In this document: positions 1-64,000 of the stretch, in pieces
Layout of the letters: every line of letters begins with the position of its first letter
How positions within the stretch are numbered: position 1 is the stretch's first letter
Assembly: GCA_964459725.1 (NCBI GenBank)
Contig: CAYWNT010000001.1
Location: 27,529-91,528, forward strand
Length of the DNA: 64,000 nucleotides
Source of the DNA: an uncultured Gammaproteobacteria bacterium
Lineage (GTDB): Bacteria > Patescibacteriota > Patescibacteriia > Patescibacteriales > UBA12075
Direction of reading: 5' to 3'
Program-made: the position numbers and the translations under genes
Notes under the pieces: model-generated
What the model was told of the DNA's origin: nothing
Seen by the model: only the letters and a program-made list of their open reading frames with translations
Database searches by the model: none

Positions 1-2
1 GG

Positions 3-524
3 AATAAGGATGGCGATAGTAAGGAATTAAAAAAGGTAATAATAAAATGTGCTAAATTGCTGGCACATTTACGCGGGACAATTAATATTTGGAAAGAAAA
101 TGCTCAGGATAGTTTTGATTCGGGACATGTTACTACTAATATTGAAAAACCATATCGAATAGGACAGTTGTTTTATAATCTTTGCCGTGGTCATGCTTTA
201 GCTTGTGGGAGAAGCCAAATTTCAGAAGATGACTTAAGATTATTGATAGATATAGCGATTGATAGTGCTCCCAGTATTAGAGCAAAGATATTTAGGAAAT
301 TGCTTGATAATGATGGAAGTTTGACGACTGGTGAGGTTGAAAAATATTTAAACTGTTCTAGACCTACAGCGTTAAAAGAAATGAATACTTTTAAAGTTCT
401 TGGTGTTTGTCAGATTAAGAACGTAAGTCATAATAGAGTTGGTAATCCTGAAAAAACTATGTATTTAAGAGATGATTTTAAATGGTTTCTATCATATGAA
501 TGCAAAAAAATGAGAAGTATTTAA
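3..524 (+). CDS. Hypothetical protein of the integrated element, 5' end probably outside the window
   Basis: The frame is open from base 3 to TAA 522-524. The ORF track starts it at TTG 57, but there is no upstream in-frame stop. The C-terminal segment TTGEVEKYLNCSRPTALKEMNTFKVLG looks winged-helix/HTH-like. Confidence 0.45.
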   Translation, partial: NKDGDSKELKKVIIKCAKLLAHLRGTINIWKENAQDSFDSGHVTTNIEKPYRIGQLFYNLCRGHALACGRSQISEDDLRLLIDIAIDSAPSIRAKIFRKLLDNDGSLTTGEVEKYLNCSRPTALKEMNTFKVLGVCQIKNVSHNRVGNPEKTMYLRDDFKWFLSYECKKMRSI

Positions 525-591
525 ATACACAACGTCAGATTTATTTAAAGTATTAATTGATTAAAGAATTTTGACGTTGTGAGGAAGTGAA

Positions 592-846
592 ATGAATTAT
601 CAGAAAACAATACAAAATCGAATACAAAAGAATAAAAATAAGATGTTAGAATTTTTGATTGAAAATAATGGGAATGTTTGTGATTCATGTGATGAGCTTG
701 GTATTCATCGGTCTACTTTTTATAGATGGTTGGAAAAAGATAAGGAATTCAGAGAGAAAGCAGAGAAAATAATTTTTAAGGGAAGAAAATTTAAAGGAGA
801 TGAAACATTGTATGACCTTTGGAAATATTTGAAAATGTTGTCTTAA
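592..846 (+). CDS. Small helix-turn-helix protein (candidate excisionase/recombination directionality factor or regulator)
   Basis: 84 aa with the HTH-like segment CDELGIHRSTFYRWLEKDKEF. A purine-rich gaggaag lies 4 nt upstream of the ATG. The gene sits immediately upstream of the recombinase. Confidence 0.55.
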   Translation: MNYQKTIQNRIQKNKNKMLEFLIENNGNVCDSCDELGIHRSTFYRWLEKDKEFREKAEKIIFKGRKFKGDETLYDLWKYLKMLS

Positions 847-887
847 TTTTACAATATCTGATTACTACGTTACAATCATCAATTAAT

Positions 888-2564
888 ATGGAAATAACAA
901 AAAGAAAAATTAAATATTTTTTATACGTTAGAAAATCATCAGAATCAGAAGACCGGCAAGTGCAGTCAATTGATGATCAAATTAACAGGTTGAAAGAATT
1001 GGCTGGAAGTTTGGATTTGAAAATTGTAAAAACTTTTACTGAGTCAAAGTCAGCAAAAAAGCCAAATAATAGGCCGAAATTTGCAGAAATGGTGGAAATG
1101 ATTAAGGATGGTGAAGCGGATGGAATACTTTGTTGGCAGATTAATAGACTCTCTCGAAATCCTATTGATAGTGCTCAAGTGCAATGGTTGCTACAAGAAG
1201 GTGTTTTAAAGTCTATTCAAACTATCGATCGGCAATATTTACCTGATGATAATGTCTTATTGTTTAACGTAGAGAGTGGGATGGCGAATCAGTTTATACT
1301 GGATTTAAAAAAGAATGTGACTAGAGGGATGTATAGTAAGGCCGAAAGAGGCTGGATGCCCGGGCAGGCGCCGATTGGTTATTTGAATGATCGATCTACA
1401 AAAACAATTATCAAGGATCCTGAAAGGTTTGAGACAGTTAGAAAAATTTGGGATTTAATGCTGACAGGGAAATATTCAGTTCCTAGTATTTTGGATATTG
1501 TAAATGATGATTGGGGTTTTAAGCAAATCAAAAAAAGAAAAGTGGGAGGATGTCCAATGTCGAGGAGTGTGCTGTATAAAATGTTAACTAGTTTGTTTTA
1601 TACAGGTATTTTTAAGTTTGGTAAAAAGCAGTACCAAGGAAAGCATGAACCGATGATAAGTTTGGAAGAGTATGACAGAGTTCAGGAAATTTTGGGAAGA
1701 GCTGGGAAGCCTCGACCAAAACAACATGAATTTGCTTTTACTGGTATTATAACTTGCGGAGAATGTGGGAGTATGATTACTGCTTGTGAGAAAAGAAAAT
1801 TTGTAAAATCGGAAAACAAATTTAAGACTTATGTCTATTATGCTTGCACAAAAAGGAAGAAGGGGGTGAAGTGTAATCAAAAACCAATTACTTTGAAAAA
1901 TTTGGAAGATCAAATTGATAATAATTTGAAAAAAATTACTATTCTTCCAGAGTTTAAAGATTGGGCTTTGGAGGTTTTAAGAAAAAACAACGATCAAGAG
2001 ATTGAAGATAGGTCAAATATTTATGAAACTCAACACAAGGCTTTAACAAGCACGCAAAATGAATTAGATAACTTAACTAAAATGAGATATCGAGATTTGA
2101 TTAACGATGAAACGTTTATTAAGGAAAGAGATATCTTGCAAAATAAAATTGTAAGACTTCGAGAGAAGTTGCGAAATACAGAGAAGCGAGCTGATGACTG
2201 GTTAGAGTTAACTGAGAAAGCATTTCATTTTGCTACTTACGCCAGAATTCATTTTAAGAAAGGTAGTTTGGATGCAAAGAGAGATATTCTGAGAACGGTT
2301 GGAACTAAGTTTATAATGCGTGATAAAATACTTCAACTTTCGCATAAAAAATGGTTACAGACAATTGAAAAAGATTATCCGAAATTGGAGAGTGGTTATA
2401 AGCGGTTGGAACCGCTTGAAAACGTGGAACATAAGCAAAAAAGCGAGGACTTAACCTCGCTTCGTTCATCTTGGTGCTCCCAGATGGACTTGAACCATCG
2501 ACCCCCACGTTATAAGCGTGGTGCTCTAACCACTGAGCTATGGGAGCAAAATATTAAATTGTGA
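888..2564 (+). CDS. Large serine recombinase (integrase)
   Basis: Resolvase-type N-terminus YVRKSSESEDRQVQSIDDQ...CWQINRLSRN, a recombinase domain, a Cys4 zinc ribbon CGECGS...YYACTKRKKGVKC and a coiled-coil tail. The start is moved to ATG 888 (MEITKRKIKYF) from the track's 819. The last ~40 codons are antisense to the tRNA terminator and tRNA. Confidence 0.85.
   Translation: MEITKRKIKYFLYVRKSSESEDRQVQSIDDQINRLKELAGSLDLKIVKTFTESKSAKKPNNRPKFAEMVEMIKDGEADGILCWQINRLSRNPIDSAQVQWLLQEGVLKSIQTIDRQYLPDDNVLLFNVESGMANQFILDLKKNVTRGMYSKAERGWMPGQAPIGYLNDRSTKTIIKDPERFETVRKIWDLMLTGKYSVPSILDIVNDDWGFKQIKKRKVGGCPMSRSVLYKMLTSLFYTGIFKFGKKQYQGKHEPMISLEEYDRVQEILGRAGKPRPKQHEFAFTGIITCGECGSMITACEKRKFVKSENKFKTYVYYACTKRKKGVKCNQKPITLKNLEDQIDNNLKKITILPEFKDWALEVLRKNNDQEIEDRSNIYETQHKALTSTQNELDNLTKMRYRDLINDETFIKERDILQNKIVRLREKLRNTEKRADDWLELTEKAFHFATYARIHFKKGSLDAKRDILRTVGTKFIMRDKILQLSHKKWLQTIEKDYPKLESGYKRLEPLENVEHKQKSEDLTSLRSSWCSQMDLNHRPPRYKRGALTTELWEQNIKL
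2433..2462 (-). terminator. Rho-independent terminator of tRNA-Ile
   Basis: On the minus strand, directly after the tRNA 3' end, there is a stem aagcgagg/cctcgctt (2441-2448 / 2455-2462) followed by a U-run (complement of the A-run at 2435-2440). Confidence 0.6.
2472..2547 (-). tRNA. tRNA-Ile, anticodon UAU, CCA encoded
   Basis: A 76-nt cloverleaf was built by hand: acceptor GCTCCCA/TGGGAGC, D arm GCTC-AGTGGTTA-GAGC, anticodon arm CCACG-CTTATAA-CGTGG, variable GGGTC, T arm GATGG-TTCAAGT-CCATC, discriminator A, CCA. Confidence 0.85.
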
Positions 2565-2565
2565 C

Positions 2566-2712
2566 TCAGAATTTGGTCGAATCGACCCTTCCGACTTTAC
2601 GTCGGAGCGCTCTCCGCCCGAACGACTGACTCATTCAGTCGTGCAGGTAACCACTGAGCCCTGCCTGCCGGCAGACAGGAAGCTTCGAAGGGCAGGCCCT
2701 AGTTCGAAGCTT
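2566..2712. repeat. GC-rich multi-hairpin element upstream (5') of tRNA-Ile; member of a dispersed GC-rich motif family
   Basis: A run of hairpins: ggtcga/tcgacc, ccgac/gtcgg overlapping cggag/ctccg, acgactga/tcagtcgt, cctgcctg-ccgg-cagacagg, and aagcttcgaa...ttcgaagctt. It contains the 12-mer AGGGCAGGCCCT (2689-2700), which is also found at 22084-22095. The 12-mer taaccactgagc is shared with the tRNA D-arm region. Confidence 0.4.
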
Positions 2713-2740
2713 TATTAAACAAGACTCTATGTTGTATTGC

Positions 2741-2771
2741 GAATAAAAAATATTCTTACCAAAAAGAATAT
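2741..2771 (-). terminator. Rho-independent terminator of the DHH phosphoesterase gene
   Basis: Stem atattctt/aagaatat (2750-2757 / 2764-2771), followed on the minus strand by tttttattc. Confidence 0.6.
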
Positions 2772-2841
2772 CTATATATAACTTATCATTAAATTTTATT
2801 TTTTTCAAGCACTAAAGACGCTAAAACATGGTGGAAATATT

Positions 2842-3996
2842 TTAAATATTTTTTAATATTTTGGCGTGTTTATTTCTTATTTCGGAGACGACTTCTTTTT
2901 CTGCATTCTGAACATCAGTTTTTATGAGTGCCTTAGCGTAGTTTTTAGTTCCGGATGGACTGTATTTTTTGATCAGGTCTAGGGCATTGAAGTTTTTCAT
3001 AGCATGGACTAGAATTTTGGTGGCGACTTGTTCGTTTATTTTTGTCTCATAAATTATTACCACAATCTTTGATTGAGGTATATTTACGATCAATTCATCT
3101 ATTACGTCTGAGATATCATCCTCTTTTGTATTTGTTCGCGCAAAGTCATTTTCATTAAGAACCGACCAGACAATTTTATTGTCTGATGAGCTGGCTAGAC
3201 GAGCCAGAACTCGGCCCCAGAGTTTTAGGATGTTTAGGGATCTGGATCGATATAGCTTCTTTACAATTTGTTCTCGACGAGCGCCAAGTGAGATAAGGTC
3301 TGATGACACTGAAAGAACCTGGGGAGTGATACTTTTTGTTTTGTAATTTCTAGTTTTGGAAATGATCCCGGCCAGAAGACAGGTGGCCATATTTTCATCT
3401 ATCAATTCACGGGAGTAGCTTGTTAGAAGATTGAAAATAATTTCAGAGGTGGCAATCGATGTTATTTCCGTTTTATTGATCTGTCCGTATCCTTCGTTAT
3501 TTGAGTGGTGGTCGATATTGACTATTGGGACCTGGTAAAAAAACTCAGTATCTTTTTCAAAGATGCCACCAAGTGACTCCAGGTCAGACGTGTCTAGAGT
3601 TATGATGAGATCATAGCGAAATTCTCCAGAGCGTGACTTTATATCGTTTTGGGAAAAAAATCCGTCTTTTGGATAAATAACAAAATCAAGAGAATTAGCT
3701 TCGTTTCTGTATTTTACTTTGTTTATTTTTGCATTGGTGGTGTCTAGAGAGATAATGAATTTTCTAAGATTTTCAATTTCAGTGCCTATCATGCTAGCCC
3801 CAGGCAGAAAATCAAATACATTTTTCTGGTCTATCTTTTCAGCTATAATATCAAATTTCTTGTTTAGTTTTTTGAGCAAAATCCCCATAGCCAAAGCAGA
3901 CGCAACAGCATCGCCATTCCATTCTTTGTTAAAAGTAATTAATATATTTTGAGCCTTTTTTATTTGGTCAAAAATTTGTTGATCCTGATTTAACAT
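2842..3996 (-). CDS. DHH-family phosphoesterase (NrnA-like oligoribonuclease/pAp phosphatase family)
   Basis: 384 aa with N-terminal NGDAVAS (DHH motif I-like) and the VNIDHHSNN DHH motif. The overall layout is DHH plus a DHHA1-like C-terminal half. Confidence 0.75.
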   Translation of the reverse strand: MLNQDQQIFDQIKKAQNILITFNKEWNGDAVASALAMGILLKKLNKKFDIIAEKIDQKNVFDFLPGASMIGTEIENLRKFIISLDTTNAKINKVKYRNEANSLDFVIYPKDGFFSQNDIKSRSGEFRYDLIITLDTSDLESLGGIFEKDTEFFYQVPIVNIDHHSNNEGYGQINKTEITSIATSEIIFNLLTSYSRELIDENMATCLLAGIISKTRNYKTKSITPQVLSVSSDLISLGARREQIVKKLYRSRSLNILKLWGRVLARLASSSDNKIVWSVLNENDFARTNTKEDDISDVIDELIVNIPQSKIVVIIYETKINEQVATKILVHAMKNFNALDLIKKYSPSGTKNYAKALIKTDVQNAEKEVVSEIRNKHAKILKNI

Positions 3997-4024
3997 TTGG
4001 GGAAAATAATTTGTCTAATATATA

Positions 4025-4053
4025 AATATATATCATACAGTAAGTAGTGTCAA
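4025..4053 (-). promoter_or_regulatory. Sigma70-type promoter for the DHH gene
   Basis: On the minus strand: TTGACA (4053-4048), a 17-nt spacer, TATATT (4030-4025). Confidence 0.5.
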
Positions 4054-4178
4054 CAAGTGGACGCAAATTTTGTAAGATTATGATAAATTGAGATATATTT
4101 GTCAATTTTTCGTAAAATAAAAAGGAAGAAACATAAAATATTTGCTAATAGTATGTACATATTTATTGACAAATATTA

Positions 4179-4207
4179 TTGACGGATATTGAAAATTATC
4201 ATATATT
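4179..4207 (+). promoter_or_regulatory. Sigma70-type promoter for the 4259/4528 small-gene pair
   Basis: TTGACG 4179-4184, a 17-nt spacer, TATATT 4202-4207. It is embedded in a cluster of ATTGACAAAT boxes. Confidence 0.45.
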
Positions 4208-4258
4208 GACAAATTAGTAATAATATCTACAAGATTAGTTCAAAAGAGAGGATATATA

Positions 4259-4507
4259 ATGAAGAAAAAATATTTGGAATTAAGCAAGATGAGTATTGGA
4301 GTAATTATTGGACTAGGCTCTATCTATCCTTTTGATTCTTATTGGTATTTTGGTTTTATAATTGGAGTAGTTATTATGGGGTGGGGATGGCGAGAGTCTA
4401 TGAATCATCTAAAGACCGGAAGGCCGATACCAACTCACAAAATCGGAGGCTTGATTTTATTGATTGTTGTCATTGTTAATCTGATTAAGTTCTTTTTAAG
4501 CATTTAA
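4259..4507 (+). CDS. Small membrane protein (three predicted hydrophobic segments)
   Basis: 82 aa with hydrophobic stretches. An SD-like aaagagagga lies upstream. Confidence 0.5.
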   Translation: MKKKYLELSKMSIGVIIGLGSIYPFDSYWYFGFIIGVVIMGWGWRESMNHLKTGRPIPTHKIGGLILLIVVIVNLIKFFLSI

Positions 4508-4527
4508 TTTTACAAGAGAGGCAAATA

Positions 4528-4782
4528 ATGGAAAAGAAACCGTTTCATGAAGTGGTCTTGGATAAAATAGAAAAAAGAATTCCGTTGATTTTGAGTTCTG
4601 TTAGAGCAGAACAGGACATACATGAGTTTGGAGATATTTTGAAGGATTCTTTTTTGACGGAAGAAGTTGCGACGGAAACTGTTGCCAGATTGAACGATCT
4701 AACTGAAAAGCTTTCCGGCAAGGGCGATAGAAGGCGTGCGTTTGTTTATCTTGAAAATCTAATTAAAGAGTTGTCAGAATGA
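4528..4782 (+). CDS. Hypothetical small soluble protein
   Basis: 84 aa with SD-like agagagg 7 nt upstream. It is followed by a strong terminator. Confidence 0.5.
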   Translation: MEKKPFHEVVLDKIEKRIPLILSSVRAEQDIHEFGDILKDSFLTEEVATETVARLNDLTEKLSGKGDRRRAFVYLENLIKELSE

Positions 4783-4794
4783 CAACAAGCAATA

Positions 4795-4830
4795 CTGCCA
4801 GCAGGATTTATTCTTGCTGGCAGTTTTTTA
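4795..4830 (+). terminator. Rho-independent terminator
   Basis: 12-bp stem ctgccagcagga/tcttgctggcag with one G-U pair, followed by tttttta. Confidence 0.75.
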
Positions 4831-4845
4831 TTTTAAGTAGTGTTA

Positions 4846-4895
4846 GAAAATAAAAAAGCTGGTATCCTTGTTGGACACCAGCTTGTTGTTTTTGG
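4846..4895. terminator. Bidirectional terminator hairpin (serves minus-strand gene 4909-5733)
   Basis: Stem agctggt/accagct (4857-4863 / 4877-4883), flanked by an A-run on the left and a T-rich run on the right. Confidence 0.6.
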
Positions 4896-4908
4896 TTTGT
4901 TTTTACTC

Positions 4909-5733
4909 TTAGTCTTTTTTTAAAGAAAAAGAGAAATCCATTCCCTCGATTCTTTTCGAGGCTTTAAGGAGCCAGTTCAGCGATTTGGTGAATTCATCGA
5001 TTTCTGCATCGCTCATTGCTTCCTTTTCAACCTCACCAACATCGATCGAGCTCGATGGTGGAGCTTCACTTGTTGAGTCGCTATCATCCGGTTCAGGAGG
5101 TTTAGTCTCGGCCGTTGAGCTTTTTTTGGCTGACTTGTTAGGCGAAACTATGTCCATAAGTTCTGGACATTTGTCGAGGATGTAACTATATAGTACAGCC
5201 TCGGACCCATTTAACAATATTCTATACAGCTCACCAGCATCCAAAAGTGAAACCAGTGGATGCGCTACTCTGATGGTTATTGGCCTCTTTTTTGCCGGCT
5301 TGTAAAATAGTTTACTGACCGGGGATTTCATAATTTTGGAAAATGGGTTTCTTATATCATTTCCTGGTTTATCCCTGACAAGTTCGTTTATTAACTCATT
5401 TAGTTCTATAAGGGTAAATGATTTATCATGACCTAGTAGTATGGCCATGATTGCTTTTTGCAAGGGATCACCGCGTTTGATATGAGCGGAATTTCTTTCC
5501 CGCCCTTCTTTAACCAATGATTTCAGCTCTCTTGTTAATTTCTCAAACTCTTCTTCCATTACTTCCCCCGTTGTTAATTGTTTTACTTCGCTTATTTCTC
5601 TGTCAGTTACCGGTGATTCTTGAGCAGGAGCTGTGTATCTGGGAATACCTTGCCCTTCTGTAAAGATTTTTTGCACTCCTGATTTTACATCTGAATTTGT
5701 AAATCCTGTACTGCCATGTGTACGATCATTCAA
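4909..5733 (-). CDS. Hypothetical protein with an acidic Ser/Pro-rich C-terminal region
   Basis: 274-aa ORF with TTG start and SD ggggga 6 nt upstream. No motif was recognised. It looks more G+C-rich than its surroundings. Confidence 0.5.
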   Translation of the reverse strand: MNDRTHGSTGFTNSDVKSGVQKIFTEGQGIPRYTAPAQESPVTDREISEVKQLTTGEVMEEEFEKLTRELKSLVKEGRERNSAHIKRGDPLQKAIMAILLGHDKSFTLIELNELINELVRDKPGNDIRNPFSKIMKSPVSKLFYKPAKKRPITIRVAHPLVSLLDAGELYRILLNGSEAVLYSYILDKCPELMDIVSPNKSAKKSSTAETKPPEPDDSDSTSEAPPSSSIDVGEVEKEAMSDAEIDEFTKSLNWLLKASKRIEGMDFSFSLKKD

Positions 5734-5787
5734 TTCAAATCCCCCGTAGTTTGTTTATAAATTGTAACAATGGACAAATTATTAAAT

Positions 5788-5816
5788 AATATAGCAAATA
5801 TTCACAATTTTGTCAA
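5788..5816 (-). promoter_or_regulatory. Sigma70-type promoter for gene 4909-5733
   Basis: On the minus strand: TTGACA (5816-5811), a 17-nt spacer, TATATT (5793-5788). Confidence 0.55.
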
Positions 5817-5849
5817 TAGTTGAGTATGTTATTCTATTATCTTCTTGTA

Positions 5850-5878
5850 TTGAAAAAAAATAAGCACTTTGCTATTAT
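5850..5878 (+). promoter_or_regulatory. Sigma70-type promoter for valS
   Basis: TTGAAA 5850-5855, a 17-nt spacer, TATTAT 5873-5878. The leader to the ATG at 5917 is about 38 nt. Confidence 0.5.
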
Positions 5879-5916
5879 TAAGTAATAATTATAAGAATTA
5901 ATTTATTTAATATTAA

Positions 5917-8547
5917 ATGAAATTGTCAAAAACATACGATCCGTCTTTGTGCGAGGATGAAATTTATAAGAAATGGGAAGAATCAGGGTTTTTTAATCCT
6001 GATAATTTGGATTTACCAGAAGATGCGCCAACATATACTATAGTTTTACCACCACCAAATATTACTGATAAGCTCCACTTGGGGCATTCTTCAATGCTGG
6101 CTATTGAGGATTTATTGATTCGATTTCATAGAATGAGCGGATATCGAGCTCTCTGGTTGCCTGGTACTGATCATGCTGCTATTGCTACTCAGAATGTAGT
6201 TGAGAAAAAGCTTTTAAAAGAGGAGAAATTGTCTCGTCATGATTTGGGTCGGGAGAAATTCTTGGAGCGTGTTTGGGAGTTCCTGGAAGAAACTCAATCA
6301 ACAATCCTGCATCAGACAAGGAAGATGGGATCATCTCTGGATTGGTCACGAACAGCTTTTACACTAGATAAGGAAAGAGAGGCGGCAGTCAAGAGAATGT
6401 TTGTCGATATGTATAATGAAAAAGTCATATATCAGGGAGAGAGAATAGTAAATTGGTGTCCTAGATGTCACTCAACACTTGCTGATGATGAGGTGGAATA
6501 TAAGGAACAATCAGCAAAAATTTATACTTTCAAATATTCAGATGACTTTCCTTTTACCATTGCTACCACTAGACCGGAAACAAAGTTGGGAGATACGGCT
6601 GTGGCGGTTAATCCGAAAGACAAGAGATACAAAGAATACATTGGTAAGACTTTTGAAGTTGATTTTTGCGGAGTAGAGCTGAATCTAACAGTTATAGCTG
6701 ACAGAGAAGTAGATATGGAGTTTGGAACTGGAGCTCTGGGTGTGACTCCGGCTCACTCTATGGTTGACTGGAAGATGGCAGAGGAAAATAACCTGGAAAT
6801 TATCAAGGTAATAGATGAGAGTGGAAATATCCATGACGGTTTTGGTGATTTTTCCGGGAAGACTGTTTTAGAGGCTAGAGAAATGATAGTGAAGGAACTA
6901 AAGAAGAGAAACTTAATGGAAAAGGAAGAAGAAATAGATAATAACCTCTCGATTTGTTATAGGTGTGATACGCCAATTGAACCTCTACCTTCAAAACAAT
7001 GGTTTATTGATGTAGATAGAAAATTAGACAGACTCGGAGGTAAATCTATGAAAGAGAAGGCGATTGAAGTTGCTGAAAAAAATGAAGTACAATTTGTTCC
7101 GCATAGATTTGCCAAGAGATACATAGACTGGATGTCCAATCTTCATAATTGGTGCATCAGTCGTCAGATTTGGTTTGGACACAGGATTCCTGCCTGGAAA
7201 AAAGGTGGGGAGATTTATGTAGGTGAAAATCCTCCAGAAGGGGAAGGTTGGGTGCAGGACGAAGATTCGCTCGATACTTGGTTTTCTTCTGGCATGTGGA
7301 CTTTTTCAACTCTAGGCTGGCCGGATGCTTTTGAGAATGGAGAAAAATCTGGGGACTTAAAAAAGTTCCACCCAACCCAAGTTTTAGAAACCGGTTATGA
7401 AATACTGACTCTCTGGGTGTCCAGAATGATAATGATGTCTTTGTTTGCTGTCGGGGAGATTCCTTTTGAAAATGTTTATTTACATGGGATGGTCTTGGAC
7501 AAAAATGGCAAGAAGATGAGTAAGTCAAAGGGTAATGGAATTGATCCTTTGGATGTGATCGATAAGTATGGAACGGATGCTACCAGATTATCTCTCTTGA
7601 TCGGCTCTACGCCTGGAAATGATGTTCGTTTCTACGAAGAAAAGATAGAAGGTTATAGAAACTTTGTTAACAAACTATGGAATGTTTCCAGATTCATACT
7701 CCAAACGATAGAAGACAAAGGACAAGACAGTATCTTAGAAGTTAAGCAAGAGGAATATTCGATGTCTGATTTATGGATTTTGGAAAAGATGAGAGGAGTG
7801 ATTAAGGACACAAAAAAGGATATAAAAGAATACAATTTTTCTCAAGCCGGAGAAAGACTCACAAGTTTTACCAGGGATGATTTAGCGGATTGGTTCCTGG
7901 AGGCGTCAAAATTTGAAGATAACGAAAACAAAAGCATGGTCTTGATGAAGATTTTGAAGGACCTGCTTAGACTGTGGCATCCTTTTATACCTTTTGTAAC
8001 GGAAAAGATTTGGGAAGAGATGGGAGAGGACAAGTTCCTCATGGTTAGTCAGATGCCGAAAGAAAAAGATTATGAAGAAATTCTTGGAAGCGCAGATAAG
8101 CAGAATGAAGATTTTGAGATTATAAAAGAAATTATTGTTGCGATTCGAAATGCTAGAGCTGAAAACAAAGTTGAGCCAGCAAAAAAGGTTAAAGCAATGG
8201 TTTACGCTGGTAAGCATAAAGAATTAATAGAATCTCAAGAAGTTTTAATAAAGAGTCTTAGAACCGGGATTGAAGAAATTGAAATAATCGACAAGAATGA
8301 GGATCAGAATGACTCTATCAAGGTTGTTGTGGGAGATATTGAGATTTACTTGCTTGGCGCTATAGACAAAGAAAAAGAAGCAGAGCGAATAAAAAAGGAG
8401 GTTGAAAATTTGGAAAAAGTTATAAAAGGAATCGAGGGGAAACTAAATAATAAACAATTTGTAGAGAGAGCTCCAGGGGAAGTGGTTGAAAAAGAGAAAG
8501 AAAGACTAAAAAAATTCAAAGAGGAGTTAAATAATATTACAAGTTAG
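5917..8547 (+). CDS. valS: Valine--tRNA ligase
   Basis: 876 aa with class I motifs PNITDKLHLGH (HIGH) and KMSKSKGN (KMSKS), a CP1 editing region and a C-terminal coiled coil. Confidence 0.95.
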   Translation: MKLSKTYDPSLCEDEIYKKWEESGFFNPDNLDLPEDAPTYTIVLPPPNITDKLHLGHSSMLAIEDLLIRFHRMSGYRALWLPGTDHAAIATQNVVEKKLLKEEKLSRHDLGREKFLERVWEFLEETQSTILHQTRKMGSSLDWSRTAFTLDKEREAAVKRMFVDMYNEKVIYQGERIVNWCPRCHSTLADDEVEYKEQSAKIYTFKYSDDFPFTIATTRPETKLGDTAVAVNPKDKRYKEYIGKTFEVDFCGVELNLTVIADREVDMEFGTGALGVTPAHSMVDWKMAEENNLEIIKVIDESGNIHDGFGDFSGKTVLEAREMIVKELKKRNLMEKEEEIDNNLSICYRCDTPIEPLPSKQWFIDVDRKLDRLGGKSMKEKAIEVAEKNEVQFVPHRFAKRYIDWMSNLHNWCISRQIWFGHRIPAWKKGGEIYVGENPPEGEGWVQDEDSLDTWFSSGMWTFSTLGWPDAFENGEKSGDLKKFHPTQVLETGYEILTLWVSRMIMMSLFAVGEIPFENVYLHGMVLDKNGKKMSKSKGNGIDPLDVIDKYGTDATRLSLLIGSTPGNDVRFYEEKIEGYRNFVNKLWNVSRFILQTIEDKGQDSILEVKQEEYSMSDLWILEKMRGVIKDTKKDIKEYNFSQAGERLTSFTRDDLADWFLEASKFEDNENKSMVLMKILKDLLRLWHPFIPFVTEKIWEEMGEDKFLMVSQMPKEKDYEEILGSADKQNEDFEIIKEIIVAIRNARAENKVEPAKKVKAMVYAGKHKELIESQEVLIKSLRTGIEEIEIIDKNEDQNDSIKVVVGDIEIYLLGAIDKEKEAERIKKEVENLEKVIKGIEGKLNNKQFVERAPGEVVEKEKERLKKFKEELNNITS

Positions 8548-8724
8548 TTGTTAAAATATATTCAAAGAGCTGTCAGTTTTCTAAAATATAATATTTATAG
8601 AAGTGAGCTAGCGCAGCCCCGCCTTATTGGCGGATCGTAAATTGAGCAAAAGAAACACTTGCTTAGTAATTACGTTTTAAAAATTATTTAATATTAAATT
8701 CCTTTATAGGATAATTAAAAAAGT

Positions 8725-9795
8725 ATGAGTAAAATTGAAATTTTAAATCAATATCCTTTTTTGGGGTATGAATTATACGGGAATAGTGTCTTGGATTATT
8801 TGATTGTGATTGGTGTGTTTTTATTGTCTGTAATTGTTTTGAATATTTTCAAAACAATAATCGTATCAAGGATTAAAAAATTGGCAGAAAAAACAAAATC
8901 AGAACTTGATGATATTATCATTAACGCCATCAATGCAATTCATTGGCCGTTTTATGTTTTTGTTTCTATTTACTTTGCCCTTCGATTTTTAAGTATTAAT
9001 GAAAAAGTAGATAAAATATTTTTTTACATATTTTTGGTCGCTGTTGTGTACTATGCGATAAAGTTTGTTGATGAAATGATAAATTTTGGTATTAAATTTG
9101 TTGTTAAATCAAAGGAAGGGGAAGACACTACAATTGTTAAGCTGGTTGGAACTGTGGCTAAGATTTTGTTGTGGGTTGGAGCGATTATGCTGGTGTTATC
9201 AAATATGGGAATCAATGTTACTTCAATAATAGCTGGAATGGGAATAGGTGGTATTGCCATAGCTCTTGCCCTTCAGAATGTGTTAGGAGACCTCTTTAGT
9301 TCGCTTTCAATTTACTTTGATAAGCCTTTTAAGACCGGAGACTATATCGCATTGGGAACTAGCTCTGGCACTGTAAAGAAAGTCGGACTGAAAACTACCA
9401 GAGTTGAGACACCTCAAGGTGAAGAATTAGTTATAGCAAATTCAGAACTTACCAAGGCACAGCTAAGCAATTTTGGTGTAATGAAAAGGAGACGAACTAC
9501 ATTTAATATCGGAGTAACATATGACACCCCAGTAGAAAAATTAAAAAAGATTCCAGATCTTATAAAGGAAATTATAGAGAGACATGGTCAGATGACAGAG
9601 GTGGCTAGAATTCACTTTACTACTTTTGGAGATTTCAGCTTGATTTTTGCTGTTGTTTATTATGTAAATAGCGGAAGCTATGACGACTTTGCTGATATTC
9701 AAGAAAATATCAACTTTAAAATACTGGAAAAGTTTGAAGAAGAAAAAATAGAAATGGCATTCCCTACACAGACTTTACATGTGAAGAAGGATTAG
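8725..9795 (+). CDS. Mechanosensitive ion channel, MscS family
   Basis: 356 aa with N-terminal TM helices, then GIGGIAIALALQNVLGDLFSSLSIYFDKPFKTGDYI (the pore helix/beta-domain signature of MscS). Confidence 0.85.
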   Translation: MSKIEILNQYPFLGYELYGNSVLDYLIVIGVFLLSVIVLNIFKTIIVSRIKKLAEKTKSELDDIIINAINAIHWPFYVFVSIYFALRFLSINEKVDKIFFYIFLVAVVYYAIKFVDEMINFGIKFVVKSKEGEDTTIVKLVGTVAKILLWVGAIMLVLSNMGINVTSIIAGMGIGGIAIALALQNVLGDLFSSLSIYFDKPFKTGDYIALGTSSGTVKKVGLKTTRVETPQGEELVIANSELTKAQLSNFGVMKRRRTTFNIGVTYDTPVEKLKKIPDLIKEIIERHGQMTEVARIHFTTFGDFSLIFAVVYYVNSGSYDDFADIQENINFKILEKFEEEKIEMAFPTQTLHVKKD

Positions 9796-9824
9796 ATCTT
9801 TAAAACATAAAAAAGGAGGAAACA

Positions 9825-10022
9825 GTGAAAACTTGCAACATTTTTAAGTATTTTGGCCTTTTGTTGTCAATTATTGGTATTGTTTTGTTATTTACTGAAT
9901 TTGAAAATTTTGCCATATATTCTTCTGCGGCAGGACTGGTATCGATTTTTATTGGGTATCGTATTTATTTAAGAAGTGAAAAAGAATTTAAGCCAATACT
10001 TGAGCTAAGAGATAGTTCGTAA
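9825..10022 (+). CDS. Small membrane protein
   Basis: 65 aa with GTG start, preceded by the strong SD aaaaaggagga. Two hydrophobic helices. Confidence 0.45.
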   Translation: MKTCNIFKYFGLLLSIIGIVLLFTEFENFAIYSSAAGLVSIFIGYRIYLRSEKEFKPILELRDSS

Positions 10023-10088
10023 TGTTGTCATTGGCATATCTTCTAAAATATTTTGCATAAAGCACAAAAACTCTTTGAAAAAGTAAGC

Positions 10089-10123
10089 GGGGTTTCGATA
10101 GAAAATCGAAGCCCCCTTTTTTT
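10089..10123 (+). terminator. Rho-independent terminator (copy 1 of a duplicated terminator-promoter cassette)
   Basis: 11-bp stem ggggtttcgat/atcgaagcccc followed by a T-run. Confidence 0.75.
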
Positions 10124-10136
10124 AATAATTTTTTAT

Positions 10137-10165
10137 TTGTATGAATTTTTTTCGTAATGTATAAT
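10137..10165 (+). promoter_or_regulatory. Extended -10 promoter (copy 1 of the cassette), drives the yvcK-like gene
   Basis: TTGTAT 10137-10142, a 17-nt spacer ending in TG, TATAAT 10160-10165. Confidence 0.6.
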
Positions 10166-10199
10166 AGAAACATAAAAATTCAGTATTTTATCAATACTT

Positions 10200-11159
10200 A
10201 TGCCAATAAAAATAACAACTATAGGCGGTGGTTCTGGTCAGTTTGTTTTGCTCTCTGCGCTTAGAGATATTAAGAATATAGAAATCAAGGCCATAGTTTC
10301 TATGGTTGATAGCGGTGGGAGTACAGGACGTCTCAGAGATGAATTTGGAGTTCTTCCTCCGGGGGATGTTTTGAAGTGTATATTGGCATTGTCTTCAAAT
10401 AGAGAGTCGGCCAGAAAGATTCTGCAAAAAAGATTTACAGGGCCTGGTAGATTAGCCGGGCATAATTCGGGTAACATGCTGCTTACTATTCTTTCCCAGT
10501 ACGCTGGTAGTTTCCCAGACGGAATAAAAGCGCTGGGAGAAGTGCTGGGAGCAAGGGGAGAAGTGTTGCCGGTTACTACCGACAAGGCAACACTGGTAGC
10601 TGAGCTTACAGATGGAAGCCGTCTCTATGGCGAATCAGCGATAGATGTTCCACGAGGGATGCAGAGAGAAAAGATAAAAAAGACTTACCTTGTTCCACAT
10701 CATTCAGACACCATCAAAGTCTATTTGCCTGTTATTGGGGCCATCAAAGATTCGGATTATATTATTCTGGGACCAGGAGATCTCTATACCAGCATCATTC
10801 CAAATTTATTGGTAGAGGGAGTCAAAGAGGCCATCAAAAAAACTAAAGCAAAGATTATCTATATTTCAAATCTGATGACCAAGTTTGGCGAGACTGATAA
10901 TTTTACTGGAAAAGATTTTGTAATAGAAATAGAAAAAGCAATTAATCGAAAAGTTGATATTGTTATATTTAATTCAACATGCCCAAGCAAAAGTATCCTT
11001 TCCGACTACTCTGAACAAAAAGCAAGATTGGTGGAAATGCCAAAAGAAGATAAATGGGGAGACAGGGAAACAATAAGAAAAGATATTCTAAATATAACCG
11101 GAAACATAATTCGTCATGATGAGAAAAAATTAGGAGAATTGATAGAATCTATTTTATAG
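10200..11159 (+). CDS. yvcK: YvcK/CofD-like protein (UPF0052 gluconeogenesis-factor family)
   Basis: 319 aa. The N-terminal sequence TIGGGSGQFVLLSAL...IVSMVDSGGSTGRLRDEFGVLPPGD is typical of the family. Confidence 0.8.
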   Translation: MPIKITTIGGGSGQFVLLSALRDIKNIEIKAIVSMVDSGGSTGRLRDEFGVLPPGDVLKCILALSSNRESARKILQKRFTGPGRLAGHNSGNMLLTILSQYAGSFPDGIKALGEVLGARGEVLPVTTDKATLVAELTDGSRLYGESAIDVPRGMQREKIKKTYLVPHHSDTIKVYLPVIGAIKDSDYIILGPGDLYTSIIPNLLVEGVKEAIKKTKAKIIYISNLMTKFGETDNFTGKDFVIEIEKAINRKVDIVIFNSTCPSKSILSDYSEQKARLVEMPKEDKWGDRETIRKDILNITGNIIRHDEKKLGELIESIL

Positions 11160-11191
11160 TTTAAAAATATTAAAAATTAATATAAAAAGAC

Positions 11192-11222
11192 AAAAGTGAG
11201 GCTATAATGGCTTCATTTTTTA
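11192..11222 (+). terminator. Rho-independent terminator
   Basis: Stem tgaggc/gcttca (one G-U pair) followed by ttttttat. Confidence 0.5.
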
Positions 11223-11233
11223 TTTCTATGCAG

Positions 11234-11261
11234 TTGACAAAAATTTGATTTGTGATATTAT
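11234..11261 (+). promoter_or_regulatory. Sigma70-type promoter for the PEP-CTERM protein gene
   Basis: TTGACA 11234-11239, a 16-nt spacer ending in TGa, TATTAT 11256-11261. Confidence 0.55.
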
Positions 11262-11365
11262 ACTTTGATGTTCTTTTTATTAAAAATAAATAAGGAGGTA
11301 ATTAAAAAGAAAAAGAGAGTAAGCAAAAGCAAGAAACCACTAAAATTACTTAAGGAGAATTGTTA

Positions 11366-12112
11366 ATGAAAAAGCTCATCATTATTACGTCAGTTGTTTT
11401 ATCTATTTTCTTATTGTCGTATGCGGTAAGTGCTTCCACTCTTTTAACCGAGGATTGGGAAGGCGGCATTGACTTAAGTGTTTGGAGATCCTGGGGGAGC
11501 CCTACCTCAACCCTGGAAAGCGGACCAGATTCGCTCGGACTTAATTCATTTCGCCCCAATGGCGATTCGAACTACGAAAGTGGTGTTGTCAGCTTGAATT
11601 CTTTCGATGTCACACCAGGCCTTCAGGTTTCTTTTTCCTCAATGAGAAGAAGAATCACGACACATTATAACTTTAATGTTGTGTCACTAACCACCTCTGA
11701 TCCCACAACTTTTGGCAACTCTACTGCTTTCTATCATGGACGTATTGGTCCTTATATTATGCACTCAGGAGAAACTGCAAATGGTGTTGGCGCCAAGCTT
11801 GCTGATGGTAACCCTTGGCAGAATGGAGTTAATGTAATTTCAGAATCCAGCATTGGAGAATGGATAGACTATATGTTCCAATTTAATGCTGATGGATCTG
11901 TCGGATATTTCCAGAATGGAATTCTCGCCCACACAACTGAAGCTGATTTTATTGATTACGCTACCGCCCCCGATGTGCACCTGGTTGTTGCCGGACGAGG
12001 CAACGGATTGATGGAAAGTATTTCAGTTACTCAGGCTGTTCCAGAACCTGCCAGCATGCTTCTTATCGGTTCCGGTCTCGCCGGACTTCTTGGTTTACGT
12101 CGGAAGAAATAA
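11366..12112 (+). CDS. Secreted protein with a C-terminal PEP-CTERM sorting signal
   Basis: The start is moved to ATG 11366 (SD aaggaga). Signal peptide MKKLIIITSVVLSIFLLSYAVSAS. The C-terminus VPEPASMLLIGSGLAGLLGLRRKK is a PEP motif plus a TM helix plus a basic tail. Confidence 0.8.
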   Translation: MKKLIIITSVVLSIFLLSYAVSASTLLTEDWEGGIDLSVWRSWGSPTSTLESGPDSLGLNSFRPNGDSNYESGVVSLNSFDVTPGLQVSFSSMRRRITTHYNFNVVSLTTSDPTTFGNSTAFYHGRIGPYIMHSGETANGVGAKLADGNPWQNGVNVISESSIGEWIDYMFQFNADGSVGYFQNGILAHTTEADFIDYATAPDVHLVVAGRGNGLMESISVTQAVPEPASMLLIGSGLAGLLGLRRKK

Positions 12113-12154
12113 ACTCCGACAAGATGTAAAAAATATCATAAAAATCTAATGATA

Positions 12155-12188
12155 GGCACGGAGTAATTATATTCCGTGCCTTTTTTTA
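12155..12188 (+). terminator. Rho-independent terminator
   Basis: Stem ggcacgga/tccgtgcc followed by tttttttat. Confidence 0.75.
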
Positions 12189-12328
12189 TTCGATTTTCCA
12201 ATATTAGACAAATAAAATTTATTATCTTTGTTTTGCAGTATTTTTGATTTTTTAAATTGTTGCAAAAGAGGAGGAATACAAGTAACACATCTCCTATTTT
12301 TTCAGGAGAGCTTTTTTTCATTTTTTGG

Positions 12329-12357
12329 TTGACTTTTTTTAAAAACAGTGGTATACT
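12329..12357 (+). promoter_or_regulatory. Extended -10 promoter for small paralog A
   Basis: TTGACT 12329-12334, a 17-nt spacer ending in TGg, TATACT 12352-12357. Confidence 0.6.
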
Positions 12358-12439
12358 AATTAACAGAAATTTTCGAGGAAGATAAAAATTGTTAAAAAAG
12401 CACTTTTACATACAAAAACACCTTTTAAGGAGGCATCTT

Positions 12440-12709
12440 ATGAATAAGGGCATAAAACCCAAACAACTTTATTCGTTCTCAGATGTCTTTTATTACCCTC
12501 CTAGGGATATTAGTGGCATATGGGAAACGGTAAGATTAAACAGAATGAATAAGTGGGAATTAGTGCGGCGTCATAGTACTAATCCAGGAGAGCCGGTTGG
12601 AAAAAAGATTTTAGTTAAAAATGGTTTAATTCGAATGTTGGGTCGTAGAATCGGCAAAGAAGAAATGGAAAAAATAATGTTGAATGCAAAAAACGAAAAA
12701 GAGGTGTGA
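12440..12709 (+). CDS. Small hypothetical protein, paralog A (SGIWET / W-LVRR family)
   Basis: The start is moved to ATG 12440, behind SD aaggagg. It shares QL(Y/F)SF, SGIWET, W.LVRR.S and PVG motifs with 12935-13207. Confidence 0.6.
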   Translation: MNKGIKPKQLYSFSDVFYYPPRDISGIWETVRLNRMNKWELVRRHSTNPGEPVGKKILVKNGLIRMLGRRIGKEEMEKIMLNAKNEKEV

Positions 12710-12759
12710 ATTTCATATCAAATATAAATAAGTCGAGATATTTATGTTTGGTGTAAAAA

Positions 12760-12789
12760 AAAGATCTAGCTAAACGCCAGGTCTTTTTT
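12760..12789 (+). terminator. Rho-independent terminator
   Basis: Stem aaagatct/aggtcttt (one G-U pair) followed by a T-run. Confidence 0.5.
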
Positions 12790-12807
12790 ATTTGTTGGGG
12801 AAGTAAC

Positions 12808-12835
12808 TTGACTTTTAGTAAAAAAAATGTAAATA
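12808..12835 (+). promoter_or_regulatory. Candidate promoter for small paralog B
   Basis: TTGACT 12808-12813, a 16-nt spacer, TAAATA 12830-12835. Confidence 0.35.
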
Positions 12836-12934
12836 TGCATTGAGATTCATTACAATAAGCTTAAACAAGAAAAAAGAAGAAAATAAAATAATTTTTAGTT
12901 TTTTAATGCTAATTATTGTCAAAGAGGTGCTTTT

Positions 12935-13207
12935 ATGGGTGTAGATATTAAACTTAACCAGTTATTTTCTTTTCCAGACGGCAAAACTCATCCAGACAAA
13001 AATTTTAGTGGCATATGGGAAACAACAGAAGTGACAAGTTTGCATGACCCATCGAAAACCAGATGGAGGTTAGTGCGGCGTTTAAGTGTCGATACAGAAG
13101 CGCCTGTTGGGGAGTCATTGTCTCTTCCTCCAAAAGTGATTGAGTTATTTGCTTACCGAGTTGATCGAAAAGCATTGGTTGGTACACCATTGAGCAATAA
13201 AAAATAA
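12935..13207 (+). CDS. Small hypothetical protein, paralog B (SGIWET / W-LVRR family)
   Basis: 90 aa with SD-like aaagagg. Motif-level similarity to 12440-12709. Confidence 0.6.
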   Translation: MGVDIKLNQLFSFPDGKTHPDKNFSGIWETTEVTSLHDPSKTRWRLVRRLSVDTEAPVGESLSLPPKVIELFAYRVDRKALVGTPLSNKK

Positions 13208-13241
13208 GTTATTGCATGTGTAAAAAGGGGAGGTAGAAACA

Positions 13242-13331
13242 ATGTGTATACAATATCATATTATGGTTTGGGCTGTTGCCTTAGCGCTTATGGGGCATGA
13301 ATTCCCAGCGGTTCCGATTGGCATCTGGTAG
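13242..13331 (+). CDS. Candidate 29-aa hydrophobic micro-protein
   Basis: ATG 13242 is preceded by the strong SD aaaggggagg at optimal spacing. The peptide is MCIQYHIMVWAVALALMGHEFPAVPIGIW. It falls below the ORF-track cutoff. Confidence 0.3.
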   Translation: MCIQYHIMVWAVALALMGHEFPAVPIGIW

Positions 13332-13373
13332 CAAAATAAAAAGAAAAACTTCTTTTTGAAAAATAAGAATAAA

Positions 13374-13404
13374 GGGTTCTCGATAAATATCGAAGCCCTT
13401 TTTT
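13374..13404 (+). terminator. Rho-independent terminator (copy 2 of the cassette)
   Basis: Hairpin gggttctcgat/atcgaagccc followed by a T-run. Near-identical to 10089-10123. Confidence 0.65.
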
Positions 13405-13406
13405 AT

Positions 13407-13435
13407 TTGTATGAATTTTTTTCGCAATGTATAAT
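13407..13435 (+). promoter_or_regulatory. Extended -10 promoter (copy 2 of the cassette)
   Basis: TTGTAT 13407-13412, a 17-nt spacer ending in TG, TATAAT 13430-13435. The ATG at 13442 lies 6 nt after the -10. Confidence 0.6.
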
Positions 13436-13441
13436 AAAAAT

Positions 13442-14779
13442 ATGAAAAGTTTAGATAATAATATAGCACAATTGAATAATCAGGAGGATATAAAACGAGC
13501 AAGAAAAGAATCGCGTCAAAAAGAAGGCAAGGAAAGCTTGGTTGAGAGGGCAGCTTTAGCGATTAGTAATCTTGTTAGCGGGTCTAAGTCAGAAGATTGG
13601 CCGGTAATTTATGATACACCCTTCGTAAAGGATGCAAAAAGCAAAAAAGACAAGAAAAAGATTACCAGAAGAGGGTTTTTGAAAATGGCTGCTGCTGTTG
13701 GGGTTGTTGGTGCTGGGGCTACAGTGGCTACTAATCCTTTAGCTAGAGCTGCGATCAAGGAGGTTTTGGGAGATCGGGGAATTGAAGAAGAGGACATAGC
13801 AGAAGATGAGATGTTCCTTGATAGTGAATTTTTTGATGAAGATCTAGAGAAGGACTGGGAAAAAAGTAAAAACTTATTTTCAAAAGAAGAGATAGCCGAC
13901 ATTATTAAAGGAAAAATTTCATTATTCAAGCAAAAAAGAGAAATGTCTTCAGTGAAAGAGGTGTTTGATGTAAAGAAAGCGGGAAAAGTTAAGGTAGTTC
14001 CTGGGGCAAAAGAAAAGATTTTTAATTATTGGGAGGATAAATACAAAAATGACCCTGTAAAGAGCAGGGATTTTGAAAATGGATTTAAGAAAGGTCAAAA
14101 GTGGAGCAAGGGAGCAAAAACAGTTTTTGAGGTAGTGGGAGCGCCGGCTGATTTAAGTCACTTGGCAATTGCGGAGTCATATTGGGAGCTAAATGCATTT
14201 TCAGGGGTTGCTTATGGCCCCTATTAGTTTACGAGAAAAACCGCCGACATGTATAGACTTAAAAATAGGGCAAATCCTTATGAGAGTGCTAGAGCTTGCG
14301 CTGAATGCTTGAAAGATTTATATAAAGCAACAGGAGATTGGGATTTAGCATTGAGCGGATATAATGGTGGTTATATTTGGGGGTACTTGAAAGATGCCAA
14401 ACAGAAAAAACAAAAACTATCATTTGATAATTTTTTGGTTTATTTGGCTGATTATCTAAATAATTATCATGAAAAAGTGCAAAAAATGGATAGTGTAATG
14501 TATCGGGTGAAGAGAGGAGATAATCTAAGTGCTATTTCAAAAAATTACTCAATTGATATGGATAAGTTGGCAGAAATGAATAAAATAAAAGATTCGAGTG
14601 ATATTAAGATAGGTCAAAAAATAAAAATACCGCCAACGAAAGATATTAGAGAAAAAATGGTGAAAAAGAAGTTTGCTCAGATACATCAAAACGCTGAATA
14701 CGCTGCAAAAGTAACTGCCGCCATAAAAAGAGCACAAGAAATGGAATCGGAGAACTTGAAATTCGCTAGTCTAAAATAG
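13442..14779 (+). pseudogene. LysM-domain lytic transglycosylase (SLT/GH23) interrupted by one in-frame TAG (14225-14227)
   Basis: ORFs 13427-14227 and 14249-14779 are in the same frame. Across the stop the SLT motif reads AESYWELNAFSGVAYGPY*FTRKTADMY, with the stop where the conserved Gln of GLMQ belongs. Downstream come the YNGG motif and a LysM repeat (YRVKRGDNLSAISKNY...IKIGQKIKIP). A Tat-like TRRGFLK sits at residues 80-86 of the track ORF. Confidence 0.6.
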
Positions 14780-14787
14780 TTATTTCT

Positions 14788-16158
14788 ATGAAGAAAATTA
14801 TATTTTTATTGGTATTACTATTTCCAATTATCGTTTCCGCCCAAACCATCCAAGAGAGAATGTCTGGAAGGATTTTGTTGCAGGTTGAGAAGAATGGTGA
14901 AGCTTGGTATGTGAGTCCGGGAAATAATTTTCGGTATTTCTTAGGTAGGCCAGCTGACGCTTTTAGAGTGATGAGAGAGTTGGGGGTGGGTATAAGTAAT
15001 GCTAATTTGGAAAAGATTCCAGTAGGGCTTGTAGATTTTGGCCAAAATATAGATAGCGACAGTGACGGATTACCTGACAAGATGGAAGAGGCCTTAGGAT
15101 TGAATGTAAATAACGCTGACACAGATGGCGATGGACATGGAGACGCGCAAGAGATAGAAAATGACTACAATCCTTTGAGTGGTGGTGAAAGTCTTGTTGA
15201 TTATAGCTTTACTAAAAGTAATTTAGGTAAAATATTTTTACAAGTCGAGAGGAATGGCGAGGCTTGGTATTTAGATCCAAAAACTGAGAAGAGGTACTTC
15301 CTGGGTCGTCCTAATGATGCCTTCAGAATAATGAGGCTCCTAGGGACTGGGATTACCAATAATGATTTAGCAACTATAAAGTCATTCTCACCGGATTTTT
15401 TAGTAGAAGATGTTGAGCTGGTAGTACATGATCTAATAAATAAGGAGCGAGAAAAAGAAGGGCTAGGCACATTGAAGTGGAATGACGATCTAGCTAATGT
15501 GGCCCGTGAGCATAGTGCAAATTTGGCAAGAGAGAATGAGGATTTCACAGGTTTGGGCAAGAGCTGTGACTATCCTATTATTCATCACGAGGGATTTAAT
15601 TTTGGAATATATAACAGGGAGAGACTGGAGAATAGAAATGTGCATTATTATGAAAAAATAGGAGAAAATATTGCTCTTATGTCAGTAGCCAATATTAATG
15701 TGAGATATATGTCGGGAGATGGGATTGAAAAAGCACTAGAGGACTGTGAGGAGGGTAGAGATGATAATCAAAATTTTAGTGATGCGCTAAAAAAGGAAGA
15801 AAATGAGGATAAAAAGCTTGAAATGATAAAGTCTGAGATAGACAAAAGGAAAGAAAGATTTGAAAATACCGTATTGTTTGAGGACTATAGCATAACCTGG
15901 AGCACAAAAAATGAAATTTCTATATCTACAGTAGAAGGCTGGATGAATAGCCCGGGGCATAGAAAAAATATCCTGACTGAAGATTTTGACGAAGCCGGAA
16001 TCGGTTCTGTTTATATAAACGGATACTTAATCTCTACCCAAGTATTTATAAAGAGAGCAGAATGCGGGTATAAGGATGGAGCTTGCTGCGAGAAGGAGGG
16101 CTACTACCCGTATTGCTTTACACCCCTGGAGTGCAATCAAAATAATATTTGTTATTAA
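14788..16158 (+). CDS. Secreted CAP/SCP (PR-1-like) domain protein with two N-terminal ~55-aa repeats and TSP3-like Asp-rich repeats
   Basis: It has a signal peptide. The repeats are GRILLQVEKNGEAWYVSP...YFLGRPADAFRVMRELGVGI and GKIFLQVERNGEAWYLDP...YFLGRPNDAFRIMRLLGTGI. There is also a DSDSDGLPD...DTDGDGHGD segment, and the C-terminal CAP motifs are GENIA...GWMNSPGHRKNIL. Confidence 0.8.
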   Translation: MKKIIFLLVLLFPIIVSAQTIQERMSGRILLQVEKNGEAWYVSPGNNFRYFLGRPADAFRVMRELGVGISNANLEKIPVGLVDFGQNIDSDSDGLPDKMEEALGLNVNNADTDGDGHGDAQEIENDYNPLSGGESLVDYSFTKSNLGKIFLQVERNGEAWYLDPKTEKRYFLGRPNDAFRIMRLLGTGITNNDLATIKSFSPDFLVEDVELVVHDLINKEREKEGLGTLKWNDDLANVAREHSANLARENEDFTGLGKSCDYPIIHHEGFNFGIYNRERLENRNVHYYEKIGENIALMSVANINVRYMSGDGIEKALEDCEEGRDDNQNFSDALKKEENEDKKLEMIKSEIDKRKERFENTVLFEDYSITWSTKNEISISTVEGWMNSPGHRKNILTEDFDEAGIGSVYINGYLISTQVFIKRAECGYKDGACCEKEGYYPYCFTPLECNQNNICY

Positions 16159-16162
16159 ATAT

Positions 16163-16426
16163 TTATTTTTTATCTTTCCAATTCCACCATTTCAATTTTT
16201 CGGGATTGGGATTTTTATTTTCTGCAAAGTAGACAGCTGAGCGACAAACATATAAAACGCAACGATCAACCTGGTGTCCCTTTTTAGCGCAAATTCTCAA
16301 ATACAACTCTTCCGGATCTCTACCTTTCAGACCTGAAACATTTTTGATTCCAATATTGGAAAATTCCTTAGACAACTTCGGTCCAACGCCAGGAATTTTT
16401 TGGAGTTCTTTGTGAATATTGTTCAT
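16163..16426 (-). CDS. Helix-hairpin-helix domain protein (Cdd1/'pathogenicity locus' HhH family)
   Basis: 87 aa with LQKIPGVGPKLSKEFSNIGI (HhH) and RDPEELYLRICAKKGHQVDRCVLY. Confidence 0.65.
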   Translation of the reverse strand: MNNIHKELQKIPGVGPKLSKEFSNIGIKNVSGLKGRDPEELYLRICAKKGHQVDRCVLYVCRSAVYFAENKNPNPEKLKWWNWKDKK

Positions 16427-16684
16427 AATGAAAATTATAAGTCTTATCTTTATTATATCATAGAACTTGTATGGGTAAAGAAAAAAAAGAGGTCTGTTTT
16501 TGAAAAAATATATAAAATTTCTCCCCCTAAATCACTGTTGTAGTGATGCCTTTAGTCTTCTTCAGAACTTCTGGTCGGACTTATCCACTTTTCCACAAAA
16601 TATTCGCTTGATTTTTATTTTAGGAGTGCTATTCTTCTAATAGGCGAAGTAAATACCACTAAAATAAGCCAATAATACCAACCG

Positions 16685-16712
16685 TTGACTTTACTATATA
16701 TTGTGGTATAAT
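16685..16712 (+). promoter_or_regulatory. Sigma70-type promoter upstream of nrdR-nrdD-nrdG
   Basis: TTGACT 16685-16690, a 16-nt spacer, TATAAT 16707-16712. Confidence 0.55.
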
Positions 16713-16739
16713 TATATTATAAGACACAAGATATAGTAT
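16691..16739 (+). promoter_or_regulatory. Two NrdR boxes (operator of the nrd operon)
   Basis: TTACTATATATTGTGG (16691-16706, inside the promoter spacer) and ACACAAGATATAGTAT (16724-16739) match the palindromic NrdR-box consensus acaCwAtATaTwgtgt at 13/16 and 14/16 positions. Their centres are 33 bp apart. Confidence 0.6.
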
Positions 16740-16895
16740 TTCTTTGAAAATCACCAAAATACCTTTTTTATCTTTATGCAAAATTGGAATTGGTGTTTTT
16801 TATTTGACTTAAAAATTGTAATCAAGACTTTAAATTTCAGATATTTTTCAAAATACATCTTGAAATTTAAAAATTTGTAGTAATTATTAAGCATT

Positions 16896-17360
16896 ATGAA
16901 GTGTCCTATTTGCCACAACGTAGATACTAAGGTAGTTGATTCCAGAGCAGCCAATGATGGATATTCGATTAGGAGAAGAAGAGAGTGTTCTAAGTGCCAA
17001 TTTCGATTTTCTACATTTGAAGAAGTTGAAATTTTAGATCTTTTGATCGTTAAGCGCGACAAAAGGAAAGAAGCTTATAATAGAGACAAGCTTATAAAGG
17101 GGCTTAATAGATCACTTGAAAAAAGACCGATCACAGAAGAGAGGTTTAAAAAACTGGTCAACTCTATCGAGAGAGACCTTCAGTCTTTGAAGAAAAATGA
17201 GATCATTTCTGATCAGATTGGAGAGATAATAATGAAACACCTTAAAAAAATCGATAAAGTGGCCTATATTCGTTTTGCCAGCGTTTACCAATCATTTGAA
17301 AATATTCAAATATTCCAAGAAGAGCTGGAGAAACTGATAAAAAAGAAAAAGAAAAAATAG
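16896..17360 (+). CDS. nrdR: Transcriptional repressor NrdR
   Basis: 154 aa with the N-terminal zinc ribbon MKCPICHNVDTKVVDSR...RRRRECSKCQFRFSTFE plus an ATP-cone. Confidence 0.92.
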   Translation: MKCPICHNVDTKVVDSRAANDGYSIRRRRECSKCQFRFSTFEEVEILDLLIVKRDKRKEAYNRDKLIKGLNRSLEKRPITEERFKKLVNSIERDLQSLKKNEIISDQIGEIIMKHLKKIDKVAYIRFASVYQSFENIQIFQEELEKLIKKKKKK

Positions 17361-17384
17361 ATTATAAAATAGATTTTTAATTCC

Positions 17385-19508
17385 ATGCAAAACTCAATAA
17401 AAAAACTTATCAAAAGATCCGGTCAAATTGTAGACTTTGATCAGAAAAAAGTAGAGAAGGCTATATACAAAGCAACTGTAGCGGTTGATAGAGCCAACAA
17501 GGCCCTAGCAAAACAGTTGGCTGAAGAAGTAGCAAAAAAAGTGAATGAAAAATTTCACACAAGGAGCATTCCGGCCGTTGAAGAGGTGCAGGATATTGTA
17601 GAGAAAGTTATTATCAACAATAACCACACCAAGATAGCAAAGGCCTACATTCTCTATAGAGATCAGCACAGACTACTCAGAGAAGTTAATGATACAGAGA
17701 TAGAAGATAAGTTAATGGAGGATTACTTGGGAAGAGCTGATTGGAGGCTTAAGGAAAATAGTAACATGAGTTTTTCCGTGCAGGGACTTAATAATTATTT
17801 AGCTTCTTCTATATCGGCAAAATATTGGTTGAACAAATTATATCCAACAGAAATTAGAAGTGCACACATTAATGGGGAATTACATATTCATGATTTAGGA
17901 ATGTTGTCACCATATTGTTGTGGGTGGGACCTTAAAGATCTTTTACTTCGCGGATTTGGCGGCGTTGGTGAAAAGATTCAAAGTAAGCCACCTAAACATT
18001 TTCGTTCTGCTTTGGGCCAGATAGTTAATTTTTTATACACTTTACAGGGAGAGGCAGCCGGCGCGCAAGCATTTGCTAATTTTGATACATATCTAGCTCC
18101 TTTTATTAGATATGATGGTCTAAGCGAAAAAGAAGTAAAGCAAGCATTGCAGGAGTTCATGTTTAATGTGAATGTTCCAACTCGTGTTGGATTCCAGACT
18201 CCTTTTACCAATGTTACTATGGATGTGGTTCCTTCAAAAATGATCGGAGAAGAACAAGTTATTATCGGTGGTAAGGTTATGAAGGAGAAATATGCTGATT
18301 TCCAAGAAGAGATGGATACATTTAACAAGGTTTTTGCTGAAGTTATGATCGCTGGAGATGCAACAGGCAGAGTGTTTGCCTTTCCAATACCAACATATAA
18401 TATTGATAGCAATTTTGATTGGAACAAGGAGGCATTGGAGCCAATGTGGGAAATGACAGCAAAATACGGAATTCCTTATTTTTCAAACTATATAAATTCT
18501 GATATGGACAGGGATGACGCTAGAAGCATGTGTTGTAGACTAAGGTTGGATAATAGAGAGCTTAGAAAAAGAGGCGGTGGTCTTTTTGGTGCCAACCCTC
18601 AGACTGGGAGCCTTGGCGTGGTAACTATAAATCTAGCCAGAATCGGACACCTGGCAAAAGACAAAGAAGATTTTAAAAAGAGATTAGGCAGACTTATGGA
18701 TTTATCAAAAGAGAGCCTAGAAATAAAGAGAAAAGTAATAGAGAAATACTCAAAAGACGGTTTGTACCCATATTCAAGATATTATTTGGAGAATATAAAC
18801 GAAAGATTTGGCACATACTGGAAAAATCATTTTAATACCATAGGTATAAATGGAATGAATGAAGCTTTGATCAACTTTATACAGAGAGATGTTTCAAGTC
18901 AGGAAGGAAAAGAGTTGGCTGAAGAGATTTTAGACTTCATGAGAGAGAGATTGATGGATTATCAAAATGAAACTAATAATCTATACAACCTAGAAGCAAG
19001 TCCGGCTGAAGGAGCAACATATAGATTTGCCAAGAAAGACAAAGAGCTATATCCGGAAATTGTAGTAGCAAATAATGACGCTGTAGAGAAGAAGGGAGCA
19101 GATCCTTACTACACCAATTCATCTCATCTGCCTGTAGGATTTACAAGTGATATTTTCGAAGCTTTGGATTTACAGGACGAACTACAAACAAAGTATACAG
19201 GAGGAACAGTACTTCATGGATTTGTAGGAGAAAGAATCAAGGATATTGAGAGTTGTAAGATGTTGGTAAAGAAGATTTGTGAGAAGTACCGCTTACCATA
19301 TTTTACAGTTACTCCTACATTTTCAATTTGTCCTAAGCATGGTTATCTTCCAGGTGAACATAAATATTGCCCGAAGTGTGACCAGGAAAATGGATATATT
19401 GAAGATGGCAGTGTAGAAATGCCAGCAGAAACAGTTCAATCAAGCATGGAAAAGGTTAGAGAGGGCCAGGAGAATACAGAGAGAAGTATTATTGAAGCAA
19501 TAGCGTAG
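17385..19508 (+). CDS. nrdD: Anaerobic ribonucleoside-triphosphate reductase NrdD, large part lacking the glycyl-radical motif
   Basis: 707 aa with an N-terminal ATP-cone, a class III RNR core and the C-terminal zinc ribbon ICPKHGYLPGEHKYCPKCD. A non-conserved acidic tail then ends at TAG 19506-19508, and no RVxGY/W motif is present in this ORF. Confidence 0.88.
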   Translation: MQNSIKKLIKRSGQIVDFDQKKVEKAIYKATVAVDRANKALAKQLAEEVAKKVNEKFHTRSIPAVEEVQDIVEKVIINNNHTKIAKAYILYRDQHRLLREVNDTEIEDKLMEDYLGRADWRLKENSNMSFSVQGLNNYLASSISAKYWLNKLYPTEIRSAHINGELHIHDLGMLSPYCCGWDLKDLLLRGFGGVGEKIQSKPPKHFRSALGQIVNFLYTLQGEAAGAQAFANFDTYLAPFIRYDGLSEKEVKQALQEFMFNVNVPTRVGFQTPFTNVTMDVVPSKMIGEEQVIIGGKVMKEKYADFQEEMDTFNKVFAEVMIAGDATGRVFAFPIPTYNIDSNFDWNKEALEPMWEMTAKYGIPYFSNYINSDMDRDDARSMCCRLRLDNRELRKRGGGLFGANPQTGSLGVVTINLARIGHLAKDKEDFKKRLGRLMDLSKESLEIKRKVIEKYSKDGLYPYSRYYLENINERFGTYWKNHFNTIGINGMNEALINFIQRDVSSQEGKELAEEILDFMRERLMDYQNETNNLYNLEASPAEGATYRFAKKDKELYPEIVVANNDAVEKKGADPYYTNSSHLPVGFTSDIFEALDLQDELQTKYTGGTVLHGFVGERIKDIESCKMLVKKICEKYRLPYFTVTPTFSICPKHGYLPGEHKYCPKCDQENGYIEDGSVEMPAETVQSSMEKVREGQENTERSIIEAIA

Positions 19509-19637
19509 GTTAGAGCTGTTAGATGGTTTTATAAATTTTACCAATAGTTAAATAAAATAAAATAAAAAAATAAATAAGGGTTTAGATTTGAATAGTTAAA
19601 AGTAATTATTCAATCCCTAACCCCAATCCCTATCAAT

Positions 19638-19775
19638 ATGAGTCCTATCAAAACAAAAAGGCAAGAATGCACAATATATAGCCGAGTTGTAGGCTGGATC
19701 ACTCCAACTAGAAATTGGAACAAAGGAAAGAAAAGTGAGTGGCAAGACAGAGAAACATACAAGGTAGATTGTTAA
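19638..19775 (+). CDS. Detached glycyl-radical domain of NrdD (45 aa)
   Basis: MSPIKTKRQECTIYSRVVGWITPTRNWNKGKKSEWQDRETYKVDC carries the class III RNR C-terminal radical motif. It is in the same frame as nrdD but separated by five stops. Its stop abuts the nrdG start. It falls below the ORF-track cutoff. Confidence 0.55.
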   Translation: MSPIKTKRQECTIYSRVVGWITPTRNWNKGKKSEWQDRETYKVDC

Positions 19776-20519
19776 TTGAAAATATTAATGATAATTGGCG
19801 GATTGGAAAAATTTAGCTTAATTGATTTCCCGAAGCATTTGTCGGCAATTGTTTTTACAAAAGGTTGTAATTTCCGATGCCAATTTTGTTATAATCCCAT
19901 GCTTGTCGTGCCCGAAAGGGAAAATGGGTTTGAAAAAGATCGTTTTCTTGATTCTGAAAAATCAGAGTCAATCAAAGAGAGCGATCTTTTTGTATTCCTG
20001 GAATCAAGAATTGGAAAATTAGACGCTGTAGTGATAACAGGAGGAGAGCCCCTCTTGCATAATGATTTAGAGGATTTTATCATAAAGATTAGAAAAATGG
20101 GCTTTAAAATAAAATTGGATACTAACGGAACAAGCCCAGAAAAACTGAAAAACTTAATTGAAAAAGGTTTATTGGATTATATCGCGATGGATATCAAGGG
20201 CCCGAAAGAAAAATATGTCGAAATTACAGGAGTTAATATTGATTTGAAAGATATTCTAGAAAGTATTATAATAATAATGGAGAGCGGAGTTGATTATGAG
20301 TTCAGAACTACAGTTGCTCCGAGCATGCTAGAGCCAGTTGATATAGAAAAAATGGGAGAAATGATAAAGGGTGCTAAAAAGTGGTATTTGCAGCCGTTTA
20401 AGTCTGATACTGAGTTAATAAACAATAAATATAAGAACACTTTACCATATAAAGATGATGAAATGGAAGAAATGAAAAAAAGAGGAGAAAAGTATGTGGA
20501 ATTATGTGAAGTAAGATAA
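19776..20519 (+). CDS. nrdG: Anaerobic ribonucleotide reductase activating protein (radical SAM)
   Basis: Radical-SAM cluster motif CNFRCQFCYNP. TTG 19776 or ATG 19788 is the start. Its position is directly after nrdD. Confidence 0.85.
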   Translation: MKILMIIGGLEKFSLIDFPKHLSAIVFTKGCNFRCQFCYNPMLVVPERENGFEKDRFLDSEKSESIKESDLFVFLESRIGKLDAVVITGGEPLLHNDLEDFIIKIRKMGFKIKLDTNGTSPEKLKNLIEKGLLDYIAMDIKGPKEKYVEITGVNIDLKDILESIIIIMESGVDYEFRTTVAPSMLEPVDIEKMGEMIKGAKKWYLQPFKSDTELINNKYKNTLPYKDDEMEEMKKRGEKYVELCEVR

Positions 20520-20535
20520 AATAATTATATTATTT

Positions 20536-20856
20536 ATGACTGTTCATAAAGAGTTATTCGAAAAAAGATCAAGCGATGAAGATTTGAGAAGGATGGTTGA
20601 AAAGAATTTGAAGCTAACAGAGGATCTTCATGAAAAAGTAAAAAAAATAAATCGTTTTGTGGTTTGGTCTCAAATAATGGGATTTATAAAGATTGTTTTG
20701 ATTTTGGGTCCAATAATTATAGGAATAATATTTTTACCACCCCTACTCAAGGATGTTTTCAAGGAGTATAGACAGATATTGGAGGCTGGTACTGGAGCTG
20801 CTGGTGTTGACCTGAATTCACTCTCTCCCGGACTCTCTGATATCTTTAAAAAATGA
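20536..20856 (+). CDS. Hypothetical membrane protein
   Basis: 106 aa with one long hydrophobic segment, VVWSQIMGFIKIVLILGPIIIGIIFLPPLL. Confidence 0.5.
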   Translation: MTVHKELFEKRSSDEDLRRMVEKNLKLTEDLHEKVKKINRFVVWSQIMGFIKIVLILGPIIIGIIFLPPLLKDVFKEYRQILEAGTGAAGVDLNSLSPGLSDIFKK

Positions 20857-20888
20857 TTAGGTCACAGAGACTCTTACTTGAGTCTCCA

Positions 20889-20918
20889 AAACAGCGAATT
20901 AGAGGTTTGCTGTTTTTT
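20889..20918 (+). terminator. Rho-independent terminator
   Basis: Stem aaacagc/gctgttt followed by a T-run. Confidence 0.55.
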
Positions 20919-20935
20919 AATTCTAACATTTGAAA

Positions 20936-22033
20936 ATGGAAAATTTGTTAAAAAAAATAAAAAACCTTCATGACCAAGTGATAAAAACTTGGGAGCTTTT
21001 GGATATTGATCAAAAAAAGGAAAAAATTGAAGATCAAAAACTAAAAATGAACGCTTCTGATTTTTGGGATGACCATGAAGAAGCAGTGCGAGTCAGTAAG
21101 AATTTAGAATCTTATAAAAAAGAGGTGGGAGAATGGGAAAATATGAAAAAGGAAATTATAGATCTAGAGCAGTTAGTAGTTGAAGGAGAGAAAGAAAAGG
21201 ATGATTCCATAGAGGAAATGGTGATTGAGCAATATGAAAAACTAAAATCTAAATTTGAAAAATTGGAATTTTATATTTTGTTTGGAGGTAAGTACGATGA
21301 GGGCGGAGCTATCATTTCTATTCATGCCGGAACAGGTGGGGTAGATGCTCAGGATTGGGCTCAGATATTGGAACGGATGCTTCTTCGGTTTTGTGAAAAA
21401 AAGAATTGGAAGGTGGAGTTGGTGGAACGAACAATGGGAAATGAAGCAGGGATCAAAAGTTCCATGTATCACATTACAGGAAGATGGGCATATGGTTATC
21501 TGCAAAGTGAATCAGGGGTGCATAGACTAGTGCGCATTTCACCTTTTGATGCTGAAGCTATGAGGCATACCTCCTTTGCCTTGGTCGAGGTTATTCCGGA
21601 ACTTCCAGAGACAGAGGAAGTAGAAATCCAGGATAATGATTTACGAATTGATGTTTTCAAATCATCAGGGCCTGGTGGGCAAAGTGTAAATACAACAGAC
21701 TCAGCAATCAGAATTAAGCACGAACCTAGTGGCATTGTGGTCACTTGCCAAAATGAAAGATCTCAACACCAGAACAAAGAAGCAGCCATGAAAATACTTA
21801 AATCAAAATTATTTAAACTAGAAGTTGAAAAGAGAGAGGAAGAGGAACGAAAGATAAAAGGAGAGGCTCAAAAGGCTGAATGGGGAAAGCAGATTAGATC
21901 CTATGTTTTGCAGCCTTATAAAATGGTAAAAGATCATAGGACTAATTATGAAACACAAGAGACAGACAAGGTTTTGGATGGTGAGCTGGAAGAGTTTATG
22001 GAGGAATATTTGAGATGGTCTCATAACACATAG
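20936..22033 (+). CDS. prfB: Peptide chain release factor 2 (single uninterrupted ORF, no +1 frameshift site)
   Basis: SPF tripeptide (RISPFDA) and GGQ (SSGPGGQSVNTT). ATG 20936 is preferred over TTG 20930. Confidence 0.92.
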   Translation: MENLLKKIKNLHDQVIKTWELLDIDQKKEKIEDQKLKMNASDFWDDHEEAVRVSKNLESYKKEVGEWENMKKEIIDLEQLVVEGEKEKDDSIEEMVIEQYEKLKSKFEKLEFYILFGGKYDEGGAIISIHAGTGGVDAQDWAQILERMLLRFCEKKNWKVELVERTMGNEAGIKSSMYHITGRWAYGYLQSESGVHRLVRISPFDAEAMRHTSFALVEVIPELPETEEVEIQDNDLRIDVFKSSGPGGQSVNTTDSAIRIKHEPSGIVVTCQNERSQHQNKEAAMKILKSKLFKLEVEKREEEERKIKGEAQKAEWGKQIRSYVLQPYKMVKDHRTNYETQETDKVLDGELEEFMEEYLRWSHNT

Positions 22034-22049
22034 CTCGTAACACATAACT

Positions 22050-22070
22050 CCCGCCAATTCGGCGGGTTTA
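22050..22070 (+). terminator. Terminator hairpin after prfB
   Basis: Stem cccgcc/ggcggg with loop aattc, followed by ttta. Confidence 0.5.
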
Positions 22071-22071
22071 T

Positions 22072-22113
22072 CCTCCGGGGAGGAGGGCAGGCCCTTCATA
22101 ACGGCGGGCAGGC
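22072..22113. repeat. GC-rich repeat motifs (same family as 2566-2712 and 32199-32282)
   Basis: AGGGCAGGCCCT 22084-22095 is identical to 2689-2700. GGCGGGCAGGC 22103-22113 is identical to 32222-32232. Confidence 0.5.
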
Positions 22114-22226
22114 ATAACATTTAATTTTATTGCTATTGAGGGATTTGACAGGGTATTTGAAAAATTTTTAAAAATAAGTTAAGATATATTTAAAGCGAAA
22201 ATAGTAAACCACGAAAGGAGGTCGAA

Positions 22227-22400
22227 ATGGCAAGTTTTTTAAAAAAAATACATCCCAACACAAAACAAGAAAGAAGGTTATTGGGAAATGGGGCAAACAA
22301 TGGTGTCGCAAGACTTTTTAAAAGAAGTTTGCCAAAAACAAAATTACCATTTGATCTTTATGTAAGGGGAACCGCAGATGAGCAAAATAAAACCTCTTAG
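22227..22400 (+). CDS. Candidate 57-aa basic protein
   Basis: ATG behind the strong SD gaaaggagg. It falls below the ORF-track cutoff and overlaps the next small ORF by 23 nt. Confidence 0.35.
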   Translation: MASFLKKIHPNTKQERRLLGNGANNGVARLFKRSLPKTKLPFDLYVRGTADEQNKTS

Positions 22401-22551
22401 AGTTAGCCTGGATAAGATGAAGTTATTTGAAGTAAGGGATGAAATGAGAAAACAAGGTATCAGCCCCTTGGAAGAGGGACTTCGCAGGACTTTAATTGTT
22501 GATCCAACACTTAGAAAGACTGCAGAAATGCTTCGAGAATTTCATTGCTAA
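22378..22551 (+). CDS. Candidate 57-aa protein overlapping the previous ORF
   Basis: The ATG at 22378 lies inside the 3' end of 22227-22400. It is followed by a terminator at 22578. Confidence 0.3.
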   Translation: MSKIKPLRVSLDKMKLFEVRDEMRKQGISPLEEGLRRTLIVDPTLRKTAEMLREFHC

Positions 22552-22577
22552 GACTAGTTGTTCTTTGAGTCAAAAAT

Positions 22578-22606
22578 AGAGGGAAATTTTTTCCCTCTTT
22601 TATTTT
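22578..22606 (+). terminator. Terminator-like hairpin abutting the comEC start
   Basis: Stem agaggga/tccctct followed by tttattttt. The comEC ATG follows at 22608. Confidence 0.55.
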
Positions 22607-22607
22607 T

Positions 22608-24098
22608 ATGAAGTTGTCTAATTCGAAATTATTTTTATATTCTTGTATTTCTTTTGTTGCTGGAATTGCTGTTGCTTCTTTTTTGCCGTCGACAATTATT
22701 AAAAATGATATTTTGTGGTTCAGTCTCGGTGCACTCTGTTTAGTTTTGGCAGTCTTTCTTTTTTTCTTTGGCAATCAATCTCAAAATAAAAAATCTGCTT
22801 ATCTTTATTATTTAAGCAGATTTTTTTTATTTACTATCTTTTTCTTTTTGGCAATCTGGAGATATTCATTGTCAATTCCGGCAGACTCTCCAAGATTGGT
22901 GGAGCATTACAACGAGCAATCAGTTAAAATTTTAGGAGTTATAGTGGACGATCCAGAGATTGGAAAGAGAACACAAAAACTAAGAGTAGATGTTCGCAAG
23001 CTTCAGAAGTTAGACAGAGTAGAAATAATAAGCAACATCGAGGGCGTTGTTTTAGTAACTACGAGTGTTTATCCGGAATTTGAATATGGAGATAGGATTG
23101 AGCTGGTTTGTAATTTAAAAACCCCAGAAGAGTATAATGGATTTGCCTATGATAAATATCTAGGCAGATTCAATATTTATAGTGTTTGTTTTTACCCAAA
23201 AAAACAAGAAAAGATTCCTGGAGAAAGGTTGGGGGCAATGATGGAGTTAAAAAGAAATATTTTCAGATTTAAAGAAGTAGTTAGCTTGAGAATTAAACAA
23301 GGATTGCCTGAGCCAGAATCAAGCCTGGCCCGCGCTATGATCCTGGGGGATAAGAAGGCAATAGGAGATGACCTACGGGAGACTTTTGCTCGTGTCGGCC
23401 TCAGTCACATAGTTGCTATATCCGGAATGCATATTGGAATAATAGCATTGATTTTTGCGTGGATATTATATCAGTTTGGGCTGTGGCGAAAGCATGTTTT
23501 CTATTTATCCTGCATATTTTTAATTATTTATGTTGTTATGATTGGAGCGCCGGCATCAGCTGTGAGAGCGGCGATCATGGGAATTATTATAGCATTTGGT
23601 TTTTTCATTGGTCGTGTTGGCAGATTGGAGAACGCGTTAATTTTTGCACTCAGTATTATGCTTATCTTCAATCCGAAATTACTTAGATATGATATTGGAT
23701 TTCAGTTGTCATTTCTAGCTCTTTTTGGAATTGTGTATGCTTTTCCTTTCTTTGAAAAGTATTATTTAAAAGTAAAACATAAAATAAATCCTCGAAACAA
23801 TAGGTATTTAAAAATTGGTTTAGACATTGTTATTATTTCTATAATTATTCAGCTGGTAACGATGCCGGTTATAATAATTAATTTTAAACAAATTTCATTA
23901 ATCTCACCAATAGCCAATTTGTTTGTGCTTTGGATTTTACCATTATTAATAAGCGCGTTACTCGTGGCAATAGCTCTCAGCTTGGTCCTTCCCTCCTTTT
24001 CGTTTTTATTCTTTCTTCCAATCCTCATTATCCTCAAATATATTATATTTATCGCTGAAGTAATGTCGAAGTTGCCTTTTTCGTATATTGGTTTGTAA
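22608..24098 (+). CDS. comEC: ComEC/Rec2-family DNA internalisation channel (competence domain only)
   Basis: 496 aa and polytopic, with ARAMILGDKKAIGDDLRETFARVGLSHIVAISGMHIGIIAL. No metallo-beta-lactamase domain. Confidence 0.85.
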   Translation: MKLSNSKLFLYSCISFVAGIAVASFLPSTIIKNDILWFSLGALCLVLAVFLFFFGNQSQNKKSAYLYYLSRFFLFTIFFFLAIWRYSLSIPADSPRLVEHYNEQSVKILGVIVDDPEIGKRTQKLRVDVRKLQKLDRVEIISNIEGVVLVTTSVYPEFEYGDRIELVCNLKTPEEYNGFAYDKYLGRFNIYSVCFYPKKQEKIPGERLGAMMELKRNIFRFKEVVSLRIKQGLPEPESSLARAMILGDKKAIGDDLRETFARVGLSHIVAISGMHIGIIALIFAWILYQFGLWRKHVFYLSCIFLIIYVVMIGAPASAVRAAIMGIIIAFGFFIGRVGRLENALIFALSIMLIFNPKLLRYDIGFQLSFLALFGIVYAFPFFEKYYLKVKHKINPRNNRYLKIGLDIVIISIIIQLVTMPVIIINFKQISLISPIANLFVLWILPLLISALLVAIALSLVLPSFSFLFFLPILIILKYIIFIAEVMSKLPFSYIGL

Positions 24099-24118
24099 AA
24101 TTTGACTAGGAAATAAAA

Positions 24119-24151
24119 ACGCCAATCAGCTTTTGTTTAGCTGATTGGCGT
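24119..24151. terminator. Bidirectional terminator between comEC and fabZ
   Basis: 12-bp stem acgccaatcagc/gctgattggcgt, flanked by A-rich sequence on one side and T-rich on the other. Confidence 0.75.
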
Positions 24152-24175
24152 ATTGTTGTTATGGTGGAAAAATTA

Positions 24176-24643
24176 TTAACTTAAAGCTGCCTGAAATTTT
24201 CCTTCGCAAACAACATTGTTGCCGACGAGGGCTTGGCCCTTGATAAACCAAAGGCCCATTTTTTTTCTCACTAAATTCACTTCTCCTGTGATTTGATCTC
24301 CTGGTCTTACTTCTTTTCTAAACTTAACTTTATCCATACCGGTAAATAATATTTTTTTACCAATATTTTCAATATCAGAAAGAAACACCATTAGAGCTCC
24401 TGATTGAGCAAGCATTTCAACCTGGAAAACTCCGGGAAAAATTGGAAAATCCGGAAAATGACCCTCGAAAATCGGCTCGTTAATTGATACTGATTTTTGC
24501 GTCACAATGCTTTTGCCTGCTTCAAAGTTGATAACCTTCTCGACAAGTAAAATCGGAGAACGGTGCGGTAATAATAATTTGATATCATCAATATTAAGAC
24601 AATTAGCTTTTTGCAGTCGTTCGAATTCTTTCTGGTCAATCAT
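24176..24643 (-). CDS. fabZ: 3-hydroxyacyl-ACP dehydratase FabZ
   Basis: 155 aa with LLPHRSPILLVEKV...FEGHFPDFPIFPGVFQVEMLAQSGA (hot-dog fold active-site region). Confidence 0.88.
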   Translation of the reverse strand: MIDQKEFERLQKANCLNIDDIKLLLPHRSPILLVEKVINFEAGKSIVTQKSVSINEPIFEGHFPDFPIFPGVFQVEMLAQSGALMVFLSDIENIGKKILFTGMDKVKFRKEVRPGDQITGEVNLVRKKMGLWFIKGQALVGNNVVCEGKFQAALS

Positions 24644-24798
24644 ATTTTTCTCCTTGTTGTGGTTAAATCTATTCTATTTTTTAGATAGTCATTTTATAGT
24701 ATATGTAAAATTAGAAATTGTCAATCTATTCTGCTTTATACAAGAAAAAATAAAAAAATAATTATATAAATTGAGATGAATAAAATTGGCGAATTTTC

Positions 24799-24827
24799 TT
24801 GACAAATAGCGATAAGTATGATAATAT
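24799..24827 (+). promoter_or_regulatory. Extended -10 promoter for the 24932/25931 gene pair
   Basis: TTGACA 24799-24804, a 17-nt spacer ending in TGa, TAATAT 24822-24827. Confidence 0.6.
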
Positions 24828-24931
24828 TAAGTATCTAATAAAATTCATTTTTATGTTTAATGTTAGTTAATTCTGATCATTGAAAACTAAATAATTTGCC
24901 TTATTTAATAAAAACAATAAAGGGGAGTGTC

Positions 24932-25870
24932 ATGGAAGATGGAAAAAGCTTAGTAGTGAGAGAAGAAACATCAGTCGCTTTTGTGGCTAATCAAACTAAG
25001 GCAGCAATTAACTCCGGTATTCGATCAGTTGCCAGGGCAGCCGTAAGTCAAGTTGAAGATTTGCCAGTTGGGCAAATACGACAGGTGCTTGATGCTGTGT
25101 GTGCAGGACATCCATTTGCGATGCGTACAATGGTTGAGACCTCTCTCACTTTCAATAGTGATGATGAGTATTCGGCAATTGTTGAGGCTATGGAGCCTGA
25201 TGAAATTCAGCATATAATGGAAATAAGTGAAAATATTTTTTCACAAGATAGTTTTCACGTTATTTCTCCACTTGATCACCACGATGATGCCTTATGGATT
25301 CCAATTACGGAAGAGGAGAAAGAGGCGATTGATAGATCTGAAGACGCTAATCTTCAGTCTAGAGTAAGAAGCATAAATCCTGTTTCTAGTTCTGTGAAAG
25401 TAGAAGGCCCATGGGCGATATTTCACAAAAAAACTGCCGTTGATAAAGAATCCATCATAAGTTATGTGTCAGCAGTAGTTAATGCCCGTCGCAGTAACGA
25501 TTGGAAAGAGGACATGCTTCGGGCAATAGGATTGGAAGTTTTGGCTTTTGTTTTTCATCATGATGATGAGATAAGAGCGAGAGTACAAAAAATTTCCCCT
25601 AAATTTGAAATTGAAGTTAAGGCTTTTTTGGAAAACAATCAACACGATCTTGAAGTGTTGATAGCACAAAGGCATGAAGATGCCCTTGATGATATGGGCA
25701 TGGCCGATACAGTCTTGCCAGAAGAAGAGCAATCGACAGAGTCTCTGTTGGGTGAACTTTCAGAATTAGAAGCACTTGCTGGCGGTGATGTTCAGGAGGC
25801 CGAAATTGCTTCAAGTGATATAGATGATGCGCTGAGCGCGGCATTTCAAAAAGGTATTCCTAATGAATGA
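24932..25870 (+). CDS. Hypothetical acidic protein P1 (no signal peptide), distant paralog of 25931-27799
   Basis: The start is moved to ATG 24932, behind SD aaaggggag. It shares the NIFS(Q/E)D ... LW....EE.EAI block with the next gene. It looks more G+C-rich than the flanks. Confidence 0.6.
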   Translation: MEDGKSLVVREETSVAFVANQTKAAINSGIRSVARAAVSQVEDLPVGQIRQVLDAVCAGHPFAMRTMVETSLTFNSDDEYSAIVEAMEPDEIQHIMEISENIFSQDSFHVISPLDHHDDALWIPITEEEKEAIDRSEDANLQSRVRSINPVSSSVKVEGPWAIFHKKTAVDKESIISYVSAVVNARRSNDWKEDMLRAIGLEVLAFVFHHDDEIRARVQKISPKFEIEVKAFLENNQHDLEVLIAQRHEDALDDMGMADTVLPEEEQSTESLLGELSELEALAGGDVQEAEIASSDIDDALSAAFQKGIPNE

Positions 25871-25877
25871 GGTAATG

Positions 25878-25907
25878 AGGCTCTACTTGTTTTTACAAGT
25901 AGAGCCT
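25878..25907 (+). promoter_or_regulatory. Intercistronic 13-bp perfect stem-loop without a T-tract
   Basis: Stem aggctctacttgt / acaagtagagcct with loop tttt, lying between the P1 stop and the P2 SD (gggggga). Confidence 0.5.
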
Positions 25908-25930
25908 TACTAAATTGGGGGGAGAAAATT

Positions 25931-27799
25931 ATGAGCAATGGTGACATAGTAGAAGTTTCTTCGATTGAAGCAGATGAGAGTTATTTGTTTGCTCAGGTGT
26001 ACTCAGCTCTTGATTTGTCTCCGGAAATAAGGGATTCACACAAAGAAGAGTTGAGATCTCTGGGCCTTAAACAAATAAAGGAGTTCGGCGGTAATCCGAT
26101 TAACCAAGCCGATCAAGCGAGAGGTGTAAGAAGGGCTTTGAAATTAATAAACCTTGGCCTTGAAAAAGCTGTAGAGAAAAAAGATCAAGAAATTGCTTTT
26201 TTTGATACAAATTTTGCTGGCATTATATTACGGAACAAGCCGTTGGAAATTTTGTACAAATTGGGAAAAAATATTTTTTCAGAAGACCGGGAAGTTGCCC
26301 TGAGTTTGTTAGAAAAGTCTGAGATAAAAGTCGATGAACTGTGGTATTGTTTAATAAATCCTGAAGAGCTGGAAGCAATAAGACAAATTACAGACTTGGA
26401 TGTATGTCGAGGCACTATTTCGGAGCACAAGTCGGCAACTAATTCTGTTCCAGGGGTATTCAGGAAAATGGAATTAGCAAAAAATTTACCTTTCTTTAAA
26501 GGTGATCTTATTTTCAGAAACTTTAAATCTTTTGGATCTCTGACAAAAGGGAATTATACCTCCGGAGAAGGTCTAGTTGATGTCTTCTTAGTTTCGTTAA
26601 TAATTGCGTGTTTGCATCGTGATGAAGAAGAGATGTTCCAGAGAAAAAGGGATTTAGAAGGTCGTGACATATTAAAAAAGAGTATAGATATTGCTCGTGC
26701 CATTGGTGATTATGAAAGCATCGAAAGACTTGTTGCTGATTCACAAGTGACAGAGAGATCAATGCAGTATGACAGAGAAGCTAGGTATCGCGATAAAAAA
26801 ATGCAGGAAAATTTTTTATCCGATCTGTCATTAGTTAAAATTGAAGAACTTGAAAGTTTTATCGAAATGATGTTTTGGGAAAAAGAAAAATTTTTAGTCA
26901 AAGCTCATAACATAAAAAGTCGCTATAATGATTTTTTCACAGTAACAGTTGATACTTTAAAGCTAAAAAATGAAGGAAAAATCTATAGTTCTACTCTTTT
27001 CTTGTTCCAAGAGTTAATTGTAAAAATATATGAAGATGTAAGAGCATTTTATCTTACAATTGATGATCCTGATTTAAAAAATGATGAAGTAGTAAAATTT
27101 TGGAACGGAAGAGTCTTGTTAAAACCTGCCCGTGATAACAGCATGATGGAGGGCATTGCAAAAGGTGCAGAGAATGGAGTCGGACCATCTGAGCTTGCAA
27201 AAATGCCGCTCGATTTTGTTTTAAAATCAGTGTCTCATTTTATTCACTGGAAGGAGAGCAGAAAAAGTGAGTTTGTCGCAAGCTTTAACCCCAATAGATT
27301 TATCTACGAGAAAGATGATCAGTGGAATTTTGTCGTCTTTTTCAGATTTTTAGATCCCTATGCTATTGGCTGGCCTGAACAAGCGACGCCAAATGTAGAC
27401 AGTGATCTAAGGATGGCCATTAAAAATTGCAGGTTTGGCGAGGAGCAAGATGACAAATCAGTGGTTGTTTATGAGCAGAGTGAAGATCACACCCATGAAT
27501 TGTTGAAAAAAATAGCTTGGGAACATGTTCATCCGATTTCTGTATCAATGTTGTGGGAATATGGCTCTGATAAAATCAGAAATTTCATCTCTAATCATTG
27601 TGACAGGATAAAGATCACAACGCATGCTTTGAAAAAGTATTACATTTTCGAGCATGAAGATTTGCGTTTACTTGATTTTGCTTTAACCGAATTAATTAAT
27701 CAAGACAAGCTCAAGAAAAAGGCTTGGGAAAATTTGATTTGGCTTTCAAAAGATATGCCGAGAGCCGGGAGACTGGTAATGGAAAAATCTCAAACATAA
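25931..27799 (+). CDS. Hypothetical protein P2 (622 aa, no signal peptide)
   Basis: Long ORF with SD. Its N-terminal third resembles P1. No catalytic motif was recognised. Confidence 0.6.
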   Translation: MSNGDIVEVSSIEADESYLFAQVYSALDLSPEIRDSHKEELRSLGLKQIKEFGGNPINQADQARGVRRALKLINLGLEKAVEKKDQEIAFFDTNFAGIILRNKPLEILYKLGKNIFSEDREVALSLLEKSEIKVDELWYCLINPEELEAIRQITDLDVCRGTISEHKSATNSVPGVFRKMELAKNLPFFKGDLIFRNFKSFGSLTKGNYTSGEGLVDVFLVSLIIACLHRDEEEMFQRKRDLEGRDILKKSIDIARAIGDYESIERLVADSQVTERSMQYDREARYRDKKMQENFLSDLSLVKIEELESFIEMMFWEKEKFLVKAHNIKSRYNDFFTVTVDTLKLKNEGKIYSSTLFLFQELIVKIYEDVRAFYLTIDDPDLKNDEVVKFWNGRVLLKPARDNSMMEGIAKGAENGVGPSELAKMPLDFVLKSVSHFIHWKESRKSEFVASFNPNRFIYEKDDQWNFVVFFRFLDPYAIGWPEQATPNVDSDLRMAIKNCRFGEEQDDKSVVVYEQSEDHTHELLKKIAWEHVHPISVSMLWEYGSDKIRNFISNHCDRIKITTHALKKYYIFEHEDLRLLDFALTELINQDKLKKKAWENLIWLSKDMPRAGRLVMEKSQT

Positions 27800-27820
27800 A
27801 AAAGAAAAAAATGAAATAAT

Positions 27821-27855
27821 ATAGCAACTTGCTTAGGTAGGTTGCTATTTTTTTA
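27821..27855 (+). terminator. Rho-independent terminator
   Basis: Stem atagcaac/gttgctat followed by a T-run. Confidence 0.65.
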
Positions 27856-28009
27856 TGAAATTTTTATGAATTCTTTATTTGACAAATTGCCTTGAAATAT
27901 TTTCTTGCATATGATAAAAAACAAGGTCAATATTTTTATAAATTACTTCAGCGCTTTTGATTGCAGTATTGATGAATTATTTAGCGTTTTATCAAGGGGG
28001 ACAAAAAAT

Positions 28010-31000
28010 ATGTACAATATAAACTTTATCCCAAAACCTAAGAAAAAGGTTGATTTTTCTAAGGTATTGCCATTGATGGTTATTTTTTCAATGGTGATTT
28101 CTATGTTTCCGGCACCTATCTTTGCTGATTTAAATACAGGTATCGATTCTGGAAATAAAATTGATTTTTCTACTATTATTGGACTCGGAAAACATCAATA
28201 CAAAAATGGAAATTATTCCAAATTACAGGACGCTTATAGGTATATCTTTAATAATATCTATACAGATGGTTCTAAGCTACTTGCCTATCCTGAAAAATTT
28301 TCTGCTTCAGAGTCGGGAGCTAGTATTAATTATGATCAAGGAGCAGTATTTAATTTGGACGAAAATGATGACTTGAGTGATCCGAGACAGAAAAATAAAT
28401 TTGAATACTTTGTAAGTTCAACTACGGCAGAGCTAGGAAGAGCTAAGGCTTTATATGATGGCAACATTGCTATATTAGATCTTGAAAAGCACGTAAACGG
28501 AGAATTAAAAAATCTTACATTTGAATCCTCTTCTTATTGTCATATTTTGCATACTTATATTGGTAAGCACGAACAATGTTTCTCTGGCATGAGAGATTAT
28601 GAGGAGTATTTAGATGATGAAAAGTTTGCCGAAAAAGAAGAAACAAGTATTGTTTATTTTCATGTGGATGATGCTAAAAACGGAAAGTTAATGAATGGCA
28701 ATAATCCTCTCTTTAATATTTTGATCTTGCCTGATTTAATTTTTGGTCAAGAAGATAAAGTTCTTGAGAGCTTAGGAGTTGAGGGACAAAAAGCGATCAG
28801 AGATTTTGCAGCTGCAGGAGGAACTGTTTTCTCAACTGGAAAGTCATCTTATTTACTTGAAAAAATTGGACTTCTGGCAGATGGCACAGTTGATAAAGGC
28901 ACAGTAGTAAGAAGCAACTTCAACAAGATTAATTTGAATTGGAACGGGAAAGATGATTATGAAAGTAAATTGCTCAAGATGGGAAATTTTGAAAATGTTT
29001 TTGACGAAACTTTTCTTAATCCGGAAAACAAAGTGTTGAAAGTCATGGCTGACCACTATGTGCGCACTGGAGCGATAGAAGACAATGAGAATAAGTATAA
29101 TGAGACTATAGAAATACTACGAGGATTTAATCATAGATCTCAAATGTATTTCCTAACAAATTATTTTGTTAATTCAGAGAACGACGGAGAACTTAATGAG
29201 GTGGCAAGTTATAATTTAACAATAGGAAATAATTTAACATTTCAAAACGAAGATTCCTTAAGTTCTATAGAAAGGCCAGCCGACAAGATGACAGCCATAG
29301 CTTGGAAAAAATATGATAAAGGAAAAGTGGTGGTTATAAACGGAAATCCAGCATCTGGTCATGAAAAGTATTATCCTTATATTTTTAATTCAGTTTTCTT
29401 GTCTGGAGCAAAAAGCATAATTGCTGACTTAAAGGTGGCGCAAAAAACAAACCCTGACTTAGATGATGATATAATCCCAGCTTATGAAAAAGAGGTGGGA
29501 CTCCTAGGGAGCTTTAAAGTTAATAATTTTTTCAATAAACCAATTGAGAATATAAAGATTGGTGTAAATATTTATAAAGGATTTGAGATCGGTCAAAGTG
29601 ATAGCCTTTCTAATTGTGAAGTAAGAACTTTGGATGATAATGATTTGTATAACCAGAGACTAGAATGTGTTTATGACACCATAGAAGCTTTTGAAGAAGT
29701 ATATTTTGATTTTCCTGTTGTTATGACAGATCCGTATGTCACCAGAAAGAGAAAGGACATAGAAGCAGCAGATGGGGAGATGATTTATACAAGAGATGGA
29801 TTGTGGCAAGAAACAGTAAGTGGAGGAATTAGTTATTTACAAGCTAGAAATAGTTCAGAGATAAGAGGAGAGTATAATCCTGATCCGTCTTCGTTTTACC
29901 CCTTGAAAGGTGAAGGTGATTACATAGACAATGTTTTGTCAGCTCAAAATAGGGCACATACTGACGCTCTAGACGTTGAGCATATTGCAGTAGTTCCATT
30001 GATATCACCTGTGGTTGATGGGAATGATCAAGCTTCACTTGCTTATACTTTGGAGTTTTACAATGAATACTATCAGAACAAAAAAACAGAAAATTCTTAT
30101 GTGTTTCCATTTGAACAATATGGAGAAGTTAGGGATTATGATTATTTAGACTATAAGGAGCTTGGTTGTTCTGATGTAGTACTATCTCCTGACTGGGATA
30201 CACCAGTAAAAGTTGAGCTCATGAATAGAAGCGAAGCTGACTTACCAGTAAGCACAAGTTGTGAAGATGGAAGTCTGAGTAATATTGTTGGAAGAAATTA
30301 TGCGTACAGTATAAATAATAACAACCTAGCAACACTTCAAAGGTTTTTTCCAGATGCTGGAGACACTTACACCAATGCAACACAAAGACAATTGGTATTC
30401 CTAGACACTACCAAAGAGAAAGGAGCTAGAGATTACTATGAAGGATCTATTCCGGAAGAAATAAGAAACGGCAAGACGGCTAAGAAGAAATTGGTTTTTG
30501 CCAGAAATGACGTTTATTTTTATGATAATGACAATTATCCTCTACCATTAGGTGTTGAAGATAATGATATTTATATTTCAGTTGATAAAATGGATGAATG
30601 TGGTGACCCGGAGAAAGGAATTGTAAATCCTGGATATTTTGATCATGAAAAAGAGGGCGGTATAAAGCCAAATGAATATGAAAATGAACTGAGGTGTGAA
30701 CATGGAAAGAAGAAGATTCACGCTAATGTGGTAGAGGATTATACAAATGGAAAAGTTGAGCTATCTCATTATCTTTTCCCTATTACAGATAGTGATAACA
30801 TAAACGAAGTTCATGATTTGGCAGATTTTAATACTTCTTCCAATGAGCACAAAGACTATAGCGAGGTTGAATTTGTAAAAGCGCATACAAATATTTTTAC
30901 ATTGAATCCTAGAACAACACCACTCGGTGGTAAGTTCGTCTTTACTTTGCCTAGTGATGTTAACTTTAATTCAGATGATCCAGTGGGTGAAGGTCTTATT

Positions 31001-34000
31001 AATTTCTCTGCTGACCATGTGGCTTTTAGAGAGATTGAATATAATGCGGAAACAGGAGAGGTGATTGCGAAGTTTATTCGCGGCAAGATGCCAAATGAAA
31101 GATATGGCAAACCAGATATAATGCAGGTTAATTTTGAGGATCTGGATACTGATAGAGATTTTGACCTTAAGGTAGAGCTCAAGAGCTTGGAATATGATAT
31201 TGGCAATGGAGAAAATATGGAAATTTACAAAAATGCTGAGTTCACAGATAATATGCAAATGCAGAAAAAGCCCTTTCTTCGAATGCCTAGTCTTATATTG
31301 AAATTCAGATTAAATAGAGGGGAGAATGAAGATGAAAGTTATTTCAAAAGATACGAAAACATGGAGCCGTTTATTAGATACGGTGTTTATATCCAGGAGC
31401 TATTAAAACATAGAACAGTATATGGTTTTGCAGAAAATCATCCCGTGAGAGATCCTGGGTTGGTACTTAGAAGTGGAGGATTCTCAACATTTTCAAATAT
31501 TGGAGCATCTTCAATTCCGTTCAAAGAATACTTGCAAACAGGAATTAGACAGAGTGTGCCAGCTTCAGCGGTTACTTCTCGTATTGATTATAAAGATATA
31601 TGGAATAGACAATGGACCATGCCAGCCAGAACCGTGCTTCCTGATGTTCCTCCAATTCCGCCACCACTTAGAAATTTTATGATCAATACTACTTTTGAAA
31701 TGAGAGACATGGAAACCGGAGAGCGACACTTAGAGTGGGCATCGGACAGAGAGGTGGAAGTGCTTCATAAATTAAAAACAGTAAATAATTACCCTAAGTA
31801 TTTTGATTGTACAGCCTGTGAGGGAAATGAACTTTTGGTAAGAGAGGACAAGGAAGTAAAGGTGAGAAAAAAATATTATGTGGATATTAGTGAAGAGAGT
31901 CTTTACCCAAATCCTAATAGCTATCCATTAGCCAGAAATATGCCTGATAATGATATGGATGGATTACCTAATTATATGGAGGCAAATATTGGTTCTGATG
32001 AAAATAGTGAAGACACAGATGGAGATGAATATTTGGATGGGGAAGAATTTGTAAATGGATACAATGTCACAGGTGAAGGGGAAGCTTCAACCAGCACTTC
32101 ATCAAGCGCAGGAGCAAGTACAACAATGGAAGAGATAGTAGAAGAAGAGGAAGAAGCTCAAGGATTAAATGGTGACAACGAAGAAGATCCTTCGACCACT
32201 TCGACAGGCTCCCTCCAGGAAGGCGGGCAGGCTCCTTCGGCAAGCTCTCCTTCGACAGGCTCCCTCCAAGACGGCGGGCAAGTAGGACAAGAGGTACAGG
32301 AGGGTGAATCTGGAAATTCTACTGAGGAAGAATCAAATAAAGAAGATTCAACTGAAGAACAGGAAGAGTCTTCTGATTCTGAATCTGAAACTCCTCAAAC
32401 ACAGGAAGTTGAAGTCGAAACAATTGAACAAGTAGAAAGTTCATCTGATGAGGCTAGCAATTTTGCAATTTCATCTGATGGGGTAGACCATCCTGAAAAT
32501 TTGTATTTGAAGTCAGGAAATACTGCCAATTATGGAATGTGTTATCAATCAAAAGGAGATTTAGTTGACGGAGACGTGCTAACTGATAGTGAGAGAAATA
32601 AAATATTAGATGTTGAATTATGTGAAAGTGATGACGAGTGTAGTGAATTGGCTGATATACCTAGCCTATCCAAAAGACCAAGAGGAGAGAGTGGCAACTG
32701 GAACCATTCAGAGGCGGTTGAGGATTATTATCCAGAGAATTATATAAATGAAAGCATGTGGAGTCTGACTCATTATGATTATGCAGACAATGCCTTTGAG
32801 AAAGGTTATGTTTATCATATGGACAATCTTCTTCCTAATTTAGACAATATTAACAATAGAAAAATTCTAAGACCACATAATATTATAGCTCAGCCAATGT
32901 ACAAGGGTCTTGGTTATGCCATGAATTATGACAGAAATTATACATCGAAATTTTATGATGTAGAAGGAAATAAAATTACAGGTTGGCAAAGTGATAACCT
33001 GCAAAACAAAGACGATACATTGCTTGGCGGTCAGCTAGAAGCAAATGAGATTTCAGTAGACAAGGATAATCAGATGAAAAATAGATTTGTAGAGATTACA
33101 AATTTGGAAAATGGTGGAGAAAAGGTAGACAGGGCACTGGGCAATATTTATGCTTGTTTATTTAATAGGTGGAGAGCGAAAGTAGATCCTAATGACACTA
33201 AGTTTGTTTATCCTGACAATGTTTATAAGAATAATGTTATTCCTATTATTCCAGAGCTAAACAAGAATGATGCAAAGTTGACTAGTTATAATTGCGGAAG
33301 TGAATATTATACTCCAGAAAACATTCATGAAATAGACAATATCAAAGAAACTTATTCTAAGGATTGGTTATATTTTGGAATGGGACTTAGAGGTGGAGCT
33401 AAGGAAACCATAAACATAGTTTCAAAGCTAGATCCAATCGAGGGAGTGGCCTATGAGGGAGCGACCAAGATAAATACTGGAGCTAGATTTACTTATTGGA
33501 ATCCGGCCAATGGACCTAATTCGTTTATAGTAACTGATAATGACGTGAATATTGTAGAAGCTAAGCGAAGCAATATCGTGGTGAAGAAAGAAATCATTCC
33601 TGTGGAGGTGCCAACGTTTAATGCTGATATTTATCATTTGATATCTGTGGAAGACGCTAAAGAACATTGGCGATGGTTTAGGGATTCGCCGTATACAAAG
33701 CATTTCGGCTTTGGTGATGCTTCTACCGGAGTAATAGTTGGAAATAACAAGAAGTTGAAAAATAATGGCAGTATAATTAATCCTGGCCAGGAAACCGTTG
33801 TGAAAATTGAATTACTTAATAATAGCGGGTATGATTGGAATTTAATCAAATCACAGAATGGAAAACCAGCGATTGAAGCCCTAGAATTACCAGCAGAAGC
33901 AATTAATGCTAATGATTATTTGTACAAACTTAAACACGCCATCAAAAAGCCGATCAAGTTTAATTTTATAGATCTTGATATTCCGGCTGAGATTAAGGAC

Positions 34001-36115
34001 TATGTAGAAATTATTCCATCAACTTACAATATTAAAGTAGCAGGAATGCTGTTTGACTTTGAGAATATTAATGCTACTAGAATTAGAGATGCTTATAAAG
34101 GTACTTACTATTTAGACCTTAAACTTAAGGACAATTTCCCAGACGAGCTTCGAGGTAGAACTTTTGACATAGGCGTAAAGATTAATTCTGAATATTTTGA
34201 TAAATATCCAGGACATAATAGTCCCGTTGCTCATGATTATGAGTTAGAAATTCCTGATATTAGATTTGGGGTACCTTTCGGAGATGACATGGGTTGGCTT
34301 GCTGGCAGGGTGCATAGAGTTAGTGGACATTCTAAAAATATAAGTATTACAGATGAAATGCCAGAAGGCATAGAGCCAATTGCTATAAAAAGAATCAATG
34401 CTTGGAGTGTAAAGAAGTTTAGAGAAGTGGCCAATGATCCAGTAGCCAAACAAAGAGACATGGATAATTTGTTTAATAAGGCCTGGTATGGAGAAGAAAT
34501 TAATTTTTCTAGTGATAAATTGGAGAATGGAAGCACTGAAATTGAAATTGATTTTAAGAGAAATGATATGAGAGAGTTCCCATTGCCACCTAGTAAGTAT
34601 GGACGCAGCGAAGACGCGAAAATTTACTTCCTTGTAAAATCAAAAGCCAAACAATTAGAATTTGGAGAAAGTATAGTGAATAAGAATTTAGAATTAGACT
34701 ATATTGATACAAATGGGTATAGCAAAACATCAGAAATGAGTAAGCCGAGCTATAGAAAGGTGAAAGCATCAGGCGCTGACCTGGTGGCAACTTATAAAGC
34801 TGAGATTATTGGTGGATCCACAGGAGATACCTTGAGCGCTCAAAAGTTATTTAGAGTTGGAGCAAATTTTGTGAGAGCAGACGTAGAAATATATAACAAT
34901 GGTTCAGCAATTGCATACAAGCCCGTGGTAAAAGTATTTGTTCCAAGAGATGTAAACATAGTTCAAAAAGGAAATATTAAAATACTTAAAGAAAACGGAA
35001 AAAATATTGCAGAAATTTCATTAAACAGAGATATGCCACCAGGAGACAAAACATCTGTAGAATTGATTTTAGAAGTAGGAGCAGAGGATGATCAGTCTGA
35101 TCTTTTAAGTCTTTTGATCAACACTGCTAATGCGGTGAGTGACAAAGTGACAGTGATAGAAAAAGTAGAAACAGAGTTTGATCTGACAAGCACCAGAAAT
35201 GAAAATAGGGTAACTCAGGTAACTGCAGGAAGTTTTGACATGGAATATGCTGATAATGTTTTTTCTAGTTCTGATATTTCAATTGGTGTCACAGAAGTAG
35301 AAGGAGACTCTTATAAAGTAAAATTAACCGGGAACAATATTTCTAATCCATTTTATAAATTGTTTATTAGAAACAATGACTCCGAAGACTTTATTTCACT
35401 CCAGAGTGACTATTCAAGTTCTGGAGAGTACGCTATTGATTTAATAAAAGGGGAGACTCAAATATTTGGAGCCTTGTATGAAAAGAGGAGTGTGCTAAAT
35501 GAAAGTGGAGAAGAAAATGAAGAGTACGTGAAGCTAGCAGAATCATCAGTTTACATGGCTAGTGAAAAAATATTTGGTGGAAGTGGGTTAACAACAGTTC
35601 ATAAATCATTTCTAGCTTCTAGTATCTCAACTAACGATATAATAGATGATGCGACCATGGTTGAAGTGGTAACTGAAGCTGAAAAAGAAGAAATAAAGAC
35701 AAGCGAAGAAGCAATAGAGATAAGTGAGGGGGAAATTCATGAAGATAGTGAAAATGAAATATTGGAAATAAGTATTTGTGGAAGAACAGATGAAGAGGGA
35801 AGGTTAGTGAAAGCTACAAAAATATATTATGTGTCAGAGGGACGAGCAGTTTTTGTTCCAAATTTGAATGAGCTACAAAAATATGCTGGAAAACAAATTT
35901 TTGATGTAAGCCATGAAACTGTTCGGGAGTATTATGATGAAACAAGCGAAAAGAGTTATCCTGACGGAACATTGATTAGAGGATCATGGATATACTTTAT
36001 TAATAGTGATAAGATGGTGTATTTAAGAAGCATGAAAGACCTCCAAGAATATTCAGGAATACCGATATGCAATATAAACAACCAAGAACTGAGAAATTAT
36101 CAAGATAATTACTAA
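28010..36115 (+). CDS. Giant secreted multi-domain surface protein (~2,700 aa)
   Basis: The start is moved to ATG 28010, behind SD aaggggga. The signal peptide ends in ...VISMFPAPIFA. Its recognisable parts are:
- a GATase1-like segment, FNILILPD...AIRDFAAAGGTVFSTGKS
- a TSP3-like segment, DNDMDGLPNYME...DTDGDEYLDGEE
- an acidic Ser/Thr/Glu-rich linker (about 32080-32460)
- CARDB/Ig-like segments near the C-terminus
- two C-terminal ~45-aa repeats
No LPXTG motif or TM anchor was found. Confidence 0.8.
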   Translation: MYNINFIPKPKKKVDFSKVLPLMVIFSMVISMFPAPIFADLNTGIDSGNKIDFSTIIGLGKHQYKNGNYSKLQDAYRYIFNNIYTDGSKLLAYPEKFSASESGASINYDQGAVFNLDENDDLSDPRQKNKFEYFVSSTTAELGRAKALYDGNIAILDLEKHVNGELKNLTFESSSYCHILHTYIGKHEQCFSGMRDYEEYLDDEKFAEKEETSIVYFHVDDAKNGKLMNGNNPLFNILILPDLIFGQEDKVLESLGVEGQKAIRDFAAAGGTVFSTGKSSYLLEKIGLLADGTVDKGTVVRSNFNKINLNWNGKDDYESKLLKMGNFENVFDETFLNPENKVLKVMADHYVRTGAIEDNENKYNETIEILRGFNHRSQMYFLTNYFVNSENDGELNEVASYNLTIGNNLTFQNEDSLSSIERPADKMTAIAWKKYDKGKVVVINGNPASGHEKYYPYIFNSVFLSGAKSIIADLKVAQKTNPDLDDDIIPAYEKEVGLLGSFKVNNFFNKPIENIKIGVNIYKGFEIGQSDSLSNCEVRTLDDNDLYNQRLECVYDTIEAFEEVYFDFPVVMTDPYVTRKRKDIEAADGEMIYTRDGLWQETVSGGISYLQARNSSEIRGEYNPDPSSFYPLKGEGDYIDNVLSAQNRAHTDALDVEHIAVVPLISPVVDGNDQASLAYTLEFYNEYYQNKKTENSYVFPFEQYGEVRDYDYLDYKELGCSDVVLSPDWDTPVKVELMNRSEADLPVSTSCEDGSLSNIVGRNYAYSINNNNLATLQRFFPDAGDTYTNATQRQLVFLDTTKEKGARDYYEGSIPEEIRNGKTAKKKLVFARNDVYFYDNDNYPLPLGVEDNDIYISVDKMDECGDPEKGIVNPGYFDHEKEGGIKPNEYENELRCEHGKKKIHANVVEDYTNGKVELSHYLFPITDSDNINEVHDLADFNTSSNEHKDYSEVEFVKAHTNIFTLNPRTTPLGGKFVFTLPSDVNFNSDDPVGEGLINFSADHVAFREIEYNAETGEVIAKFIRGKMPNERYGKPDIMQVNFEDLDTDRDFDLKVELKSLEYDIGNGENMEIYKNAEFTDNMQMQKKPFLRMPSLILKFRLNRGENEDESYFKRYENMEPFIRYGVYIQELLKHRTVYGFAENHPVRDPGLVLRSGGFSTFSNIGASSIPFKEYLQTGIRQSVPASAVTSRIDYKDIWNRQWTMPARTVLPDVPPIPPPLRNFMINTTFEMRDMETGERHLEWASDREVEVLHKLKTVNNYPKYFDCTACEGNELLVREDKEVKVRKKYYVDISEESLYPNPNSYPLARNMPDNDMDGLPNYMEANIGSDENSEDTDGDEYLDGEEFVNGYNVTGEGEASTSTSSSAGASTTMEEIVEEEEEAQGLNGDNEEDPSTTSTGSLQEGGQAPSASSPSTGSLQDGGQVGQEVQEGESGNSTEEESNKEDSTEEQEESSDSESETPQTQEVEVETIEQVESSSDEASNFAISSDGVDHPENLYLKSGNTANYGMCYQSKGDLVDGDVLTDSERNKILDVELCESDDECSELADIPSLSKRPRGESGNWNHSEAVEDYYPENYINESMWSLTHYDYADNAFEKGYVYHMDNLLPNLDNINNRKILRPHNIIAQPMYKGLGYAMNYDRNYTSKFYDVEGNKITGWQSDNLQNKDDTLLGGQLEANEISVDKDNQMKNRFVEITNLENGGEKVDRALGNIYACLFNRWRAKVDPNDTKFVYPDNVYKNNVIPIIPELNKNDAKLTSYNCGSEYYTPENIHEIDNIKETYSKDWLYFGMGLRGGAKETINIVSKLDPIEGVAYEGATKINTGARFTYWNPANGPNSFIVTDNDVNIVEAKRSNIVVKKEIIPVEVPTFNADIYHLISVEDAKEHWRWFRDSPYTKHFGFGDASTGVIVGNNKKLKNNGSIINPGQETVVKIELLNNSGYDWNLIKSQNGKPAIEALELPAEAINANDYLYKLKHAIKKPIKFNFIDLDIPAEIKDYVEIIPSTYNIKVAGMLFDFENINATRIRDAYKGTYYLDLKLKDNFPDELRGRTFDIGVKINSEYFDKYPGHNSPVAHDYELEIPDIRFGVPFGDDMGWLAGRVHRVSGHSKNISITDEMPEGIEPIAIKRINAWSVKKFREVANDPVAKQRDMDNLFNKAWYGEEINFSSDKLENGSTEIEIDFKRNDMREFPLPPSKYGRSEDAKIYFLVKSKAKQLEFGESIVNKNLELDYIDTNGYSKTSEMSKPSYRKVKASGADLVATYKAEIIGGSTGDTLSAQKLFRVGANFVRADVEIYNNGSAIAYKPVVKVFVPRDVNIVQKGNIKILKENGKNIAEISLNRDMPPGDKTSVELILEVGAEDDQSDLLSLLINTANAVSDKVTVIEKVETEFDLTSTRNENRVTQVTAGSFDMEYADNVFSSSDISIGVTEVEGDSYKVKLTGNNISNPFYKLFIRNNDSEDFISLQSDYSSSGEYAIDLIKGETQIFGALYEKRSVLNESGEENEEYVKLAESSVYMASEKIFGGSGLTTVHKSFLASSISTNDIIDDATMVEVVTEAEKEEIKTSEEAIEISEGEIHEDSENEILEISICGRTDEEGRLVKATKIYYVSEGRAVFVPNLNELQKYAGKQIFDVSHETVREYYDETSEKSYPDGTLIRGSWIYFINSDKMVYLRSMKDLQEYSGIPICNINNQELRNYQDNY
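32199..32282 (+). repeat. GC-rich direct repeat inside the giant gene (33-nt core repeated with a 51-nt period)
   Basis: cttcgacaggctccctccaggaaggcgggcagg (32199-32231) versus cttcgacaggctccctccaagacggcgggcaag (32250-32282), with 3 mismatches. It is translated as STGSLQ(E/D)GGQ and shares 10-11-mers with 22101-22113. Confidence 0.8.
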
Positions 36116-36121
36116 ACAAAA

Positions 36122-36145
36122 AACGCTCCGAAAGGAGCGTTTTTT
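36122..36145 (+). terminator. Rho-independent terminator of the giant gene
   Basis: Stem aacgctcc/ggagcgtt with loop gaaa, followed by ttttt. Confidence 0.8.
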
Positions 36146-36267
36146 AGTAAGTCAAATAACAAATATTTACTTTTTAAATTGTTGTAAAAATTGACGACCG
36201 TCAAATTCTACAACAATTGATAATTTTCGATGGATTGTCTAGGTGTTCTAATGTAGTTTGTATTAAA

Positions 36268-36317
36268 ATAGCACATTCTATAGCACATTCCATGGAATGT
36301 GCTATAGAATGTGCTAT
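36268..36317. repeat. 50-bp perfect palindrome
   Basis: ATAGCACATTCTATAGCACATTCCA|TGGAATGTGCTATAGAATGTGCTAT. Each arm contains the direct repeat ATAGCACATTC twice. It is flanked by ACGACCGTCAAA (36193-36204) and its near-inverse TTTGACCGTCGT (36319-36330). Confidence 0.9.
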
Positions 36318-36374
36318 GTTTGACCGTCGTATAGCAAGGAGGAGTAGAACAACAAGGCTTTCAAGCTTTAAGTA

Positions 36375-36383
36375 TGGTATAAT
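36375..36383 (+). promoter_or_regulatory. Extended -10 element placed for a leaderless transcript of the methyltransferase gene
   Basis: TGgTATAAT 36375-36383, 6 nt, then ATG 36390. No SD is possible. Confidence 0.5.
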
Positions 36384-36389
36384 TAATAT

Positions 36390-37730
36390 ATGAAGAAGAG
36401 ACTTCCGGATAAATTTGAAGTGACAATAGAAAAAATGCATCACAGTGGTGCTGGTGTAGGACGATATAAGAATCGTTCGATTTTTGTTTTTGGAGCAATG
36501 CCTGGAGAAGTGGTTATGGTTCGCCCTTTGCGTGTTAGTCGTGGGAAGGCAAAAGCTGAGCTTGTTAGGGTTGTTAAGTCAGACCCTGGAAGAAAAAAAG
36601 AAAAAGAAGATCATTATTTGTCATGTTCCCCATGGCAGGTTATTGACTATAAATGTCAATTGGAATTAAAAAAGCAAATAGTAAAGTCTCGTTTTGGGCA
36701 AAGTATTGGTAAACCGCCGACAGGAAGTATGGAAATCGAGGGTGGTGTTAGAGAGTGGAATTATCGAAACAAAATGGAGTTTAGTTTTGTGGAGAGCGAA
36801 AAGGGTGGGTTACAACTAGCCCTACACAAAAGAGGAAGACGATATGATTGCTATGAGCTTCATAAGTGTGAAATTGCTCATGAGAGGATAAATATCTGTG
36901 CAAAAGAGGTGGTTGACACATTGAATGCTAAAAAAGTAAAGATCGATCAGGTAAAAAATTTAGTAATGCGTTATAGCCTGTCAGAAAATAAATGTATAGC
37001 TGTGTTGTATGCCAAAGATGAGAATATAGATCTGTTTGATATTAAAATAGAGAATATGGTTGGCTGGAAAATTATTTATTCAGATCCTAGGTCACCAGCT
37101 ACAGTAATTACTAAAATTTTACACAGCCAGGGAAATGATAATTTAACTGATATAATCTTAGGAATAAAACTTGATTATCATTATAGTAACTTTTTCCAAA
37201 TTAATCCTCCAATGTTTGAAAAGTTACTTCAATATGTGATTGACAATATGGAACCTGGAGGCAAGCTCATAGACTTATACTCCGGTGTTGGCACAGTTGG
37301 CTTTGTCTTATCGAAATATTTTGACAGCATAATAAGCGTAGAGCAAGACGAGAAAGCAGTCGAAATTGCCAAGGGCAATATGAAGAAAAATAATTTAAGC
37401 AATGTTGCCTTCTATTCTGGTGCCTCAGAGAAGCAAGATTTGTCCAATATTTTATCTATGGCAGACACCCTGGTGGTAGATCCACCCAGAAGTGGACTTC
37501 ACCCAAAAGTAGTGAAAACTATAGCAAAAAATCCGCCAAAGCAATTTATATATATTTCATGTAATCCCAACACACAGGCAGAGGACACGGAGAAGCTTAA
37601 AAAGATATATAAAATAAAAAAATACAAATTATTTGATCTATACCCCCAGACTCCACATGTTGAAAGTGTGATGATTATGAGAAAAAAGAATTGGCTAGAA
37701 ATGTTTTTTCAAAAAGTTTTGTTAAAATAA
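36390..37730 (+). CDS. TRAM-domain RNA (uracil-5-)-methyltransferase, RlmD/RumA/TrmA family
   Basis: N-terminal TRAM domain (FEVTIEKMHHSGAGVGRY...AELVRV), SAM motif DLYSGVGTVGF, and DPPRSGL and YISCNP motifs. Confidence 0.85.
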   Translation: MKKRLPDKFEVTIEKMHHSGAGVGRYKNRSIFVFGAMPGEVVMVRPLRVSRGKAKAELVRVVKSDPGRKKEKEDHYLSCSPWQVIDYKCQLELKKQIVKSRFGQSIGKPPTGSMEIEGGVREWNYRNKMEFSFVESEKGGLQLALHKRGRRYDCYELHKCEIAHERINICAKEVVDTLNAKKVKIDQVKNLVMRYSLSENKCIAVLYAKDENIDLFDIKIENMVGWKIIYSDPRSPATVITKILHSQGNDNLTDIILGIKLDYHYSNFFQINPPMFEKLLQYVIDNMEPGGKLIDLYSGVGTVGFVLSKYFDSIISVEQDEKAVEIAKGNMKKNNLSNVAFYSGASEKQDLSNILSMADTLVVDPPRSGLHPKVVKTIAKNPPKQFIYISCNPNTQAEDTEKLKKIYKIKKYKLFDLYPQTPHVESVMIMRKKNWLEMFFQKVLLK

Positions 37731-37737
37731 ATAAATA

Positions 37738-37746
37738 TGTTATAAT
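37738..37746 (+). promoter_or_regulatory. Extended -10 element placed for a leaderless transcript of the first mcp
   Basis: TGtTATAAT 37738-37746, 6 nt, then ATG 37753. Confidence 0.5.
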
Positions 37747-37752
37747 ATATTT

Positions 37753-39399
37753 ATGAACAAGGAGAAAAAACAAACAATAGTTAAAATAGTAAGATTTGGG
37801 TTTTTTTTGGTTTTTGCATTCGCCTCGTCCATGGGGGGGATTTTTTTAATTGTCTTGTCTATTACCAAAATTCACATTAGTCAAACCATGGATACTATTA
37901 TTTATTCGAATGCTTATATTGAAGATATAGAGGTTGGTGCCAGTAGAATCAAAGAGGTTGAACAATACTATAAAATCGGTCATTTGGTATCTTTTAACAC
38001 AGCATCATCTGCTACGTTGAGCAATGTAGAGAGGGAGGAGTTCTATTATGCTAAGGCAGAAAATATCTTTTCTGAAATAAAGGCTGAAATTTTATCAAAC
38101 CTAAGTAATATTAAAATAATACCTAAAATAGAAGACTCAATACTTGTTTCAACCGAAGAGGTGCAAGTAAAATTGACAGAGCTGGAACAGGCTAACTTAG
38201 AGTTGATTAACGAGTATCGAATTCATGGAAGCATGATCCAGGAAAAGATTGTGAACTTCGAAAGCAAACAAGAGGAGACAGTGAATGGCATAAAGGTTCT
38301 TAATAGAAAATTAAATGAGCAATACTTTGTAAAAGCCGGCAATATTAATAATTTTTTGGTGTTACTTTTGTATTTAAACGCTGTTATGGTGGTGATGATC
38401 ATTGGAATTGGCATGCTTTTTTCAAAATATTTCTCCGGAAGCGTAAAGGGAATGCTACTTAGTCCTATTGGAGAGATTAAAAATTCCTCAAAAGATATTA
38501 TTAATTTCTTGGTTAAAAATAAAGGAATATCAGCTAGAGCTTCTGAAGTTTCTCGGGATGTTGCCCAGGGAGCAATTAGACAATCTGAGAAATCAAAGGA
38601 AATTGCCTCTCTTATATCTGGTATAGCTCAATCTACAGAAAAAATGTCAAATTCAGCTGGAGGAGCAAGTGAATCCGCAGAGCATACTGCCAAAATTGCC
38701 AAAGAAGCAGAAATAAAGAGTAAGGATTCTCAAAAGAGCCTCGAAGATATTAAGAATATTGTATTGGGCACCTTGGAAATATCGCAAAGTATGTCAGATA
38801 AATCAGAAAAAATTAATAATATAGTAGAAGTAATAACAGGTATAGCCAAACAAACAAATTTACTAGCCCTAAACGCTTCTATTGAGGCTGCCAGTGCAGG
38901 TGAGGCTGGGAGAGGTTTTGCAGTTGTGGCTGAAGAGGTTAGAAAGTTGGCAGAAGAAGCAGATAAATCAGCTGGTGAAATAAGGTTGTTGGTTGATGAT
39001 CTAGCTACTGGTATTAGAGAGACAGTGGTTTCTGCCGAATCAGGAACAGATATTGTGACAAAGAGCACTAAGGAAATAAACAAAACCATAGAGGGGCTAA
39101 AAAGTGTTTCAGATTCAGTTTCAGGTGTGACAGGAAAAGTTGAGGAAGTGTCAGATATCGCTAAGGAACAAACCAAGGCCACAAGTGATATTTCTAAAAT
39201 TTTTGACTCAATTGCTGATGTGGCTAATCAAAATTCAGAAAATGCAAACAAGCTATTAGATATAGTGGGAGAATTGAATATTTCCAATAGTCAGATGTCA
39301 AAAGTGTCATCACAGGTAAAAGGCATGTCGGAAATATTAAAGGATTTGGTCTACAAGACTAAGAAAAAGTTTACCAAAGAACAGGGGGCTGGTAGTTAA
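37753..39399 (+). CDS. mcp: Methyl-accepting chemotaxis protein (two TM helices, ~170-aa extracytoplasmic sensor)
   Basis: Signalling hairpin tip [43 protein letters not shown]. Confidence 0.9.
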
Positions 39400-39432
39400 A
39401 AGAGTATATTTTTGGCATTTTTAGCAAAAAAA

Positions 39433-39441
39433 TGTTATAAT
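39433..39441 (+). promoter_or_regulatory. Extended -10 promoter element upstream of the second mcp
   Basis: TGtTATAAT 39433-39441, about 40 nt before the ATG at 39482. Confidence 0.5.
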
Positions 39442-39481
39442 TTTTTTACAAAGAATATTTATTATTTATTTTTATATTAAT

Positions 39482-41281
39482 ATGAAATTTTTAAAAAATT
39501 CAACGATTGGAAAGCAAATTATAACAGGCTCATCCTCTGTTTTTATTATCATTATTATTTTTCTAACCTTTATTATTTTTAATTTGGGTAGTTTAAAAGA
39601 TATTAACGCAAAAAAGTTTAAATCAGTAGAAGTCATGGAAGCTGTAAACAATGCTGAAGTTCTATTTCAGAGAATGTTTGCGGTTAATACAGAGTATGCA
39701 GAAAGCATGGTAAATTATCTTCAGGCATTAGAAAATTCAGAGAATGCCTATTCGGCAAATTTAAAATTGGAAAAATCAATAATTGACGGAGAAACAACAT
39801 TTAATCAAACTTACAAAGAATTTAAAGATGCAATAGTAAGTATAGATACTGCCTCAGTTAATACTGAGATCGATGGTAAGATAAAAGAACTTGATAGTAA
39901 GGTGACCACCTTTATTGAGAAAAAGAATGCCCTGTTGGCAACCTATAGAGCAAAAGATACAAGTGGGGCAACAATAAAAATGAACGAAATTGACGAAGCT
40001 GCAAAGAGCATTAACGCTGGTTTTGCTCAGATAGGAGAGAAATTGCAATCAAAAATTAACAAAGAAAATGAAATAGTAAAAAGTAAGATTAGTAATATTT
40101 TATTATTGCTCATTTTAGTGTTGGTGCTAAGTGTATTGGTTGGAGCACTGGTTACTTATTTTATAATTAGATCAATAAATGTTAAGATTTCCAATTCAAT
40201 CGATCAAGTTTCTGTTTCAGCAAATTCCTTAGCAACAGCTGCTCAGCAAACCAGTGCCAGCTCGCAACAAATTTCATCTATTTCTCAGCAATTAGCAGCA
40301 GGAGTTACTGAGCAGTCAAAGAGGGCTGGGGAAATATCGGGAGCAATTACAGCTATGGCCGGAGCAGCCCAGCAAATGTCAGCTTCAGCCCAGCAAGCCT
40401 CTTCAACAGCGGCTAGATCATCCAAGACTGCGCAAGAGGCGGGGCAAAACAGTGAAAAATCAATGAAAAGTTTAGGCAGCATAAAGAAAATCGTATCTAA
40501 CACAGCAGAAATGAGCAGGGGCATGTTTGATAAGTCTAAAAAAATAGGAGATATTGTTGAGTCAATTACAGCCATAGCTAAACAGACGAACCTGCTTGCT
40601 TTAAACGCTAATATTGAGGCTGCTAGAGCAGGTGAAGCAGGACGAGGATTTGCAGTGGTGGCTGATGAAGTTCGTAAATTAGCAGAAGGAGCGAGTGGCG
40701 CGGCTGATCAAATAAAATCATTGGTAACAGATATGGTATCTGGCATTGAAAACACGGCAAAAGTGGCCGAGTCAGGCACCAGGACGGTAGAGGAGGGTTC
40801 AAAGGTTATTGATGAAACAATTTCCGCTTTACAGAAAATATCATCTTCTTCAATGCAGGTTACAGCAAGTATTGGAGAATTGTCAGCCGGAATTCAGCAG
40901 CAAGCAGCGTCTACTCAGCAGATTGCTATGAATATGGATTCAATCGCCTCAATTACAGAGCAAAACTCTGCAGGGGCACAGCAGTTGTCTGCTTCAACCC
41001 AGCAACAAAGCGCAGCAAATCAGCAAATTGCATCAGCAGCTCAGCAGCTACAGTCTCTGGCGGCTGGTTTTATGAGCTTGGTTAGTCGAGGTAAAAAAGA
41101 AGATAAGGAGAAAAAAGATAATTTCAAAGATGAGGGAGAAGATAGTGATGACCTAGAAAGCTCTTCTCATGAGGAAAAAGAAGGAGTAGAAAAAGAGAAC
41201 CATGAGAACACCTCTTCTCAAGCTAATTCTGAAGAGAAGAAACAAGACAAAGAAAGTGGCGATAACAAAGAGAGCAATTAG
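39482..41281 (+). CDS. mcp: Methyl-accepting chemotaxis protein with an acidic low-complexity C-terminal tail
   Basis: [43 protein letters not shown], Gln/Ser/Ala-rich coiled-coil arms, and the tail [20 protein letters not shown]... Confidence 0.9.
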
Positions 41282-41342
41282 GTAAAATAATTAATTAGTA
41301 AATTCATTCGTGTCTTTTTAAGGGTGAATTAAACAAGCACAT

Positions 41343-41924
41343 ATGTCCACACAAGATGAGCTAATAAAAAAAGTAGCAGATCAGGAGAGTAAAAAAAACG
41401 ATAAAGTTGAGGATTTTATTCAACTGGTTATTTTTGAGCTGGATAAGGAAGAGTATGCTGTGGAAATTACAGATTTGCAAGAGATTATAAATATTCCGGA
41501 AATTACACCTATTCCTAATGCTCCAAAATTTATAAACGGAATATTGAATTTACGCGGAAAAATAAGTGTTGTTGTTGATCTAGAAAAGAGATTTAACTTA
41601 GTAAGAGAGCATGAAAATCAAGATGATGGAAATGTAATAATCACCGAGGTGGATGATAATAGTTTTGGGGTTATGGTTGATAGGGTAAGCGAGATTATAT
41701 CAGTACCTAAGTCAAGTATTCAGTCAACTCCGGCATTGGTATCATCCAAGATTCATGCTGATTATTTAAAAGGGGTGGTGGTTATAGTCGATCAAGAAAA
41801 AAAGGAAAAAGAGGTGAAAAAGCAAGTTGGTTCAAGATTAATTATTCTTTTAGATTTACATAAAATGCTCCAAGAAAAAGAGCTTTTACAATTAGGAAAA
41901 TCAATAAAAGAAGTAGTTAAATAA
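41343..41924 (+). CDS. cheW: Chemotaxis coupling protein CheW
   Basis: 193 aa with FELDKEEYAVEITDLQEIINIPEITPIPNAPKFINGILNLRGK. Confidence 0.88.
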   Translation: MSTQDELIKKVADQESKKNDKVEDFIQLVIFELDKEEYAVEITDLQEIINIPEITPIPNAPKFINGILNLRGKISVVVDLEKRFNLVREHENQDDGNVIITEVDDNSFGVMVDRVSEIISVPKSSIQSTPALVSSKIHADYLKGVVVIVDQEKKEKEVKKQVGSRLIILLDLHKMLQEKELLQLGKSIKEVVK

Positions 41925-42000
41925 ATTTTATAAAATATAAATTGCTAAAATAAGTATGAGATATGTATTGCTTATTTTTGTTATTTATTAATTAAAAAAA

Positions 42001-42360
42001 ATGGATACTAGTATAAAGATTTTACTTGCTGATGATTCAGCGTTTATGAGAAAAATCTTAAAAGACATTTTGGCCGAGGCCGGCTTTTCAGATTTTGTCG
42101 AAGCTTCTAACGGAAAAGAGGCCATAGAGAAGTTCGAGGTGGAAAGCCCGAGCTTGCTACTCTTAGATGTGGTCATGCCAGAGGTAGACGGAATTGCCGT
42201 GGTAAAAGAGTTAGGCAAGAAAGCAAGTGTGTTGATGGTTAGCGCAGTCGGGCAAGAAAGTGTTATTAAAGAAGCGATGGAACATGGCGCTAAGGGGTAT
42301 ATTGTTAAGCCCTTTGAGAAAGAAAAAGTGATTGAGGAGATAAAAAAAGTTTTAGAATAA
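42001..42360 (+). CDS. cheY: Chemotaxis response regulator CheY
   Basis: 119-aa single receiver with the acidic pair LADDS, phospho-acceptor LLLLDVVMP, MVSAVG and KGYIVKPF. Confidence 0.88.
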   Translation: MDTSIKILLADDSAFMRKILKDILAEAGFSDFVEASNGKEAIEKFEVESPSLLLLDVVMPEVDGIAVVKELGKKASVLMVSAVGQESVIKEAMEHGAKGYIVKPFEKEKVIEEIKKVLE

Positions 42361-42376
42361 TTTCAGGATTTTAAAC

Positions 42377-43417
42377 ATGGCTCAAAATGATAAAATCAAG
42401 TTGCTTATTGTCGATGACAGTTTTTTGATGAGAAAAATCTTGATTGAATTATTGAGCGAAGAAGATGATATAGAAATAGTTGGAGAAGCCGCTGATGGTG
42501 AAGATGCTTTTTTGAAAACCAAGAGCTTGAGACCGGATATTATAACGATGGATTATAATATGCCCCTAATGAATGGCCTGGAAGCTATAAAGAAGATTAG
42601 AAGAGAGATGGATTATTTTCCGGCTATTATAATGATTTCTGCTAAGACCAGAGAGGGGGCAAATGACACTCTTGAGTGTATGCGCCAGGGGGCTATAGAC
42701 TTTATTCCAAAACCCTCGGGAGAAATATCAGTTGATATTAAAAGAGTATACAAGGAGTTGGTATTGAAAATCAGAACAGCTATAAAAGCAAGGGGAAAGA
42801 TAGGCAAAAAAGAAAAGAAAGAGGTAAAAGAGGCAAGTGAAAAATCAATCGAGGCCGTAGTTATTGGAGCGTCTACAGGTGGCCCGCCAGTAGTTGAAGA
42901 TATTATTAAAAGCGTGTCAATTACTAAAAAGGCAACTTTGTTGGTAGTGCAGCACATGCCTAGATATTTTACTTCCAGTTTGGCAAAAAGACTGGATAAA
43001 TTGTCTAAGATAGAAGTTCGAGAGGCAAAAGACGGTGAGGAGCTAGTTGGTGGCAGCTGTTTGATAGCTCCAGGTGGGAAGCATATGATGATCGTTAGGG
43101 ATAAGTCAAAAAAAGTGGTTGTTAATCTAACTGATCAGCCCTTAAGAAATGGATTTAGGCCATCGATAGACTATGCAATGGAGTCAGTTGCGCAAATCTA
43201 CAAAGAAAAAACCATGGGCATAATATTAACCGGGATGGGATTTGACGGCACTGATGGAATGGTGGAAATTAAAAATAAGGGAGGGTACACCATCGCTCAA
43301 TCCCCAGAGGAGGCTATCGTAGATTCAATGCCAGAATCAGCTATAGAAACAGGATCGGTTAATGAAGTTCTAGAAATCGAAAAAATAATAAAAAGAGTAA
43401 GTGAGTTATGCGCTTGA
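42377..43417 (+). CDS. cheB: Chemotaxis methylesterase/deamidase CheB (receiver plus esterase)
   Basis: Receiver (IVDDS...ITMDYNMP) plus a catalytic domain with GASTGGP. Confidence 0.9.
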   Translation: MAQNDKIKLLIVDDSFLMRKILIELLSEEDDIEIVGEAADGEDAFLKTKSLRPDIITMDYNMPLMNGLEAIKKIRREMDYFPAIIMISAKTREGANDTLECMRQGAIDFIPKPSGEISVDIKRVYKELVLKIRTAIKARGKIGKKEKKEVKEASEKSIEAVVIGASTGGPPVVEDIIKSVSITKKATLLVVQHMPRYFTSSLAKRLDKLSKIEVREAKDGEELVGGSCLIAPGGKHMMIVRDKSKKVVVNLTDQPLRNGFRPSIDYAMESVAQIYKEKTMGIILTGMGFDGTDGMVEIKNKGGYTIAQSPEEAIVDSMPESAIETGSVNEVLEIEKIIKRVSELCA

Positions 43418-43522
43418 TATTAAAGCAGGGGTGATTTTTTCCTGACTAAAATATCAGGAATTGAATAATTCAAAGATTAATTAAAAAATATTTAATGTTT
43501 GAATCATTCAATTTTTATATAA

Positions 43523-45271
43523 ATGATAGATATCTCAAAATTTAAAGATTTATATATTTCCGAAACTGAAGACCAGTTGCAAATATTGAATAAAAATCTA
43601 CTTGTGCTGGAAAAAAGTATCAAGGGAAAAGATGGCAAGACAGACAAAAAGACTGTTCTAAATGATCTGATGCGAGCATCACACACTATAAAAGGTTCAT
43701 CAGCCACTATGGGATTTAATGATATGGCTTATTTGGCCCATGTTATGGAGGATGTTTTTGATAATGGAAGAAATGATCTGCTTGAATTGAATGAGGAAAT
43801 GGTAGATTATGCTTTTCGTTCAGCTGATAAATTGGAAGAATCATTAAATTCAGTAAAAGATAGCAATAAAGAATTGAAGTTGAAAAAACTAGCAGACAAA
43901 ATCAAGAATCTTACAGGTGTAGATACAACTGGTATTGGAAAATCTGCAAGAAATCAAGATGCCTCCGTAAAACCAGAAAATGAGACAGCGCCAGAAGTAG
44001 AAAAGTCTTCTGATGATTTAGAAAAAGAAGAAACTCTAAACAAAGACCTGGAAAAGACTGAAACAGATACTAAGAAAGATATAAATCACCCAAGTGAATC
44101 CACTGTAAAAATAAATCACATAAAAGTTCCAGTAAAACGATTAGACACCCTCATGGACTTGATTGAAGAGTTGGTAATTGAAAAAATGGCATTACGACGA
44201 TTAAGTGTTGACAATAAAGACCTAAAAGAGGTGGTTGATCGCACTAATTTGCTAATACAAAGCTTGGAATATGAAGTTATGCAAGCTCGTTTGGTTCCTG
44301 TAGATCAGATATTTGCTCGTTTTCCGCGCATGATACGTGATTTGTCAAAAGCGCAAGGAAAGAATGTTGACTTCCGTCTTGATGGTGGAGAATTAGAGTT
44401 GGACAGAACAATTGTAGACAAGCTTGGAGAGCCATTGGTACACCTACTTAGAAATGCTATTGACCATGGAATATCCAAGGAAGGTTATGTAAAGTTGATG
44501 GCTAAGAGGGATAGAGAAAATGCTGTGATTATTGTAGAGAATGATGACAAGTCTATAGATCTAGAAGAGGTAAAAGTATCAGCCGTGAAAAGAGGGATTG
44601 TAAGTGATAAGGAGTTGGAAAGTTTTACAGATGAGCAAGTTATAGATTTAATTTTTCATCCTAAATTATCGACCAACAAAGAGGTAACAGAGATATCGGG
44701 TCGTGGTATAGGTTTAAATGTAGTAAAAAAGTTTGCAGAATCTTCAGGAGGAAAAGTAATAGTTGAAAATATCAATCCCGGTGTTAGATTTACATTGAAT
44801 CTACCCTTAACCTTGGCTATAATCAATTCTTTGTTGGTAGAGGTGGGAAATAATATTTACGCTATTCCATTTGCAAACATTGATCGATCAATAATTGTTG
44901 AGCCAAAAAATGTGAAGAAAATGGCTGATAAGAATGTGGCCATAGTAGACGAAGACAAGGTTCCCTTGATAGATTTAAGAAATGTTTTTGGCAGCGAGGA
45001 GGAAGTCGAAAAAAGCGATGCTAAAGAAGTAGAGGGAGAAAAAAATGCCAACGATTTAGTAAATAATAATTTGATCACTGTTGTTATTAAAAGCGGGAAA
45101 GAGCGAGTTGGACTGGTGGTTGATAAATTAGCCAGCGAACAAGAGGTTACAGTGAAGCCCTTGTCCTCTGTTTTAAAAAGCATAAAAGGTTTTTCAGGGT
45201 CAACTATCCTGGGAGATGGTAGGACGATATTGATATTGGATGCCGGGAGCTTGTTAGAAACAATAAAATAA
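43523..45271 (+). CDS. cheA: Chemotaxis histidine kinase CheA (divergent ATP-binding G1 box)
   Basis: Hpt motif SHTIKGSSATMGF, N box HLLRNAIDHG, G2 box SGRGIGLNVV and a C-terminal CheW-like domain. The G1 position reads ENDDKSID instead of the EDDGxGID type. Confidence 0.88.
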   Translation: MIDISKFKDLYISETEDQLQILNKNLLVLEKSIKGKDGKTDKKTVLNDLMRASHTIKGSSATMGFNDMAYLAHVMEDVFDNGRNDLLELNEEMVDYAFRSADKLEESLNSVKDSNKELKLKKLADKIKNLTGVDTTGIGKSARNQDASVKPENETAPEVEKSSDDLEKEETLNKDLEKTETDTKKDINHPSESTVKINHIKVPVKRLDTLMDLIEELVIEKMALRRLSVDNKDLKEVVDRTNLLIQSLEYEVMQARLVPVDQIFARFPRMIRDLSKAQGKNVDFRLDGGELELDRTIVDKLGEPLVHLLRNAIDHGISKEGYVKLMAKRDRENAVIIVENDDKSIDLEEVKVSAVKRGIVSDKELESFTDEQVIDLIFHPKLSTNKEVTEISGRGIGLNVVKKFAESSGGKVIVENINPGVRFTLNLPLTLAIINSLLVEVGNNIYAIPFANIDRSIIVEPKNVKKMADKNVAIVDEDKVPLIDLRNVFGSEEEVEKSDAKEVEGEKNANDLVNNNLITVVIKSGKERVGLVVDKLASEQEVTVKPLSSVLKSIKGFSGSTILGDGRTILILDAGSLLETIK

Positions 45272-45355
45272 ATAATATTTATCATTGCTGAATTGATTAA
45301 TCAGGTTTAATTACTCAAGTCTGTTTGACAATTTTTCAATGCAACAAAAGTAATT

Positions 45356-45967
45356 ATGACTGACAAAAAAATAGATGATTTGCAGCTTGATCAGCTAAAG
45401 GAGATTGTAAACATAGGCGCTAGTCATGCCTCAACCGCACTTTCTCAGATGATAAATGAGAAGGTGGATTTGACCGTACCAGAAGCTTATGTGGATGAAA
45501 TTCACAACATAAATAAGTATGTCAAAGGGAAGACAGAAGAAGTTGTTGCAGCATTATTAAAAATTTATGGTGATGCTAGCGGAGTAATGTTTTTTATGTT
45601 TGATCAAGGTGATGAGCAAAAATTAGCTAAAACACTTGTGAGAGGACTTATAGATGAAAAAAACAGAAAAGAACTAGAAATGTCCGCTATTGGTGAGATG
45701 GCAAACGTTTTGGCCGGAGCTTCACTAACTGCTTTTTCCAAGTTTTTGAATATGAATTTGCTTCATACTGTTTCAAATATTGTTGTAGATACTGTTGATT
45801 CTATTACAAATTCTGTGGCAGTGGAGATAGGCAAAACAACCGGAAGAGCCTTGGTTTTTCAGGTAAATTTCGAAATAAATAAAATAGGAGTAAAGACAAA
45901 TTTTCTTTTCTTCTTTGATCCTAGTGCTACAAAAAAAATACTAGAAGCTATTAAGAATAAATATTAA
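45356..45967 (+). CDS. cheC: CheC-family CheY-P phosphatase
   Basis: 203 aa with LDQLKEIVNIGASHASTALSQMI and a second ELEMSAIGEMANVLAGA repeat. Confidence 0.8.
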   Translation: MTDKKIDDLQLDQLKEIVNIGASHASTALSQMINEKVDLTVPEAYVDEIHNINKYVKGKTEEVVAALLKIYGDASGVMFFMFDQGDEQKLAKTLVRGLIDEKNRKELEMSAIGEMANVLAGASLTAFSKFLNMNLLHTVSNIVVDTVDSITNSVAVEIGKTTGRALVFQVNFEINKIGVKTNFLFFFDPSATKKILEAIKNKY

Positions 45968-45978
45968 AATATATAATT

Positions 45979-46461
45979 ATGGCCAAAGATATCAAAATCA
46001 ATACCGGGGAGATGGTGGTAAGCGAGGCTCCAACAAAAATAACTACGACAGGAATAGGATCTTGCGTTTTTATTTGTGTTTATGATGACCAGGCTAAAGT
46101 CGGCGGAGCTATTCATGCTATGATTCCCAGCAGGAGTGGTGGTAAAAAAAATAATCTACCAGTTGTTGGAGAGGACAAAAACTCAAGTAAGTATGTTGAT
46201 GAGGCAATTGTTAAGCTCGTCAATAAAATAGTTCAACAAAAAGGAAAAAAAGAAAACTTGAAAGCCAAAATGGTTGGCGGAGCAAGTATGTTTCAAGTTT
46301 TTAGCAATAGTAATATCGGGCGAGAAAATGTAAAAACTGCCGAGCAAATTTTGCAATTATTAAAAATTCCCATAAAAAACAAGTCTGTTGGAGGAAAAGT
46401 GGGAAGGAGTGCAGTGTTTAATTTGAATAATGGAGTAGTTGAAGTTGCAATGAAGATGTAA
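45979..46461 (+). CDS. cheD: Chemoreceptor glutamine deamidase CheD
   Basis: 160 aa with TTGIGSCVFICVYD...GGAIHAMIP. Positioned next to cheC. Confidence 0.8.
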   Translation: MAKDIKINTGEMVVSEAPTKITTTGIGSCVFICVYDDQAKVGGAIHAMIPSRSGGKKNNLPVVGEDKNSSKYVDEAIVKLVNKIVQQKGKKENLKAKMVGGASMFQVFSNSNIGRENVKTAEQILQLLKIPIKNKSVGGKVGRSAVFNLNNGVVEVAMKM

Positions 46462-46504
46462 TTTTAGCTTCAGTAATTTTTAAAATTTAAAGACTCTTTA
46501 TTAT

Positions 46505-46873
46505 ATGCGTGTTCTTGTAATTGAAAATAATGACATATTGAAAACTGTTTATGAGTCAGAACTTCATCAGCAGAATATAGTTGTAGATCTGGCCTCGGAC
46601 GGAGAAGAAGGTTTTGAGATGGCAAAAAAGAATAAACCAGATTTGATTGTGACTGAACTTATTTTGCCAAAAGTCAATGGTTTTGATTTTTTAAAAAAGA
46701 TAAAAAAAGATAAAAAGTTAAAAGATGTAAAGGTTTTAATCACATCCATACTTTCACAGAAAAATGATGTGGAAGAAGCAAAATCGCTTGGGATTTATAA
46801 GTATTTACAAAAAGATATATATTCACAAAAGCAGGTGGTTGAAGAAATATTAAAAATATTAATGAGCTCTTAA
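46505..46873 (+). CDS. Single-domain receiver protein with Glu in place of the phospho-acceptor Asp
   Basis: 122 aa with the receiver fold (VLVIENND...PDLIVTELILPKVNG...VLITSIL...YLQKD). Codon GAA 46655-46657 (E51) aligns with the conserved Asp of DLILLD-type beta3. Confidence 0.75.
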   Translation: MRVLVIENNDILKTVYESELHQQNIVVDLASDGEEGFEMAKKNKPDLIVTELILPKVNGFDFLKKIKKDKKLKDVKVLITSILSQKNDVEEAKSLGIYKYLQKDIYSQKQVVEEILKILMSS

Positions 46874-46920
46874 GTGTACAAGACTTAAGAGATTATATTA
46901 GTCTTGAATAGGAGGAAGTT

Positions 46921-48612
46921 ATGAAGTTAACTAATAATCAGCTAAAAATTCTATTATTGGGATCAAATCTGATCCCCTATGAAAAACTGGAAATGGCAGT
47001 AAAGGAGGCTGATAAAAAAAAGCTATCATTATTGGATTATCTGCCATCTACCCTACTTGTATCATCTGAACAATTGGGGAGGATTGTGGCCGATGAATTA
47101 AAGATTAGTTTTGTAGATTTAAAAGAGGAAAAACTTGATGAAAAATTATTACATTTAATTCCGGAAAGAGTAGCTAGGGCAAAAGGTGTAATCGTCTTTG
47201 GCACAACCGGCAATATGGCCAAGGTGGGAATGACTGATCCGGAAGATATTGAAACTAATCACCTGGTTCAAAAAAAGATAGGCAAAAGGGTTATTCCTTA
47301 TTATATTACCAAGCAGGACTTGGAGTATGCACTATCAAAATACAAAGGAAGTGTACAGGATAAGTTTAAAAAAATATTAAAAGAGATAAATAGTAAGTCA
47401 ATATCCTCTGTTAAAAAGGATGAGATAACCGTAAAGATTGTTGACATGATTTTGGAATATGGATATCAGAGTAAGGCTTCTGATATTCATGTCGAACCAT
47501 TTACTAATGAAATAATGATTCGTTTTAGGGTTGATGGAATACTACATGATGTTTTAAATATCCCAAAAGAATTATTAGAGCTCATATTATCAAGAATAAA
47601 GATTATGTCTAAGATGAGGACGGATGAACATAGAGATGCTCAGGACGGTAAAATTAAGTTCAAGACTGCCCTGGAGGATCTGGATATTCGTGTGTCTATA
47701 TTGCCTACATCTGAGGGGGAAAAGGTAGTGATGCGTTTGCTTTCTTCTAAGAATAAGACATACGGTTTGTCTGACTTGGGACTTTCGTCTAACAACTTGG
47801 CAATCGTAAATAATACTATAAAAAATCCCCATGGTATGATCTTGGTGACTGGTCCCACTGGAAGTGGTAAAACAACGACTATTTACGGTGTATTAAAGAT
47901 ATTAAACAGAAGAGAGGTAAATATTTCTTCAATCGAAGATCCGGTTGAGTATAATATTGACGGAGTAAATCAGATTCAGGTAAACAATAAAACAAATTTA
48001 ACTTTTGCTAGAGGTTTGAGATCGATATTAAGACAAGATCCTGATATTATCATGATCGGAGAGATCCGTGATGAAGAGACGGCTGCTATAGCTGTAAATT
48101 CTGCCTTGACCGGTCACTTGGTTCTCTCTACGCTGCATACCAATGATGCAGCCACCACTCTCCCCAGGTTTTTAGAAATGGGCATCGAGCCTTTTTTAGT
48201 TTCATCAACTGTAAATGTGGCTATAGCCCAAAGATTGGTTAGAAAGATATGTAAAAAATGTATCACATCATACAAGATCACCGAAGATGAAGTAAGAATT
48301 ATAAAAAGAAGTAAAAAAATTCAAGAATATTTAAAAATTGAAGGATATAAAGATATAGAAAATTTGAGGTTATATAAGGGTATAGGATGTCAGGTTTGTG
48401 GGAACACCGGATTTTCAGGTCGAGTAGGAATTTTTGAAGTTTTGGAAATGACCGAGGAAATAAGGGAATTAGTAATAAGTAGGGCTAGTAGTGATGATAT
48501 TTTAAGAGTAGCTGAAGCAAATGGTATGATCGTCATGCTTCACGATGGCGTAAGAAAAATATTCGAAGGTGTTACCACTCTTATGGAGGTAGCTAGAGTT
48601 ACTGCTAAATAA
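46921..48612 (+). CDS. pilB: Type IV pilus assembly ATPase PilB (GspE family)
   Basis: 563 aa with SD aggagg, Walker A GPTGSGKTTT, an Asp box, Walker B, a tetracysteine CKKC...CQVC and an N-terminal GspE_N/MshEN-like domain. Confidence 0.92.
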   Translation: MKLTNNQLKILLLGSNLIPYEKLEMAVKEADKKKLSLLDYLPSTLLVSSEQLGRIVADELKISFVDLKEEKLDEKLLHLIPERVARAKGVIVFGTTGNMAKVGMTDPEDIETNHLVQKKIGKRVIPYYITKQDLEYALSKYKGSVQDKFKKILKEINSKSISSVKKDEITVKIVDMILEYGYQSKASDIHVEPFTNEIMIRFRVDGILHDVLNIPKELLELILSRIKIMSKMRTDEHRDAQDGKIKFKTALEDLDIRVSILPTSEGEKVVMRLLSSKNKTYGLSDLGLSSNNLAIVNNTIKNPHGMILVTGPTGSGKTTTIYGVLKILNRREVNISSIEDPVEYNIDGVNQIQVNNKTNLTFARGLRSILRQDPDIIMIGEIRDEETAAIAVNSALTGHLVLSTLHTNDAATTLPRFLEMGIEPFLVSSTVNVAIAQRLVRKICKKCITSYKITEDEVRIIKRSKKIQEYLKIEGYKDIENLRLYKGIGCQVCGNTGFSGRVGIFEVLEMTEEIRELVISRASSDDILRVAEANGMIVMLHDGVRKIFEGVTTLMEVARVTAK

Positions 48613-48643
48613 AAAAGTTTTCTAATTTCAGGTTTAAAAATAA

Positions 48644-49735
48644 ATGAGCAATCCTAAAAACAAAAAAAGCATACTGGATTTGGATATTAGCATTGGTAAA
48701 GTAAGCTTAGAGCAAAAAATAGCTTTTATAAAACACTTGGCAGTGATGTTGAAGTCCGGCTTGACCATTTCTGAGGCCTTGGAGATTGTTTATGATCAAA
48801 CTGGCGGCAAGTTGAAAAAAATTGTCGGCACCATAAGACTATCTGTAGAGTCAGGCAATTCTTTATCTGCTTCTTTGGGAAAATATCCTAAAGTTTTTTC
48901 TTCTATTTTTGTAAACACAGTGTACGTTGGTGAATCCTCAGGAACTATGGATGAGAATTTAGAAGGTTTGTCTCAGTACTTAAAAAAAGACAAAGAGCTC
49001 ATTGACAAGATAAAGGGAGCAATGTTTTACCCGATAATTGTATTGATTTTGGCAGGCGTGCTTGGATTGGCAATGGCTTTTGTAGTGTTGCCAAAAATAA
49101 CTCCACTTTTTGAGGGGTTAGGAATTGATTTGCCTGTTACCACTAGGGCGCTTATCTCTTTTTCATCAATTATTCAGGAGTATGGCAAAGAGTTGTTTGC
49201 TGGAATTGCTGCTTTTGTGTTTTTGGTGTTGTGGTTGGTTAAGCAAAAATTTTCACAACCCGTTACTCATTATTTGATATTGAAAACACCCATCATTAAA
49301 AATATTGCTATCAATAAGAATTTAACTGTTTTTTCTTCTACCCTGGGAACTTTGCTAAAAAGTGGTTTAAATATTGATGAGGCTTTGAGAATTACAAAAG
49401 ATACTGTAAATAATTATTATTTTAAAAAGGCCTTATCCGAAGCGGAGATGAAAGCTAGGCAGGGAGTAAAGTTGTCTGAGATTTTACAAAGATCAGGCAA
49501 ACTTTTTCCATCCTTATTAATTAATATGACGAAGATTGGTGAGAATTCTGGAAGGCTTGAGGAGACATTGTTCTATCTTTCAGAATATTTTGAAACTGAA
49601 GTAAATAACACAACCAAAAAGCTATCCACCGCAATTGAGCCGATGTTATTAATATTTATTGGTTTGATGGTGGGAGGATTGGCCTTGTCTATTATTACCC
49701 CTATTTATAAACTAACAGGTAATGTACAAAGATAA
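48644..49735 (+). CDS. pilC: Type IV pilus platform protein PilC (GspF family)
   Basis: 363 aa with two T2SSF repeats and three TM segments. It follows pilB directly. Confidence 0.9.
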   Translation: MSNPKNKKSILDLDISIGKVSLEQKIAFIKHLAVMLKSGLTISEALEIVYDQTGGKLKKIVGTIRLSVESGNSLSASLGKYPKVFSSIFVNTVYVGESSGTMDENLEGLSQYLKKDKELIDKIKGAMFYPIIVLILAGVLGLAMAFVVLPKITPLFEGLGIDLPVTTRALISFSSIIQEYGKELFAGIAAFVFLVLWLVKQKFSQPVTHYLILKTPIIKNIAINKNLTVFSSTLGTLLKSGLNIDEALRITKDTVNNYYFKKALSEAEMKARQGVKLSEILQRSGKLFPSLLINMTKIGENSGRLEETLFYLSEYFETEVNNTTKKLSTAIEPMLLIFIGLMVGGLALSIITPIYKLTGNVQR

Positions 49736-49766
49736 AGGCTATTTGTTTTAATCATACTCTATAAAC

Positions 49767-49794
49767 CACCAGCTTTCAGCTGGTGTTTGTGTTT
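49767..49794 (+). terminator. Rho-independent terminator after pilC
   Basis: Stem caccagc/gctggtg followed by tttgtgttt. Confidence 0.6.
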
Positions 49795-50117
49795 AATGAA
49801 GTAATCCTTGTATGCATAGTTTTAATAATAATTGGTATTAAAAACTCTTTAAGCCTATCGCGCTACCGCTTATGTCACTTTTGTGATCAAAAGTAACCAA
49901 AACTCTTGGGGGTTCCTGATTCGCTAACACATTGATTTCTGCTTTATCCTTCCTAGCAATGTCGCTCAGCATCCACCCCCAAACCCCTGTTGGTGATTTA
50001 AGCACAGAATTATCATAAAAATTTGATAATTTAATAAATGGTTCAGTTCACAATGGTGGACAAGGTGCTCAATTTATAACCCCGGTTAGTCTAATAGTAA
50101 TAGTTATTGGTTGTTTT

Positions 50118-50146
50118 TTGTTTGAAAGTAAAAAAAATGGTATAAT
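50118..50146 (+). promoter_or_regulatory. Extended -10 promoter of the pilin-like gene operon
   Basis: TTGTTT 50118-50123, a 17-nt spacer ending in TGg, TATAAT 50141-50146. Confidence 0.55.
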
Positions 50147-50210
50147 ATATTCAAATGATCAATTTAATTTTATTATTTTTAATGTAAAAAATTAATCAGT
50201 TTTTGAGTGG

Positions 50211-50696
50211 ATGATTCATAAAAGGTGTTTTAAAAAATATGCTAGCAATAAAGGTTTTACGCTCCTGGAGTTATTAATTGTAATTGGTTTAACAGTGTCT
50301 ATTGTTGCTGTTTCAGTACCAATGTATGAAAATTTGCACACCTCTACTAAATTGGATGAGGGTTTGGCTCAAATAATGTCAGAGATCAGGTTGGCAAGAG
50401 AAAAGAGTATGGCAGGAATTAATAATGAAGGTCATGGAGTGTATTTTGATCCCGGAAACAATAAGTTGGTTCAATTTGAAGGGGCATCTTACGCTGCCAG
50501 AAATACAGATAACGACAGAGAGTTGATTGTAGATTCTAATATTATCATGTCAACGACGATTGTTTTTAACGAAATAAATTTTGAGAGAGGAAATGGCGTA
50601 CCAGATGCTGTCGGTCAAGTAGAATTATCGCTAAATGAAAAGTCCAGAACTATAGAGATCAATGACTTTGGAATAGTTTTAGAAATTAATGAGTAA
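50211..50696 (+). CDS. Prepilin-type N-terminal cleavage/methylation domain protein (minor pilin, GspH/FimT-like)
   Basis: The leader ends in ...SNKG|FTLLELLIVIGLTVSIVAV. Confidence 0.8.
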   Translation: MIHKRCFKKYASNKGFTLLELLIVIGLTVSIVAVSVPMYENLHTSTKLDEGLAQIMSEIRLAREKSMAGINNEGHGVYFDPGNNKLVQFEGASYAARNTDNDRELIVDSNIIMSTTIVFNEINFERGNGVPDAVGQVELSLNEKSRTIEINDFGIVLEINE

Positions 50697-50699
50697 TGT

Positions 50700-51737
50700 A
50701 TGTTTCATAACCTGTTAGACTCTTTTAAATCTGTAGTACAAAAAAATATTATTAAGCAGTCTTTGGGTGGTAATAATTCTGGAAATTCAATTATAGAAAT
50801 AGTTATTGCATTGGCTATTTTTATTTTGATATCATCATCTTTGGCCAGTGTTATTATGGGAAGTTATAATATTTATAATCGTCAATCAGAGATAATTGAA
50901 GCAGGTATTTTGGCAAAGTCAGGAATTGAGGCTACAAGATTTATAAAGGATAATAAATGGAACAATTTGATATATGATCAAAGTGCTGTTTCTCTAATTA
51001 GCGACACTTGGGAATTCTTGGGCGAGGGCACAACAGAGCAAATTGGAGATTATAGTCGAGTAATTAATTTTTTTGATATTTATAGAGATGAGAATGGCGC
51101 TGTAGTTCCACAAGCCTCATCAAGCGAGGGGGGAGTGTATCTTGATGTACACAGTAAGCGAGTGGAAGTAGTTGTTGGTTGGGAAGTTGGAGGAGGAGAA
51201 ATTTTGGAAATAAAAAACGAATCTATATTTTCTAATTGGAGTAGATCGATTTGGAATCAGGATGACTGGTCTGGAGGAGGTGGCCAGAGCTTATGGGGTG
51301 ATGATGATCGTTATTTTAGCGATGATGGAAATATTGATATTGCTTCAGGAACTATTCTTTTGAAAGAAACTGGTACAACTAGTTTAGCGGTTCTAGGATC
51401 CATTGAGTCGTCTGCCTTTCAAATTGAAGAGAATAGAAATTATAATGTGGTAGAGTGGTCAGCAACCTCTACTAAGACAGGTCCTTGTCCGGAATGTGAA
51501 GCAAGAGTATGGATAAAAACAGCTCCTGATTCTTCAGGTGTCCCTGGGGTATGGACATCAACCTGGTCAGGACCAGATGGTGATGACGGTGATGAAGTTG
51601 ACTATTTTGCAACATCAACTGGGTCTTTGATAAGTACTGACCACGATGGTGATCGATGGCTTAAATATAAAATAGAGCTTATTGGAAATGGAACCCACAC
51701 CCCGTCATTTGAAGAGATGAAAATAAGTTATAATTAA
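50700..51737 (+). CDS. Pilin-like protein with a large C-terminal domain
   Basis: N-terminal GNSIIEIVIALAIFILISSSL (Glu at +5 of the hydrophobic helix), 345 aa, located in the pilin operon. Confidence 0.55.
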   Translation: MFHNLLDSFKSVVQKNIIKQSLGGNNSGNSIIEIVIALAIFILISSSLASVIMGSYNIYNRQSEIIEAGILAKSGIEATRFIKDNKWNNLIYDQSAVSLISDTWEFLGEGTTEQIGDYSRVINFFDIYRDENGAVVPQASSSEGGVYLDVHSKRVEVVVGWEVGGGEILEIKNESIFSNWSRSIWNQDDWSGGGGQSLWGDDDRYFSDDGNIDIASGTILLKETGTTSLAVLGSIESSAFQIEENRNYNVVEWSATSTKTGPCPECEARVWIKTAPDSSGVPGVWTSTWSGPDGDDGDEVDYFATSTGSLISTDHDGDRWLKYKIELIGNGTHTPSFEEMKISYN

Positions 51738-51759
51738 TAGCTCTGCAAGAAAGTGTTAA

Positions 51760-52278
51760 ATGAAAATTAAAAGCAAAAGAAAAAAAAGAGGCTTTACCAT
51801 CGTAGAAACATTAGTCTACATTGCTTTAATATCTGTTGTCCTCGGAAGTTTTGTAAGTTTCGGTGTATATATGGCCGATCTTCGCGTGAAGGCTGCTGCA
51901 ATTCAGACAGTTGAGGAATCTGCTATGATTTCACTAAACTTGATTTCTTCTCATATCAAAAGATCTGACAGTATAGTAATACCCGCCCCTGGAGATGAGG
52001 CAACTAGTACTTTGTATCTTGATATGCCGGACGGTAATAGTGATATTATTTATTCATTAGAAAATGGAATTTTATATATAACCGAAGGGGCAGCGAGCGC
52101 TGTACAGTTAACAGGAGATGGAATAGAGATTCTGGATTTGTCTTTCAACAATATTGCCAAATTAAATCAGCAAGATAGTATATATATTAATATGGATATG
52201 CACAGAAGGAACGCTATAAATAAAGCCTATGAATATAGCAATAGTTATCAAATAAATCTAACGAAACGAATAAGGTAA
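51760..52278 (+). CDS. Prepilin-type N-terminal domain protein (minor pilin)
   Basis: KKRG|FTIVETLVYIALISVVLGSF. Confidence 0.75.
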   Translation: MKIKSKRKKRGFTIVETLVYIALISVVLGSFVSFGVYMADLRVKAAAIQTVEESAMISLNLISSHIKRSDSIVIPAPGDEATSTLYLDMPDGNSDIIYSLENGILYITEGAASAVQLTGDGIEILDLSFNNIAKLNQQDSIYINMDMHRRNAINKAYEYSNSYQINLTKRIR

Positions 52279-52303
52279 TTTTAGAACTAACTTAGTTTAA
52301 AAA

Positions 52304-52714
52304 ATGAATAACTACCACAGAATACAAAAAAACAAAAAAGGAGCAGCTGCAATATTTACTATTGTAATAATTGGAGCAGCCTCCTTAATTATGGTAAAAA
52401 GTGTTGCCTTTCTTAGTCTGTCTAGTTTAGAAATGGTGGATATTTCTAGGAATAGCGAGAGTGTTGCCTATGTAACTGAGGGGTGTGCTGAAGAAGCACT
52501 GAGAAGATTAATGACTGATAATAGTTACGTAGTTACTGATAATAATTTTTCTTATGGCGATGGTTCTTGTGTTTTAAATGTATCACAAGGAGGCGGAGAT
52601 GTGACAATAGAAAGTGTAGGAACACTTAATTCATACGTGAAAAAAATAAATATTGAACTCACCATAAGTGACGAAGAAATTGATATAAATAAATGGGAGA
52701 GTGTTGATATATAA
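52304..52714 (+). CDS. PilX-like small pilus protein
   Basis: N-terminal KKGAAAIFTIVIIGAASLIMV hydrophobic helix, 136 aa, located in the pilin operon. Confidence 0.45.
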   Translation: MNNYHRIQKNKKGAAAIFTIVIIGAASLIMVKSVAFLSLSSLEMVDISRNSESVAYVTEGCAEEALRRLMTDNSYVVTDNNFSYGDGSCVLNVSQGGGDVTIESVGTLNSYVKKINIELTISDEEIDINKWESVDI

Positions 52715-52717
52715 CTA

Positions 52718-54943
52718 ATGAAATTTTCTACTAGTAAAAATTCAATAGGTGTAAATATTTCAGACCACAGCATAAAGATGGTGGAGTTGTCTTATGCTAA
52801 TGGGCAAGCAAAGATTGTCAATCATTCGCATGTAGTCTTGGAGGTTGGCATTGTTAAACATGGTCGAATAATAAATGAGGAAAAATTAACAAAATTATTC
52901 AAGGAGGCCCTACTGAAAGCTAGCCCTAAATCTATAAAGGCAGATGAAATTTATTTTGCTATCCCGGAGCGTCAAGCCTATTCGCATGTTTTTAACATAG
53001 ACGCTGAAAAAGAAAATGAAATTAACAACCTGGTTAAAGAAGAGGCTTTAAATAGCATTCCATTAAACAGAGAGGATTTGATTTATTCTTTTAAAATTGT
53101 AGAAAAATGTAAGAAATTGATTGTCCCGGAAGAAGATGGGATAGAGGCAGAGACTAAGAGCATGATGATAACCGCTGATGACACTGATTCACAAGGCGAA
53201 AAAAAGGTAATAGAAAAAAATAAGATTAGAATTTTAATATCTGCAGTTGACAGAAATGTAATTGATGAATGGAGATTATTTTTTGAAAAAAATAATATAA
53301 AAATTAAGCATTTTGACTTAGAGCTAATCTCAACTTTTAGGGGTTTCTATAAGAGCTTCCCTGAAAAGCCAGTTTGTCTGGTGGATATAGGTGCCAATAA
53401 TACAAATATTGGAATATTTTCAAGGGGTGGTTTGACCTACTCACACACTCTAAATGTTGCTGGAAATTTTTTCACCAAGAAGCTTTTGGATGGAATAAAC
53501 AGTCTAGAGGAAGATAAAAAATATACACATGAGCAAGTCGGTAAACTAAAAAGACAAATCGGTATGTTGTCTACTGGTTCACAAAATGATGTAGCTGTTA
53601 TATTAAAAAGTGCTGTTTTGTCGATTATTGATGAAATTTCAATTGCAGTCAAATATTACAATAAGTATACAGGGAAAATAATAAATAATATTGTTTTTGT
53701 TGGCGGTTCAAGCAAGATCAATGGATTGGTTGATTATATAAAGGCGAATTTATCAGGATTGAAATATGAATTAAAAATAGTTGATAAAGAAGAAGGGGAA
53801 AAAGAGAAAAAAGAAATAGAATTTAAGTTGGGGGCTCCCGTCATGTCGAATGCTCCAATAGAACTAGCAGAGGCCATAGGACTTGCTATTCAAAAATATG
53901 ACAAAAATTGGCAAAAACAAGCCATAAAATTACCTCTAGAGTTTGATATGGAGGGTTATGATGAAGTGAAAAAAACCAAGCCAAAGGAAGATGGGCAGGA
54001 AAGTGAAGGAGATGAGCGAGCTGGCAAAACAACTTGGATAAAAGAGCATATGAGAGAGTTTCAGTTGATAGTTATTTTACTTATCGGTGTCATGGCTGTT
54101 GGTTGGGCTTTTTGGTATAGGGGGCATAGTGCTAAACAGAGATTATTGGCTCTAAAGCAAGATAAAAAATATGAAAAGAGTATCGATATCAGCGTAAAGA
54201 TGGGAACCGATATTTCTAGTTATACAAAAGAAAATATACGGGGAAGAATTTTCAAGGATGATTTTGATGAGCCGTATAAATATGATGAGCTTTTAGAAAA
54301 AAGCATAGCCAATGCCAGAATTAAAACAAAGAAAGGAGAAATATTGTGGGAAGAAAATTTAAGCATAACTAAAGAGGATTCACTTATTTTTCCCCTGACT
54401 GTAGAGTGGTTGATTTATAATGAGAAAGACGCAGGGGTAAAATTTATATCCAAGGCCAAGGAGTCACATGGTAATAATGATGATTTTGAATTTAAGAATT
54501 TTGCATTTCAAAATTTAGAAAAAAAGAAGGGGGATTATTATTTGGTTGGAGTAGTCAATATAATGACCAAAGAAGATCCTGGAAAAGTCACAGCGGGAGA
54601 GGTAGAAAAGGATATTGTTTCAGATGGAGCAGGGGATAAAGAGAAAGATAAAAATGAACAAGAAGATGAAAATTCAGAACCCGTTACTGAGGAGATAAAA
54701 TCTATTGCTGACTTAAGCAAGTTATTTGCCAAGTCAAAATTAGGTTTTGTATCTATTGATGACTCTGGATTAGAGTGGCTCAATGCTAGAAGCGGTCCGG
54801 GAACCAATAATCAAATAGTAGATAAAATATACCCAGGAAATGTGTATGAGTTAATAGAGGCACAAGAGGAGTGGTTGAAAATTAAAATTTCTGAAGATAA
54901 AGAAGGTTGGGTATTTAGAGAATATGCCAGTATTTTAGAGTAG
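52718..54943 (+). CDS. pilM: PilM-like actin-fold pilus assembly protein fused to a TM segment, an extracytoplasmic region and a C-terminal SH3b domain
   Basis: N-terminal IGVNISDHSIKMVEL..., VDIGANNTNIGIF and VFVGGSSKINGL (actin-like ATPase motifs). TM helix FQLIVILLIGVMAVGWAFWY. C-terminal LNARSGPGTNNQIVDKIYPGNVYELIEAQEEWLKIKISEDKEGWVF (SH3_3-like). Confidence 0.75.
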   Translation: MKFSTSKNSIGVNISDHSIKMVELSYANGQAKIVNHSHVVLEVGIVKHGRIINEEKLTKLFKEALLKASPKSIKADEIYFAIPERQAYSHVFNIDAEKENEINNLVKEEALNSIPLNREDLIYSFKIVEKCKKLIVPEEDGIEAETKSMMITADDTDSQGEKKVIEKNKIRILISAVDRNVIDEWRLFFEKNNIKIKHFDLELISTFRGFYKSFPEKPVCLVDIGANNTNIGIFSRGGLTYSHTLNVAGNFFTKKLLDGINSLEEDKKYTHEQVGKLKRQIGMLSTGSQNDVAVILKSAVLSIIDEISIAVKYYNKYTGKIINNIVFVGGSSKINGLVDYIKANLSGLKYELKIVDKEEGEKEKKEIEFKLGAPVMSNAPIELAEAIGLAIQKYDKNWQKQAIKLPLEFDMEGYDEVKKTKPKEDGQESEGDERAGKTTWIKEHMREFQLIVILLIGVMAVGWAFWYRGHSAKQRLLALKQDKKYEKSIDISVKMGTDISSYTKENIRGRIFKDDFDEPYKYDELLEKSIANARIKTKKGEILWEENLSITKEDSLIFPLTVEWLIYNEKDAGVKFISKAKESHGNNDDFEFKNFAFQNLEKKKGDYYLVGVVNIMTKEDPGKVTAGEVEKDIVSDGAGDKEKDKNEQEDENSEPVTEEIKSIADLSKLFAKSKLGFVSIDDSGLEWLNARSGPGTNNQIVDKIYPGNVYELIEAQEEWLKIKISEDKEGWVFREYASILE

Positions 54944-54968
54944 AAAATTAATCAAGAATATGTAAAAA

Positions 54969-55670
54969 ATGATAAACAAAGAAAGTTTAAAAAAAGAACT
55001 GAAAAAATCGTCCAGTCCTCATCAAGCCGCCGTTTTGCAAAGATTTTTCAAAACAGGTAAAGGTGAATATGGGGAGGGCGATATTTTTTTGGGCATTAAA
55101 ATGCCAGAGCTAAGAAAGTTAGTAAAGAGATATAAGGACTTAAATATTTCTGATGTGCTTAGCCTACTTGAAAGCAAAATTCATGAATACAGAATGACAG
55201 CCTTGCTTATCCTGGTGGCAAAGTTTAACGAGGGGAATGAGAGGGAAAAGAAAAAAATATTTAACCTCTATCTCAAAAACACCAAATATATAAATAATTG
55301 GGATTTAATAGATGTAACCGTGGCACACATTGTGGGGGCTTATCTTTTTGACAAAGATAGAGCAGTATTATACAAATTGGCAAAGTCAAAAAATTTATGG
55401 GAGAGAAGAATTGCCATTATCGCCACCCACCATTTTATTAGAAATGATGATTTTTATGACACTTTAACTCTTGCCGAATTGTTGGTAGATGATAATCATG
55501 ATCTAATTCATAAGGCTGTCGGCTGGATGCTTCGCGAGGTCGGCAAGAAGGACTTAGAAGTAGAAGAGGTATTTTTGCGCAAGCATTACAAGACAATGCC
55601 TAGAACAATGCTTCGGTATGCCATAGAACGTTTTGCTGAGGAGAAGAGAATGTTTTATATGGGCAAATAA
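54969..55670 (+). CDS. DNA alkylation repair protein (AlkD-like HEAT-repeat glycosylase family)
   Basis: QRFFKTGKGEYGEGDIFLGIKMPELRKL..., NNWDLIDV and LWERRIAI. Confidence 0.8.
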   Translation: MINKESLKKELKKSSSPHQAAVLQRFFKTGKGEYGEGDIFLGIKMPELRKLVKRYKDLNISDVLSLLESKIHEYRMTALLILVAKFNEGNEREKKKIFNLYLKNTKYINNWDLIDVTVAHIVGAYLFDKDRAVLYKLAKSKNLWERRIAIIATHHFIRNDDFYDTLTLAELLVDDNHDLIHKAVGWMLREVGKKDLEVEEVFLRKHYKTMPRTMLRYAIERFAEEKRMFYMGK

Positions 55671-55694
55671 ATTAATTTTTAATTTTCAAAAATA

Positions 55695-55724
55695 AAAGTC
55701 CTTAGTAATACCACTAAGGACTTT
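55695..55724. terminator. Bidirectional terminator between the alkD-like gene and the RND gene
   Basis: 12-bp stem aaagtccttagt/actaaggacttt flanked by A/T runs. Confidence 0.75.
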
Positions 55725-55743
55725 TACTCTTTGTAGTTGTAAT

Positions 55744-58700
55744 TTAAACTTGGAAGCTTTCGTTTTCTTTTTTTCTTTGAATGCACTCTTTGCTACAAAT
55801 TCCTGCAAAGTATACTGGAACGACAACCAATATCAAGAATGTAGAAAATAATAGTCCGAAGATGATTGTAACTGATACACCCCTCCATAGCTCAGATGAG
55901 AAAATTAGAGGGAAGATACCGGCGATGGTGGTAACCGATGTTAGAAATATAGGTTGCATACGCGCGATACCACCTTCTATAATTGCGTCAATAAATTCCA
56001 TTCCGTCGAGTATGTTTTTGTTTATCCTGTCGATCAAAACAATAGCGTCATTAACTACGATACCAGAAAGAGACACTAGTCCGATAAACACTGTGAATGA
56101 GAATGGATGTCCAATGATATTTAGGCCGATCATTACACCAATTATTGCCAGAGGCAACGAAAAGATAATAAGGAAGGGCTGCTTGAATGAATTGAATTGT
56201 AGTACTAGAATAAATGCGATAAGAATAATAGAAAGAATCATGGAAAGAAAAAGTTCTTTATACGATTTTTCGATATCTTCCACTTCACCACCGACTTTGA
56301 TATTAATATTTTTAGGCAGACCAAGGTCATTATATTTTGCACTGAAATTAGACAATATGTTTGTGAGACTAGCTCCTTTTTCAAGACCGGCTGAAACAGT
56401 TGCTGTTCTTTTTCCGTCTCGGTGTTTTATGGTAAGTAGGGCTGGTTTGAGATTTACTTCAGCGACTTGTTTGAGGGTTATGTGGTCACCTGTGTTGGTA
56501 AACAGTGTTATATTTTCCAAGTCATTAATGCTGTTTAGTTTATTTTCATTATACTTTACTGTAATATCAACATCATCTCCGTCGATGTTTACTATTGATG
56601 CAGTGCTTCCGAAAAGGGCTCCTCTCAACGTACTGGCGATGCTGGCAGTATCTAGGCCGTAATAACTTGCTTTTTGCTTGTTAACAGTAAAGGTGAACTC
56701 TCCAGCTGCTTCTTCAATGCTGTCTCTTATATTTATTACTCCAGGCACAGTATCGAAGTAATCCATTATTTTAGATGAGGCTAGGGATAGATCCTCTAGA
56801 TCTTCTCCGGATATTCTTACCTCAATTGGCGCTCCTGTTGGAGGTCCAGCTGCAAGCTCCTCTGTTCTTACGGTAGCTCCCTGAATAGCTTCTAGTTTGG
56901 GTCGAATTTCTTCAGTTATTTCGTAGCTCTTTCTTGTTCTTTCATCTTTGCTTACCAGATTTACAGTGACATTAGCTAAGTGAGCACTTCGTGTGCCTCC
57001 TCCACCAAATCCGAGATCCATAGATGATCCGATGTTGATAACATAATTATCAAGCTCTGGAATTTGAGAAACTAATTTTTCTATTTTTTCGGTAACATCT
57101 TTTGTGGCGTCGAGTGTCGATCCAATTGGTAGTTCAATATTCACAATAAAAAATTCTAAATCAATATCAGGGAACATTTCAATATCCATTAGCCCTGAGA
57201 TGGGCACGGCAAGTGAAAGAAAGAAAAGAATCCACACTGTGGCTAATAGCTTTCTTCTTTTATTTTTATGCGGCAGTATTTTTAATAAAAATTCTCTATA
57301 TATTTTAAATAATTTTTCTAGATTTTTATCAATAAAAATATGCCTTTTTTTATTTCTATGTCTGTTTAGGCATGAATTGCCAATCCTTATTTCTTCTTTT
57401 TCTTTTTCATCAAGAACATCAGTTTTACTTCCATTCTTTTTCACAAATCTGGTTGCCAGAGTCGGAATTGCGACAATAGCTACGAATAATGAGGAAAGCA
57501 GGGTAACTGAAATGGTTTTCGGAAGTATGCTCATGTATTCGCCCATAATTCCAGAAACAAGAAGCATGGGTAAAAAGGCGGAAACTGTGGTCATGGTTCC
57601 TGATGTTATGGCCCATTTGAAATTCCAGACAGAAAGAATTGCTGCTTGATAGATTGATTTTCCGTGTTTTTCAACATACTCATTAATTCCCTCGATAATG
57701 ATAATAGCATTATCAACCATGAGGCCAAGTGATAAAACAAGCGAAAAGAGAACCATGCCGTTTATGGTCATTCCTTCTAGCATGAGGAAGACAAAGGCCA
57801 TTAGAAAAGCCAGAGGTACAGCACTAGCTGTGATTATGGCACCACGAAAACTAAGCACAATCATAAGCAAGAGCGCAATCAGTGTAAATGTTTGTATTCC
57901 ACTGGTTCCTAGAGTTTTTAAATCCTCTTTTACAAAGACTGAATTATCATTTGTTTTTTCAGTAACAATATCAGATGGAATTTTGCCATTTTTATACAAT
58001 TCGTCAATTTTTTCTTGAGAATTTTCGACAATATTTAGAATGTTGCCTCCTGTTTTTTTATAGAGTTGAATAGATATTGTTTTTTGGGCCTGCTTGTCTG
58101 GGAATCCAATAAAAGACTCTGTTGTTTTTTCTTTGTATCCATCTTTTATAACGGCTACATCGGTGAGTCTAACTGGTGATTGATCATAAGTCGCGACTAT
58201 AATATTTTCCAGTTCTTTTGCCTCAGTTAGTTTTCCTTTTACCCTGACATCATATTTGTAATTATCGATTTCTAGATTGCCGGCAGGGAGATTGTAATTA
58301 TTTGATCTGATAGCATTTGCAATTTGTCCAAGGGAGATATTATAGTTGATTAATTTTTTTTGGTCCAGGATTACTTGAAATTCTTGCTCTATTCCGCCTA
58401 TAATTTCAGCCCGATTGACGTCTTTGATACTTTCTAGTTCTTCCTGCAGGTTATTAGCAAGATTCTTCATTTCAGAATCAGAATAGTCACCTACAAGAGA
58501 GTAGGTTACAATTGGGATATCGTTAAAGTTTACTTCAGTGACGACTGGAGCTTCAACTTCATCTGGCAATGCGGATTCTGCCGTATCTACTGCATCACGT
58601 AGTTTTTGGAAGCTATCTTTGAGGTTTGCTTCTGCATTGAACTCTACAAATACACTAGAATATCCCTGTCCGGAGGTTGAGTTGAATACACTTAAATTAT

Positions 58701-59007
58701 CAAGATTTTTTATTTCATCTTCAATTTTTTCAGTTATCAGTTCTTCTGTGTCTGACGGGGTGGCCCCTGGCCAGATCGTATTAACCACAGCAAAAGGAAC
58801 TCTCACCTCAGGCTCAGCTTCTTTGGGAAGAGTGAGTATAGCATAAAAACCACCAATAATTATTGTGAAAATAATTAAATAAGTAAAACGGAAATTTTTA
58901 ATAAAAAAACCAGCTACACTTTTCTCTTCCTTCCGAAATCCTTTTTCTAATTTCTTTTTAAATCTTTCTTCGAAAGAATTGTTTTCTATTTCAGTTCTAT
59001 TATCCAT
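55744..59007 (-). CDS. RND-family efflux transporter permease (AcrB-like)
   Basis: 1087 aa with a 12-TM, two-large-loop architecture and a typical N-terminus FFIKNFRFTYLIIFTIIIGG. Confidence 0.88.
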   Translation of the reverse strand: MDNRTEIENNSFEERFKKKLEKGFRKEEKSVAGFFIKNFRFTYLIIFTIIIGGFYAILTLPKEAEPEVRVPFAVVNTIWPGATPSDTEELITEKIEDEIKNLDNLSVFNSTSGQGYSSVFVEFNAEANLKDSFQKLRDAVDTAESALPDEVEAPVVTEVNFNDIPIVTYSLVGDYSDSEMKNLANNLQEELESIKDVNRAEIIGGIEQEFQVILDQKKLINYNISLGQIANAIRSNNYNLPAGNLEIDNYKYDVRVKGKLTEAKELENIIVATYDQSPVRLTDVAVIKDGYKEKTTESFIGFPDKQAQKTISIQLYKKTGGNILNIVENSQEKIDELYKNGKIPSDIVTEKTNDNSVFVKEDLKTLGTSGIQTFTLIALLLMIVLSFRGAIITASAVPLAFLMAFVFLMLEGMTINGMVLFSLVLSLGLMVDNAIIIIEGINEYVEKHGKSIYQAAILSVWNFKWAITSGTMTTVSAFLPMLLVSGIMGEYMSILPKTISVTLLSSLFVAIVAIPTLATRFVKKNGSKTDVLDEKEKEEIRIGNSCLNRHRNKKRHIFIDKNLEKLFKIYREFLLKILPHKNKRRKLLATVWILFFLSLAVPISGLMDIEMFPDIDLEFFIVNIELPIGSTLDATKDVTEKIEKLVSQIPELDNYVINIGSSMDLGFGGGGTRSAHLANVTVNLVSKDERTRKSYEITEEIRPKLEAIQGATVRTEELAAGPPTGAPIEVRISGEDLEDLSLASSKIMDYFDTVPGVINIRDSIEEAAGEFTFTVNKQKASYYGLDTASIASTLRGALFGSTASIVNIDGDDVDITVKYNENKLNSINDLENITLFTNTGDHITLKQVAEVNLKPALLTIKHRDGKRTATVSAGLEKGASLTNILSNFSAKYNDLGLPKNINIKVGGEVEDIEKSYKELFLSMILSIILIAFILVLQFNSFKQPFLIIFSLPLAIIGVMIGLNIIGHPFSFTVFIGLVSLSGIVVNDAIVLIDRINKNILDGMEFIDAIIEGGIARMQPIFLTSVTTIAGIFPLIFSSELWRGVSVTIIFGLLFSTFLILVVVPVYFAGICSKECIQRKKENESFQV

Positions 59008-59011
59008 ATTT

Positions 59012-60769
59012 TTATTGTTTTTCTTTTATTTCTATTGTTTCTCCGTCTTCAACTATTTTTGCTCCATTGATTATTAATTCATCATCATCGTTAAGGCCAG
59101 TAATAATTTCAATCAAAGCATTTTCAGTTTTTCCTACTTGAACATTTTGTTTTTTGGCCATAGTTGAAGTGCCTGTTTTTTCTACTATATAAACAATATT
59201 TTCTGTTTGGCCAATGGTTACAGCGCGTAGTGGTACGAAAAAAGAGGACTCTGAGGATTTTTTCAGTTCTTCAAGGGGAATTAGAATATCTACAAATGTT
59301 CCTGTGATCAAGTCATTATTTTTGTTGTCAAAAATTATTTCAACTCCGACTTTCTTAGTAACCGGGTCGGCAGCAGGTTCAATAAGACTTATAGTTCCTT
59401 CTAATTGCCCATTGATAATTGCTTTTCCATCTACTTTTATTCTGTAAATATCTTCGCTTGGCAAATTGATCTTGATTTTCACGGTGTCAGTATTTTGAAT
59501 TCGGGCTATCATTTGTCCTGGGTTTATCTCTGTTCCGATTTCAATATTCTTACTTGTGATAGTTCCGCTAATTGGTGCCTTGATATTTAGGTCACCGGCC
59601 TGAGCTAGGGCCAGGTTGTATTGTCCGTAGGAATTATCCAGGGAGGTCTGAGAAGATAGAATCTGTTGGTCCTTGCCTTCTTTGGCATTCTGAAGAGCGG
59701 TATAGGCGTTGTCATAACCAGTTTTGGCCAAGTCCAATTGGTTTTCAGCTGAGAGGAGCGCATTTTCCAATGCGTCTATTTCTTGTGATTTTGTTAGGGT
59801 TAGGTTTTCCAGGGATTGTAGTGTAAGATCAGCTGAAGTTTGAAGAGATACTATGGAATTTAAAAAACCGGTGAAAATTGATTTTTGCTCCGAAAGAGAA
59901 CTTTCTGAAAAATCTGCACTGATTATTGTATTATCAAGAACTATAATCATGCTATCAATCATTTGTTTGGTCTGGTCGAGCGCTGCTACTAGTTTTTGCA
60001 TGTCATTTCTTATGCTTGAGTTGTCAGGATTTAGAATGGAGAGTTCGTTGTATTTTTCCTTTGCGCTTCTATAGTCCATTTTACATTTGGTTAGAGTTGA
60101 TATGTCTTCTTTGCCAAGTACATTCTCAATTCCAGCTAGCTCTATACTATCATCATCCACTTGGAGAAGATAGTTAGTTTGGTCAAGAACGTTGAAAATT
60201 GTGTTTAGTTGTCCTTCAAAAAATATTACAGCATTTTTTTTCGTGTCTTCACTGTTTTTCTCTGTCAGGGTGTCGGCGTTATTTAGATTGTCAGTTGCAG
60301 ACTCTACTCCGATTTCAGCTGCGCGAACTGACTCGACTGCGCTTTTTAGATTTATCTCCGCCAGTCTTACAGATTCGTCAGTAATTCTTTCAGTGGACGC
60401 TAGATTGCTTTGCATGTTGGCGAAGTTGGTTTTGGCTATGTTTAGATTAGTTAAAGTGGCGTTGTCGTTTAGCACAGAAAGGGTTTTATTCTTAGTTACT
60501 TTATCCCCAGTTTTAAAATAAACTCCACGAACTGTGCCTCTGGTAGTCGCCATGATATCAATGCTAGTTTCAGCCTCAACCAATCCGGTGGTTTTTATTT
60601 CAGAAATATCCGAATTGTCACTTATGTTAATAGTTGTAACTTGGGTTATTTTTTCCTCCTTTGGAGCGTTGTCAGAGTTGTTTCCTATGATGTTTCTGGC
60701 AGCAATAATCAAAATAATCGCAATAATAGCGATAATATAAGGTTTTTTTAGTAAGTGTAGTATTTTCAT
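59012..60769 (-). CDS. Efflux adaptor (membrane fusion protein, HlyD/RND-adaptor family) with an unusually long coiled coil
   Basis: N-terminal TM anchor, a lipoyl-like half TTRGTVRGVYFKTGDKV ... APISGTITSKNIEIGTEINPGQ, about 300 aa of coiled coil between the halves, and a 4-nt gap to the RND gene. Confidence 0.8.
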   Translation of the reverse strand: MKILHLLKKPYIIAIIAIILIIAARNIIGNNSDNAPKEEKITQVTTINISDNSDISEIKTTGLVEAETSIDIMATTRGTVRGVYFKTGDKVTKNKTLSVLNDNATLTNLNIAKTNFANMQSNLASTERITDESVRLAEINLKSAVESVRAAEIGVESATDNLNNADTLTEKNSEDTKKNAVIFFEGQLNTIFNVLDQTNYLLQVDDDSIELAGIENVLGKEDISTLTKCKMDYRSAKEKYNELSILNPDNSSIRNDMQKLVAALDQTKQMIDSMIIVLDNTIISADFSESSLSEQKSIFTGFLNSIVSLQTSADLTLQSLENLTLTKSQEIDALENALLSAENQLDLAKTGYDNAYTALQNAKEGKDQQILSSQTSLDNSYGQYNLALAQAGDLNIKAPISGTITSKNIEIGTEINPGQMIARIQNTDTVKIKINLPSEDIYRIKVDGKAIINGQLEGTISLIEPAADPVTKKVGVEIIFDNKNNDLITGTFVDILIPLEELKKSSESSFFVPLRAVTIGQTENIVYIVEKTGTSTMAKKQNVQVGKTENALIEIITGLNDDDELIINGAKIVEDGETIEIKEKQ

Positions 60770-60886
60770 TTATTTTAAACAATGACAAAATTTAGCCATT
60801 TAGATTAATTAATTATTTTGTAATTTAAGCAATAATTAGATAAAAAGTCAAGCAAGAAGAGCAATGTTTTTTGACATGATTTAGTT

Positions 60887-60914
60887 TTGAATTTTTTGAA
60901 ATATATGTTATAAT
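60887..60914 (+). promoter_or_regulatory. Extended -10 promoter of the pilin gene
   Basis: TTGAAT 60887-60892, a 16-nt spacer ending in TGt, TATAAT 60909-60914. Confidence 0.55.
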
Positions 60915-60953
60915 AAATTAATATAATGCACAATTTAATTTTCATCAAAAAAT

Positions 60954-61496
60954 ATGACAAAAATTAAAAAATTAAAAGCTTGCCTGTCAGGTAGACAAGG
61001 TTTTACATTGATTGAATTACTAATCGTTATTGCTGTTATGGCTATTCTTACTACAGTAGTATTTGTGGCTTTGAACCCGTTGGCAAGATTTCAAGACTCA
61101 AGAAACTCCAGAAGATGGTCTGATGTTAATGCTATTTTGGGCGCTATTAAGCTCGACCAGGTTGATAATGGTGGAGCATATGAAACTGAAATTACAACTC
61201 TAGTTGATGATGCTAATTATATAATTGGAACCAATGACGATGGATTGAATTGTGCTAATCTTACCTGTGATGTTACTGTAACCGATTGTGTAGATATTTC
61301 AGGCCTAGTAGGCGAAGGATATTTACCGAAAATGCCGTATGATCCAAATGACACAGAGGTGTCAGAGGAGGATGGTGATGTTCTTATTTCCAAATATTAT
61401 TTGAGAAAGACTTCAAATGGAGCTATGGCAGTAGGAGCTTGTACTTCTGAGTTAGGTTCGGCCGCCGCAGCTGCTGCAATTGAAGTGGTAAGATAG
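60954..61496 (+). CDS. Type IV pilin (candidate major pilin)
   Basis: Leader MTKIKKLKACLSGRQG|FTLIELLIVIAVMAILTTVVFV, Cys pairs in the C-terminal half, 180 aa, with its own promoter. Confidence 0.85.
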   Translation: MTKIKKLKACLSGRQGFTLIELLIVIAVMAILTTVVFVALNPLARFQDSRNSRRWSDVNAILGAIKLDQVDNGGAYETEITTLVDDANYIIGTNDDGLNCANLTCDVTVTDCVDISGLVGEGYLPKMPYDPNDTEVSEEDGDVLISKYYLRKTSNGAMAVGACTSELGSAAAAAAIEVVR

Positions 61497-61505
61497 ACCA
61501 AGCTC

Positions 61506-61763
61506 ATGCCTAGAAGGATATTTTTCTTTGCTTTAATCTGTCTGATTTTACTAACAGGCGGATGCAAAACCAAAATTGAAAAAAAGAAGTTAGCTGAACC
61601 TTCATTTTGTGAAGCTGATACTGATTGTGGGTTATATAACTGTACTAATTGTGGCAATAGTTTGTGGATTGAGGAAAACGAAGAGAGCAATGAGGGCTGT
61701 AATAATAAGCGAAAGATTGATTGTAAATGTGAAAATAGTGTTTGTAAGAGGGTTTATAAATAA
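61506..61763 (+). CDS. Small Cys-rich secreted protein, possible lipoprotein
   Basis: Signal peptide ending in LLTGGC, with a further 9 Cys in 60 residues. Confidence 0.55.
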   Translation: MPRRIFFFALICLILLTGGCKTKIEKKKLAEPSFCEADTDCGLYNCTNCGNSLWIEENEESNEGCNNKRKIDCKCENSVCKRVYK

Positions 61764-61788
61764 AATTATTTATATTTAGTATACAAAT

Positions 61789-61823
61789 AAACAAGGTGAA
61801 AAGCCTTGTTTATTTTTGTTTTT
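61789..61823 (+). terminator. Rho-independent terminator
   Basis: Stem aaacaagg/ccttgttt followed by atttttgttttt. Confidence 0.7.
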
Positions 61824-61847
61824 AGGAGGGGGAAATTTGGAAAAAAA

Positions 61848-61905
61848 TATTAAAGGTACCTTTAATAGTACTTTTAAAGGTACTATTAAAAGTACTATTA
61901 ATTAC
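61848..61905. repeat. Four and a half tandem 12-bp repeats (TAWTAAARGTAC)
   Basis: The units are tattaaaggtac, ctttaatagtac, ttttaaaggtac, tattaaaagtac and tattaattac. GTAC recurs at 61856, 61868, 61880 and 61892. Confidence 0.85.
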
Positions 61906-61926
61906 AAAATAAATTTTTATCAAGCA

Positions 61927-61955
61927 TTGACAATTTGTTATTTTTTTGCTAATAT
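61927..61955 (+). promoter_or_regulatory. Sigma70-type promoter for gene 61997-62761
   Basis: TTGACA 61927-61932, a 17-nt spacer, TAATAT 61950-61955. Confidence 0.6.
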
Positions 61956-61996
61956 ACGAAAAAAAGTATTTACCACTTAACCTGGGAGGAGAAAAA

Positions 61997-62761
61997 GTGA
62001 TAAGCTCATTACAAAAATATCTTGATTCTTTTTTACAGCATAGATCAATTAATAAGGTTACGAATACGCTGGATACATTGTTTGTGGGACTCTTAATCCT
62101 TGTTTCAATCATCTTGGTTTATTTTTTTGCTGAGATGTTTCATTTCAATGTCAGTATTCCAAAATGGGGCGATCTGCCAAAGCTGGACATATCAGTCTTT
62201 GAGGAGATGCCAGGTTGCTATGAAAATTACGAGGAAACACATGGGGTGCTGAAAGCTTGGAGAGACAAAGGGGAGTCTATTGTAAAAAATTCAGCCACAA
62301 GCATTAAGAAGGCCATGGGGCATGCAAATAAACAGTATTTTAAGCTCTTGTTTATTTCAATGCTTTCATTGATCTCATTTGTTTTTTTGTTTATCTATTC
62401 AGCGAGTTTTAAAATTGTCTTTTTGGGACTCAAGAGCGCCAAAGAAGAAAATTCCGATCTCCAAAACAAAGTCCAGGAAGAAAAGGAAGGGGGAGAAGAA
62501 GCTCTCCTAAAATACAAAGTTGAAGTAGAAAAAGACCTCTTAGAGGGTCAAGGGGCAGTAGAAAGGGCCAAATCGACAGTTACGGACGCAATTAAAAACA
62601 GAGATGTCTATGCTGAACAAGCGGCAACAAAAGCGAGAAAAGAAATTAGAGAAAAAACATATTTACAAATAGAAAAACTAAATGAGGTATTAGATGCTAG
62701 AGATGAGGAAATAAAGCGCTTGAAAAGCCGTCTTCATCTAGCAGGTGTAGCAATAGACTAA
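61997..62761 (+). CDS. Membrane protein with a C-terminal coiled coil
   Basis: The start is moved to GTG 61997, behind SD gggaggag, because the track's ATG at 61946 lies inside the promoter. Two TM segments, then a Lys/Glu-rich coiled coil. Confidence 0.55.
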   Translation: MISSLQKYLDSFLQHRSINKVTNTLDTLFVGLLILVSIILVYFFAEMFHFNVSIPKWGDLPKLDISVFEEMPGCYENYEETHGVLKAWRDKGESIVKNSATSIKKAMGHANKQYFKLLFISMLSLISFVFLFIYSASFKIVFLGLKSAKEENSDLQNKVQEEKEGGEEALLKYKVEVEKDLLEGQGAVERAKSTVTDAIKNRDVYAEQAATKARKEIREKTYLQIEKLNEVLDARDEEIKRLKSRLHLAGVAID

Positions 62762-62805
62762 AAGGCCATAACTGTGCCTTGTTAAAAATCTTCAAAGAAT
62801 TAAAA

Positions 62806-62836
62806 AGGTTCGAACATAAAAACGGGCCTTTTTTTA
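62806..62836 (+). terminator. Candidate rho-independent terminator
   Basis: Stem aggttcg/cgggcct (two G-U pairs) followed by ttttttta. Confidence 0.45.
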
Positions 62837-62927
62837 TTTGCAAGTACAAAAAAATACAAAAATCATCACCTCAGTAAAGTGTCAAAAATTCTCGCGGTCG
62901 TGAAAATTATTGACACTTGCTTTTTTA

Positions 62928-62956
62928 TTTTTATGTATTGACGAATAGCATTTTTG
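62928..62956 (+). promoter_or_regulatory. Sigma70-type promoter for gene 63002-63658
   Basis: TTGACG 62928-62933, a 17-nt spacer, TATAGT 62951-62956. Confidence 0.55.
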
Positions 62957-63001
62957 CTGCTATAGTGCCATACAAGACAAATCAAAAAGAAGGAGTGAGA
63001 G

Positions 63002-63658
63002 ATGAAGATATTTTATGTTGTTTTGTTTTTATTGTTCTTTCTGCCAATCAAGAGTCAGTCCGCCGAAAATCAACCCGTTGTGATTCCCACTGCAGAGGAG
63101 CAGCGTTTTGTGGATACTGTTTTTCATCCAACTTTGACAAGAATAGAAAAGCATTATCCCTTGGAAGGATTAAGAAAAATTTTTTCGGAGATTCTTAATA
63201 AGTATCGTTCAGGAGGGAGTTTAACTATAACAAATAAAAAGACTGATATATTGGCTAGTTATCAGAATGAATATGGAATTATTTTTTATATTCCTTTCGT
63301 TATGATAAAGTATCAAAGACACAGCCTGGAGGATTTTGAAGATTTGATAGTTTTAGCATTATTGCATGAAAATTTTCATATGGAAAATCATTCGACGATG
63401 CTTAGTCAAATTATGTTTGCTAGGAATGAGAAGGTTCGTTATGAAAATATCTTTACGGTTGAGAGCGAAGCATGGGTTTACTCTTTTGAAAAAATAATTG
63501 ATCCCATGGTGAAAAATAATAGAATGAAGGAAATGACAACGAAATTAGAAAAAGGTTACCTGGCTTGGTTATCAGCCGACGGAGATTATGACCATCCTGA
63601 CTGGGTAGCTTTTATAGATTTGTCTTGTCAGCATAACAAGCTTTTAAAGGGGGATTAA
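63002..63658 (+). CDS. Secreted hypothetical protein with an HExxH motif
   Basis: SD aaggag, signal peptide MKIFYVVLFLLFFLPIKSQSA, and LALLHENFHMENH. Confidence 0.6.
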   Translation: MKIFYVVLFLLFFLPIKSQSAENQPVVIPTAEEQRFVDTVFHPTLTRIEKHYPLEGLRKIFSEILNKYRSGGSLTITNKKTDILASYQNEYGIIFYIPFVMIKYQRHSLEDFEDLIVLALLHENFHMENHSTMLSQIMFARNEKVRYENIFTVESEAWVYSFEKIIDPMVKNNRMKEMTTKLEKGYLAWLSADGDYDHPDWVAFIDLSCQHNKLLKGD

Positions 63659-63679
63659 GCTGAATTTGTTCAAGTCAAA

Positions 63680-63719
63680 AGACCCTAGTGATACATAAGT
63701 ATCTAAGGGTCTTTTTTTT
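63680..63719 (+). terminator. Rho-independent terminator
   Basis: Stem agaccct/agggtct followed by a run of 8 T. Confidence 0.7.
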
Positions 63720-63800
63720 ATTTGATAATATATATAATTTAGCATCTAATATAAAAAGTTTATTATCCATAATTCTATACTTGCGGGATGCTAAACGTAA

Positions 63801-63834
63801 ATAAAAAAGCCAAGCAGATTAATCCACTTGGCTT
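63801..63834 (-). terminator. Rho-independent terminator of the partial minus-strand gene
   Basis: Stem aagccaag/cttggctt, followed on the minus strand by ttttttat. Confidence 0.65.
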
Positions 63835-63849
63835 TTGAATTGTATTAAG

Positions 63850-64000
63850 TTATTTCTTTTTCCTTCTATTTTTTTTGTAGCATTCTGGACAACCGCCACC
63901 TCCTAATCGATTATCTCCTTTTGCTTGCCATTCATGCTCGCATCCAATCTTTGAACATTTCCACCAAAGTTTTTTGCCAGTTCCAGCTATAACTTGATCA
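63850..64000 (-). CDS. Zinc-ribbon domain protein, C-terminal fragment (the gene continues beyond the window)
   Basis: The minus-strand frame reads ...GKKLWWKCSKIGCEHEWQAKGDNRLGGGGCPECYKKNRRKKK*, with stop complement at 63850-63852. This is a treble-clef zinc-ribbon pattern of the type annotated as DUF4379. Confidence 0.6.
   Translation of the reverse strand, partial: DQVIAGTGKKLWWKCSKIGCEHEWQAKGDNRLGGGGCPECYKKNRRKKK

Follow-up and report, generated by a model that had tools for sequence, protein, structure and literature searches.

Two adjacent open reading frames on the forward strand of the window (the 64-kb stretch of DNA that we analyzed) are separated by a single TAG codon. Do they encode two proteins, or are they the two parts of one gene, and if so, what is a stop codon doing inside it? 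We found that the ORFs at 13427/13442-14227 and 14228-14779 are a single gene that is split by one in-frame TAG at 14225-14227. We propose that this gene is a young nonsense pseudogene that arose by an ordinary, recent loss-of-function mutation. We infer the loss of activity, the youth of the lesion, and the dispensability of the gene, and we give this reading a probability of roughly 70%.

In the frame that runs from 13415 to 14779, the TAG at 14225-14227 is the sole stop before the natural end, as the first-pass annotation had reported when it placed both ORFs in one frame with this single interruption. Past this TAG, the frame runs on for 183 codons. Among the genes in the window of at least 150 amino acids, the frame mostly closes 0-42 codons past the stop; the exceptions are gene 57 (88 codons) and three pairs of same-frame neighbors. 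The translation around the stop also matches the earlier reading: ...AESYWELNAFSGVAYGPY, the stop, and then FTRKTADMY... The Pfam model for the SLT domain (PF01464) matches residues 243-331 of the joined translation (positions 17-111 of the 117 in the model; 36.4 bits, where the cutoff is 21.3 bits), so the domain spans the stop. By itself, the N-terminal fragment has no Pfam SLT match, and the C-terminal fragment aligns to no more than the model's second half (positions 60-112). The homology alignment to MltD from Pseudomonas aeruginosa (PaMltD) continues across the TAG as well, and a LysM domain lies in the C-terminal part. The original description of this locus as a gene for a LysM-containing lytic transglycosylase was correct: both ORFs are one Patescibacteria-type, MltD-like gene for a family-1 lytic transglycosylase. 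They should be annotated as one disrupted gene and not as two proteins.

The encoded protein starts with a long N-terminal stretch and a Tat-type (twin-arginine) signal or anchor; a module of helices comes next, and then the SLT domain for catalysis and a single LysM domain. The part that lies 5' of the stop (13442-14224; 261 codons from the ATG at 13442 or 266 from the in-frame ATG at 13427) covers the long n-region with the Tat signal, then a linker of acidic character and the conserved helical N-module, and it ends one third of the way into the SLT domain. This includes motif I with the catalytic residues Glu250-Ser251 (GAG TCA, 14174-14179), which are invariant in alignment A1 and correspond to E144-S145, the motif I of PaMltD (PMC11327851). 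The rest of the SLT domain (14228-14419, model positions 60-112) is beyond the reach of normal translation. It contains S-G-Y-N-G-G, of which Y312 (14360-14362), N313, and G315 are invariant in A1. The LysM peptidoglycan-binding domain follows at 14501-14632 (residues 359-402 of the joined protein; Pfam, 55.8 bits, E = 4.4e-15), and then a C-terminal tail with the family motif N-x-x-Y-x-x-K-x-x-A (14633-14779), which ends at the natural stop codon, TAG at 14777-14779. The next gene encodes a CAP-domain protein (14788-16158) and starts 9 nt past the end of the transglycosylase gene.

The closest known enzyme is MltD, a family-1D lytic transglycosylase of P. aeruginosa (8RHE, 8RHF, and 8RHI) and E. 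coli, which is the best match by sequence among solved structures with SLT domains. Like the gene in the window, MltD has an SLT domain and then LysM, Glu-Ser in motif I, and Y-N-x-G, and motif II ends in Gln across the family. However, the protein from the window is only about 20% identical to MltD and has one LysM domain instead of two to four. Its motif II would be GPYQ rather than GLWQ, with a stop in place of the Gln codon, and where MltD has the cysteine of a lipobox, this protein has a Tat-type signal: no Cys follows the h-region, as the TRRGFLK signal leads into ...NPLARA/AIKE. The gene falls far short of the NCBIfam equivalog for MltD (family 1D, NF008050), with 42.1 bits against a cutoff of 508, as do its intact homologs (50-78 bits). 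Of the features of family-1 lytic transglycosylases, it has the Glu-Ser of motif I, A/G-Y-N-x-G, and an SLT score above Pfam's cutoff, but its motif II reads G-P-Y-TAG instead of the Gln-ending G-L-M/W-Q. The catalytic domain probably has the lysozyme-like, all-helical fold, to judge from an AlphaFold2 model of the intact homolog P0002 (pLDDT 80). Residues 86-480 of this model are confident (block means of about 79-97), and its best matches in the PDB are structures of PaMltD (8RHF, 8RHE, and 8RHI; E = 4e-11).

The TAG (14225-14227) replaces the Gln of motif II (G-P-Y-Q-F) and is the gene's only lesion. This Gln is present in all 14 of the protein homologs and in all 34 of the related DNA loci, as well as in L042, or 35 loci in all, so the stop does occupy a conserved glutamine of the SLT motif, as first suggested. 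In PaMltD, the corresponding residue is Q162 of motif II (GLWQ), which hydrogen-bonds NAG(+1) (PMC11327851); in P0002, it is Gln183, within the confidently modeled region. None of the 34 loci has an in-frame stop. The Gln codon is CAA in 23 of them and CAG in 11, and the latter include L020 and L040, the two closest relatives with the ValRS-MscS-SLT gene order. This is consistent with the proposed single transition from CAG to TAG. The first-pass annotation also noted that orthologs that naturally end at this place would argue against a lesion, and none of them does.

If the gene is a pseudogene, then its history may be simple. The codon for an invariant glutamine became TAG, most simply when the C of a CAG changed to T. 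The intact protein, going by its family membership, would have been exported and would have cleaved peptidoglycan between MurNAc and GlcNAc, using Glu250 as its acid/base. Under the standard code, translation would now end after Tyr266. The stub would keep the signal and the catalytic Glu but would lack LysM altogether and roughly two-thirds of the SLT domain, so it is probably inactive. Lacking both a signal peptide and recognizable start signals, the 3' part is not expected to yield a useful separate protein. The most that we would expect is a trace of the wild-type protein, if tRNA-Gln, as a near-cognate, rarely decodes the UAG.

We believe that the pseudogene is young because the lesion is the consensus of the sampled population and because there is no other decay in the gene. 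There remain 27 other single-transition routes to a stop codon in this gene, of which 3 are CAG to TAG. Everything downstream of the stop had been described as intact (YNGG, LysM), and indeed all of the family-invariant columns 3' of the stop (10 in alignment A1 and 21 in alignment A2) are retained. These residues fit a young lesion, and they fit continued selection equally well. The nearest relative is only 43% identical, while all of the sampled copies of the gene from the window are at least 99.995% identical to each other. As a sign of old decay, the gene's excess of divergence is mild and not decisive: it scores 177-204 bits against intact relatives, versus 254-259 bits for intact pairs at equal ValRS distance.

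The transglycosylase may also be dispensable in this clade, as suggested by two syntenic relatives whose orthologs carry different lesions. In L040 (ERZ23498510 scaffold_20786), the ortholog is broken by a frameshift in a run of eight A's at about 3722-3735 of the contig, and in L042 (JAPVLN010048814.1), it is broken by a deletion of about 23 nt, near 1400-1420, that removes the SAxACA block. Both of these lesions are on short contigs from single samples, and they could be assembly errors. If they are real, separate events appear to have knocked out the gene in three of about nine syntenic relatives, a hint that these bacteria can do without the enzyme or that it is costly to them.

Of the explanations that the first-pass annotation left open, a recent nonsense mutation is thus the best supported; assembly error is unlikely and regulated readthrough is unsupported.

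Could the gene still provide a low dose of active enzyme? tRNA-Gln(CUG) might occasionally read the UAG and insert Gln, and a small amount of the wild-type protein might suffice or even be preferred, as the enzyme is potentially autolytic. There is precedent for such "pseudo-pseudogenes" in Salmonella, where 68.6% of the stops in read-through pseudogenes were UAG and where the inserted residue was mapped, it was Gln at four of six UAG sites (PMC9122581). Bacterial genes with in-frame stops and a dN/dS below 1 have also been reported to be common and widespread (PMC7918605). The gene in the window resembles the Salmonella cases in having a transition-type nonsense UAG in an otherwise intact gene, with Gln as the likely residue if the stop is read through, and every invariant downstream residue is intact. 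However, those stops lie in a C-rich context and ours is flanked by U on both sides. Specifically, the native flanks are GGCCCCTAT-TAG-TTTACGAGA, so the context is UAU-UAG-U, with U at both -1 and +4. At the Salmonella read-through sites, U was the least favored base at -1 (0%) and at +4 (12.5%) (PMC9122581), and U at +4 is reported to lower readthrough (PMC5289835). We found no significant RNA structure downstream of the stop (fold z = -0.21), no Rfam match around it, and no relative that keeps the stop. Also, RF1 presumably works normally, given how often genes in this genome end in TAG. Overall, we consider a leaky gene to be unlikely. (There is a GC-rich, terminator-like hairpin just before the TAG, at 14203-14222, with a folding energy of -10.2 kcal/mol. 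It is a by-product of the GGN...GGN-CCN codons for the motif G-x-x-x-G-P, and the relatives fold at -2 to -14 kcal/mol.)

A single wrong base from sequencing or assembly would be enough to create the TAG, and so would the promotion of a minority allele to the consensus; the real population would then carry CAG. This is very improbable because the same TAG is found in five assemblies (JGI 3300007510 and 3300007511; ENA ERZ23498660 and ERZ23498639; and Logan SRR8062321), the output of three pipelines on two samples or more. The JGI data sets belong to SAMN10231913/14, the ENA contigs are scaffold_68 of ERZ23498660 (204.6 kb) and scaffold_66 of ERZ23498639 (200.8 kb), and the longest contig with the gene, from the NCBI/ENA sources, is 224 kb. 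The samples are told apart by a T/C SNP at 13845, which is the single SNP between two haplotypes across 20.8 kb. It is non-synonymous (L139P) and lies inside the transglycosylase gene. The rest of the window is clean, and a collection of 5.8 billion proteins contains no full-length variant of the protein from the window. The gene is disrupted relative to its intact orthologs, reproducibly across independent assemblies, and the TAG is the consensus in the sampled population.

Another idea is that the TAG is a switch: the full-length enzyme, with Gln at this position, would be made only when the decoding of UAG shifts, either because RF1 is limiting and a near-cognate tRNA-Gln competes, or because a tRNA(CUA) of the cell or a suppressor tRNA from a phage with genetic code 15 is present. 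In this way, the cell would keep a hazardous enzyme that cuts its own wall at a trace dose, or turn it on as a suicide response to infection. This would be far more interesting than a pseudogene, but we found nothing to support it, and we think that it is highly improbable. The TAG is exactly at a Gln position in a gene that is otherwise undamaged, and phages have an established form of TAG-to-Gln recoding that uses suppressor tRNAs (PMC9523058; bioRxiv 10.1101/2021.08.26.457843). However, a change from CAG is the default origin of a TAG, so its being at a Gln position carries no extra information. In phages with code 15, the recoding is genome-wide and accompanied by suppressor tRNAs (PMC9523058), whereas here a single codon is affected in a cellular genome where TAG is otherwise a stop. 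Regulated readthrough is unsupported because the stop is absent in the relatives (it is found at 0 of the 35 loci and in 0 of the 14 homologs), TAG is a normal stop, the U/U context is not a leaky one, and there is no stimulatory structure downstream. Moreover, the other broken orthologs were damaged by indels and not by stops.

The window comes from the small, Patescibacteria-like genome of an uncultured bacterium, in which the standard code applies. The best match for its ValRS is 58% identical and is from a "Candidatus Parcubacteria" MAG. TAG terminates 16 of the 79 long ORFs, including those for ValRS, MscS, CofD, NrdR, NrdD, and RF2. We rejected a genome-wide reassignment of TAG: it ends housekeeping genes, and reading it as a sense codon does not join any other pair of genes in the window. 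There are no other interrupted genes in the 64-kb window, which holds an uninterrupted ORF of 2,736 codons. One candidate for a second interrupted gene, at 24896-25870 and 25931-27799 (in the same frame across a TGA), was rejected, as a perfect 13-bp hairpin and a Shine-Dalgarno sequence (GGGGGGAG) lie between the two parts; gene 31 of this pair has no family match. The sole tRNA in the window is Ile-UAU, so the window contains no suppressor tRNA, and the 10-kb right flank has no Tat, RF1, or tRNA genes.

Finally, gene callers annotate two ORFs, and the ATG at 14249 is in frame and 21 nt past the stop, but it is hard to credit that an anchored N-terminal protein and a separately started protein with half of SLT and LysM function apart or reassemble, as the break lies inside one compact, confidently modeled catalytic domain, no relative is split here, and the C-terminal fragment, for lack of a signal peptide, would remain cytoplasmic, apart from the N-terminal fragment and from the substrate. 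We looked for signals that might drive independent expression of the 3' ORF and found neither a Shine-Dalgarno sequence nor a TATAAT box ahead of the ATG at 14249. A promoter-like match at 14338-14365 is explained by the codons for Y-N in the YNGG motif, and no ATG in this frame comes after it.

Apart from its stop codon, the gene has an unusual N-terminus. The twin-arginine motif T80-R-R-G-F-L-K86 (13664-13684; residues are counted from the ATG at 13427) is followed by the weakly hydrophobic MAAAVGVVGAGATVATNPL, an h-region rich in Ala, Gly, and Val (M87-L105), and then A106-R-A108, which may be an AxA site for signal peptidase, with cleavage predicted from the translation (13685-13750). The first-pass annotation had pointed out this Tat consensus and h-region and its distance from the N-terminus, and the translation bears this out: the RR is at residues 81-82 (or 76-77 from the ATG at 13442). 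In Tat substrates, the motif is usually within about 35 residues of the N-terminus. NCBIfam's TIGR01409 recognizes the signal (21.7 bits; the cutoff is 16.7), while Pfam's TAT_signal falls under its cutoff (18.3 versus 22.7). In the relatives, the RR is mostly at positions 18-40, with two at 61 and 72; it is near-invariant in alignment A2, and most relatives have RR-x-F-[LIM]-K. Judging from these alignments, the predicted Tat motif is a family-wide trait and not a peculiarity of this gene.

The E. coli amidases AmiA and AmiC are Tat-exported cell-wall hydrolases; like the protein from the window, they belong to the enzymes that cleave peptidoglycan and have a twin-arginine signal. They differ in being amidases and not transglycosylases that act on the glycan strand, and the n-region in the window's protein, at 75-80 residues, is far beyond the usual length. 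The conserved motif predicts that this SLT-LysM family of wall-remodeling enzymes is exported by the Tat system in Patescibacteria, which would be of modest value given how poorly the envelope biology of these bacteria is known. TatA and TatC have been reported in Paceibacteria (PMC9166423). Pfam scans of the window from 3.4 to 24.2 kb, the 10-kb right flank, and selected other ORFs gave no hits to Tat families; among the ORFs outside these scans are the giant ORF (27905-36115) and those for a response regulator (46505-46873), a PilC-like protein (48644-49735), and a pseudopilin (50700-51737).

Upstream of the gene, a hairpin that resembles an intrinsic terminator (13371-13407; -13.7 kcal/mol, z = -3.67 versus shuffled sequences) and its U-run (UUUUUUAUUU) seem to close the preceding transcription unit, so the transglycosylase gene would need its own promoter within the next 35 nt or so. 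A candidate lies at 13407-13435: TTGTAT (13407-13412), a 17-nt spacer, and a perfect TATAAT (13430-13435). The putative -35 hexamer matches at three of six positions, and this site is absent from the promoter scanner's list. JGI calls the start at 13427 (266 amino acids), while ENA and NCBI call it at 13442 (261 amino acids). The ATG at 13442 had been described as the only plausible start, 6 nt after the -10 box. The spacing and the preference hold, but the ATG at 13427 is also in frame. Because of the upstream terminator and the TATAAT that sits six nt before it, we favor 13442, which implies a leaderless layout. Three more genes in the window share this layout: a perfect TATAAT 6-7 nt ahead of an ATG also occurs at 16426 (on the reverse strand), 36390, and 37753, where about 0.3 cases would be expected in 62 genes.

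The ORFs at 13427-14227 and 14228-14779 (+ strand) are parts of a single gene for a lytic transglycosylase. The first-pass annotation had described this enzyme as split by a lone in-frame TAG, and the sequence is as described: whether the frame is read from 13427 or 13442, the TAG at 14225-14227 is the only stop before 14777-14779. In the joined translation, residues 243-331 align with positions 17-111 of the 117 in Pfam's SLT model, straight across the stop, and score 36.4 bits (cutoff 21.3). By itself, the 5' ORF has no SLT match and the 3' ORF covers just the model's second half, so the two are one gene. The 3' part also contains a LysM domain (55.8 bits). Beyond the TAG, another 183 codons are free of stops. 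For genes of 150 aa or longer, most other stops are followed by a further in-frame stop within 0-42 codons; the exceptions are the gene at 57 (88 codons) and three pairs of same-frame neighbours.

Among solved structures that have an SLT domain, the nearest relative is Pseudomonas aeruginosa MltD (PaMltD; 8RHE), whose ...ES...AAGLWQF... aligns with ...AESYWELNAFSGVAYGPY-stop-F... in the window. PaMltD has E144-S145 as its catalytic pair and G159-L-W-Q as motif II, in which Q162 forms a hydrogen bond with the sugar at subsite +1 (PMC11327851), so the TAG replaces an active-site residue that touches the substrate. As a stand-in for the joined protein, we used an AlphaFold model of an intact homolog, P0002 (mean pLDDT 80; residues 86-480 confident). 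Gln183, which is equivalent to the stop position, lies in the confident part of this model, and its top PDB matches are three PaMltD entries (E = 4e-11). The window protein is MltD-like in architecture, yet it is not an MltD equivalog (42 bits against that model's cutoff of 508). Motif II is GPYQ in its family, instead of the GLWQ of MltD, and unlike MltD it has one LysM and lacks a lipobox.

Besides the 5' fragment itself, the best match among 5.8 billion proteins was 43% identical. The homologs come from uncultured bacteria and are full-length (378-569 residues), apart from P0007, whose 281 aa represent the 5' portion of an ortholog with a frameshift. The TAG does fall on the conserved glutamine of the motif, as had been claimed: the stop column is glutamine in all 14 aligned homologs and in 34/34 related loci (CAA in 23, CAG in 11), with no in-frame stop within the match in any of the 34. 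(This set comprises 31 loci from a scan of GTDB species genomes, plus L006, L008, and L040; the informatively named GTDB loci are labelled Parcubacteria, Paceibacterota, Moraniibacteriota, Falkowbacteria or Campbellbacteria.) L020 and L040, the closest two relatives in which the ValRS-MscS-SLT gene order is preserved, both have CAG, so the single C-to-T transition that was proposed earlier would suffice. The gene still has 27 single-transition routes to a stop, including three from CAG to TAG, and the location of the TAG at a glutamine has no special meaning.

The TAG is best explained as a recent and ordinary nonsense mutation; the gene that it hit belongs to a known enzyme family, of which it is a divergent member. 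We put the probability that the TAG allele is a loss of function at roughly 70%. The ancestral product would have been an exported, wall-bound lytic transglycosylase. After the CAG-to-TAG transition, translation would terminate past Tyr266, and the stub would keep the signal and Glu250 but be without the LysM and the greater part of the catalytic domain. Everything downstream had been called intact, and indeed the family-invariant residues beyond the stop (10 in alignment A1 and 21 in alignment A2) are all retained, which suggests that the lesion is young.

It is considerably less probable that the allele is a leaky hypomorph, with traces of the wild-type protein restored by a near-cognate tRNA-Gln. 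The stop stands in the context UAU-UAG-U. Among read-through pseudogenes of Salmonella, no base was rarer than U at -1 (0%) or at +4 (12.5%) (PMC9122581), and U at +4 is reported elsewhere to lower readthrough (PMC5289835).

Programmed or conditional recoding has a small probability. The RNA around the stop folds no better than shuffled sequences (z = -0.21) and has no match in Rfam. A hairpin just 5' of the stop is a by-product of Gly/Pro codons and is seen in relatives as well. The genome uses the standard code: TAG terminates 16 of 79 long ORFs, including those for ValRS, MscS, CofD, NrdR, NrdD, and RF2, and tRNA-Ile (UAU) is the only tRNA across the 64 kb. RF2 (20930-22033; SPF motif) is read from one continuous ORF, which itself ends in TAG and has none of the programmed +1 frameshifting common in bacterial prfB. 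We found no further interrupted genes in the window; a pair of same-frame ORFs across a TGA was rejected, as an intergenic hairpin and a Shine-Dalgarno sequence separate them.

The probability of an artefact is also small. The 5' fragment, with the same end, is present in JGI 3300007510 and 3300007511, in ENA ERZ23498660 and ERZ23498639, and in the Logan assembly SRR8062321. Over 20.8 kb, the contigs from these five assemblies are identical to the window or differ by one base, 13845 T>C, which is within the transglycosylase gene itself (L139P). With the TAG in two haplotypes, at least two samples, and three assembly pipelines, an assembly error is unlikely. The 3' part lacks both a signal peptide and start signals, which makes a two-piece enzyme implausible; two functional proteins likewise have a small probability.

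Two more relatives that keep the neighbouring MscS gene have a broken ortholog, each broken differently. In L040 (2891-4287; ENA ERZ23498510 scaffold_20786; ValRS 55% and MscS 53% identical to the window's), the frame switches within an A8 run between SLT and LysM. In L042 (721-2200; NCBI JAPVLN010048814.1; MscS 54% identical), the protein ends with ...DERLDP* and picks up in another frame at RRCLKDLYK, and a deletion of ~23 nt has removed the invariant SAxACA block. The syntenic orthologs in L020, L010, L014, L016, L025, and L026 are intact. If both lesions are real, then about nine syntenic lineages would include three independent inactivations of this gene, as might be expected of an enzyme that is dispensable; lytic transglycosylases are described as highly redundant (PMC5372988). 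Each of the two lesions is on a short contig from a single sample and may be an assembly error. The window protein is only mildly more diverged (177-204 bits, versus 254-259 for intact pairs at equal ValRS distance).

Besides this possibly recurrent inactivation, the only noteworthy point is a Tat motif across the family. In the window protein it is T80-R-R-G-F-L-K86 (numbering from ATG 13427), then MAAAVGVVGAGATVATNPL, then A-R-A; this region passes TIGR01409 (21.7 bits against a cutoff of 16.7) and is under the cutoff for Pfam's TAT_signal. The RR is nearly invariant in alignment A2, and most of the 34 relatives have RR-x-F-[LIM]-K with a Gly/Ala-rich segment after it; the motif is a family trait. 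It is usually at residues 18-40, and the window's RR, at 81-82, is the farthest from the N-terminus within the family, in agreement with the remark that it is unusually distant. TatA and TatC have been reported in Paceibacteria (PMC9166423); we saw no Tat genes in the annotated or scanned parts of the window or its 10-kb right flank.

ATG 13442 had been called the only plausible start. It is favoured by a strong terminator-like hairpin (13371-13407, z = -3.67) and a leaderless layout: TTGTAT-17-TATAAT is the only promoter-like site that fits after the hairpin, and the ATG is six nt past the -10 box. However, ATG 13427 is in frame too, and P0007 shares its M-Y-N, so the choice is slightly ambiguous. 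A perfect TATAAT lies 6-7 nt before the ATGs at 13442, 16426 (- strand), 36390, and 37753 (~0.3 expected in 62 genes), and most genes have no Shine-Dalgarno sequence; this suggests that leaderless mRNAs are frequent in this genome.

A gene for a CAP/SCP-domain secreted protein (14788-16158) begins 9 nt past the transglycosylase gene. L025 and L026 retain the order SLT then CAP (40-41% identity), a sign that the two genes may form a conserved unit. Just upstream of the transglycosylase gene are two small paralogous ORFs (12389-12709 and 12935-13207; 106 and 90 aa) that share the pattern LxSFxD...SGIWET...W.LVRR.S...PVG, and neither matches Pfam. A secreted protein with a PEP-CTERM sorting motif (11360-12112; 32.4 bits) is also encoded in this Patescibacteria-like genome, with no exosortase seen in the window. 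The gene at 57-2564 encodes a large serine recombinase (Resolvase, Recombinase, and Zn-ribbon domains) and is preceded by two small HTH genes. Its 3' end overlaps the tRNA-Ile gene with the uncommon anticodon UAU (2472-2547, - strand), and an integrated element probably has its edge here.

A perfect 13-bp inverted repeat (AGGCTCTACTTGT tttt ACAAGTAGAGCCT; 25879-25908) separates two uncharacterised ORFs in the same frame, the second of which has weak likeness to DUF6178. A giant ORF of 2736 codons occupies 27905-36115, and past the right end of the window (L041:13835 onward), a gene is called at 8899 residues, with no Pfam match on record. Within 37753-54943, a complete chemosensory cluster encodes two MCPs, CheW, CheY, CheB, CheA, CheC, and CheD, as well as, by eye, a putative response regulator. 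In this Patescibacteria-like genome, the cluster is directly upstream of type IV pilus genes in the same interval, which encode a PilB-like ATPase, a PilC-like protein (by eye), pseudopilins, and a PilM-like protein with SH3.

Follow-up and report, generated by a model that had tools for sequence, protein, structure and literature searches.

We consider it likely that the ribonucleotide reductase (RNR) locus in this window (the whole 64,000-nucleotide stretch of DNA that was analyzed; every feature described below lies on its + strand) specifies an obligate two-subunit class III, or anaerobic, enzyme, consisting of a large NrdD subunit and a separately translated peptide of 45 amino acids that carries the radical site. 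We place the probability of this reading at roughly 0.85. The peptide would be obligate because the large subunit never has a glycyl-radical (Gly) domain of its own, and its function in trans is our inference. To our knowledge, the radical glycine of characterized glycyl radical enzymes is always found on the catalytic chain, and we know of no biochemical precedent in an RNR for a radical domain of 45 residues held non-covalently.

The nrdD open reading frame (17385–19508) encodes 707 amino acids and was identified by its matches to Pfam NRDD (PF13597) and to the NCBIfam models NF006126 (1039 bits) and TIGR02487 (526 bits), all three above their cut-offs, as well as by alignment with the Thermotoga maritima enzyme, TmNrdD. 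It comprises an ATP-cone (aa 7–96), a catalytic barrel with the finger-loop SMCCRL (aa 381–386, nt 18525–18542), and a predicted zinc ribbon, ICPKH...CPKC (aa 648–665, nt 19326–19379), whose putative ligands (C649-x2-H652...C662-x2-C665) align with the ribbon region of TmNrdD, where the motif is of the Cys/His/Cys/Cys type (PMC4493059). The ORF stops after the ribbon and a tail of 42 residues. Barrel, finger-loop cysteines, zinc ribbon, and a cognate NrdG alongside are all as expected of a class III RNR; the RVxG[YFW] motif is missing from the 707-aa chain and sits instead in the 45-aa ORF (19638–19775), within YSRVVGW, the radical glycine being Gly19 (codon GGC, 19692–19694). When 19368–19778 is translated in the nrdD frame, CPKCDQEN is followed by the tail GYIEDGS...ERSIIEAIA, by five stops (19506, 19545, 19563, 19575, and 19593), and then by MSPIKTKRQECTIYSRVVGWITPTRNWNKGKKSEWQDRETYKVDC, so that the small ORF does share the frame of nrdD in this window, as a sequence-only reading of this DNA had described.

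That same reading had placed the radical motif in a detached 45-codon ORF, which the translation and the division of the family profiles between the two pieces confirm. Positions 1–531 of the 562 in PF13597 fall on residues 124–669 of the large ORF (E 8e-183) and positions 530–562 on residues 8–41 of the small one (E 3e-7, above the gathering score); NF006126 is divided likewise, 3–654 on the large ORF and 649–683 on the peptide. In the alignment with TmNrdD (4COI) the large ORF spans 98–610 and the peptide picks up at 616, placing the break in the short linker between the zinc ribbon and the Gly loop. The break is a clean one at a domain boundary: according to the alignments with Pfam, NCBIfam, and PDB entries, the two pieces meet within approximately 5 residues in the canonical enzyme. 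For the 45-aa ORF, Pfam gave NRDD alone, with no match to PF01228, the Gly_radical family of pyruvate formate-lyase (PFL) type, and NCBIfam gave NrdD models alone. Cys11 of the peptide is neither needed nor excluded as a fourth zinc ligand, since the ribbon is complete in the large chain and the unsplit relatives share the cysteine that precedes the radical motif (xxCEVYSRVVGY). When the two pieces were concatenated and given to AlphaFold2 with an unpaired alignment, the resulting model was mediocre, with a mean pLDDT of 69.7; residues 641–729, which take in the zinc ribbon, the tail, and the N-terminus of the peptide, scored below 50, and the Gly segment scored about 55.

Across hundreds of Patescibacteria species the split is the usual, conserved state, to judge from the homologs compared, and it is no anomaly of this genome. 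None of the best 120 homologs of the large ORF (73–100% identity, 677–735 aa) has a Gly motif, and all 120 end past CPxCDxExG with a variable tail. We counted 321 GTDB species-representative genomes that encode a relative of the peptide, most of them from Patescibacteria; wherever both parts were located (80 of 80 loci) they are separate ORFs, the large one always adjoining the peptide gene and usually nrdG and nrdR as well, and relatives keep the order of the genes. The description of nrdD as "interrupted" by an "insertion" therefore misfits a gene whose split is the normal architecture of its clade. The sequence-only reading had allowed that a tail and separate small ORF might prove to be the conserved arrangement with the Gly motif elsewhere in the large ORF: the arrangement is indeed the usual one, but the large ORF holds no such motif.

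Stand-alone homologs of the peptide (38, of 42–63 aa) are conserved from Met1 onward, with M1, R8, C11, Y14, R16, V17, V18, G19, P23, N28, G30, K31, E34, and R38 invariant. Across 83 loci its ATG is never altered, synonymous change is saturated (pS 0.80), and pN/pS is 0.17, falling to 0.12 over codons 1–11; upstream of the ATG nothing is conserved as protein in the relatives. We found no Shine-Dalgarno sequence before the small ORF, which begins behind a leader that is 46% A. We regard this as uninformative and not as negative evidence, because the nrdG and nrdR starts also lack one: matches at the small-ORF, nrdG, and nrdR starts of these operons are no commoner than at random positions. The separation recurs in other NrdD clades: at one locus (L085) a 60-aa Gly ORF lies 90 nt downstream of the large ORF, behind the classical signal AAAGGAGG, and at another (L086) a 63-aa Gly ORF has a 14-nt overlap with the large ORF's end. 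On a rough neighbor-joining tree of 151 homologs the split state is scattered in patches that imply about 22 changes; since truncated gene calls may account for some of the representatives scored as "split," we put no weight on the number of events. In several inspected assemblies (L002 and L087–L089) the 45-aa gene was left uncalled.

The other parts of the locus appear to be in order. Upstream, nrdR (16896–17360, 154 aa) encodes the transcriptional repressor of RNR operons (Pfam Zn_ribbon_NrdR, 1.8e-20; ATP-cone, 3e-18), and downstream, nrdG (19788–20519, 243 aa) encodes the radical-SAM activase (TIGR02495, NrdG2, 9.5e-61, 204 bits against a cut-off of 131; Pfam Radical_SAM), these matches bearing out the earlier judgment that both genes are intact. 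The stop codon of the small ORF had been read as abutting an nrdG start at 19776, which is probably wrong: that ORF can be read from a TTG at 19776, and the abutment appears only because it was read from the first possible start codon. On the evidence of the relatives, in which the ATG, as ATGATAATTGGCGG, is kept at a variable distance 3′ of the small ORF, the true start is most likely the ATG at 19788, which reads MIIGGLEKF. A candidate operon promoter (16685–16739) upstream of nrdR, an 11/12 consensus match in a promoter scan, consists of TTGACT (16685–16690), a 16-nt spacer, and TG-TATAAT ending at 16712. The NrdR boxes proposed earlier stand in part: a pattern search located two NrdR-box-like 16-mers, 33 nt apart start to start and both overlapping this promoter candidate, but they carry 3 (16691–16706) and 2 (16724–16739) mismatches, and the four such consensus matches in the 64-kb window are only marginally more than chance would give. 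There is no terminator-like site on the + strand between the ORFs, and a scan of the whole window at Rfam gathering thresholds returned one tRNA and nothing else.

Copies of the peptide gene also occur in viruses. In 78 of 80 viral loci it is alone, with neither nrdD nor nrdG within 10 kb, and it is flanked by terminase and portal genes on either side, by lysins, or by primase; from these orphan genes it would follow that the peptide must be able to act in trans. Annotated phage records searched by tblastn with two peptide types yielded 2–3 weak matches, within full-length nrdD where annotated. Such solitary copies lend some substance to an alternative in which the peptide is a spare part, in the manner of GrcA, for a complete NrdD encoded elsewhere, the truncated large ORF being inactive or employed in another role; a peptide carried alone by phage contigs may serve proteins encoded elsewhere, and this genome was inspected over 64 kb alone, within which there is no second, complete RNR. 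We consider this very unlikely. The large ORF is strongly conserved (73–81% identity across the clade), retains all of its catalytic motifs, and keeps its place beside the peptide gene, and the Gly domain is absent from every one of the 120 nearest homologs retrieved.

Alternatively, a split intein or some other kind of protein ligation might join the two translated pieces covalently. This NrdD family is very rich in inteins, as we read the many 50%-cluster representatives of 800–1880 aa with 2–4 matched stretches. Ligation nevertheless seems very unlikely to us, given what would be available to it at the break. The tail, 42 residues past CPKC and 38 past CDQEN here (aa 666–707, 19380–19505), ranges from 11 to 58 aa in 80 relatives, and in the peptide only 10 residues stand before the conserved Cys. 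A tail of 11 aa and a lead of 10 residues are too short to be the halves of a split intein, and the Pfam scan found no Hint or intein domain in either ORF. The tails, moreover, are not conserved across the clade: the ending ERxIIxAxA occurs in 19 of 120 close homologs and 7 of 72 loci. In the closest relatives it is kept, which qualifies the earlier description of about 39 unrelated acidic residues; the tail is there, but its last nine residues (ERSIIEAIA, 19479–19505) are not unrelated, their codons being conserved in a nucleotide alignment of the four closest loci in which the spacer that follows is not.

This AT-rich intercistronic spacer of 129 nt (19509–19637) bears on two further proposals, both of which we hold to be extremely improbable. 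In the first, approximately 270 nt would constitute a small self-splicing intron or a translational bypass element, yielding one full-length NrdD chain. The small ORF happens to lie in the nrdD frame in this window, the junction region folds slightly better than shuffled sequences (z -2.0), and phage T4 nrdD has a group I intron (PMC3653736). Against it, Rfam gave no match to a group I or group II intron or a ribozyme in 19200–19900 at E up to 10, the sole ribozyme row, drz-agam-2-2, scoring at chance level (10.8 bits against a cut-off of 38). The distance from the zinc ribbon to the peptide ATG varies from 72 to 361 nt across relatives, and the intervening sequence is not conserved; the shortest of these, 72 nt, is below the size of any self-splicing intron known to us. 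The gap from stop codon to ATG is 18–249 nt, and the spacer cannot be aligned even among the closest relatives. No frame relation is fixed, 35 of the 80 loci having the small ORF in frame 0 with respect to nrdD, 23 in frame 1, and 22 in frame 2; the invariant ATG opens the conserved region of the peptide, with no conserved protein ahead of it; and at L086 the ORFs overlap. A stable hairpin in the spacer (19578–19623; dG -16.5 kcal/mol, z -4.6), which lacks a U tract, ends 14 nt upstream of the ATG, a point against the two-subunit reading. In the three closest relatives nothing aligns with it, and the four-locus alignment, conserved in its coding parts alone, shows no RNA element shared across the spacer.

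The second proposal is gene decay, with nrdD a truncated pseudogene and the small ORF its remnant. The five in-frame stops and the AT-richness of the spacer do look like degraded sequence, but an architecture shared by 120 of 120 nearest homologs, 321 species genomes that encode a relative of the peptide, purifying selection on its codons, an unchanging start codon, and intact nrdG, nrdR, and catalytic motifs are not what decay would leave. An assembly or sequencing artefact, for which there is the general risk of metagenome assembly and nothing more, can be given almost no credence, since the junction (19380–19790) is base-for-base identical in Logan SRR8062321 and JGI 3300007511, which derive from other samples and other pipelines, and hundreds of genomes show this architecture. 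Of the possibilities raised by the sequence-only reading, then, intron or bypass and decay fall away, and the two-piece enzyme, likened there to GrcA/YfiD, is the one favored by a split that is conserved, an ATG that never varies, purifying selection, and independence of frame.

How might the two-subunit enzyme work? We envision that nrdR, nrdD, the peptide gene, and nrdG are transcribed as a single unit. NrdD would supply the ATP-cone, the catalytic barrel with its finger-loop cysteines, and the zinc ribbon, and then stop; the radical domain would be translated on its own from its invariant ATG, behind an A-rich leader lacking a Shine-Dalgarno sequence, as a 45-residue product. NrdG would abstract hydrogen from Gly19 of the free peptide, which would then dock, without a covalent bond, inside the large subunit's barrel, its glycyl radical beside the finger-loop Cys, and catalysis would run as in an ordinary NrdD. 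By the logic of GrcA/YfiD, the oxygen-labile radical part may thereby become a cheap, replaceable cartridge. The arrangement likely arose when a homing endonuclease inserted at the junction and was later lost. A bolder formulation, to which we give an even chance, is that the peptide is the first autonomous glycyl-radical cofactor for an RNR, an obligate and exchangeable cartridge charged by NrdG, and that phages use their peptide on the large subunit of the host; during infection the phage peptide would recharge that subunit or take it over.

In the full-text literature searched, which covers few subscription journals, no class III RNR is described whose Gly domain lies on a detached piece. 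The closest likeness is to Escherichia coli GrcA/YfiD and phage T4 Y06I, which are likewise small, separate glycyl-radical carriers, activated by a radical-SAM enzyme, that serve PFL in trans (PMC8683613). These two, both for PFL, are the only validated spare parts, and spare parts for other glycyl radical enzymes have so far been a matter of speculation (PMC8683613). Activation and supply in trans are features of GrcA and Y06I that, by analogy, may extend to the 45-aa peptide, and a phage-encoded version exists in each case, Y06I for PFL (PMC8683613) and the peptide gene of the viral contigs here. The systems differ in that GrcA is a 14-kDa back-up for PFL whose own Gly domain has been lost to oxygen, whereas the peptide here would be obligate, and in family, GrcA/YfiD being of the PFL type and the peptide corresponding to the C-terminus of the NrdD family (PF13597).

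Other RNRs are known in which the catalytic subunit comes in two polypeptides. The class Ia enzyme of Aeromonas phage Aeh1 is encoded by nrdA-a and nrdA-b, separately translated and working together, the gene having been split when the free-standing homing endonuclease mobE inserted into it (PMC3653736); at one locus in our set (L084) a homing-endonuclease gene likewise lies at the junction, directly 3′ of a truncated large ORF. Aeh1 differs in RNR class and break point and represents a single phage lineage, whereas the split described here is fixed in hundreds of bacterial species, with no endonuclease in this window. In Pseudomonas aeruginosa the class II catalytic chain is spread over two adjacent genes, NrdJa and NrdJb, the second carrying a C-terminal accessory domain (PMC9669993); NrdJb, however, has a zinc finger and an IscU-like domain and no radical site, and class and cofactor differ. 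The group I intron of phage T4 (I-TevII) also interrupts nrdD (PMC3653736), but it acts at the level of RNA as a structured ribozyme and leaves one chain, none of which applies here. The canonical single-chain NrdD proteins of T. maritima (4COI, 4U3E) and phage T4 (1H78) share with the split enzyme the same barrel, double-Cys finger loop, Cys/His-type zinc ribbon, RVxG[YW] motif, and NrdG partner; relative to them, the chain is broken in a linker of approximately 5 residues, and a free tail is added to the C-terminus of the large subunit.

If our reading is correct, a glycyl radical enzyme can have its radical domain as a subunit of its own, free to diffuse. In single-chain enzymes the Gly loop must flip out of the barrel to meet the activase, and the split enzyme would offer a natural system for studying that encounter. 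Phages that carry the peptide gene by itself point to an auxiliary metabolic gene of a new kind. Because the 45-aa gene goes uncalled in some assemblies, the genomes concerned could seem to have no functional RNR. For small-genome anaerobes, finally, a detachable radical peptide may be a way of handling oxygen damage cheaply, by replacing 5 kDa of protein and not 80 kDa.

The large nrdD ORF of the window (17385-19508, 707 aa) encodes an ATP-cone, the NrdD barrel and the zinc ribbon ICPKHGYLPGEHKYCPKC, followed by a tail of 42 residues (DQENGYIEDGS...ERSIIEAIA) that ends at TAG 19506. Four further stops lie in the nrdD frame (19545, 19563, 19575 and 19593), and the glycyl-radical motif is found on a separate small ORF of 45 codons at 19638-19775, the product of which is MSPIKTKRQECTIYSRVVGWITPTRNWNKGKKSEWQDRETYKVDC. 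Translation and profile matches bear out this layout, which had been described in the sequence-only reading. The matches divide cleanly between the two products: residues 124-669 of the large ORF correspond to positions 1-531 of Pfam NRDD and residues 8-41 of the 45-aa ORF to positions 530-562 (E 3e-7); the large ORF covers positions 3-654 of NCBIfam NF006126 and the 45-aa ORF positions 649-683; and in T. maritima NrdD (4COI) the counterparts are residues 98-610 and 616-645. Alignment with homologues, the means proposed for defining the borders of the break, therefore places it in the linker of about five residues that joins the zinc ribbon to the glycyl-radical loop. The large subunit retains the zinc ribbon and a double-Cys finger loop, SMCCRL, of the T. 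maritima type, the NrdG of the window is a clear NrdG2, and by sequence the enzyme is a class III ribonucleotide reductase (RNR) on every point tested but one, the placement of the radical motif on a second chain. Other samples, assembled independently, show an identical 4.1-kb stretch that includes the junction, which is therefore no assembly artefact. One detail of the original description has to be amended: nrdG almost certainly begins at ATG 19788 (MIIGGLEKF, a start common to relatives) and not at TTG 19776, so the stop of the small ORF does not abut it.

Several features of the two chains deserve mention in their own right. The large subunit ends in ERSIIEAIA (19479-19505), nine residues that exemplify a motif, ER.[IL]I[QEN][AS][IML][AS]-stop, that is kept at the extreme C-terminus in a long-tail subgroup while the preceding 30 residues vary freely. 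Residues 688-707 are helical in an AlphaFold2 model, at low confidence, and the model of the large chain concatenated with the peptide was weak. Cys11 of the peptide (QEC, 19668-19670) is invariant in 83 of 83 peptides and occurs also in unsplit relatives (xxCEVYSRVVGY), eight residues ahead of the radical glycine; the four ligands of the zinc ribbon do not include Cys11.

The glycyl-radical motif is absent from all of the best 120 homologues of the large ORF (73-100% identity; 677-735 aa), every one of which ends in CPxCDxExG[YF] plus a variable tail, and whose names, where given, are Parcubacteria, Falkowbacteria or Pacebacteria. Stand-alone homologues of the 45-aa ORF number 38; they are 42-63 aa long, and their conservation begins at residue 1 (consensus MSPIKTKRQECIVYSRVVGWLTPV.NWNKGKKSEF.DRKTY). 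With each GTDB species represented by one genome, 321 genomes proved to encode a relative of the peptide. Eighty loci were fetched, and wherever the motif was located it lay in a short ORF bounded upstream by an in-frame stop. Whether related genomes share the split had been posed as a check, and they do, in 80 of the 80 loci with both parts located (77 fetched loci, two earlier look-ups and the window). Across this set the tail past CPxCD measures 11-58 aa, the gap from stop to ATG 18-249 nt, and the whole interval from zinc ribbon to ATG 72-361 nt; relative to nrdD, the small ORF stands in frame 0, 1 or 2 at 35, 23 and 22 loci, respectively. Its ATG is invariant (83/83 loci). Synonymous sites in the peptide gene are saturated (pS 0.80) and pN is 0.14, giving a pN/pS ratio of 0.17 overall and 0.12 over the first eleven codons. 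When the four closest loci are aligned, the zinc-ribbon codons, those for ER..II.A.A where the tail ends, and the small ORF are conserved, and the spacer shows no conservation. Two more distant NrdD clades provide an independent confirmation of the split, with classical translation signals: at locus L085 the truncated large ORF is followed, 90 nt further downstream, by a 60-aa ORF that bears the radical motif and is preceded by AAAGGAGG, and at L086 (2501-5144), from the other clade, a 63-aa ORF of this kind shares 14 nt with the end of the large ORF.

With the split conserved, the ATG invariant and the peptide under purifying selection, the first of three explanations offered by the sequence-only reading, a two-piece enzyme with a separately translated radical peptide, appears to be the right one. 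The second had been an intron or a translational bypass. A self-splicing intron needs some 200 nt or more of structured, conserved RNA; the interval between zinc ribbon and ATG can be as short as 72 nt and is unconserved, and no Rfam family was matched at the junction, where group I and II introns had been suspected. Bypass or readthrough needs a fixed frame and no independent start, and neither is true of the 80 loci. A split intein is at odds with flanks that can shrink to 11 and 10 residues, and the large and small ORFs contain no Hint domain. Gene decay, the third suggestion, is ruled out by purifying selection on the peptide and its breadth across genomes.

A strong, near-consensus promoter-like site (TTGACT-16-TGxTATAAT, 16685-16712) lies upstream of nrdR and is overlapped by two NrdR-box-like 16-mers, 33 nt apart within 16685-16739, implying that the whole nrdR-nrdD-peptide-nrdG unit would be autoregulated. 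On the coding strand, nrdD and the small ORF are not separated by any terminator-like site. A Shine-Dalgarno (SD) sequence is lacking before the small ORF, as it is before nrdG and nrdR in these operons; an SD-like 4-mer is present at 16% of small ORFs, 5% of nrdG and 20% of nrdR genes, versus 17% of random positions. Since the signal is no commoner than at random, initiation in these operons seems generally to do without an SD sequence. Adenine makes up 46% of the small-ORF leader. A stable hairpin at 19578-19623 (11-bp inner and 5-bp outer stem, dG -16.5 kcal/mol, z -4.6, no U tract) ends 14 nt ahead of the small-ORF ATG; none of the three closest relatives has an aligned equivalent, and the hairpin might serve in processing, in stability or in tuning translation.

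We hold with high confidence, at a probability of roughly 0.85, that the peptide is translated separately. From the operon signals, the finger loop, the zinc ribbon and NrdG2, from homology and from the precedent of GrcA (PMC8683613), we infer that the peptide would be translated on its own, that NrdG would turn its Gly19 into the radical, and that the peptide would then fill the position in the barrel taken by the covalently attached glycyl-radical domain of single-chain enzymes. We rate the feature as a class III RNR that probably consists of two subunits, one of them an autonomous glycyl-radical peptide whose function in trans is putative.

The termini of the two chains offer some further observations. 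At L086 the large-subunit tail (KDEKLHEIDKKIEKLQKELEVEDEQE) and the N-terminus of the peptide (NKNKEELKKELNDLRALRQEILNG) both resemble heptad, coiled-coil helices, and look like elements that might zip two chains together. Among 72 paired loci from L001-L083, relatives of the window locus, the C-termini of the chains seem to co-vary in cysteine content in raw counts that ignore phylogeny: CC or CxxC tails go with peptide ends of the SCC or ACSE type, and 15 of 16 Cys-pair tails accompany a Cys-containing peptide end. This hints at a possible inter-chain metal site, disulfide or redox shuttle. In the window the tail has no Cys and the peptide ends in ...KVDC. At four relative loci (L002, L087, L088 and L089) the small ORF (43-45 aa) is present in the DNA and missing from the listed gene calls, and it is called in L003, which is nearly identical to L002; in an automated annotation the RNR would thus seem to lack its radical site.

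The peptide gene is also carried by phage. With the peptide alignment as query, 214 viral contigs in IMG/VR were found to encode a relative, and the motif lies in a short ORF at 75 of the 76 best viral loci that a script could classify. Within 10-kb flanks of the best 80 of the 214 loci (1.2 Mb in total), an NrdD large subunit occurs at only 2 and NrdG at only 1. The gene sits between a large terminase and a P22-like portal in viral contig L111 (2941-3144), and adjoins an M23 peptidase in L098 and L099, an amidase in L109 and a primase in L169. Some viral peptides (among L091-L250) have the CPR-style N-terminus M[SA]PIK.ERQEC, and others a longer N-terminal extension, ..NGDLxLDNGxIIPAxKR..CEVYSRVVGYLRPV. 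Because nrdD and nrdG are nearly always absent around it, the peptide is also a free-standing phage gene. Such lone genes are hard to account for unless the peptide has a large subunit of the host as its partner in trans, in the way that Y06I of T4 serves the pyruvate formate-lyase (PFL) of its host.

How the split arose may be glimpsed in a wider sample, the best 150 representatives of 50%-identity clusters, whose C-termini were classed by pattern matching. About 62 end soon after the zinc ribbon with no glycyl-radical motif, and about 69 are complete, some of them close (58% identity, with CPKC-x3-5-CEVYSRVVGY). The split state is patchy on a rough neighbour-joining tree, with pure split clades of 21, 15 and 8 sequences, although some apparently split entries may be truncated gene calls. 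Many representatives (P0159-P0308) are 800-1880 aa long with two to four separate matched stretches, a pattern suggestive of between one and three inteins per protein; in others the C-terminus is extended by a glutaredoxin-like stretch (..TCPNCK..). In L084, a split relative from another split clade (protein P0284), a 315-aa homing endonuclease (3685-4632; DUF7487; PHROG 3339 and 12131, E ~1e-16) directly follows the truncated large ORF, on a contig that ends before any ORF with the radical motif would be visible. This arrangement mirrors that in phage Aeh1, where insertion of mobE created a functional nrdA in pieces (PMC3653736), and suggests that the split could have arisen by endonuclease invasion at the junction of zinc ribbon and glycyl-radical motif. 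In the lineage of the window the endonuclease would have been lost later, and the unrelated tail and AT-rich spacer would be what it left behind.

In gene structure the system is similar to two other split RNRs, NrdA-a/b of phage Aeh1 and NrdJa/b of Pseudomonas. In function it would resemble GrcA, YfiD and Y06I, although by sequence the peptide falls outside that family, and those proteins are spares whereas the peptide here would be obligate. Only YfiD and Y06I have been validated so far, both for PFL, and spare parts for other glycyl radical enzymes were speculation as of 2021 (PMC8683613). The passages on split enzymes, spare parts and GrcA in a 2026 review of glycyl radical enzymes mention no split or spare-part RNR, and full-text searches of incomplete coverage turned up no description of the two-piece architecture, so that a prior mention (e.g., in RNRdb notes) is possible. 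What could be taken for an interruption peculiar to this genome is no single-genome oddity; throughout a large clade of Patescibacteria NrdD, the two-piece layout is the conserved one.

Follow-up and report, generated by a model that had tools for sequence, protein, structure and literature searches.

The window analysed here, a stretch of 64,000 nucleotides from an uncultured bacterium, contains as its largest gene one for a giant exported protein, and this locus raises the question of what such a protein is and how it could be kept at the cell. The initial annotation described it as a secreted multi-domain giant without a standard anchor, a description that holds, and saw in it a prime candidate for host attachment by an episymbiotic CPR-type cell, a reading that the evidence set out below does not support. 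The explanation considered probable here is that of a Sec-exported, most likely surface-displayed protein made of a head, an Ig-like stalk and a lineage-specific C-terminal module, and belonging to an unannotated family.

A single open frame occupies the + strand from 27905 to 36115, within which the gene for the giant protein begins at ATG 28010 and encodes 2,701 aa before its stop codon. Gene callers place the start at ATG 27911 (2,734 aa), which leaves the hydrophobic core about 50 residues inside the protein. The start at 28010 is favoured because the upstream one buries this core and because homologues begin directly with their signal peptide. The Sec signal peptide that had been proposed is predicted here as well, with a basic n-region (MYNINFIPKPKKKVDFSK), a hydrophobic core and PAPIFA/D; a lipobox cysteine is absent. 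An open reading frame broken in the underlying reads can be set aside, since the exact protein recurs in independent assemblies: it was found on six contigs of ENA and Logan assemblies, and NCBI and JGI hold entries too. Another member of its cluster differs by one residue. The terminator-like hairpin upstream appears to set the gene apart as a unit of its own, which looks monocistronic, and the palindrome downstream is probably a bidirectional terminator. Among the bacterial members and short-form relatives compared, the gene neighbourhood is conserved in no branch of the family. The nrdDG genes adjoin the copy at locus L005, which means only that L005 is related to the window organism.

Table 1. 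Features of the giant-protein locus. Coordinates refer to the window and residue numbers (aa) to the protein starting at ATG 28010.
Feature	Coordinates	Strand	Basis
Intrinsic-terminator-like hairpin and T-run, ends the upstream gene	27821..27848	+	12-bp stem; 1 found vs 0.2 expected
Shine-Dalgarno-like AAGGGGGA, 8 nt 5' of ATG 28010	27994..28001	+	read from sequence
CDS of the giant protein	28010..36115	+	open frame; identical protein on 6 contigs
Sec-type signal peptide, aa 1-39	28010..28126	+	read from sequence
N-terminal conserved alpha/beta region, aa 57-425	28178..29284	+	alignment, weak PDB matches, secondary structure
Beta-sandwich region followed by NPDPSSFYPL block, aa 426-700	29285..30109	+	alignment, secondary structure
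Insertion 1, aa 701-1077	30110..31240	+	alignment, AlphaFold2
Most conserved head block, aa 1078-1268	31241..31813	+	alignment
Pair of TSP3-type DxDxDG calcium-binding motifs, aa 1313-1346	31946..32047	+	sequence, CAP comparison
Acidic Ser/Thr/Glu low-complexity linker, aa 1347-1490	32048..32479	+	composition
Cys-rich conserved block, aa 1495-1776	32492..33337	+	alignment
Conserved block LRGG...YWNPANGPNSF, aa 1777-1860	33338..33589	+	alignment; common to short prokaryotic relatives
Stalk of tandem Ig-like beta-sandwich domains, aa 1861-2516	33590..35557	+	AlphaFold2, Foldseek, alignment
Second linker, unique to the window protein, aa 2517-2595	35558..35794	+	composition, tail comparison
C-terminal repeat 1, aa 2596-2643: EGRLVKATKIYYVSEGRAVFVPNLNELQKYAGKQIFDVSHETVREYYD	35795..35938	+	self-alignment
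C-terminal repeat 2, aa 2652-2699: DGTLIRGSWIYFINSDKMVYLRSMKDLQEYSGIPICNINNQELRNYQD, putative anchor module	35963..36106	+	self-alignment
Perfect 44-nt palindrome, 20-bp stem, downstream intergenic	36271..36314		sequence

The head comprises about 1,800 aa and has ten cysteines that are each present in no fewer than 29 of 30 members, which suggests that it is extracytoplasmic. Its N-terminal alpha/beta region holds the conserved Cys177 and Cys190 and a putative GATase1-like beta-alpha-beta unit, 'LILPD...GGTVFSTGKS' (aa ~211-330). The adjoining region up to aa 700, common to the short prokaryotic relatives, contains the conserved Cys536 and Cys553 and the highly conserved NPDPSSFYPL block. Insertion 1 occurs only in the giant form and includes a confidently predicted beta-sandwich at aa ~955-1090. 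The block at aa 1078-1268 carries the motifs RYGVYIQELLKHRT...ENH...PDVPPIPPPLRNF...NNYPKYF and is 72% identical to bacterial relatives and 47% to protists. The Cys-rich block, also specific to the giant form, contributes the conserved Cys1511, 1538, 1544, 1716 and 1762 and the motifs WSLTHYDY, HMDN and NLQNKDDTLL. Compared with the other bacteria, identity falls along the protein from 68-72% in the head blocks to 35-38% in the distal stalk and about 19% in the tail, where the sequences are unrelated; the head blocks are 44-48% identical to those of the protists.

Pfam searches with the whole protein and with ten overlapping 400-aa segments, and NCBIfam searches with the whole protein, gave nothing significant. 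A match to CglD (E = 0.02) reflects the acidic/TSP3 region alone and was rejected. PDB sequence-profile searches with the core, with the full 26-sequence alignment and with the block at aa 1078-1268 together with short forms left the head without a match, and a catalytic motif or a solved homologue was not found by any of the profile searches, those of the PDB included. In AlphaFold2 models of both halves, built from a 6-sequence alignment, most of the head has a pLDDT below 50, and only the stalk and a few beta-sandwiches are confident.

A GATase1/ThuA-like segment, as had been proposed for the N-terminal part, is not recognised by Pfam (E ≤ 1 for the whole protein, E ≤ 10 for the 400-aa segments) or by NCBIfam. 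A profile of 14 sequences covering aa 205-330 nevertheless gave weak, coherent PDB matches to the GATase1-like middle domain of GH42-type glycosidases (6tvk, E = 0.03; 6t5o, 0.15; 4oif/5dfa, 0.9), which lend the proposal weak support. AlphaFold2 places a strand-helix-strand-helix arrangement there with a pLDDT of only 58-77, and Foldseek against the PDB found no GATase1-like or flavodoxin-like match for the segment. The position of the nucleophile elbow reads S-T-G-K-S, with G-K-S family-wide and no cysteine, and the fold, if present, would therefore be non-catalytic.

Between the most conserved block and the Cys-rich block lies a lineage-specific insert of about 210 aa, formed by the TSP3 pair and the acidic linker, where most relatives have 5-37 aa. 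The motifs DNDMDGLPNYME (aa 1313) and DTDGDEYLDGEE (aa 1335) fit DxDxDGxxDxxE. Their strong resemblance to a stretch of the CAP protein encoded in the window, pointed out in the initial annotation, is real: the pair DSDSDGLPDKME...DTDGDGHGDAQE (15052-15153) is identical at 17 of 34 positions (50%), has the same 22-residue spacing and aligns with a score of 90 against 27 ± 5 for shuffled sequences (0 of 5,000 as high). Assignment to the TSP3 calcium-binding type is supported by motif and spacing; the Pfam TSP3_bac score of 11.3 bits (E = 0.33; PF18884/PF02412 class) lies below the cut-off of 25. The composition of aa 1301-1500 (D+E 27%, S+T 20-26%, K+R about 1%) agrees with the acidic Ser/Thr/Glu linker described before. 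P0002, a bacterial homologue, has an independent acidic insert of 240 aa at the same site. The TSP3 pair and acidic insert may be a local addition, with the TSP3 module also present in another secreted protein of the same genome.

The stalk follows as about 650 aa whose conservation drops toward the C-terminus. AlphaFold2, from the same 6-sequence alignment, predicts tandem beta-sandwiches at aa ~1851-2516 with a pLDDT of 70-90. Foldseek relates the stalk model to integrin alpha legs, Gram-positive pilins and alpha-2-macroglobulin, and searches of the PDB with both half models returned only generic Ig-like stalk matches (TM about 0.1). A sequence profile weakly matches the calf domain of integrin alpha5 (E = 0.04). 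The CARDB/Ig-like modules of the initial annotation are retained in part: the beta-sandwich fold is predicted, and the domain at aa ~2270-2370 corresponds to DUF11 matches in distant short-form relatives (equivalent to aa ~2285-2360), so that these modules may be called DUF11-like. Neither CARDB nor DUF11 was matched by Pfam in the whole window protein or its segments.

The family to which this protein belongs was delineated by an exhaustive profile search, which returned 325 cluster representatives, 105 of them at E ≤ 1e-30; a word-index search with the full protein and the 6-sequence profile reached 6 clusters only, a large under-count by comparison. The family is previously unannotated: neither Pfam nor NCBIfam has a model for it, no relative has been solved, and the named members examined are labelled 'hypothetical' or mislabelled. 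Its giant form is found chiefly in protists, as a type-I membrane protein. The window protein has the hallmarks of the giant form, namely full-length colinearity, the ten cysteines and the blocks NPDPSSFYPL, HRT..E.H/PPIPPPLRNF, NLQNKD and YWNPANGPNSF. All nine full-length relatives with an organism name are protist type-I membrane proteins, from seven genera: Anaeramoeba flamelloides, Pelomyxa schiedti (two paralogues), Pygsuia biforma, Willaertia magna, Carpediemonas membranifera, Chilomastix cuspidata and Barthelona sp. These organisms are free-living and mainly anaerobic, and they span metamonad-affiliated lineages (Anaeramoeba, Barthelona, Carpediemonas, Chilomastix), Archamoebae, Breviatea and Heterolobosea. 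Several of their copies lie on scaffolds of a few hundred kb to 8 Mb (Willaertia 355 kb, Carpediemonas 501 kb, Barthelona 2.1 Mb, Anaeramoeba up to 8.4 Mb). Most full-length members without an organism name have the same C-terminal helix and tail; a gene for a ubiquitin-like/S27a fusion adjoins one member, P0005, and the organism of the divergent P0036 uses an alternative genetic code.

In an unrooted NJ tree, six proteins form a bacterial clade with 100/100 bootstrap support; its members come from Desulfobacterales (one copy on a 4.8-Mb contig), the window lineage, an SLH-bearing bacterium and ELA025, a relative of the window organism, and include the partial P0007. Full-length identity among the six is about 50%, as against about 33% to the eukaryotic members. 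Core identity is 60-73% inside the clade, 28-46% to eukaryotes and 26-73% from eukaryote to eukaryote.

The question of retention turns on the C-terminus. As stated previously, there are two C-terminal repeats; they align without gaps over 48 residues with a score of 90 against 21 ± 4 for shuffles (0 of 2,000), and the linker before them is acidic in its C-terminal part (aa ~2556-2595). The reported lack of LPXTG, TM helix, PEP-CTERM signal and lipobox was likewise upheld. LP.TG does not occur in the whole protein, the 19-residue hydropathy maximum of the tail is 0.81, the first 176 residues contain no cysteine, and the tail gave no match at E ≤ 1 to PEP-CTERM/IPTL-CTERM (TIGR02595, TIGR04174, PF18203) or SLH (PF00395) models. 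The CTERM models did recognise their positive controls, P0004 (29.8 bits), P0003 (23.4 bits) and the PEP-CTERM protein of the window (11360-12109; 24 bits). A substrate of sortase, of the lipoprotein pathway or of the PEP-CTERM system was accordingly rejected, as none of these signals is present.

In the homologues, this position is occupied by other modules. The two Desulfobacterales proteins P0004 and P0003 score above the IPTL-CTERM cut-off of 20.5, P0002 has SLH (41.4 bits) at the position equivalent to the window tail, and 16 of the 17 examined members of the protist (TM) type reaching the C-terminus end in a TM helix and cytoplasmic tail (P0040 being the exception). A short form from Thermoplasmata likewise has a C-terminal TM helix. 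The tails of L005/P0007 consist of helical repeats, and P0036 carries another unrelated, unrecognised add-on module. Thus, every examined full-length relative except P0040 has an anchoring, sorting or other add-on segment after the stalk. Following their acidic linker, the window repeats occupy exactly the position that IPTL-CTERM, SLH or a TM helix has in homologues, and since each bacterial lineage bears a different surface anchor there, the two repeats are probably the anchor of the window protein. The earlier suggestion that retention depends on them is thereby supported indirectly, by position among homologues; it is weakened by the repeat having no detectable relative. An HMM of the repeat found no further copies in the ORFs of all six frames of the window, in 47 loci or in about 200 proteins of the family; the repeat is absent from the 10-kb flanks, from other window proteins and from related loci, and Pfam and NCBIfam have nothing for it. 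A wall-binding module common to several proteins of a genome would normally have surfaced, which counts against the anchor reading. A word-index search with the repeats gave no candidates, and it likewise missed their own protein. Similarity to the 'GRILLQVEKNGEAWY' repeats of the CAP protein was rejected (z < 1.5). The PEP-CTERM protein and the RND pump suggest that the organism has an outer membrane; if so, Sec export alone would end in the periplasm.

Several other explanations have to be weighed against this one. A released extracellular enzyme or binding protein, with the repeats serving ligand binding, oligomerisation or as a secretion signal, is a possibility of lesser weight. It would account for the lack of a recognised anchor and for a repeat absent from all other proteins examined; the very strongly conserved head blocks, whose abundant W, Y, D, N, H and R residues are reminiscent of carbohydrate-active proteins, the weak likeness to the middle domain of GH42-type glycosidases and a short-form relative encoded between a beta-helix protein and a CBM96 protein point the same way. 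However, a post-stalk module is present in every examined relative (those of L005/P0007, P0036 and P0040 being unrecognised tails), and the three other typed bacterial members as well as the 16 of 17 TM-type members, P0040 excepted, have a recognised anchor, so that loss of the anchor in the window protein only is less economical. Moreover, a 650-aa stalk is sensible mainly in a tethered protein, and an enzyme is not indicated by any catalytic motif or solved homologue. Far less probable still, to the point of being nearly negligible, is that the gene is a eukaryotic contaminant or the product of a chimeric assembly. Most full-length family members are indeed eukaryotic, but bacterial genes with equal G+C content (about 35%) flank this one on both sides of a 200-kb contig, independent assemblers recover it identically, it has a Shine-Dalgarno site and bacterial terminators, and it clusters with bacterial copies bearing bacterial sorting signals.

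The adhesin of an episymbiotic CPR-type bacterium, with a head that binds the host-cell surface, is also unlikely. Such an adhesin could be a large exported protein with a beta-sandwich stalk; genes for type IV pili, but none for a secretin, are found nearby, the repeats of the CAP protein are of a kind that we take to be found in CPR genomes, one relative was binned as Candidatus Falkowbacteria, though on a single-gene contig of 7 kb, and the divergent P0036 belongs to an organism with an alternative genetic code. The gene content of the contig is mixed, with a chemotaxis operon, an RND efflux pump, a FabA-like gene and a PEP-CTERM protein, all atypical of CPR, set against type IV pili without a secretin, ComEC and NrdD; rRNA genes do not occur in the window. 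The assignment to an episymbiotic CPR-type cell is not supported by this content. In addition, the same head occurs in Desulfobacterales (50% identity over the full length) and in protists. Variation was not seen between assemblies, and the head is among the most conserved parts, its core blocks being 68-72% identical between unrelated bacteria, unlike fast-evolving adhesins.

For the preferred reading, a surface-displayed protein with a lineage-specific C-terminal module, the following mechanism may be proposed. The repeats would probably hold on to an envelope polymer through non-covalent contacts, in the manner of the SLH domain of the homologue P0002, the stalk would keep the head at a distance from the cell, and the head could bind or process some extracellular ligand that these organisms have in common, which may be a glycan or another polymer. 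The head does not resemble an adhesin that is variable and specific to one host. As far as the sequences tell, the main difference between bacterial and protist copies is the presumed C-terminal anchor. A single inter-domain transfer may have founded the bacterial clade, which then spread among bacteria while its anchors were replaced; the direction of transfer is read from the unrooted NJ tree and the depth of diversity. A more far-reaching version, which we regard as improbable, holds that the clade derives from a protist surface protein, was passed among anaerobic bacteria (Desulfobacterales, the window lineage and others) and refitted each time with host-appropriate anchors, and that the receptor copy could mediate a physical association between bacteria and anaerobic protists, by homophilic binding or by recognising the same ligand as the protist protein. 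Anaeramoeba houses Desulfobacteraceae symbionts (PMC11550330), and the paper on this symbiosome does not mention the family. Anaeramoeba also carries family members.

The occurrence of one head and stalk with IPTL-CTERM, SLH, a TM helix, helical repeats or the 48-aa repeats amounts to a natural domain swap, which makes the 48-aa repeat a candidate new envelope-binding module. The family is conserved over about 2,300 residues across deep protist lineages and a handful of unrelated bacteria. If true, the inter-domain transfer would be a clear case for a very large surface protein among dwellers of anoxic habitats. Should the head serve contact between cells or with a matrix, it would be relevant to the association of anaerobic protists with bacterial partners.

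The closest known counterparts are the relatives themselves. P0003, P0004 and P0002 share with the window protein the signal peptide, the domain order and 50-52% identity in head and stalk; P0003 and P0004, which lack the acidic insert, end in IPTL-CTERM and P0002 in SLH, whereas the window protein ends in novel repeats. The protist proteins KAJ3426543.1 (Anaeramoeba flamelloides), KAH3732381.1 (Pelomyxa schiedti), KAG9397478.1 (Carpediemonas membranifera) and KAL9649755.1 (Willaertia magna), all annotated as hypothetical, are colinear with it over about 2,300 aa at a full-length identity of 29-35% and have the same ten cysteines and head-stalk order, but they lack the insert of about 210 aa and possess a TM helix and cytoplasmic tail instead of two soluble repeats. 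The short forms of archaea and bacteria (~1,400-1,750 aa), such as the 'PKD domain-containing protein' MCK5290629.1 of a Thermoplasmata archaeon, are exported, vary in their C-terminal ends and are colinear with aa ~214-315, 425-684, 1078-1264, 1777-1944 and 1999-2362; they do not have the insertions that define the giant form (aa ~685-1077 and ~1265-1776), and their Pfam matches are limited to DUF11, Big and PKD. Among solved structures, the thigh and calf legs of integrin alpha are the best Foldseek matches for both halves of the window protein (E down to 6e-9), and integrin alpha has the type-I topology of the eukaryotic family members. This likeness is that of generic multi-beta-sandwich proteins (TM about 0.1), and neither a beta-propeller head nor a beta-subunit partner was found here. 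RTX adhesins of the LapA/MpIBP type, SiiE and Bap are built from dozens of near-identical repeats and often depend on type I secretion. These giant adhesins resemble the window protein in size, export, beta-sandwich stalk, calcium-binding acidic motifs and a ligand-binding region distal to the anchor. In contrast, the window protein has a Sec signal and a stalk of only about 5-6 dissimilar domains, and two thirds of it is a unique, conserved and non-repetitive head.

The 2,701-aa giant protein belongs to a hitherto undescribed family with members in protists, bacteria and, as a short form, archaea. A word-index search returned just six clusters; an exhaustive HMM search with a core profile (aa 600–1850) raised the number to 325 representatives (clustered at 50%), of which 105 had E ≤ 1e-30. 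About 30 representatives are full-length (2,300–2,800 aa). Ten cysteine positions are each kept in 29 or more of 30 members, which fits an extracytoplasmic, disulfide-bonded head, the conserved N-terminal ~1,800 aa.

The real, intact ORF reported in the initial annotation was confirmed. It lies in one uninterrupted frame, and six contigs of ENA and Logan assemblies encode the protein unchanged; NCBI and JGI also have it, and a second member of its cluster differs by one residue. An assembly artefact is thereby excluded. Its G+C content equals that of the remaining window. The start at 28010, which is preceded by AAGGGGGA, is better than the one chosen by gene callers because homologues open directly with a signal peptide. 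Residues 1–39 read as a classic Sec signal (basic n-region, hydrophobic core, PAPIFA|D) that lacks a lipobox cysteine.

Coordinates of the giant gene, its surroundings and the related loci (window positions unless a locus handle is given)
Feature	Position	Strand	Remark
Large serine recombinase gene	819–2564	+	3' end overlaps tRNA gene
tRNA gene	2475–2547	-	
PEP-CTERM protein gene	11360–12109	+	
CAP/YkwD-domain protein gene	14788–16155	+	exported product
nrdDG region	16884–20516		compared with L005:18203–21791
Terminator-like hairpin	27821–27848		upstream of giant gene
Giant gene, open frame	27905–36115	+	
Gene callers' start	27911	+	ATG; 2,734 aa
AAGGGGGA	27994–28001		
Preferred start	28010	+	ATG; 2,701 aa
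Perfect 44-nt palindrome	36271–36314		20-bp stem, 4-nt loop; between giant gene and tRNA-methyltransferase gene
Chemotaxis operon and pilus cluster	37753–54940	+	
Gene for 8,899-residue product	L042:13835–20657		same contig; starts ~2.8 kb past window end (~66836)
Toprim/primase-like, DUF5659 and TrmB-like regulator genes	L043:11433–18146		past window start
P0036, divergent family member	L040:2760–11888		3,042 aa
SEEP-SRB2 split family gene	L008:8307–10736, 10846–14613		ORFs of 809 and 1,255 aa

Neither the whole protein nor ten overlapping segments of it matched Pfam, TSP3_bac reaching just 11.3 bits, and NCBIfam gave no meaningful match. Several features first noted held up on checking. The acidic Ser/Thr/Glu linker is real, and the two terminal repeats align without gaps over 48 residues (score 90, against 21 ± 4 in shuffles). 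The TSP3-like pair (aa 1313–1346) has its counterpart in the CAP protein of this genome: 17 of 34 positions match, the spacing is identical, and 0 of 5,000 shuffles reached the score. This TSP3/acidic insert occupies a permissive site. Most relatives have 5–37 aa there, and the homologue P0002 independently carries 240 aa of acidic sequence. The exported CAP/YkwD protein that bears the other TSP3 pair contains two ~50-aa repeats (GRILLQVEKNGEAWYVSP...RYFLGRPADAFRVMRELGVGISN) matched by no Pfam or NCBIfam model.

The GATase1/ThuA label found no Pfam profile match, but a profile of aa 205–330 (14 sequences) gave weak, coherent PDB matches to the GATase1-like middle domain of GH42-type glycosidases (6tvk, E = 0.03; 6t5o, E = 0.15; 4oif/5dfa, E = 0.9), which lends this identity weak support. 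The nucleophile position is G-K-S, with no Cys, so such a module would be non-catalytic. The CARDB label likewise lacks a profile match, but tandem β-sandwiches were predicted confidently at aa ~1851–2516 by AlphaFold2, whose two predictions both rested on a 6-sequence alignment and gave no confident fold for the head, and distant relatives match DUF11 at the equivalent of aa ~2285–2360.

Named protist sources of the family are Anaeramoeba flamelloides, Pelomyxa schiedti (two paralogues), Pygsuia biforma, Willaertia magna, Carpediemonas membranifera, Chilomastix cuspidata and Barthelona sp. Several protist copies lie on scaffolds of a few hundred kb to 8 Mb, and a ubiquitin-like/S27a fusion gene adjoins one metagenomic member. 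A metagenome scan yielded mostly ~7.5-kb contigs at 33–37% identity, the level of the named protist matches. Translating the locus of the divergent member P0036 with table 11 does not give its recorded product, so the organism must use an alternative genetic code. Apart from one small DUF559 gene, only large same-strand ORFs without a Pfam match lie around the P0036 gene.

The short forms are archaeal and bacterial proteins of 1,400–1,750 aa, such as a Thermoplasmata "PKD domain-containing protein", colinear with aa ~214–315, 425–684, 1078–1264, 1777–1944 and 1999–2362. The giant form is thus a prokaryotic core with two large insertions (aa ~685–1077 and ~1265–1776). Pfam matches in the short forms are limited to DUF11, Big or PKD, and no conserved gene neighbourhood was found among the short-form loci compared.

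Bacterial members comprise the window protein, P0002, P0003 (Desulfobacteraceae), P0004 (Desulfobacterales, on a 4.8-Mb contig), L005 ("bacterium ELA025"), P0007 and fragments binned as Falkowbacteria and SEEP-SRB2. The family gene of the SEEP-SRB2 MAG is split, possibly through a frameshift, decay to a pseudogene or faulty assembly. All 100 bootstraps of a neighbour-joining tree (760 core columns) unite the six bacterial sequences in one clade, with core identities of 60–73% inside the clade versus 28–46% to eukaryotes; the eukaryotic copies are far more diverse among themselves (26–73%). From this depth of diversity we infer the direction of inter-domain transfer, on a tree that is unrooted. 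ELA025 is related to the window organism, as seen from NrdD (75% identical), an NrdG-like protein (56%) and a 153-aa ORF (69%). Its giant gene, which directly adjoins nrdDG, is 49% identical to the window copy, no closer than the Desulfobacterales copies, and the window protein shares 49–52% with every other bacterial member. The gene tree therefore departs from organism relationships.

Identity between the window protein and its bacterial relatives is 68–72% in head blocks, drops to 35–38% along the distal stalk and, at ~19%, is that of unrelated sequence in the tail. The module that follows the stalk differs between members: IPTL-CTERM in P0004 (29.8 bits) and P0003 (23.4 bits; cut-off 20.5), SLH in P0002 (41 bits), an extra domain with helical repeats in L005 and P0007, a long unrecognised K/W-rich tail in P0036, and a TM helix in Thermoplasmata and, P0040 excepted, in protists whose C-terminus is reached. 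Outside the bacterial clade, 16 of the 17 members examined to the C-terminus have type-I membrane topology with a cytoplasmic tail; the sole exception, P0040, has no hydrophobic segment. At exactly this position the window protein has its acidic linker and two 48-aa repeats, and, as initially noted, LPXTG, a C-terminal TM helix and PEP-CTERM are absent, as are IPTL-CTERM and SLH. The proposal that the repeats retain the protein thus gains indirect support from their position; the expected sharing by other proteins was not found, since the window, the 10 kb on either side of it and the related loci examined yielded no relative of the repeat. Since relatives carry anchor modules at the same position, the head would be held on its stalk at the cell surface with the terminal repeats as tether, probably by non-covalent binding of an envelope polymer.

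A PEP-CTERM sorting signal (Pfam 32 bits, TIGR02595 24 bits) closes a small protein of the window, so an exosortase system should exist in the organism; the giant protein makes no use of it. The 8,899-residue product called by the gene caller makes at least one exported protein of this genome far larger than the giant protein. It has no Pfam match; its visible 2,274 residues start in the manner of a signal anchor, include a long acidic linker and show no similarity to the giant family or its repeats.

Host attachment by a CPR episymbiont, the role first proposed, is not supported. In the window, a chemotaxis operon and type IV pilus genes lacking a secretin stand beside an RND pump and a PEP-CTERM protein, a mix that does not fit a typical CPR episymbiont. 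That the head is so strongly conserved across domains argues against a host-specific adhesin and for a common ligand or substrate. The chemotaxis operon (two MCPs, CheW, CheY, CheB, CheA, CheC and CheD) is directly followed by genes for PilB, PilC, two pilins and a 741-aa PilM with a C-terminal SH3 fusion, no secretin gene being seen in the cluster; this arrangement suggests chemosensory control of pili. Near the start of the window, the serine recombinase/tRNA region, with the genes listed from beyond the window start, looks like a mobile element integrated at a tRNA.

Foldseek matched the stalk to integrin alpha legs, Gram-positive pilins and alpha-2-macroglobulin, all of which are generic Ig-like stalks; a sequence profile gave a further weak match, to the integrin alpha5 calf domain (E = 0.04). 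The giant protein is large, modular, most likely displayed at the surface and of a new kind, and its interest lies in its distribution across domains and the serial replacement of its anchor.
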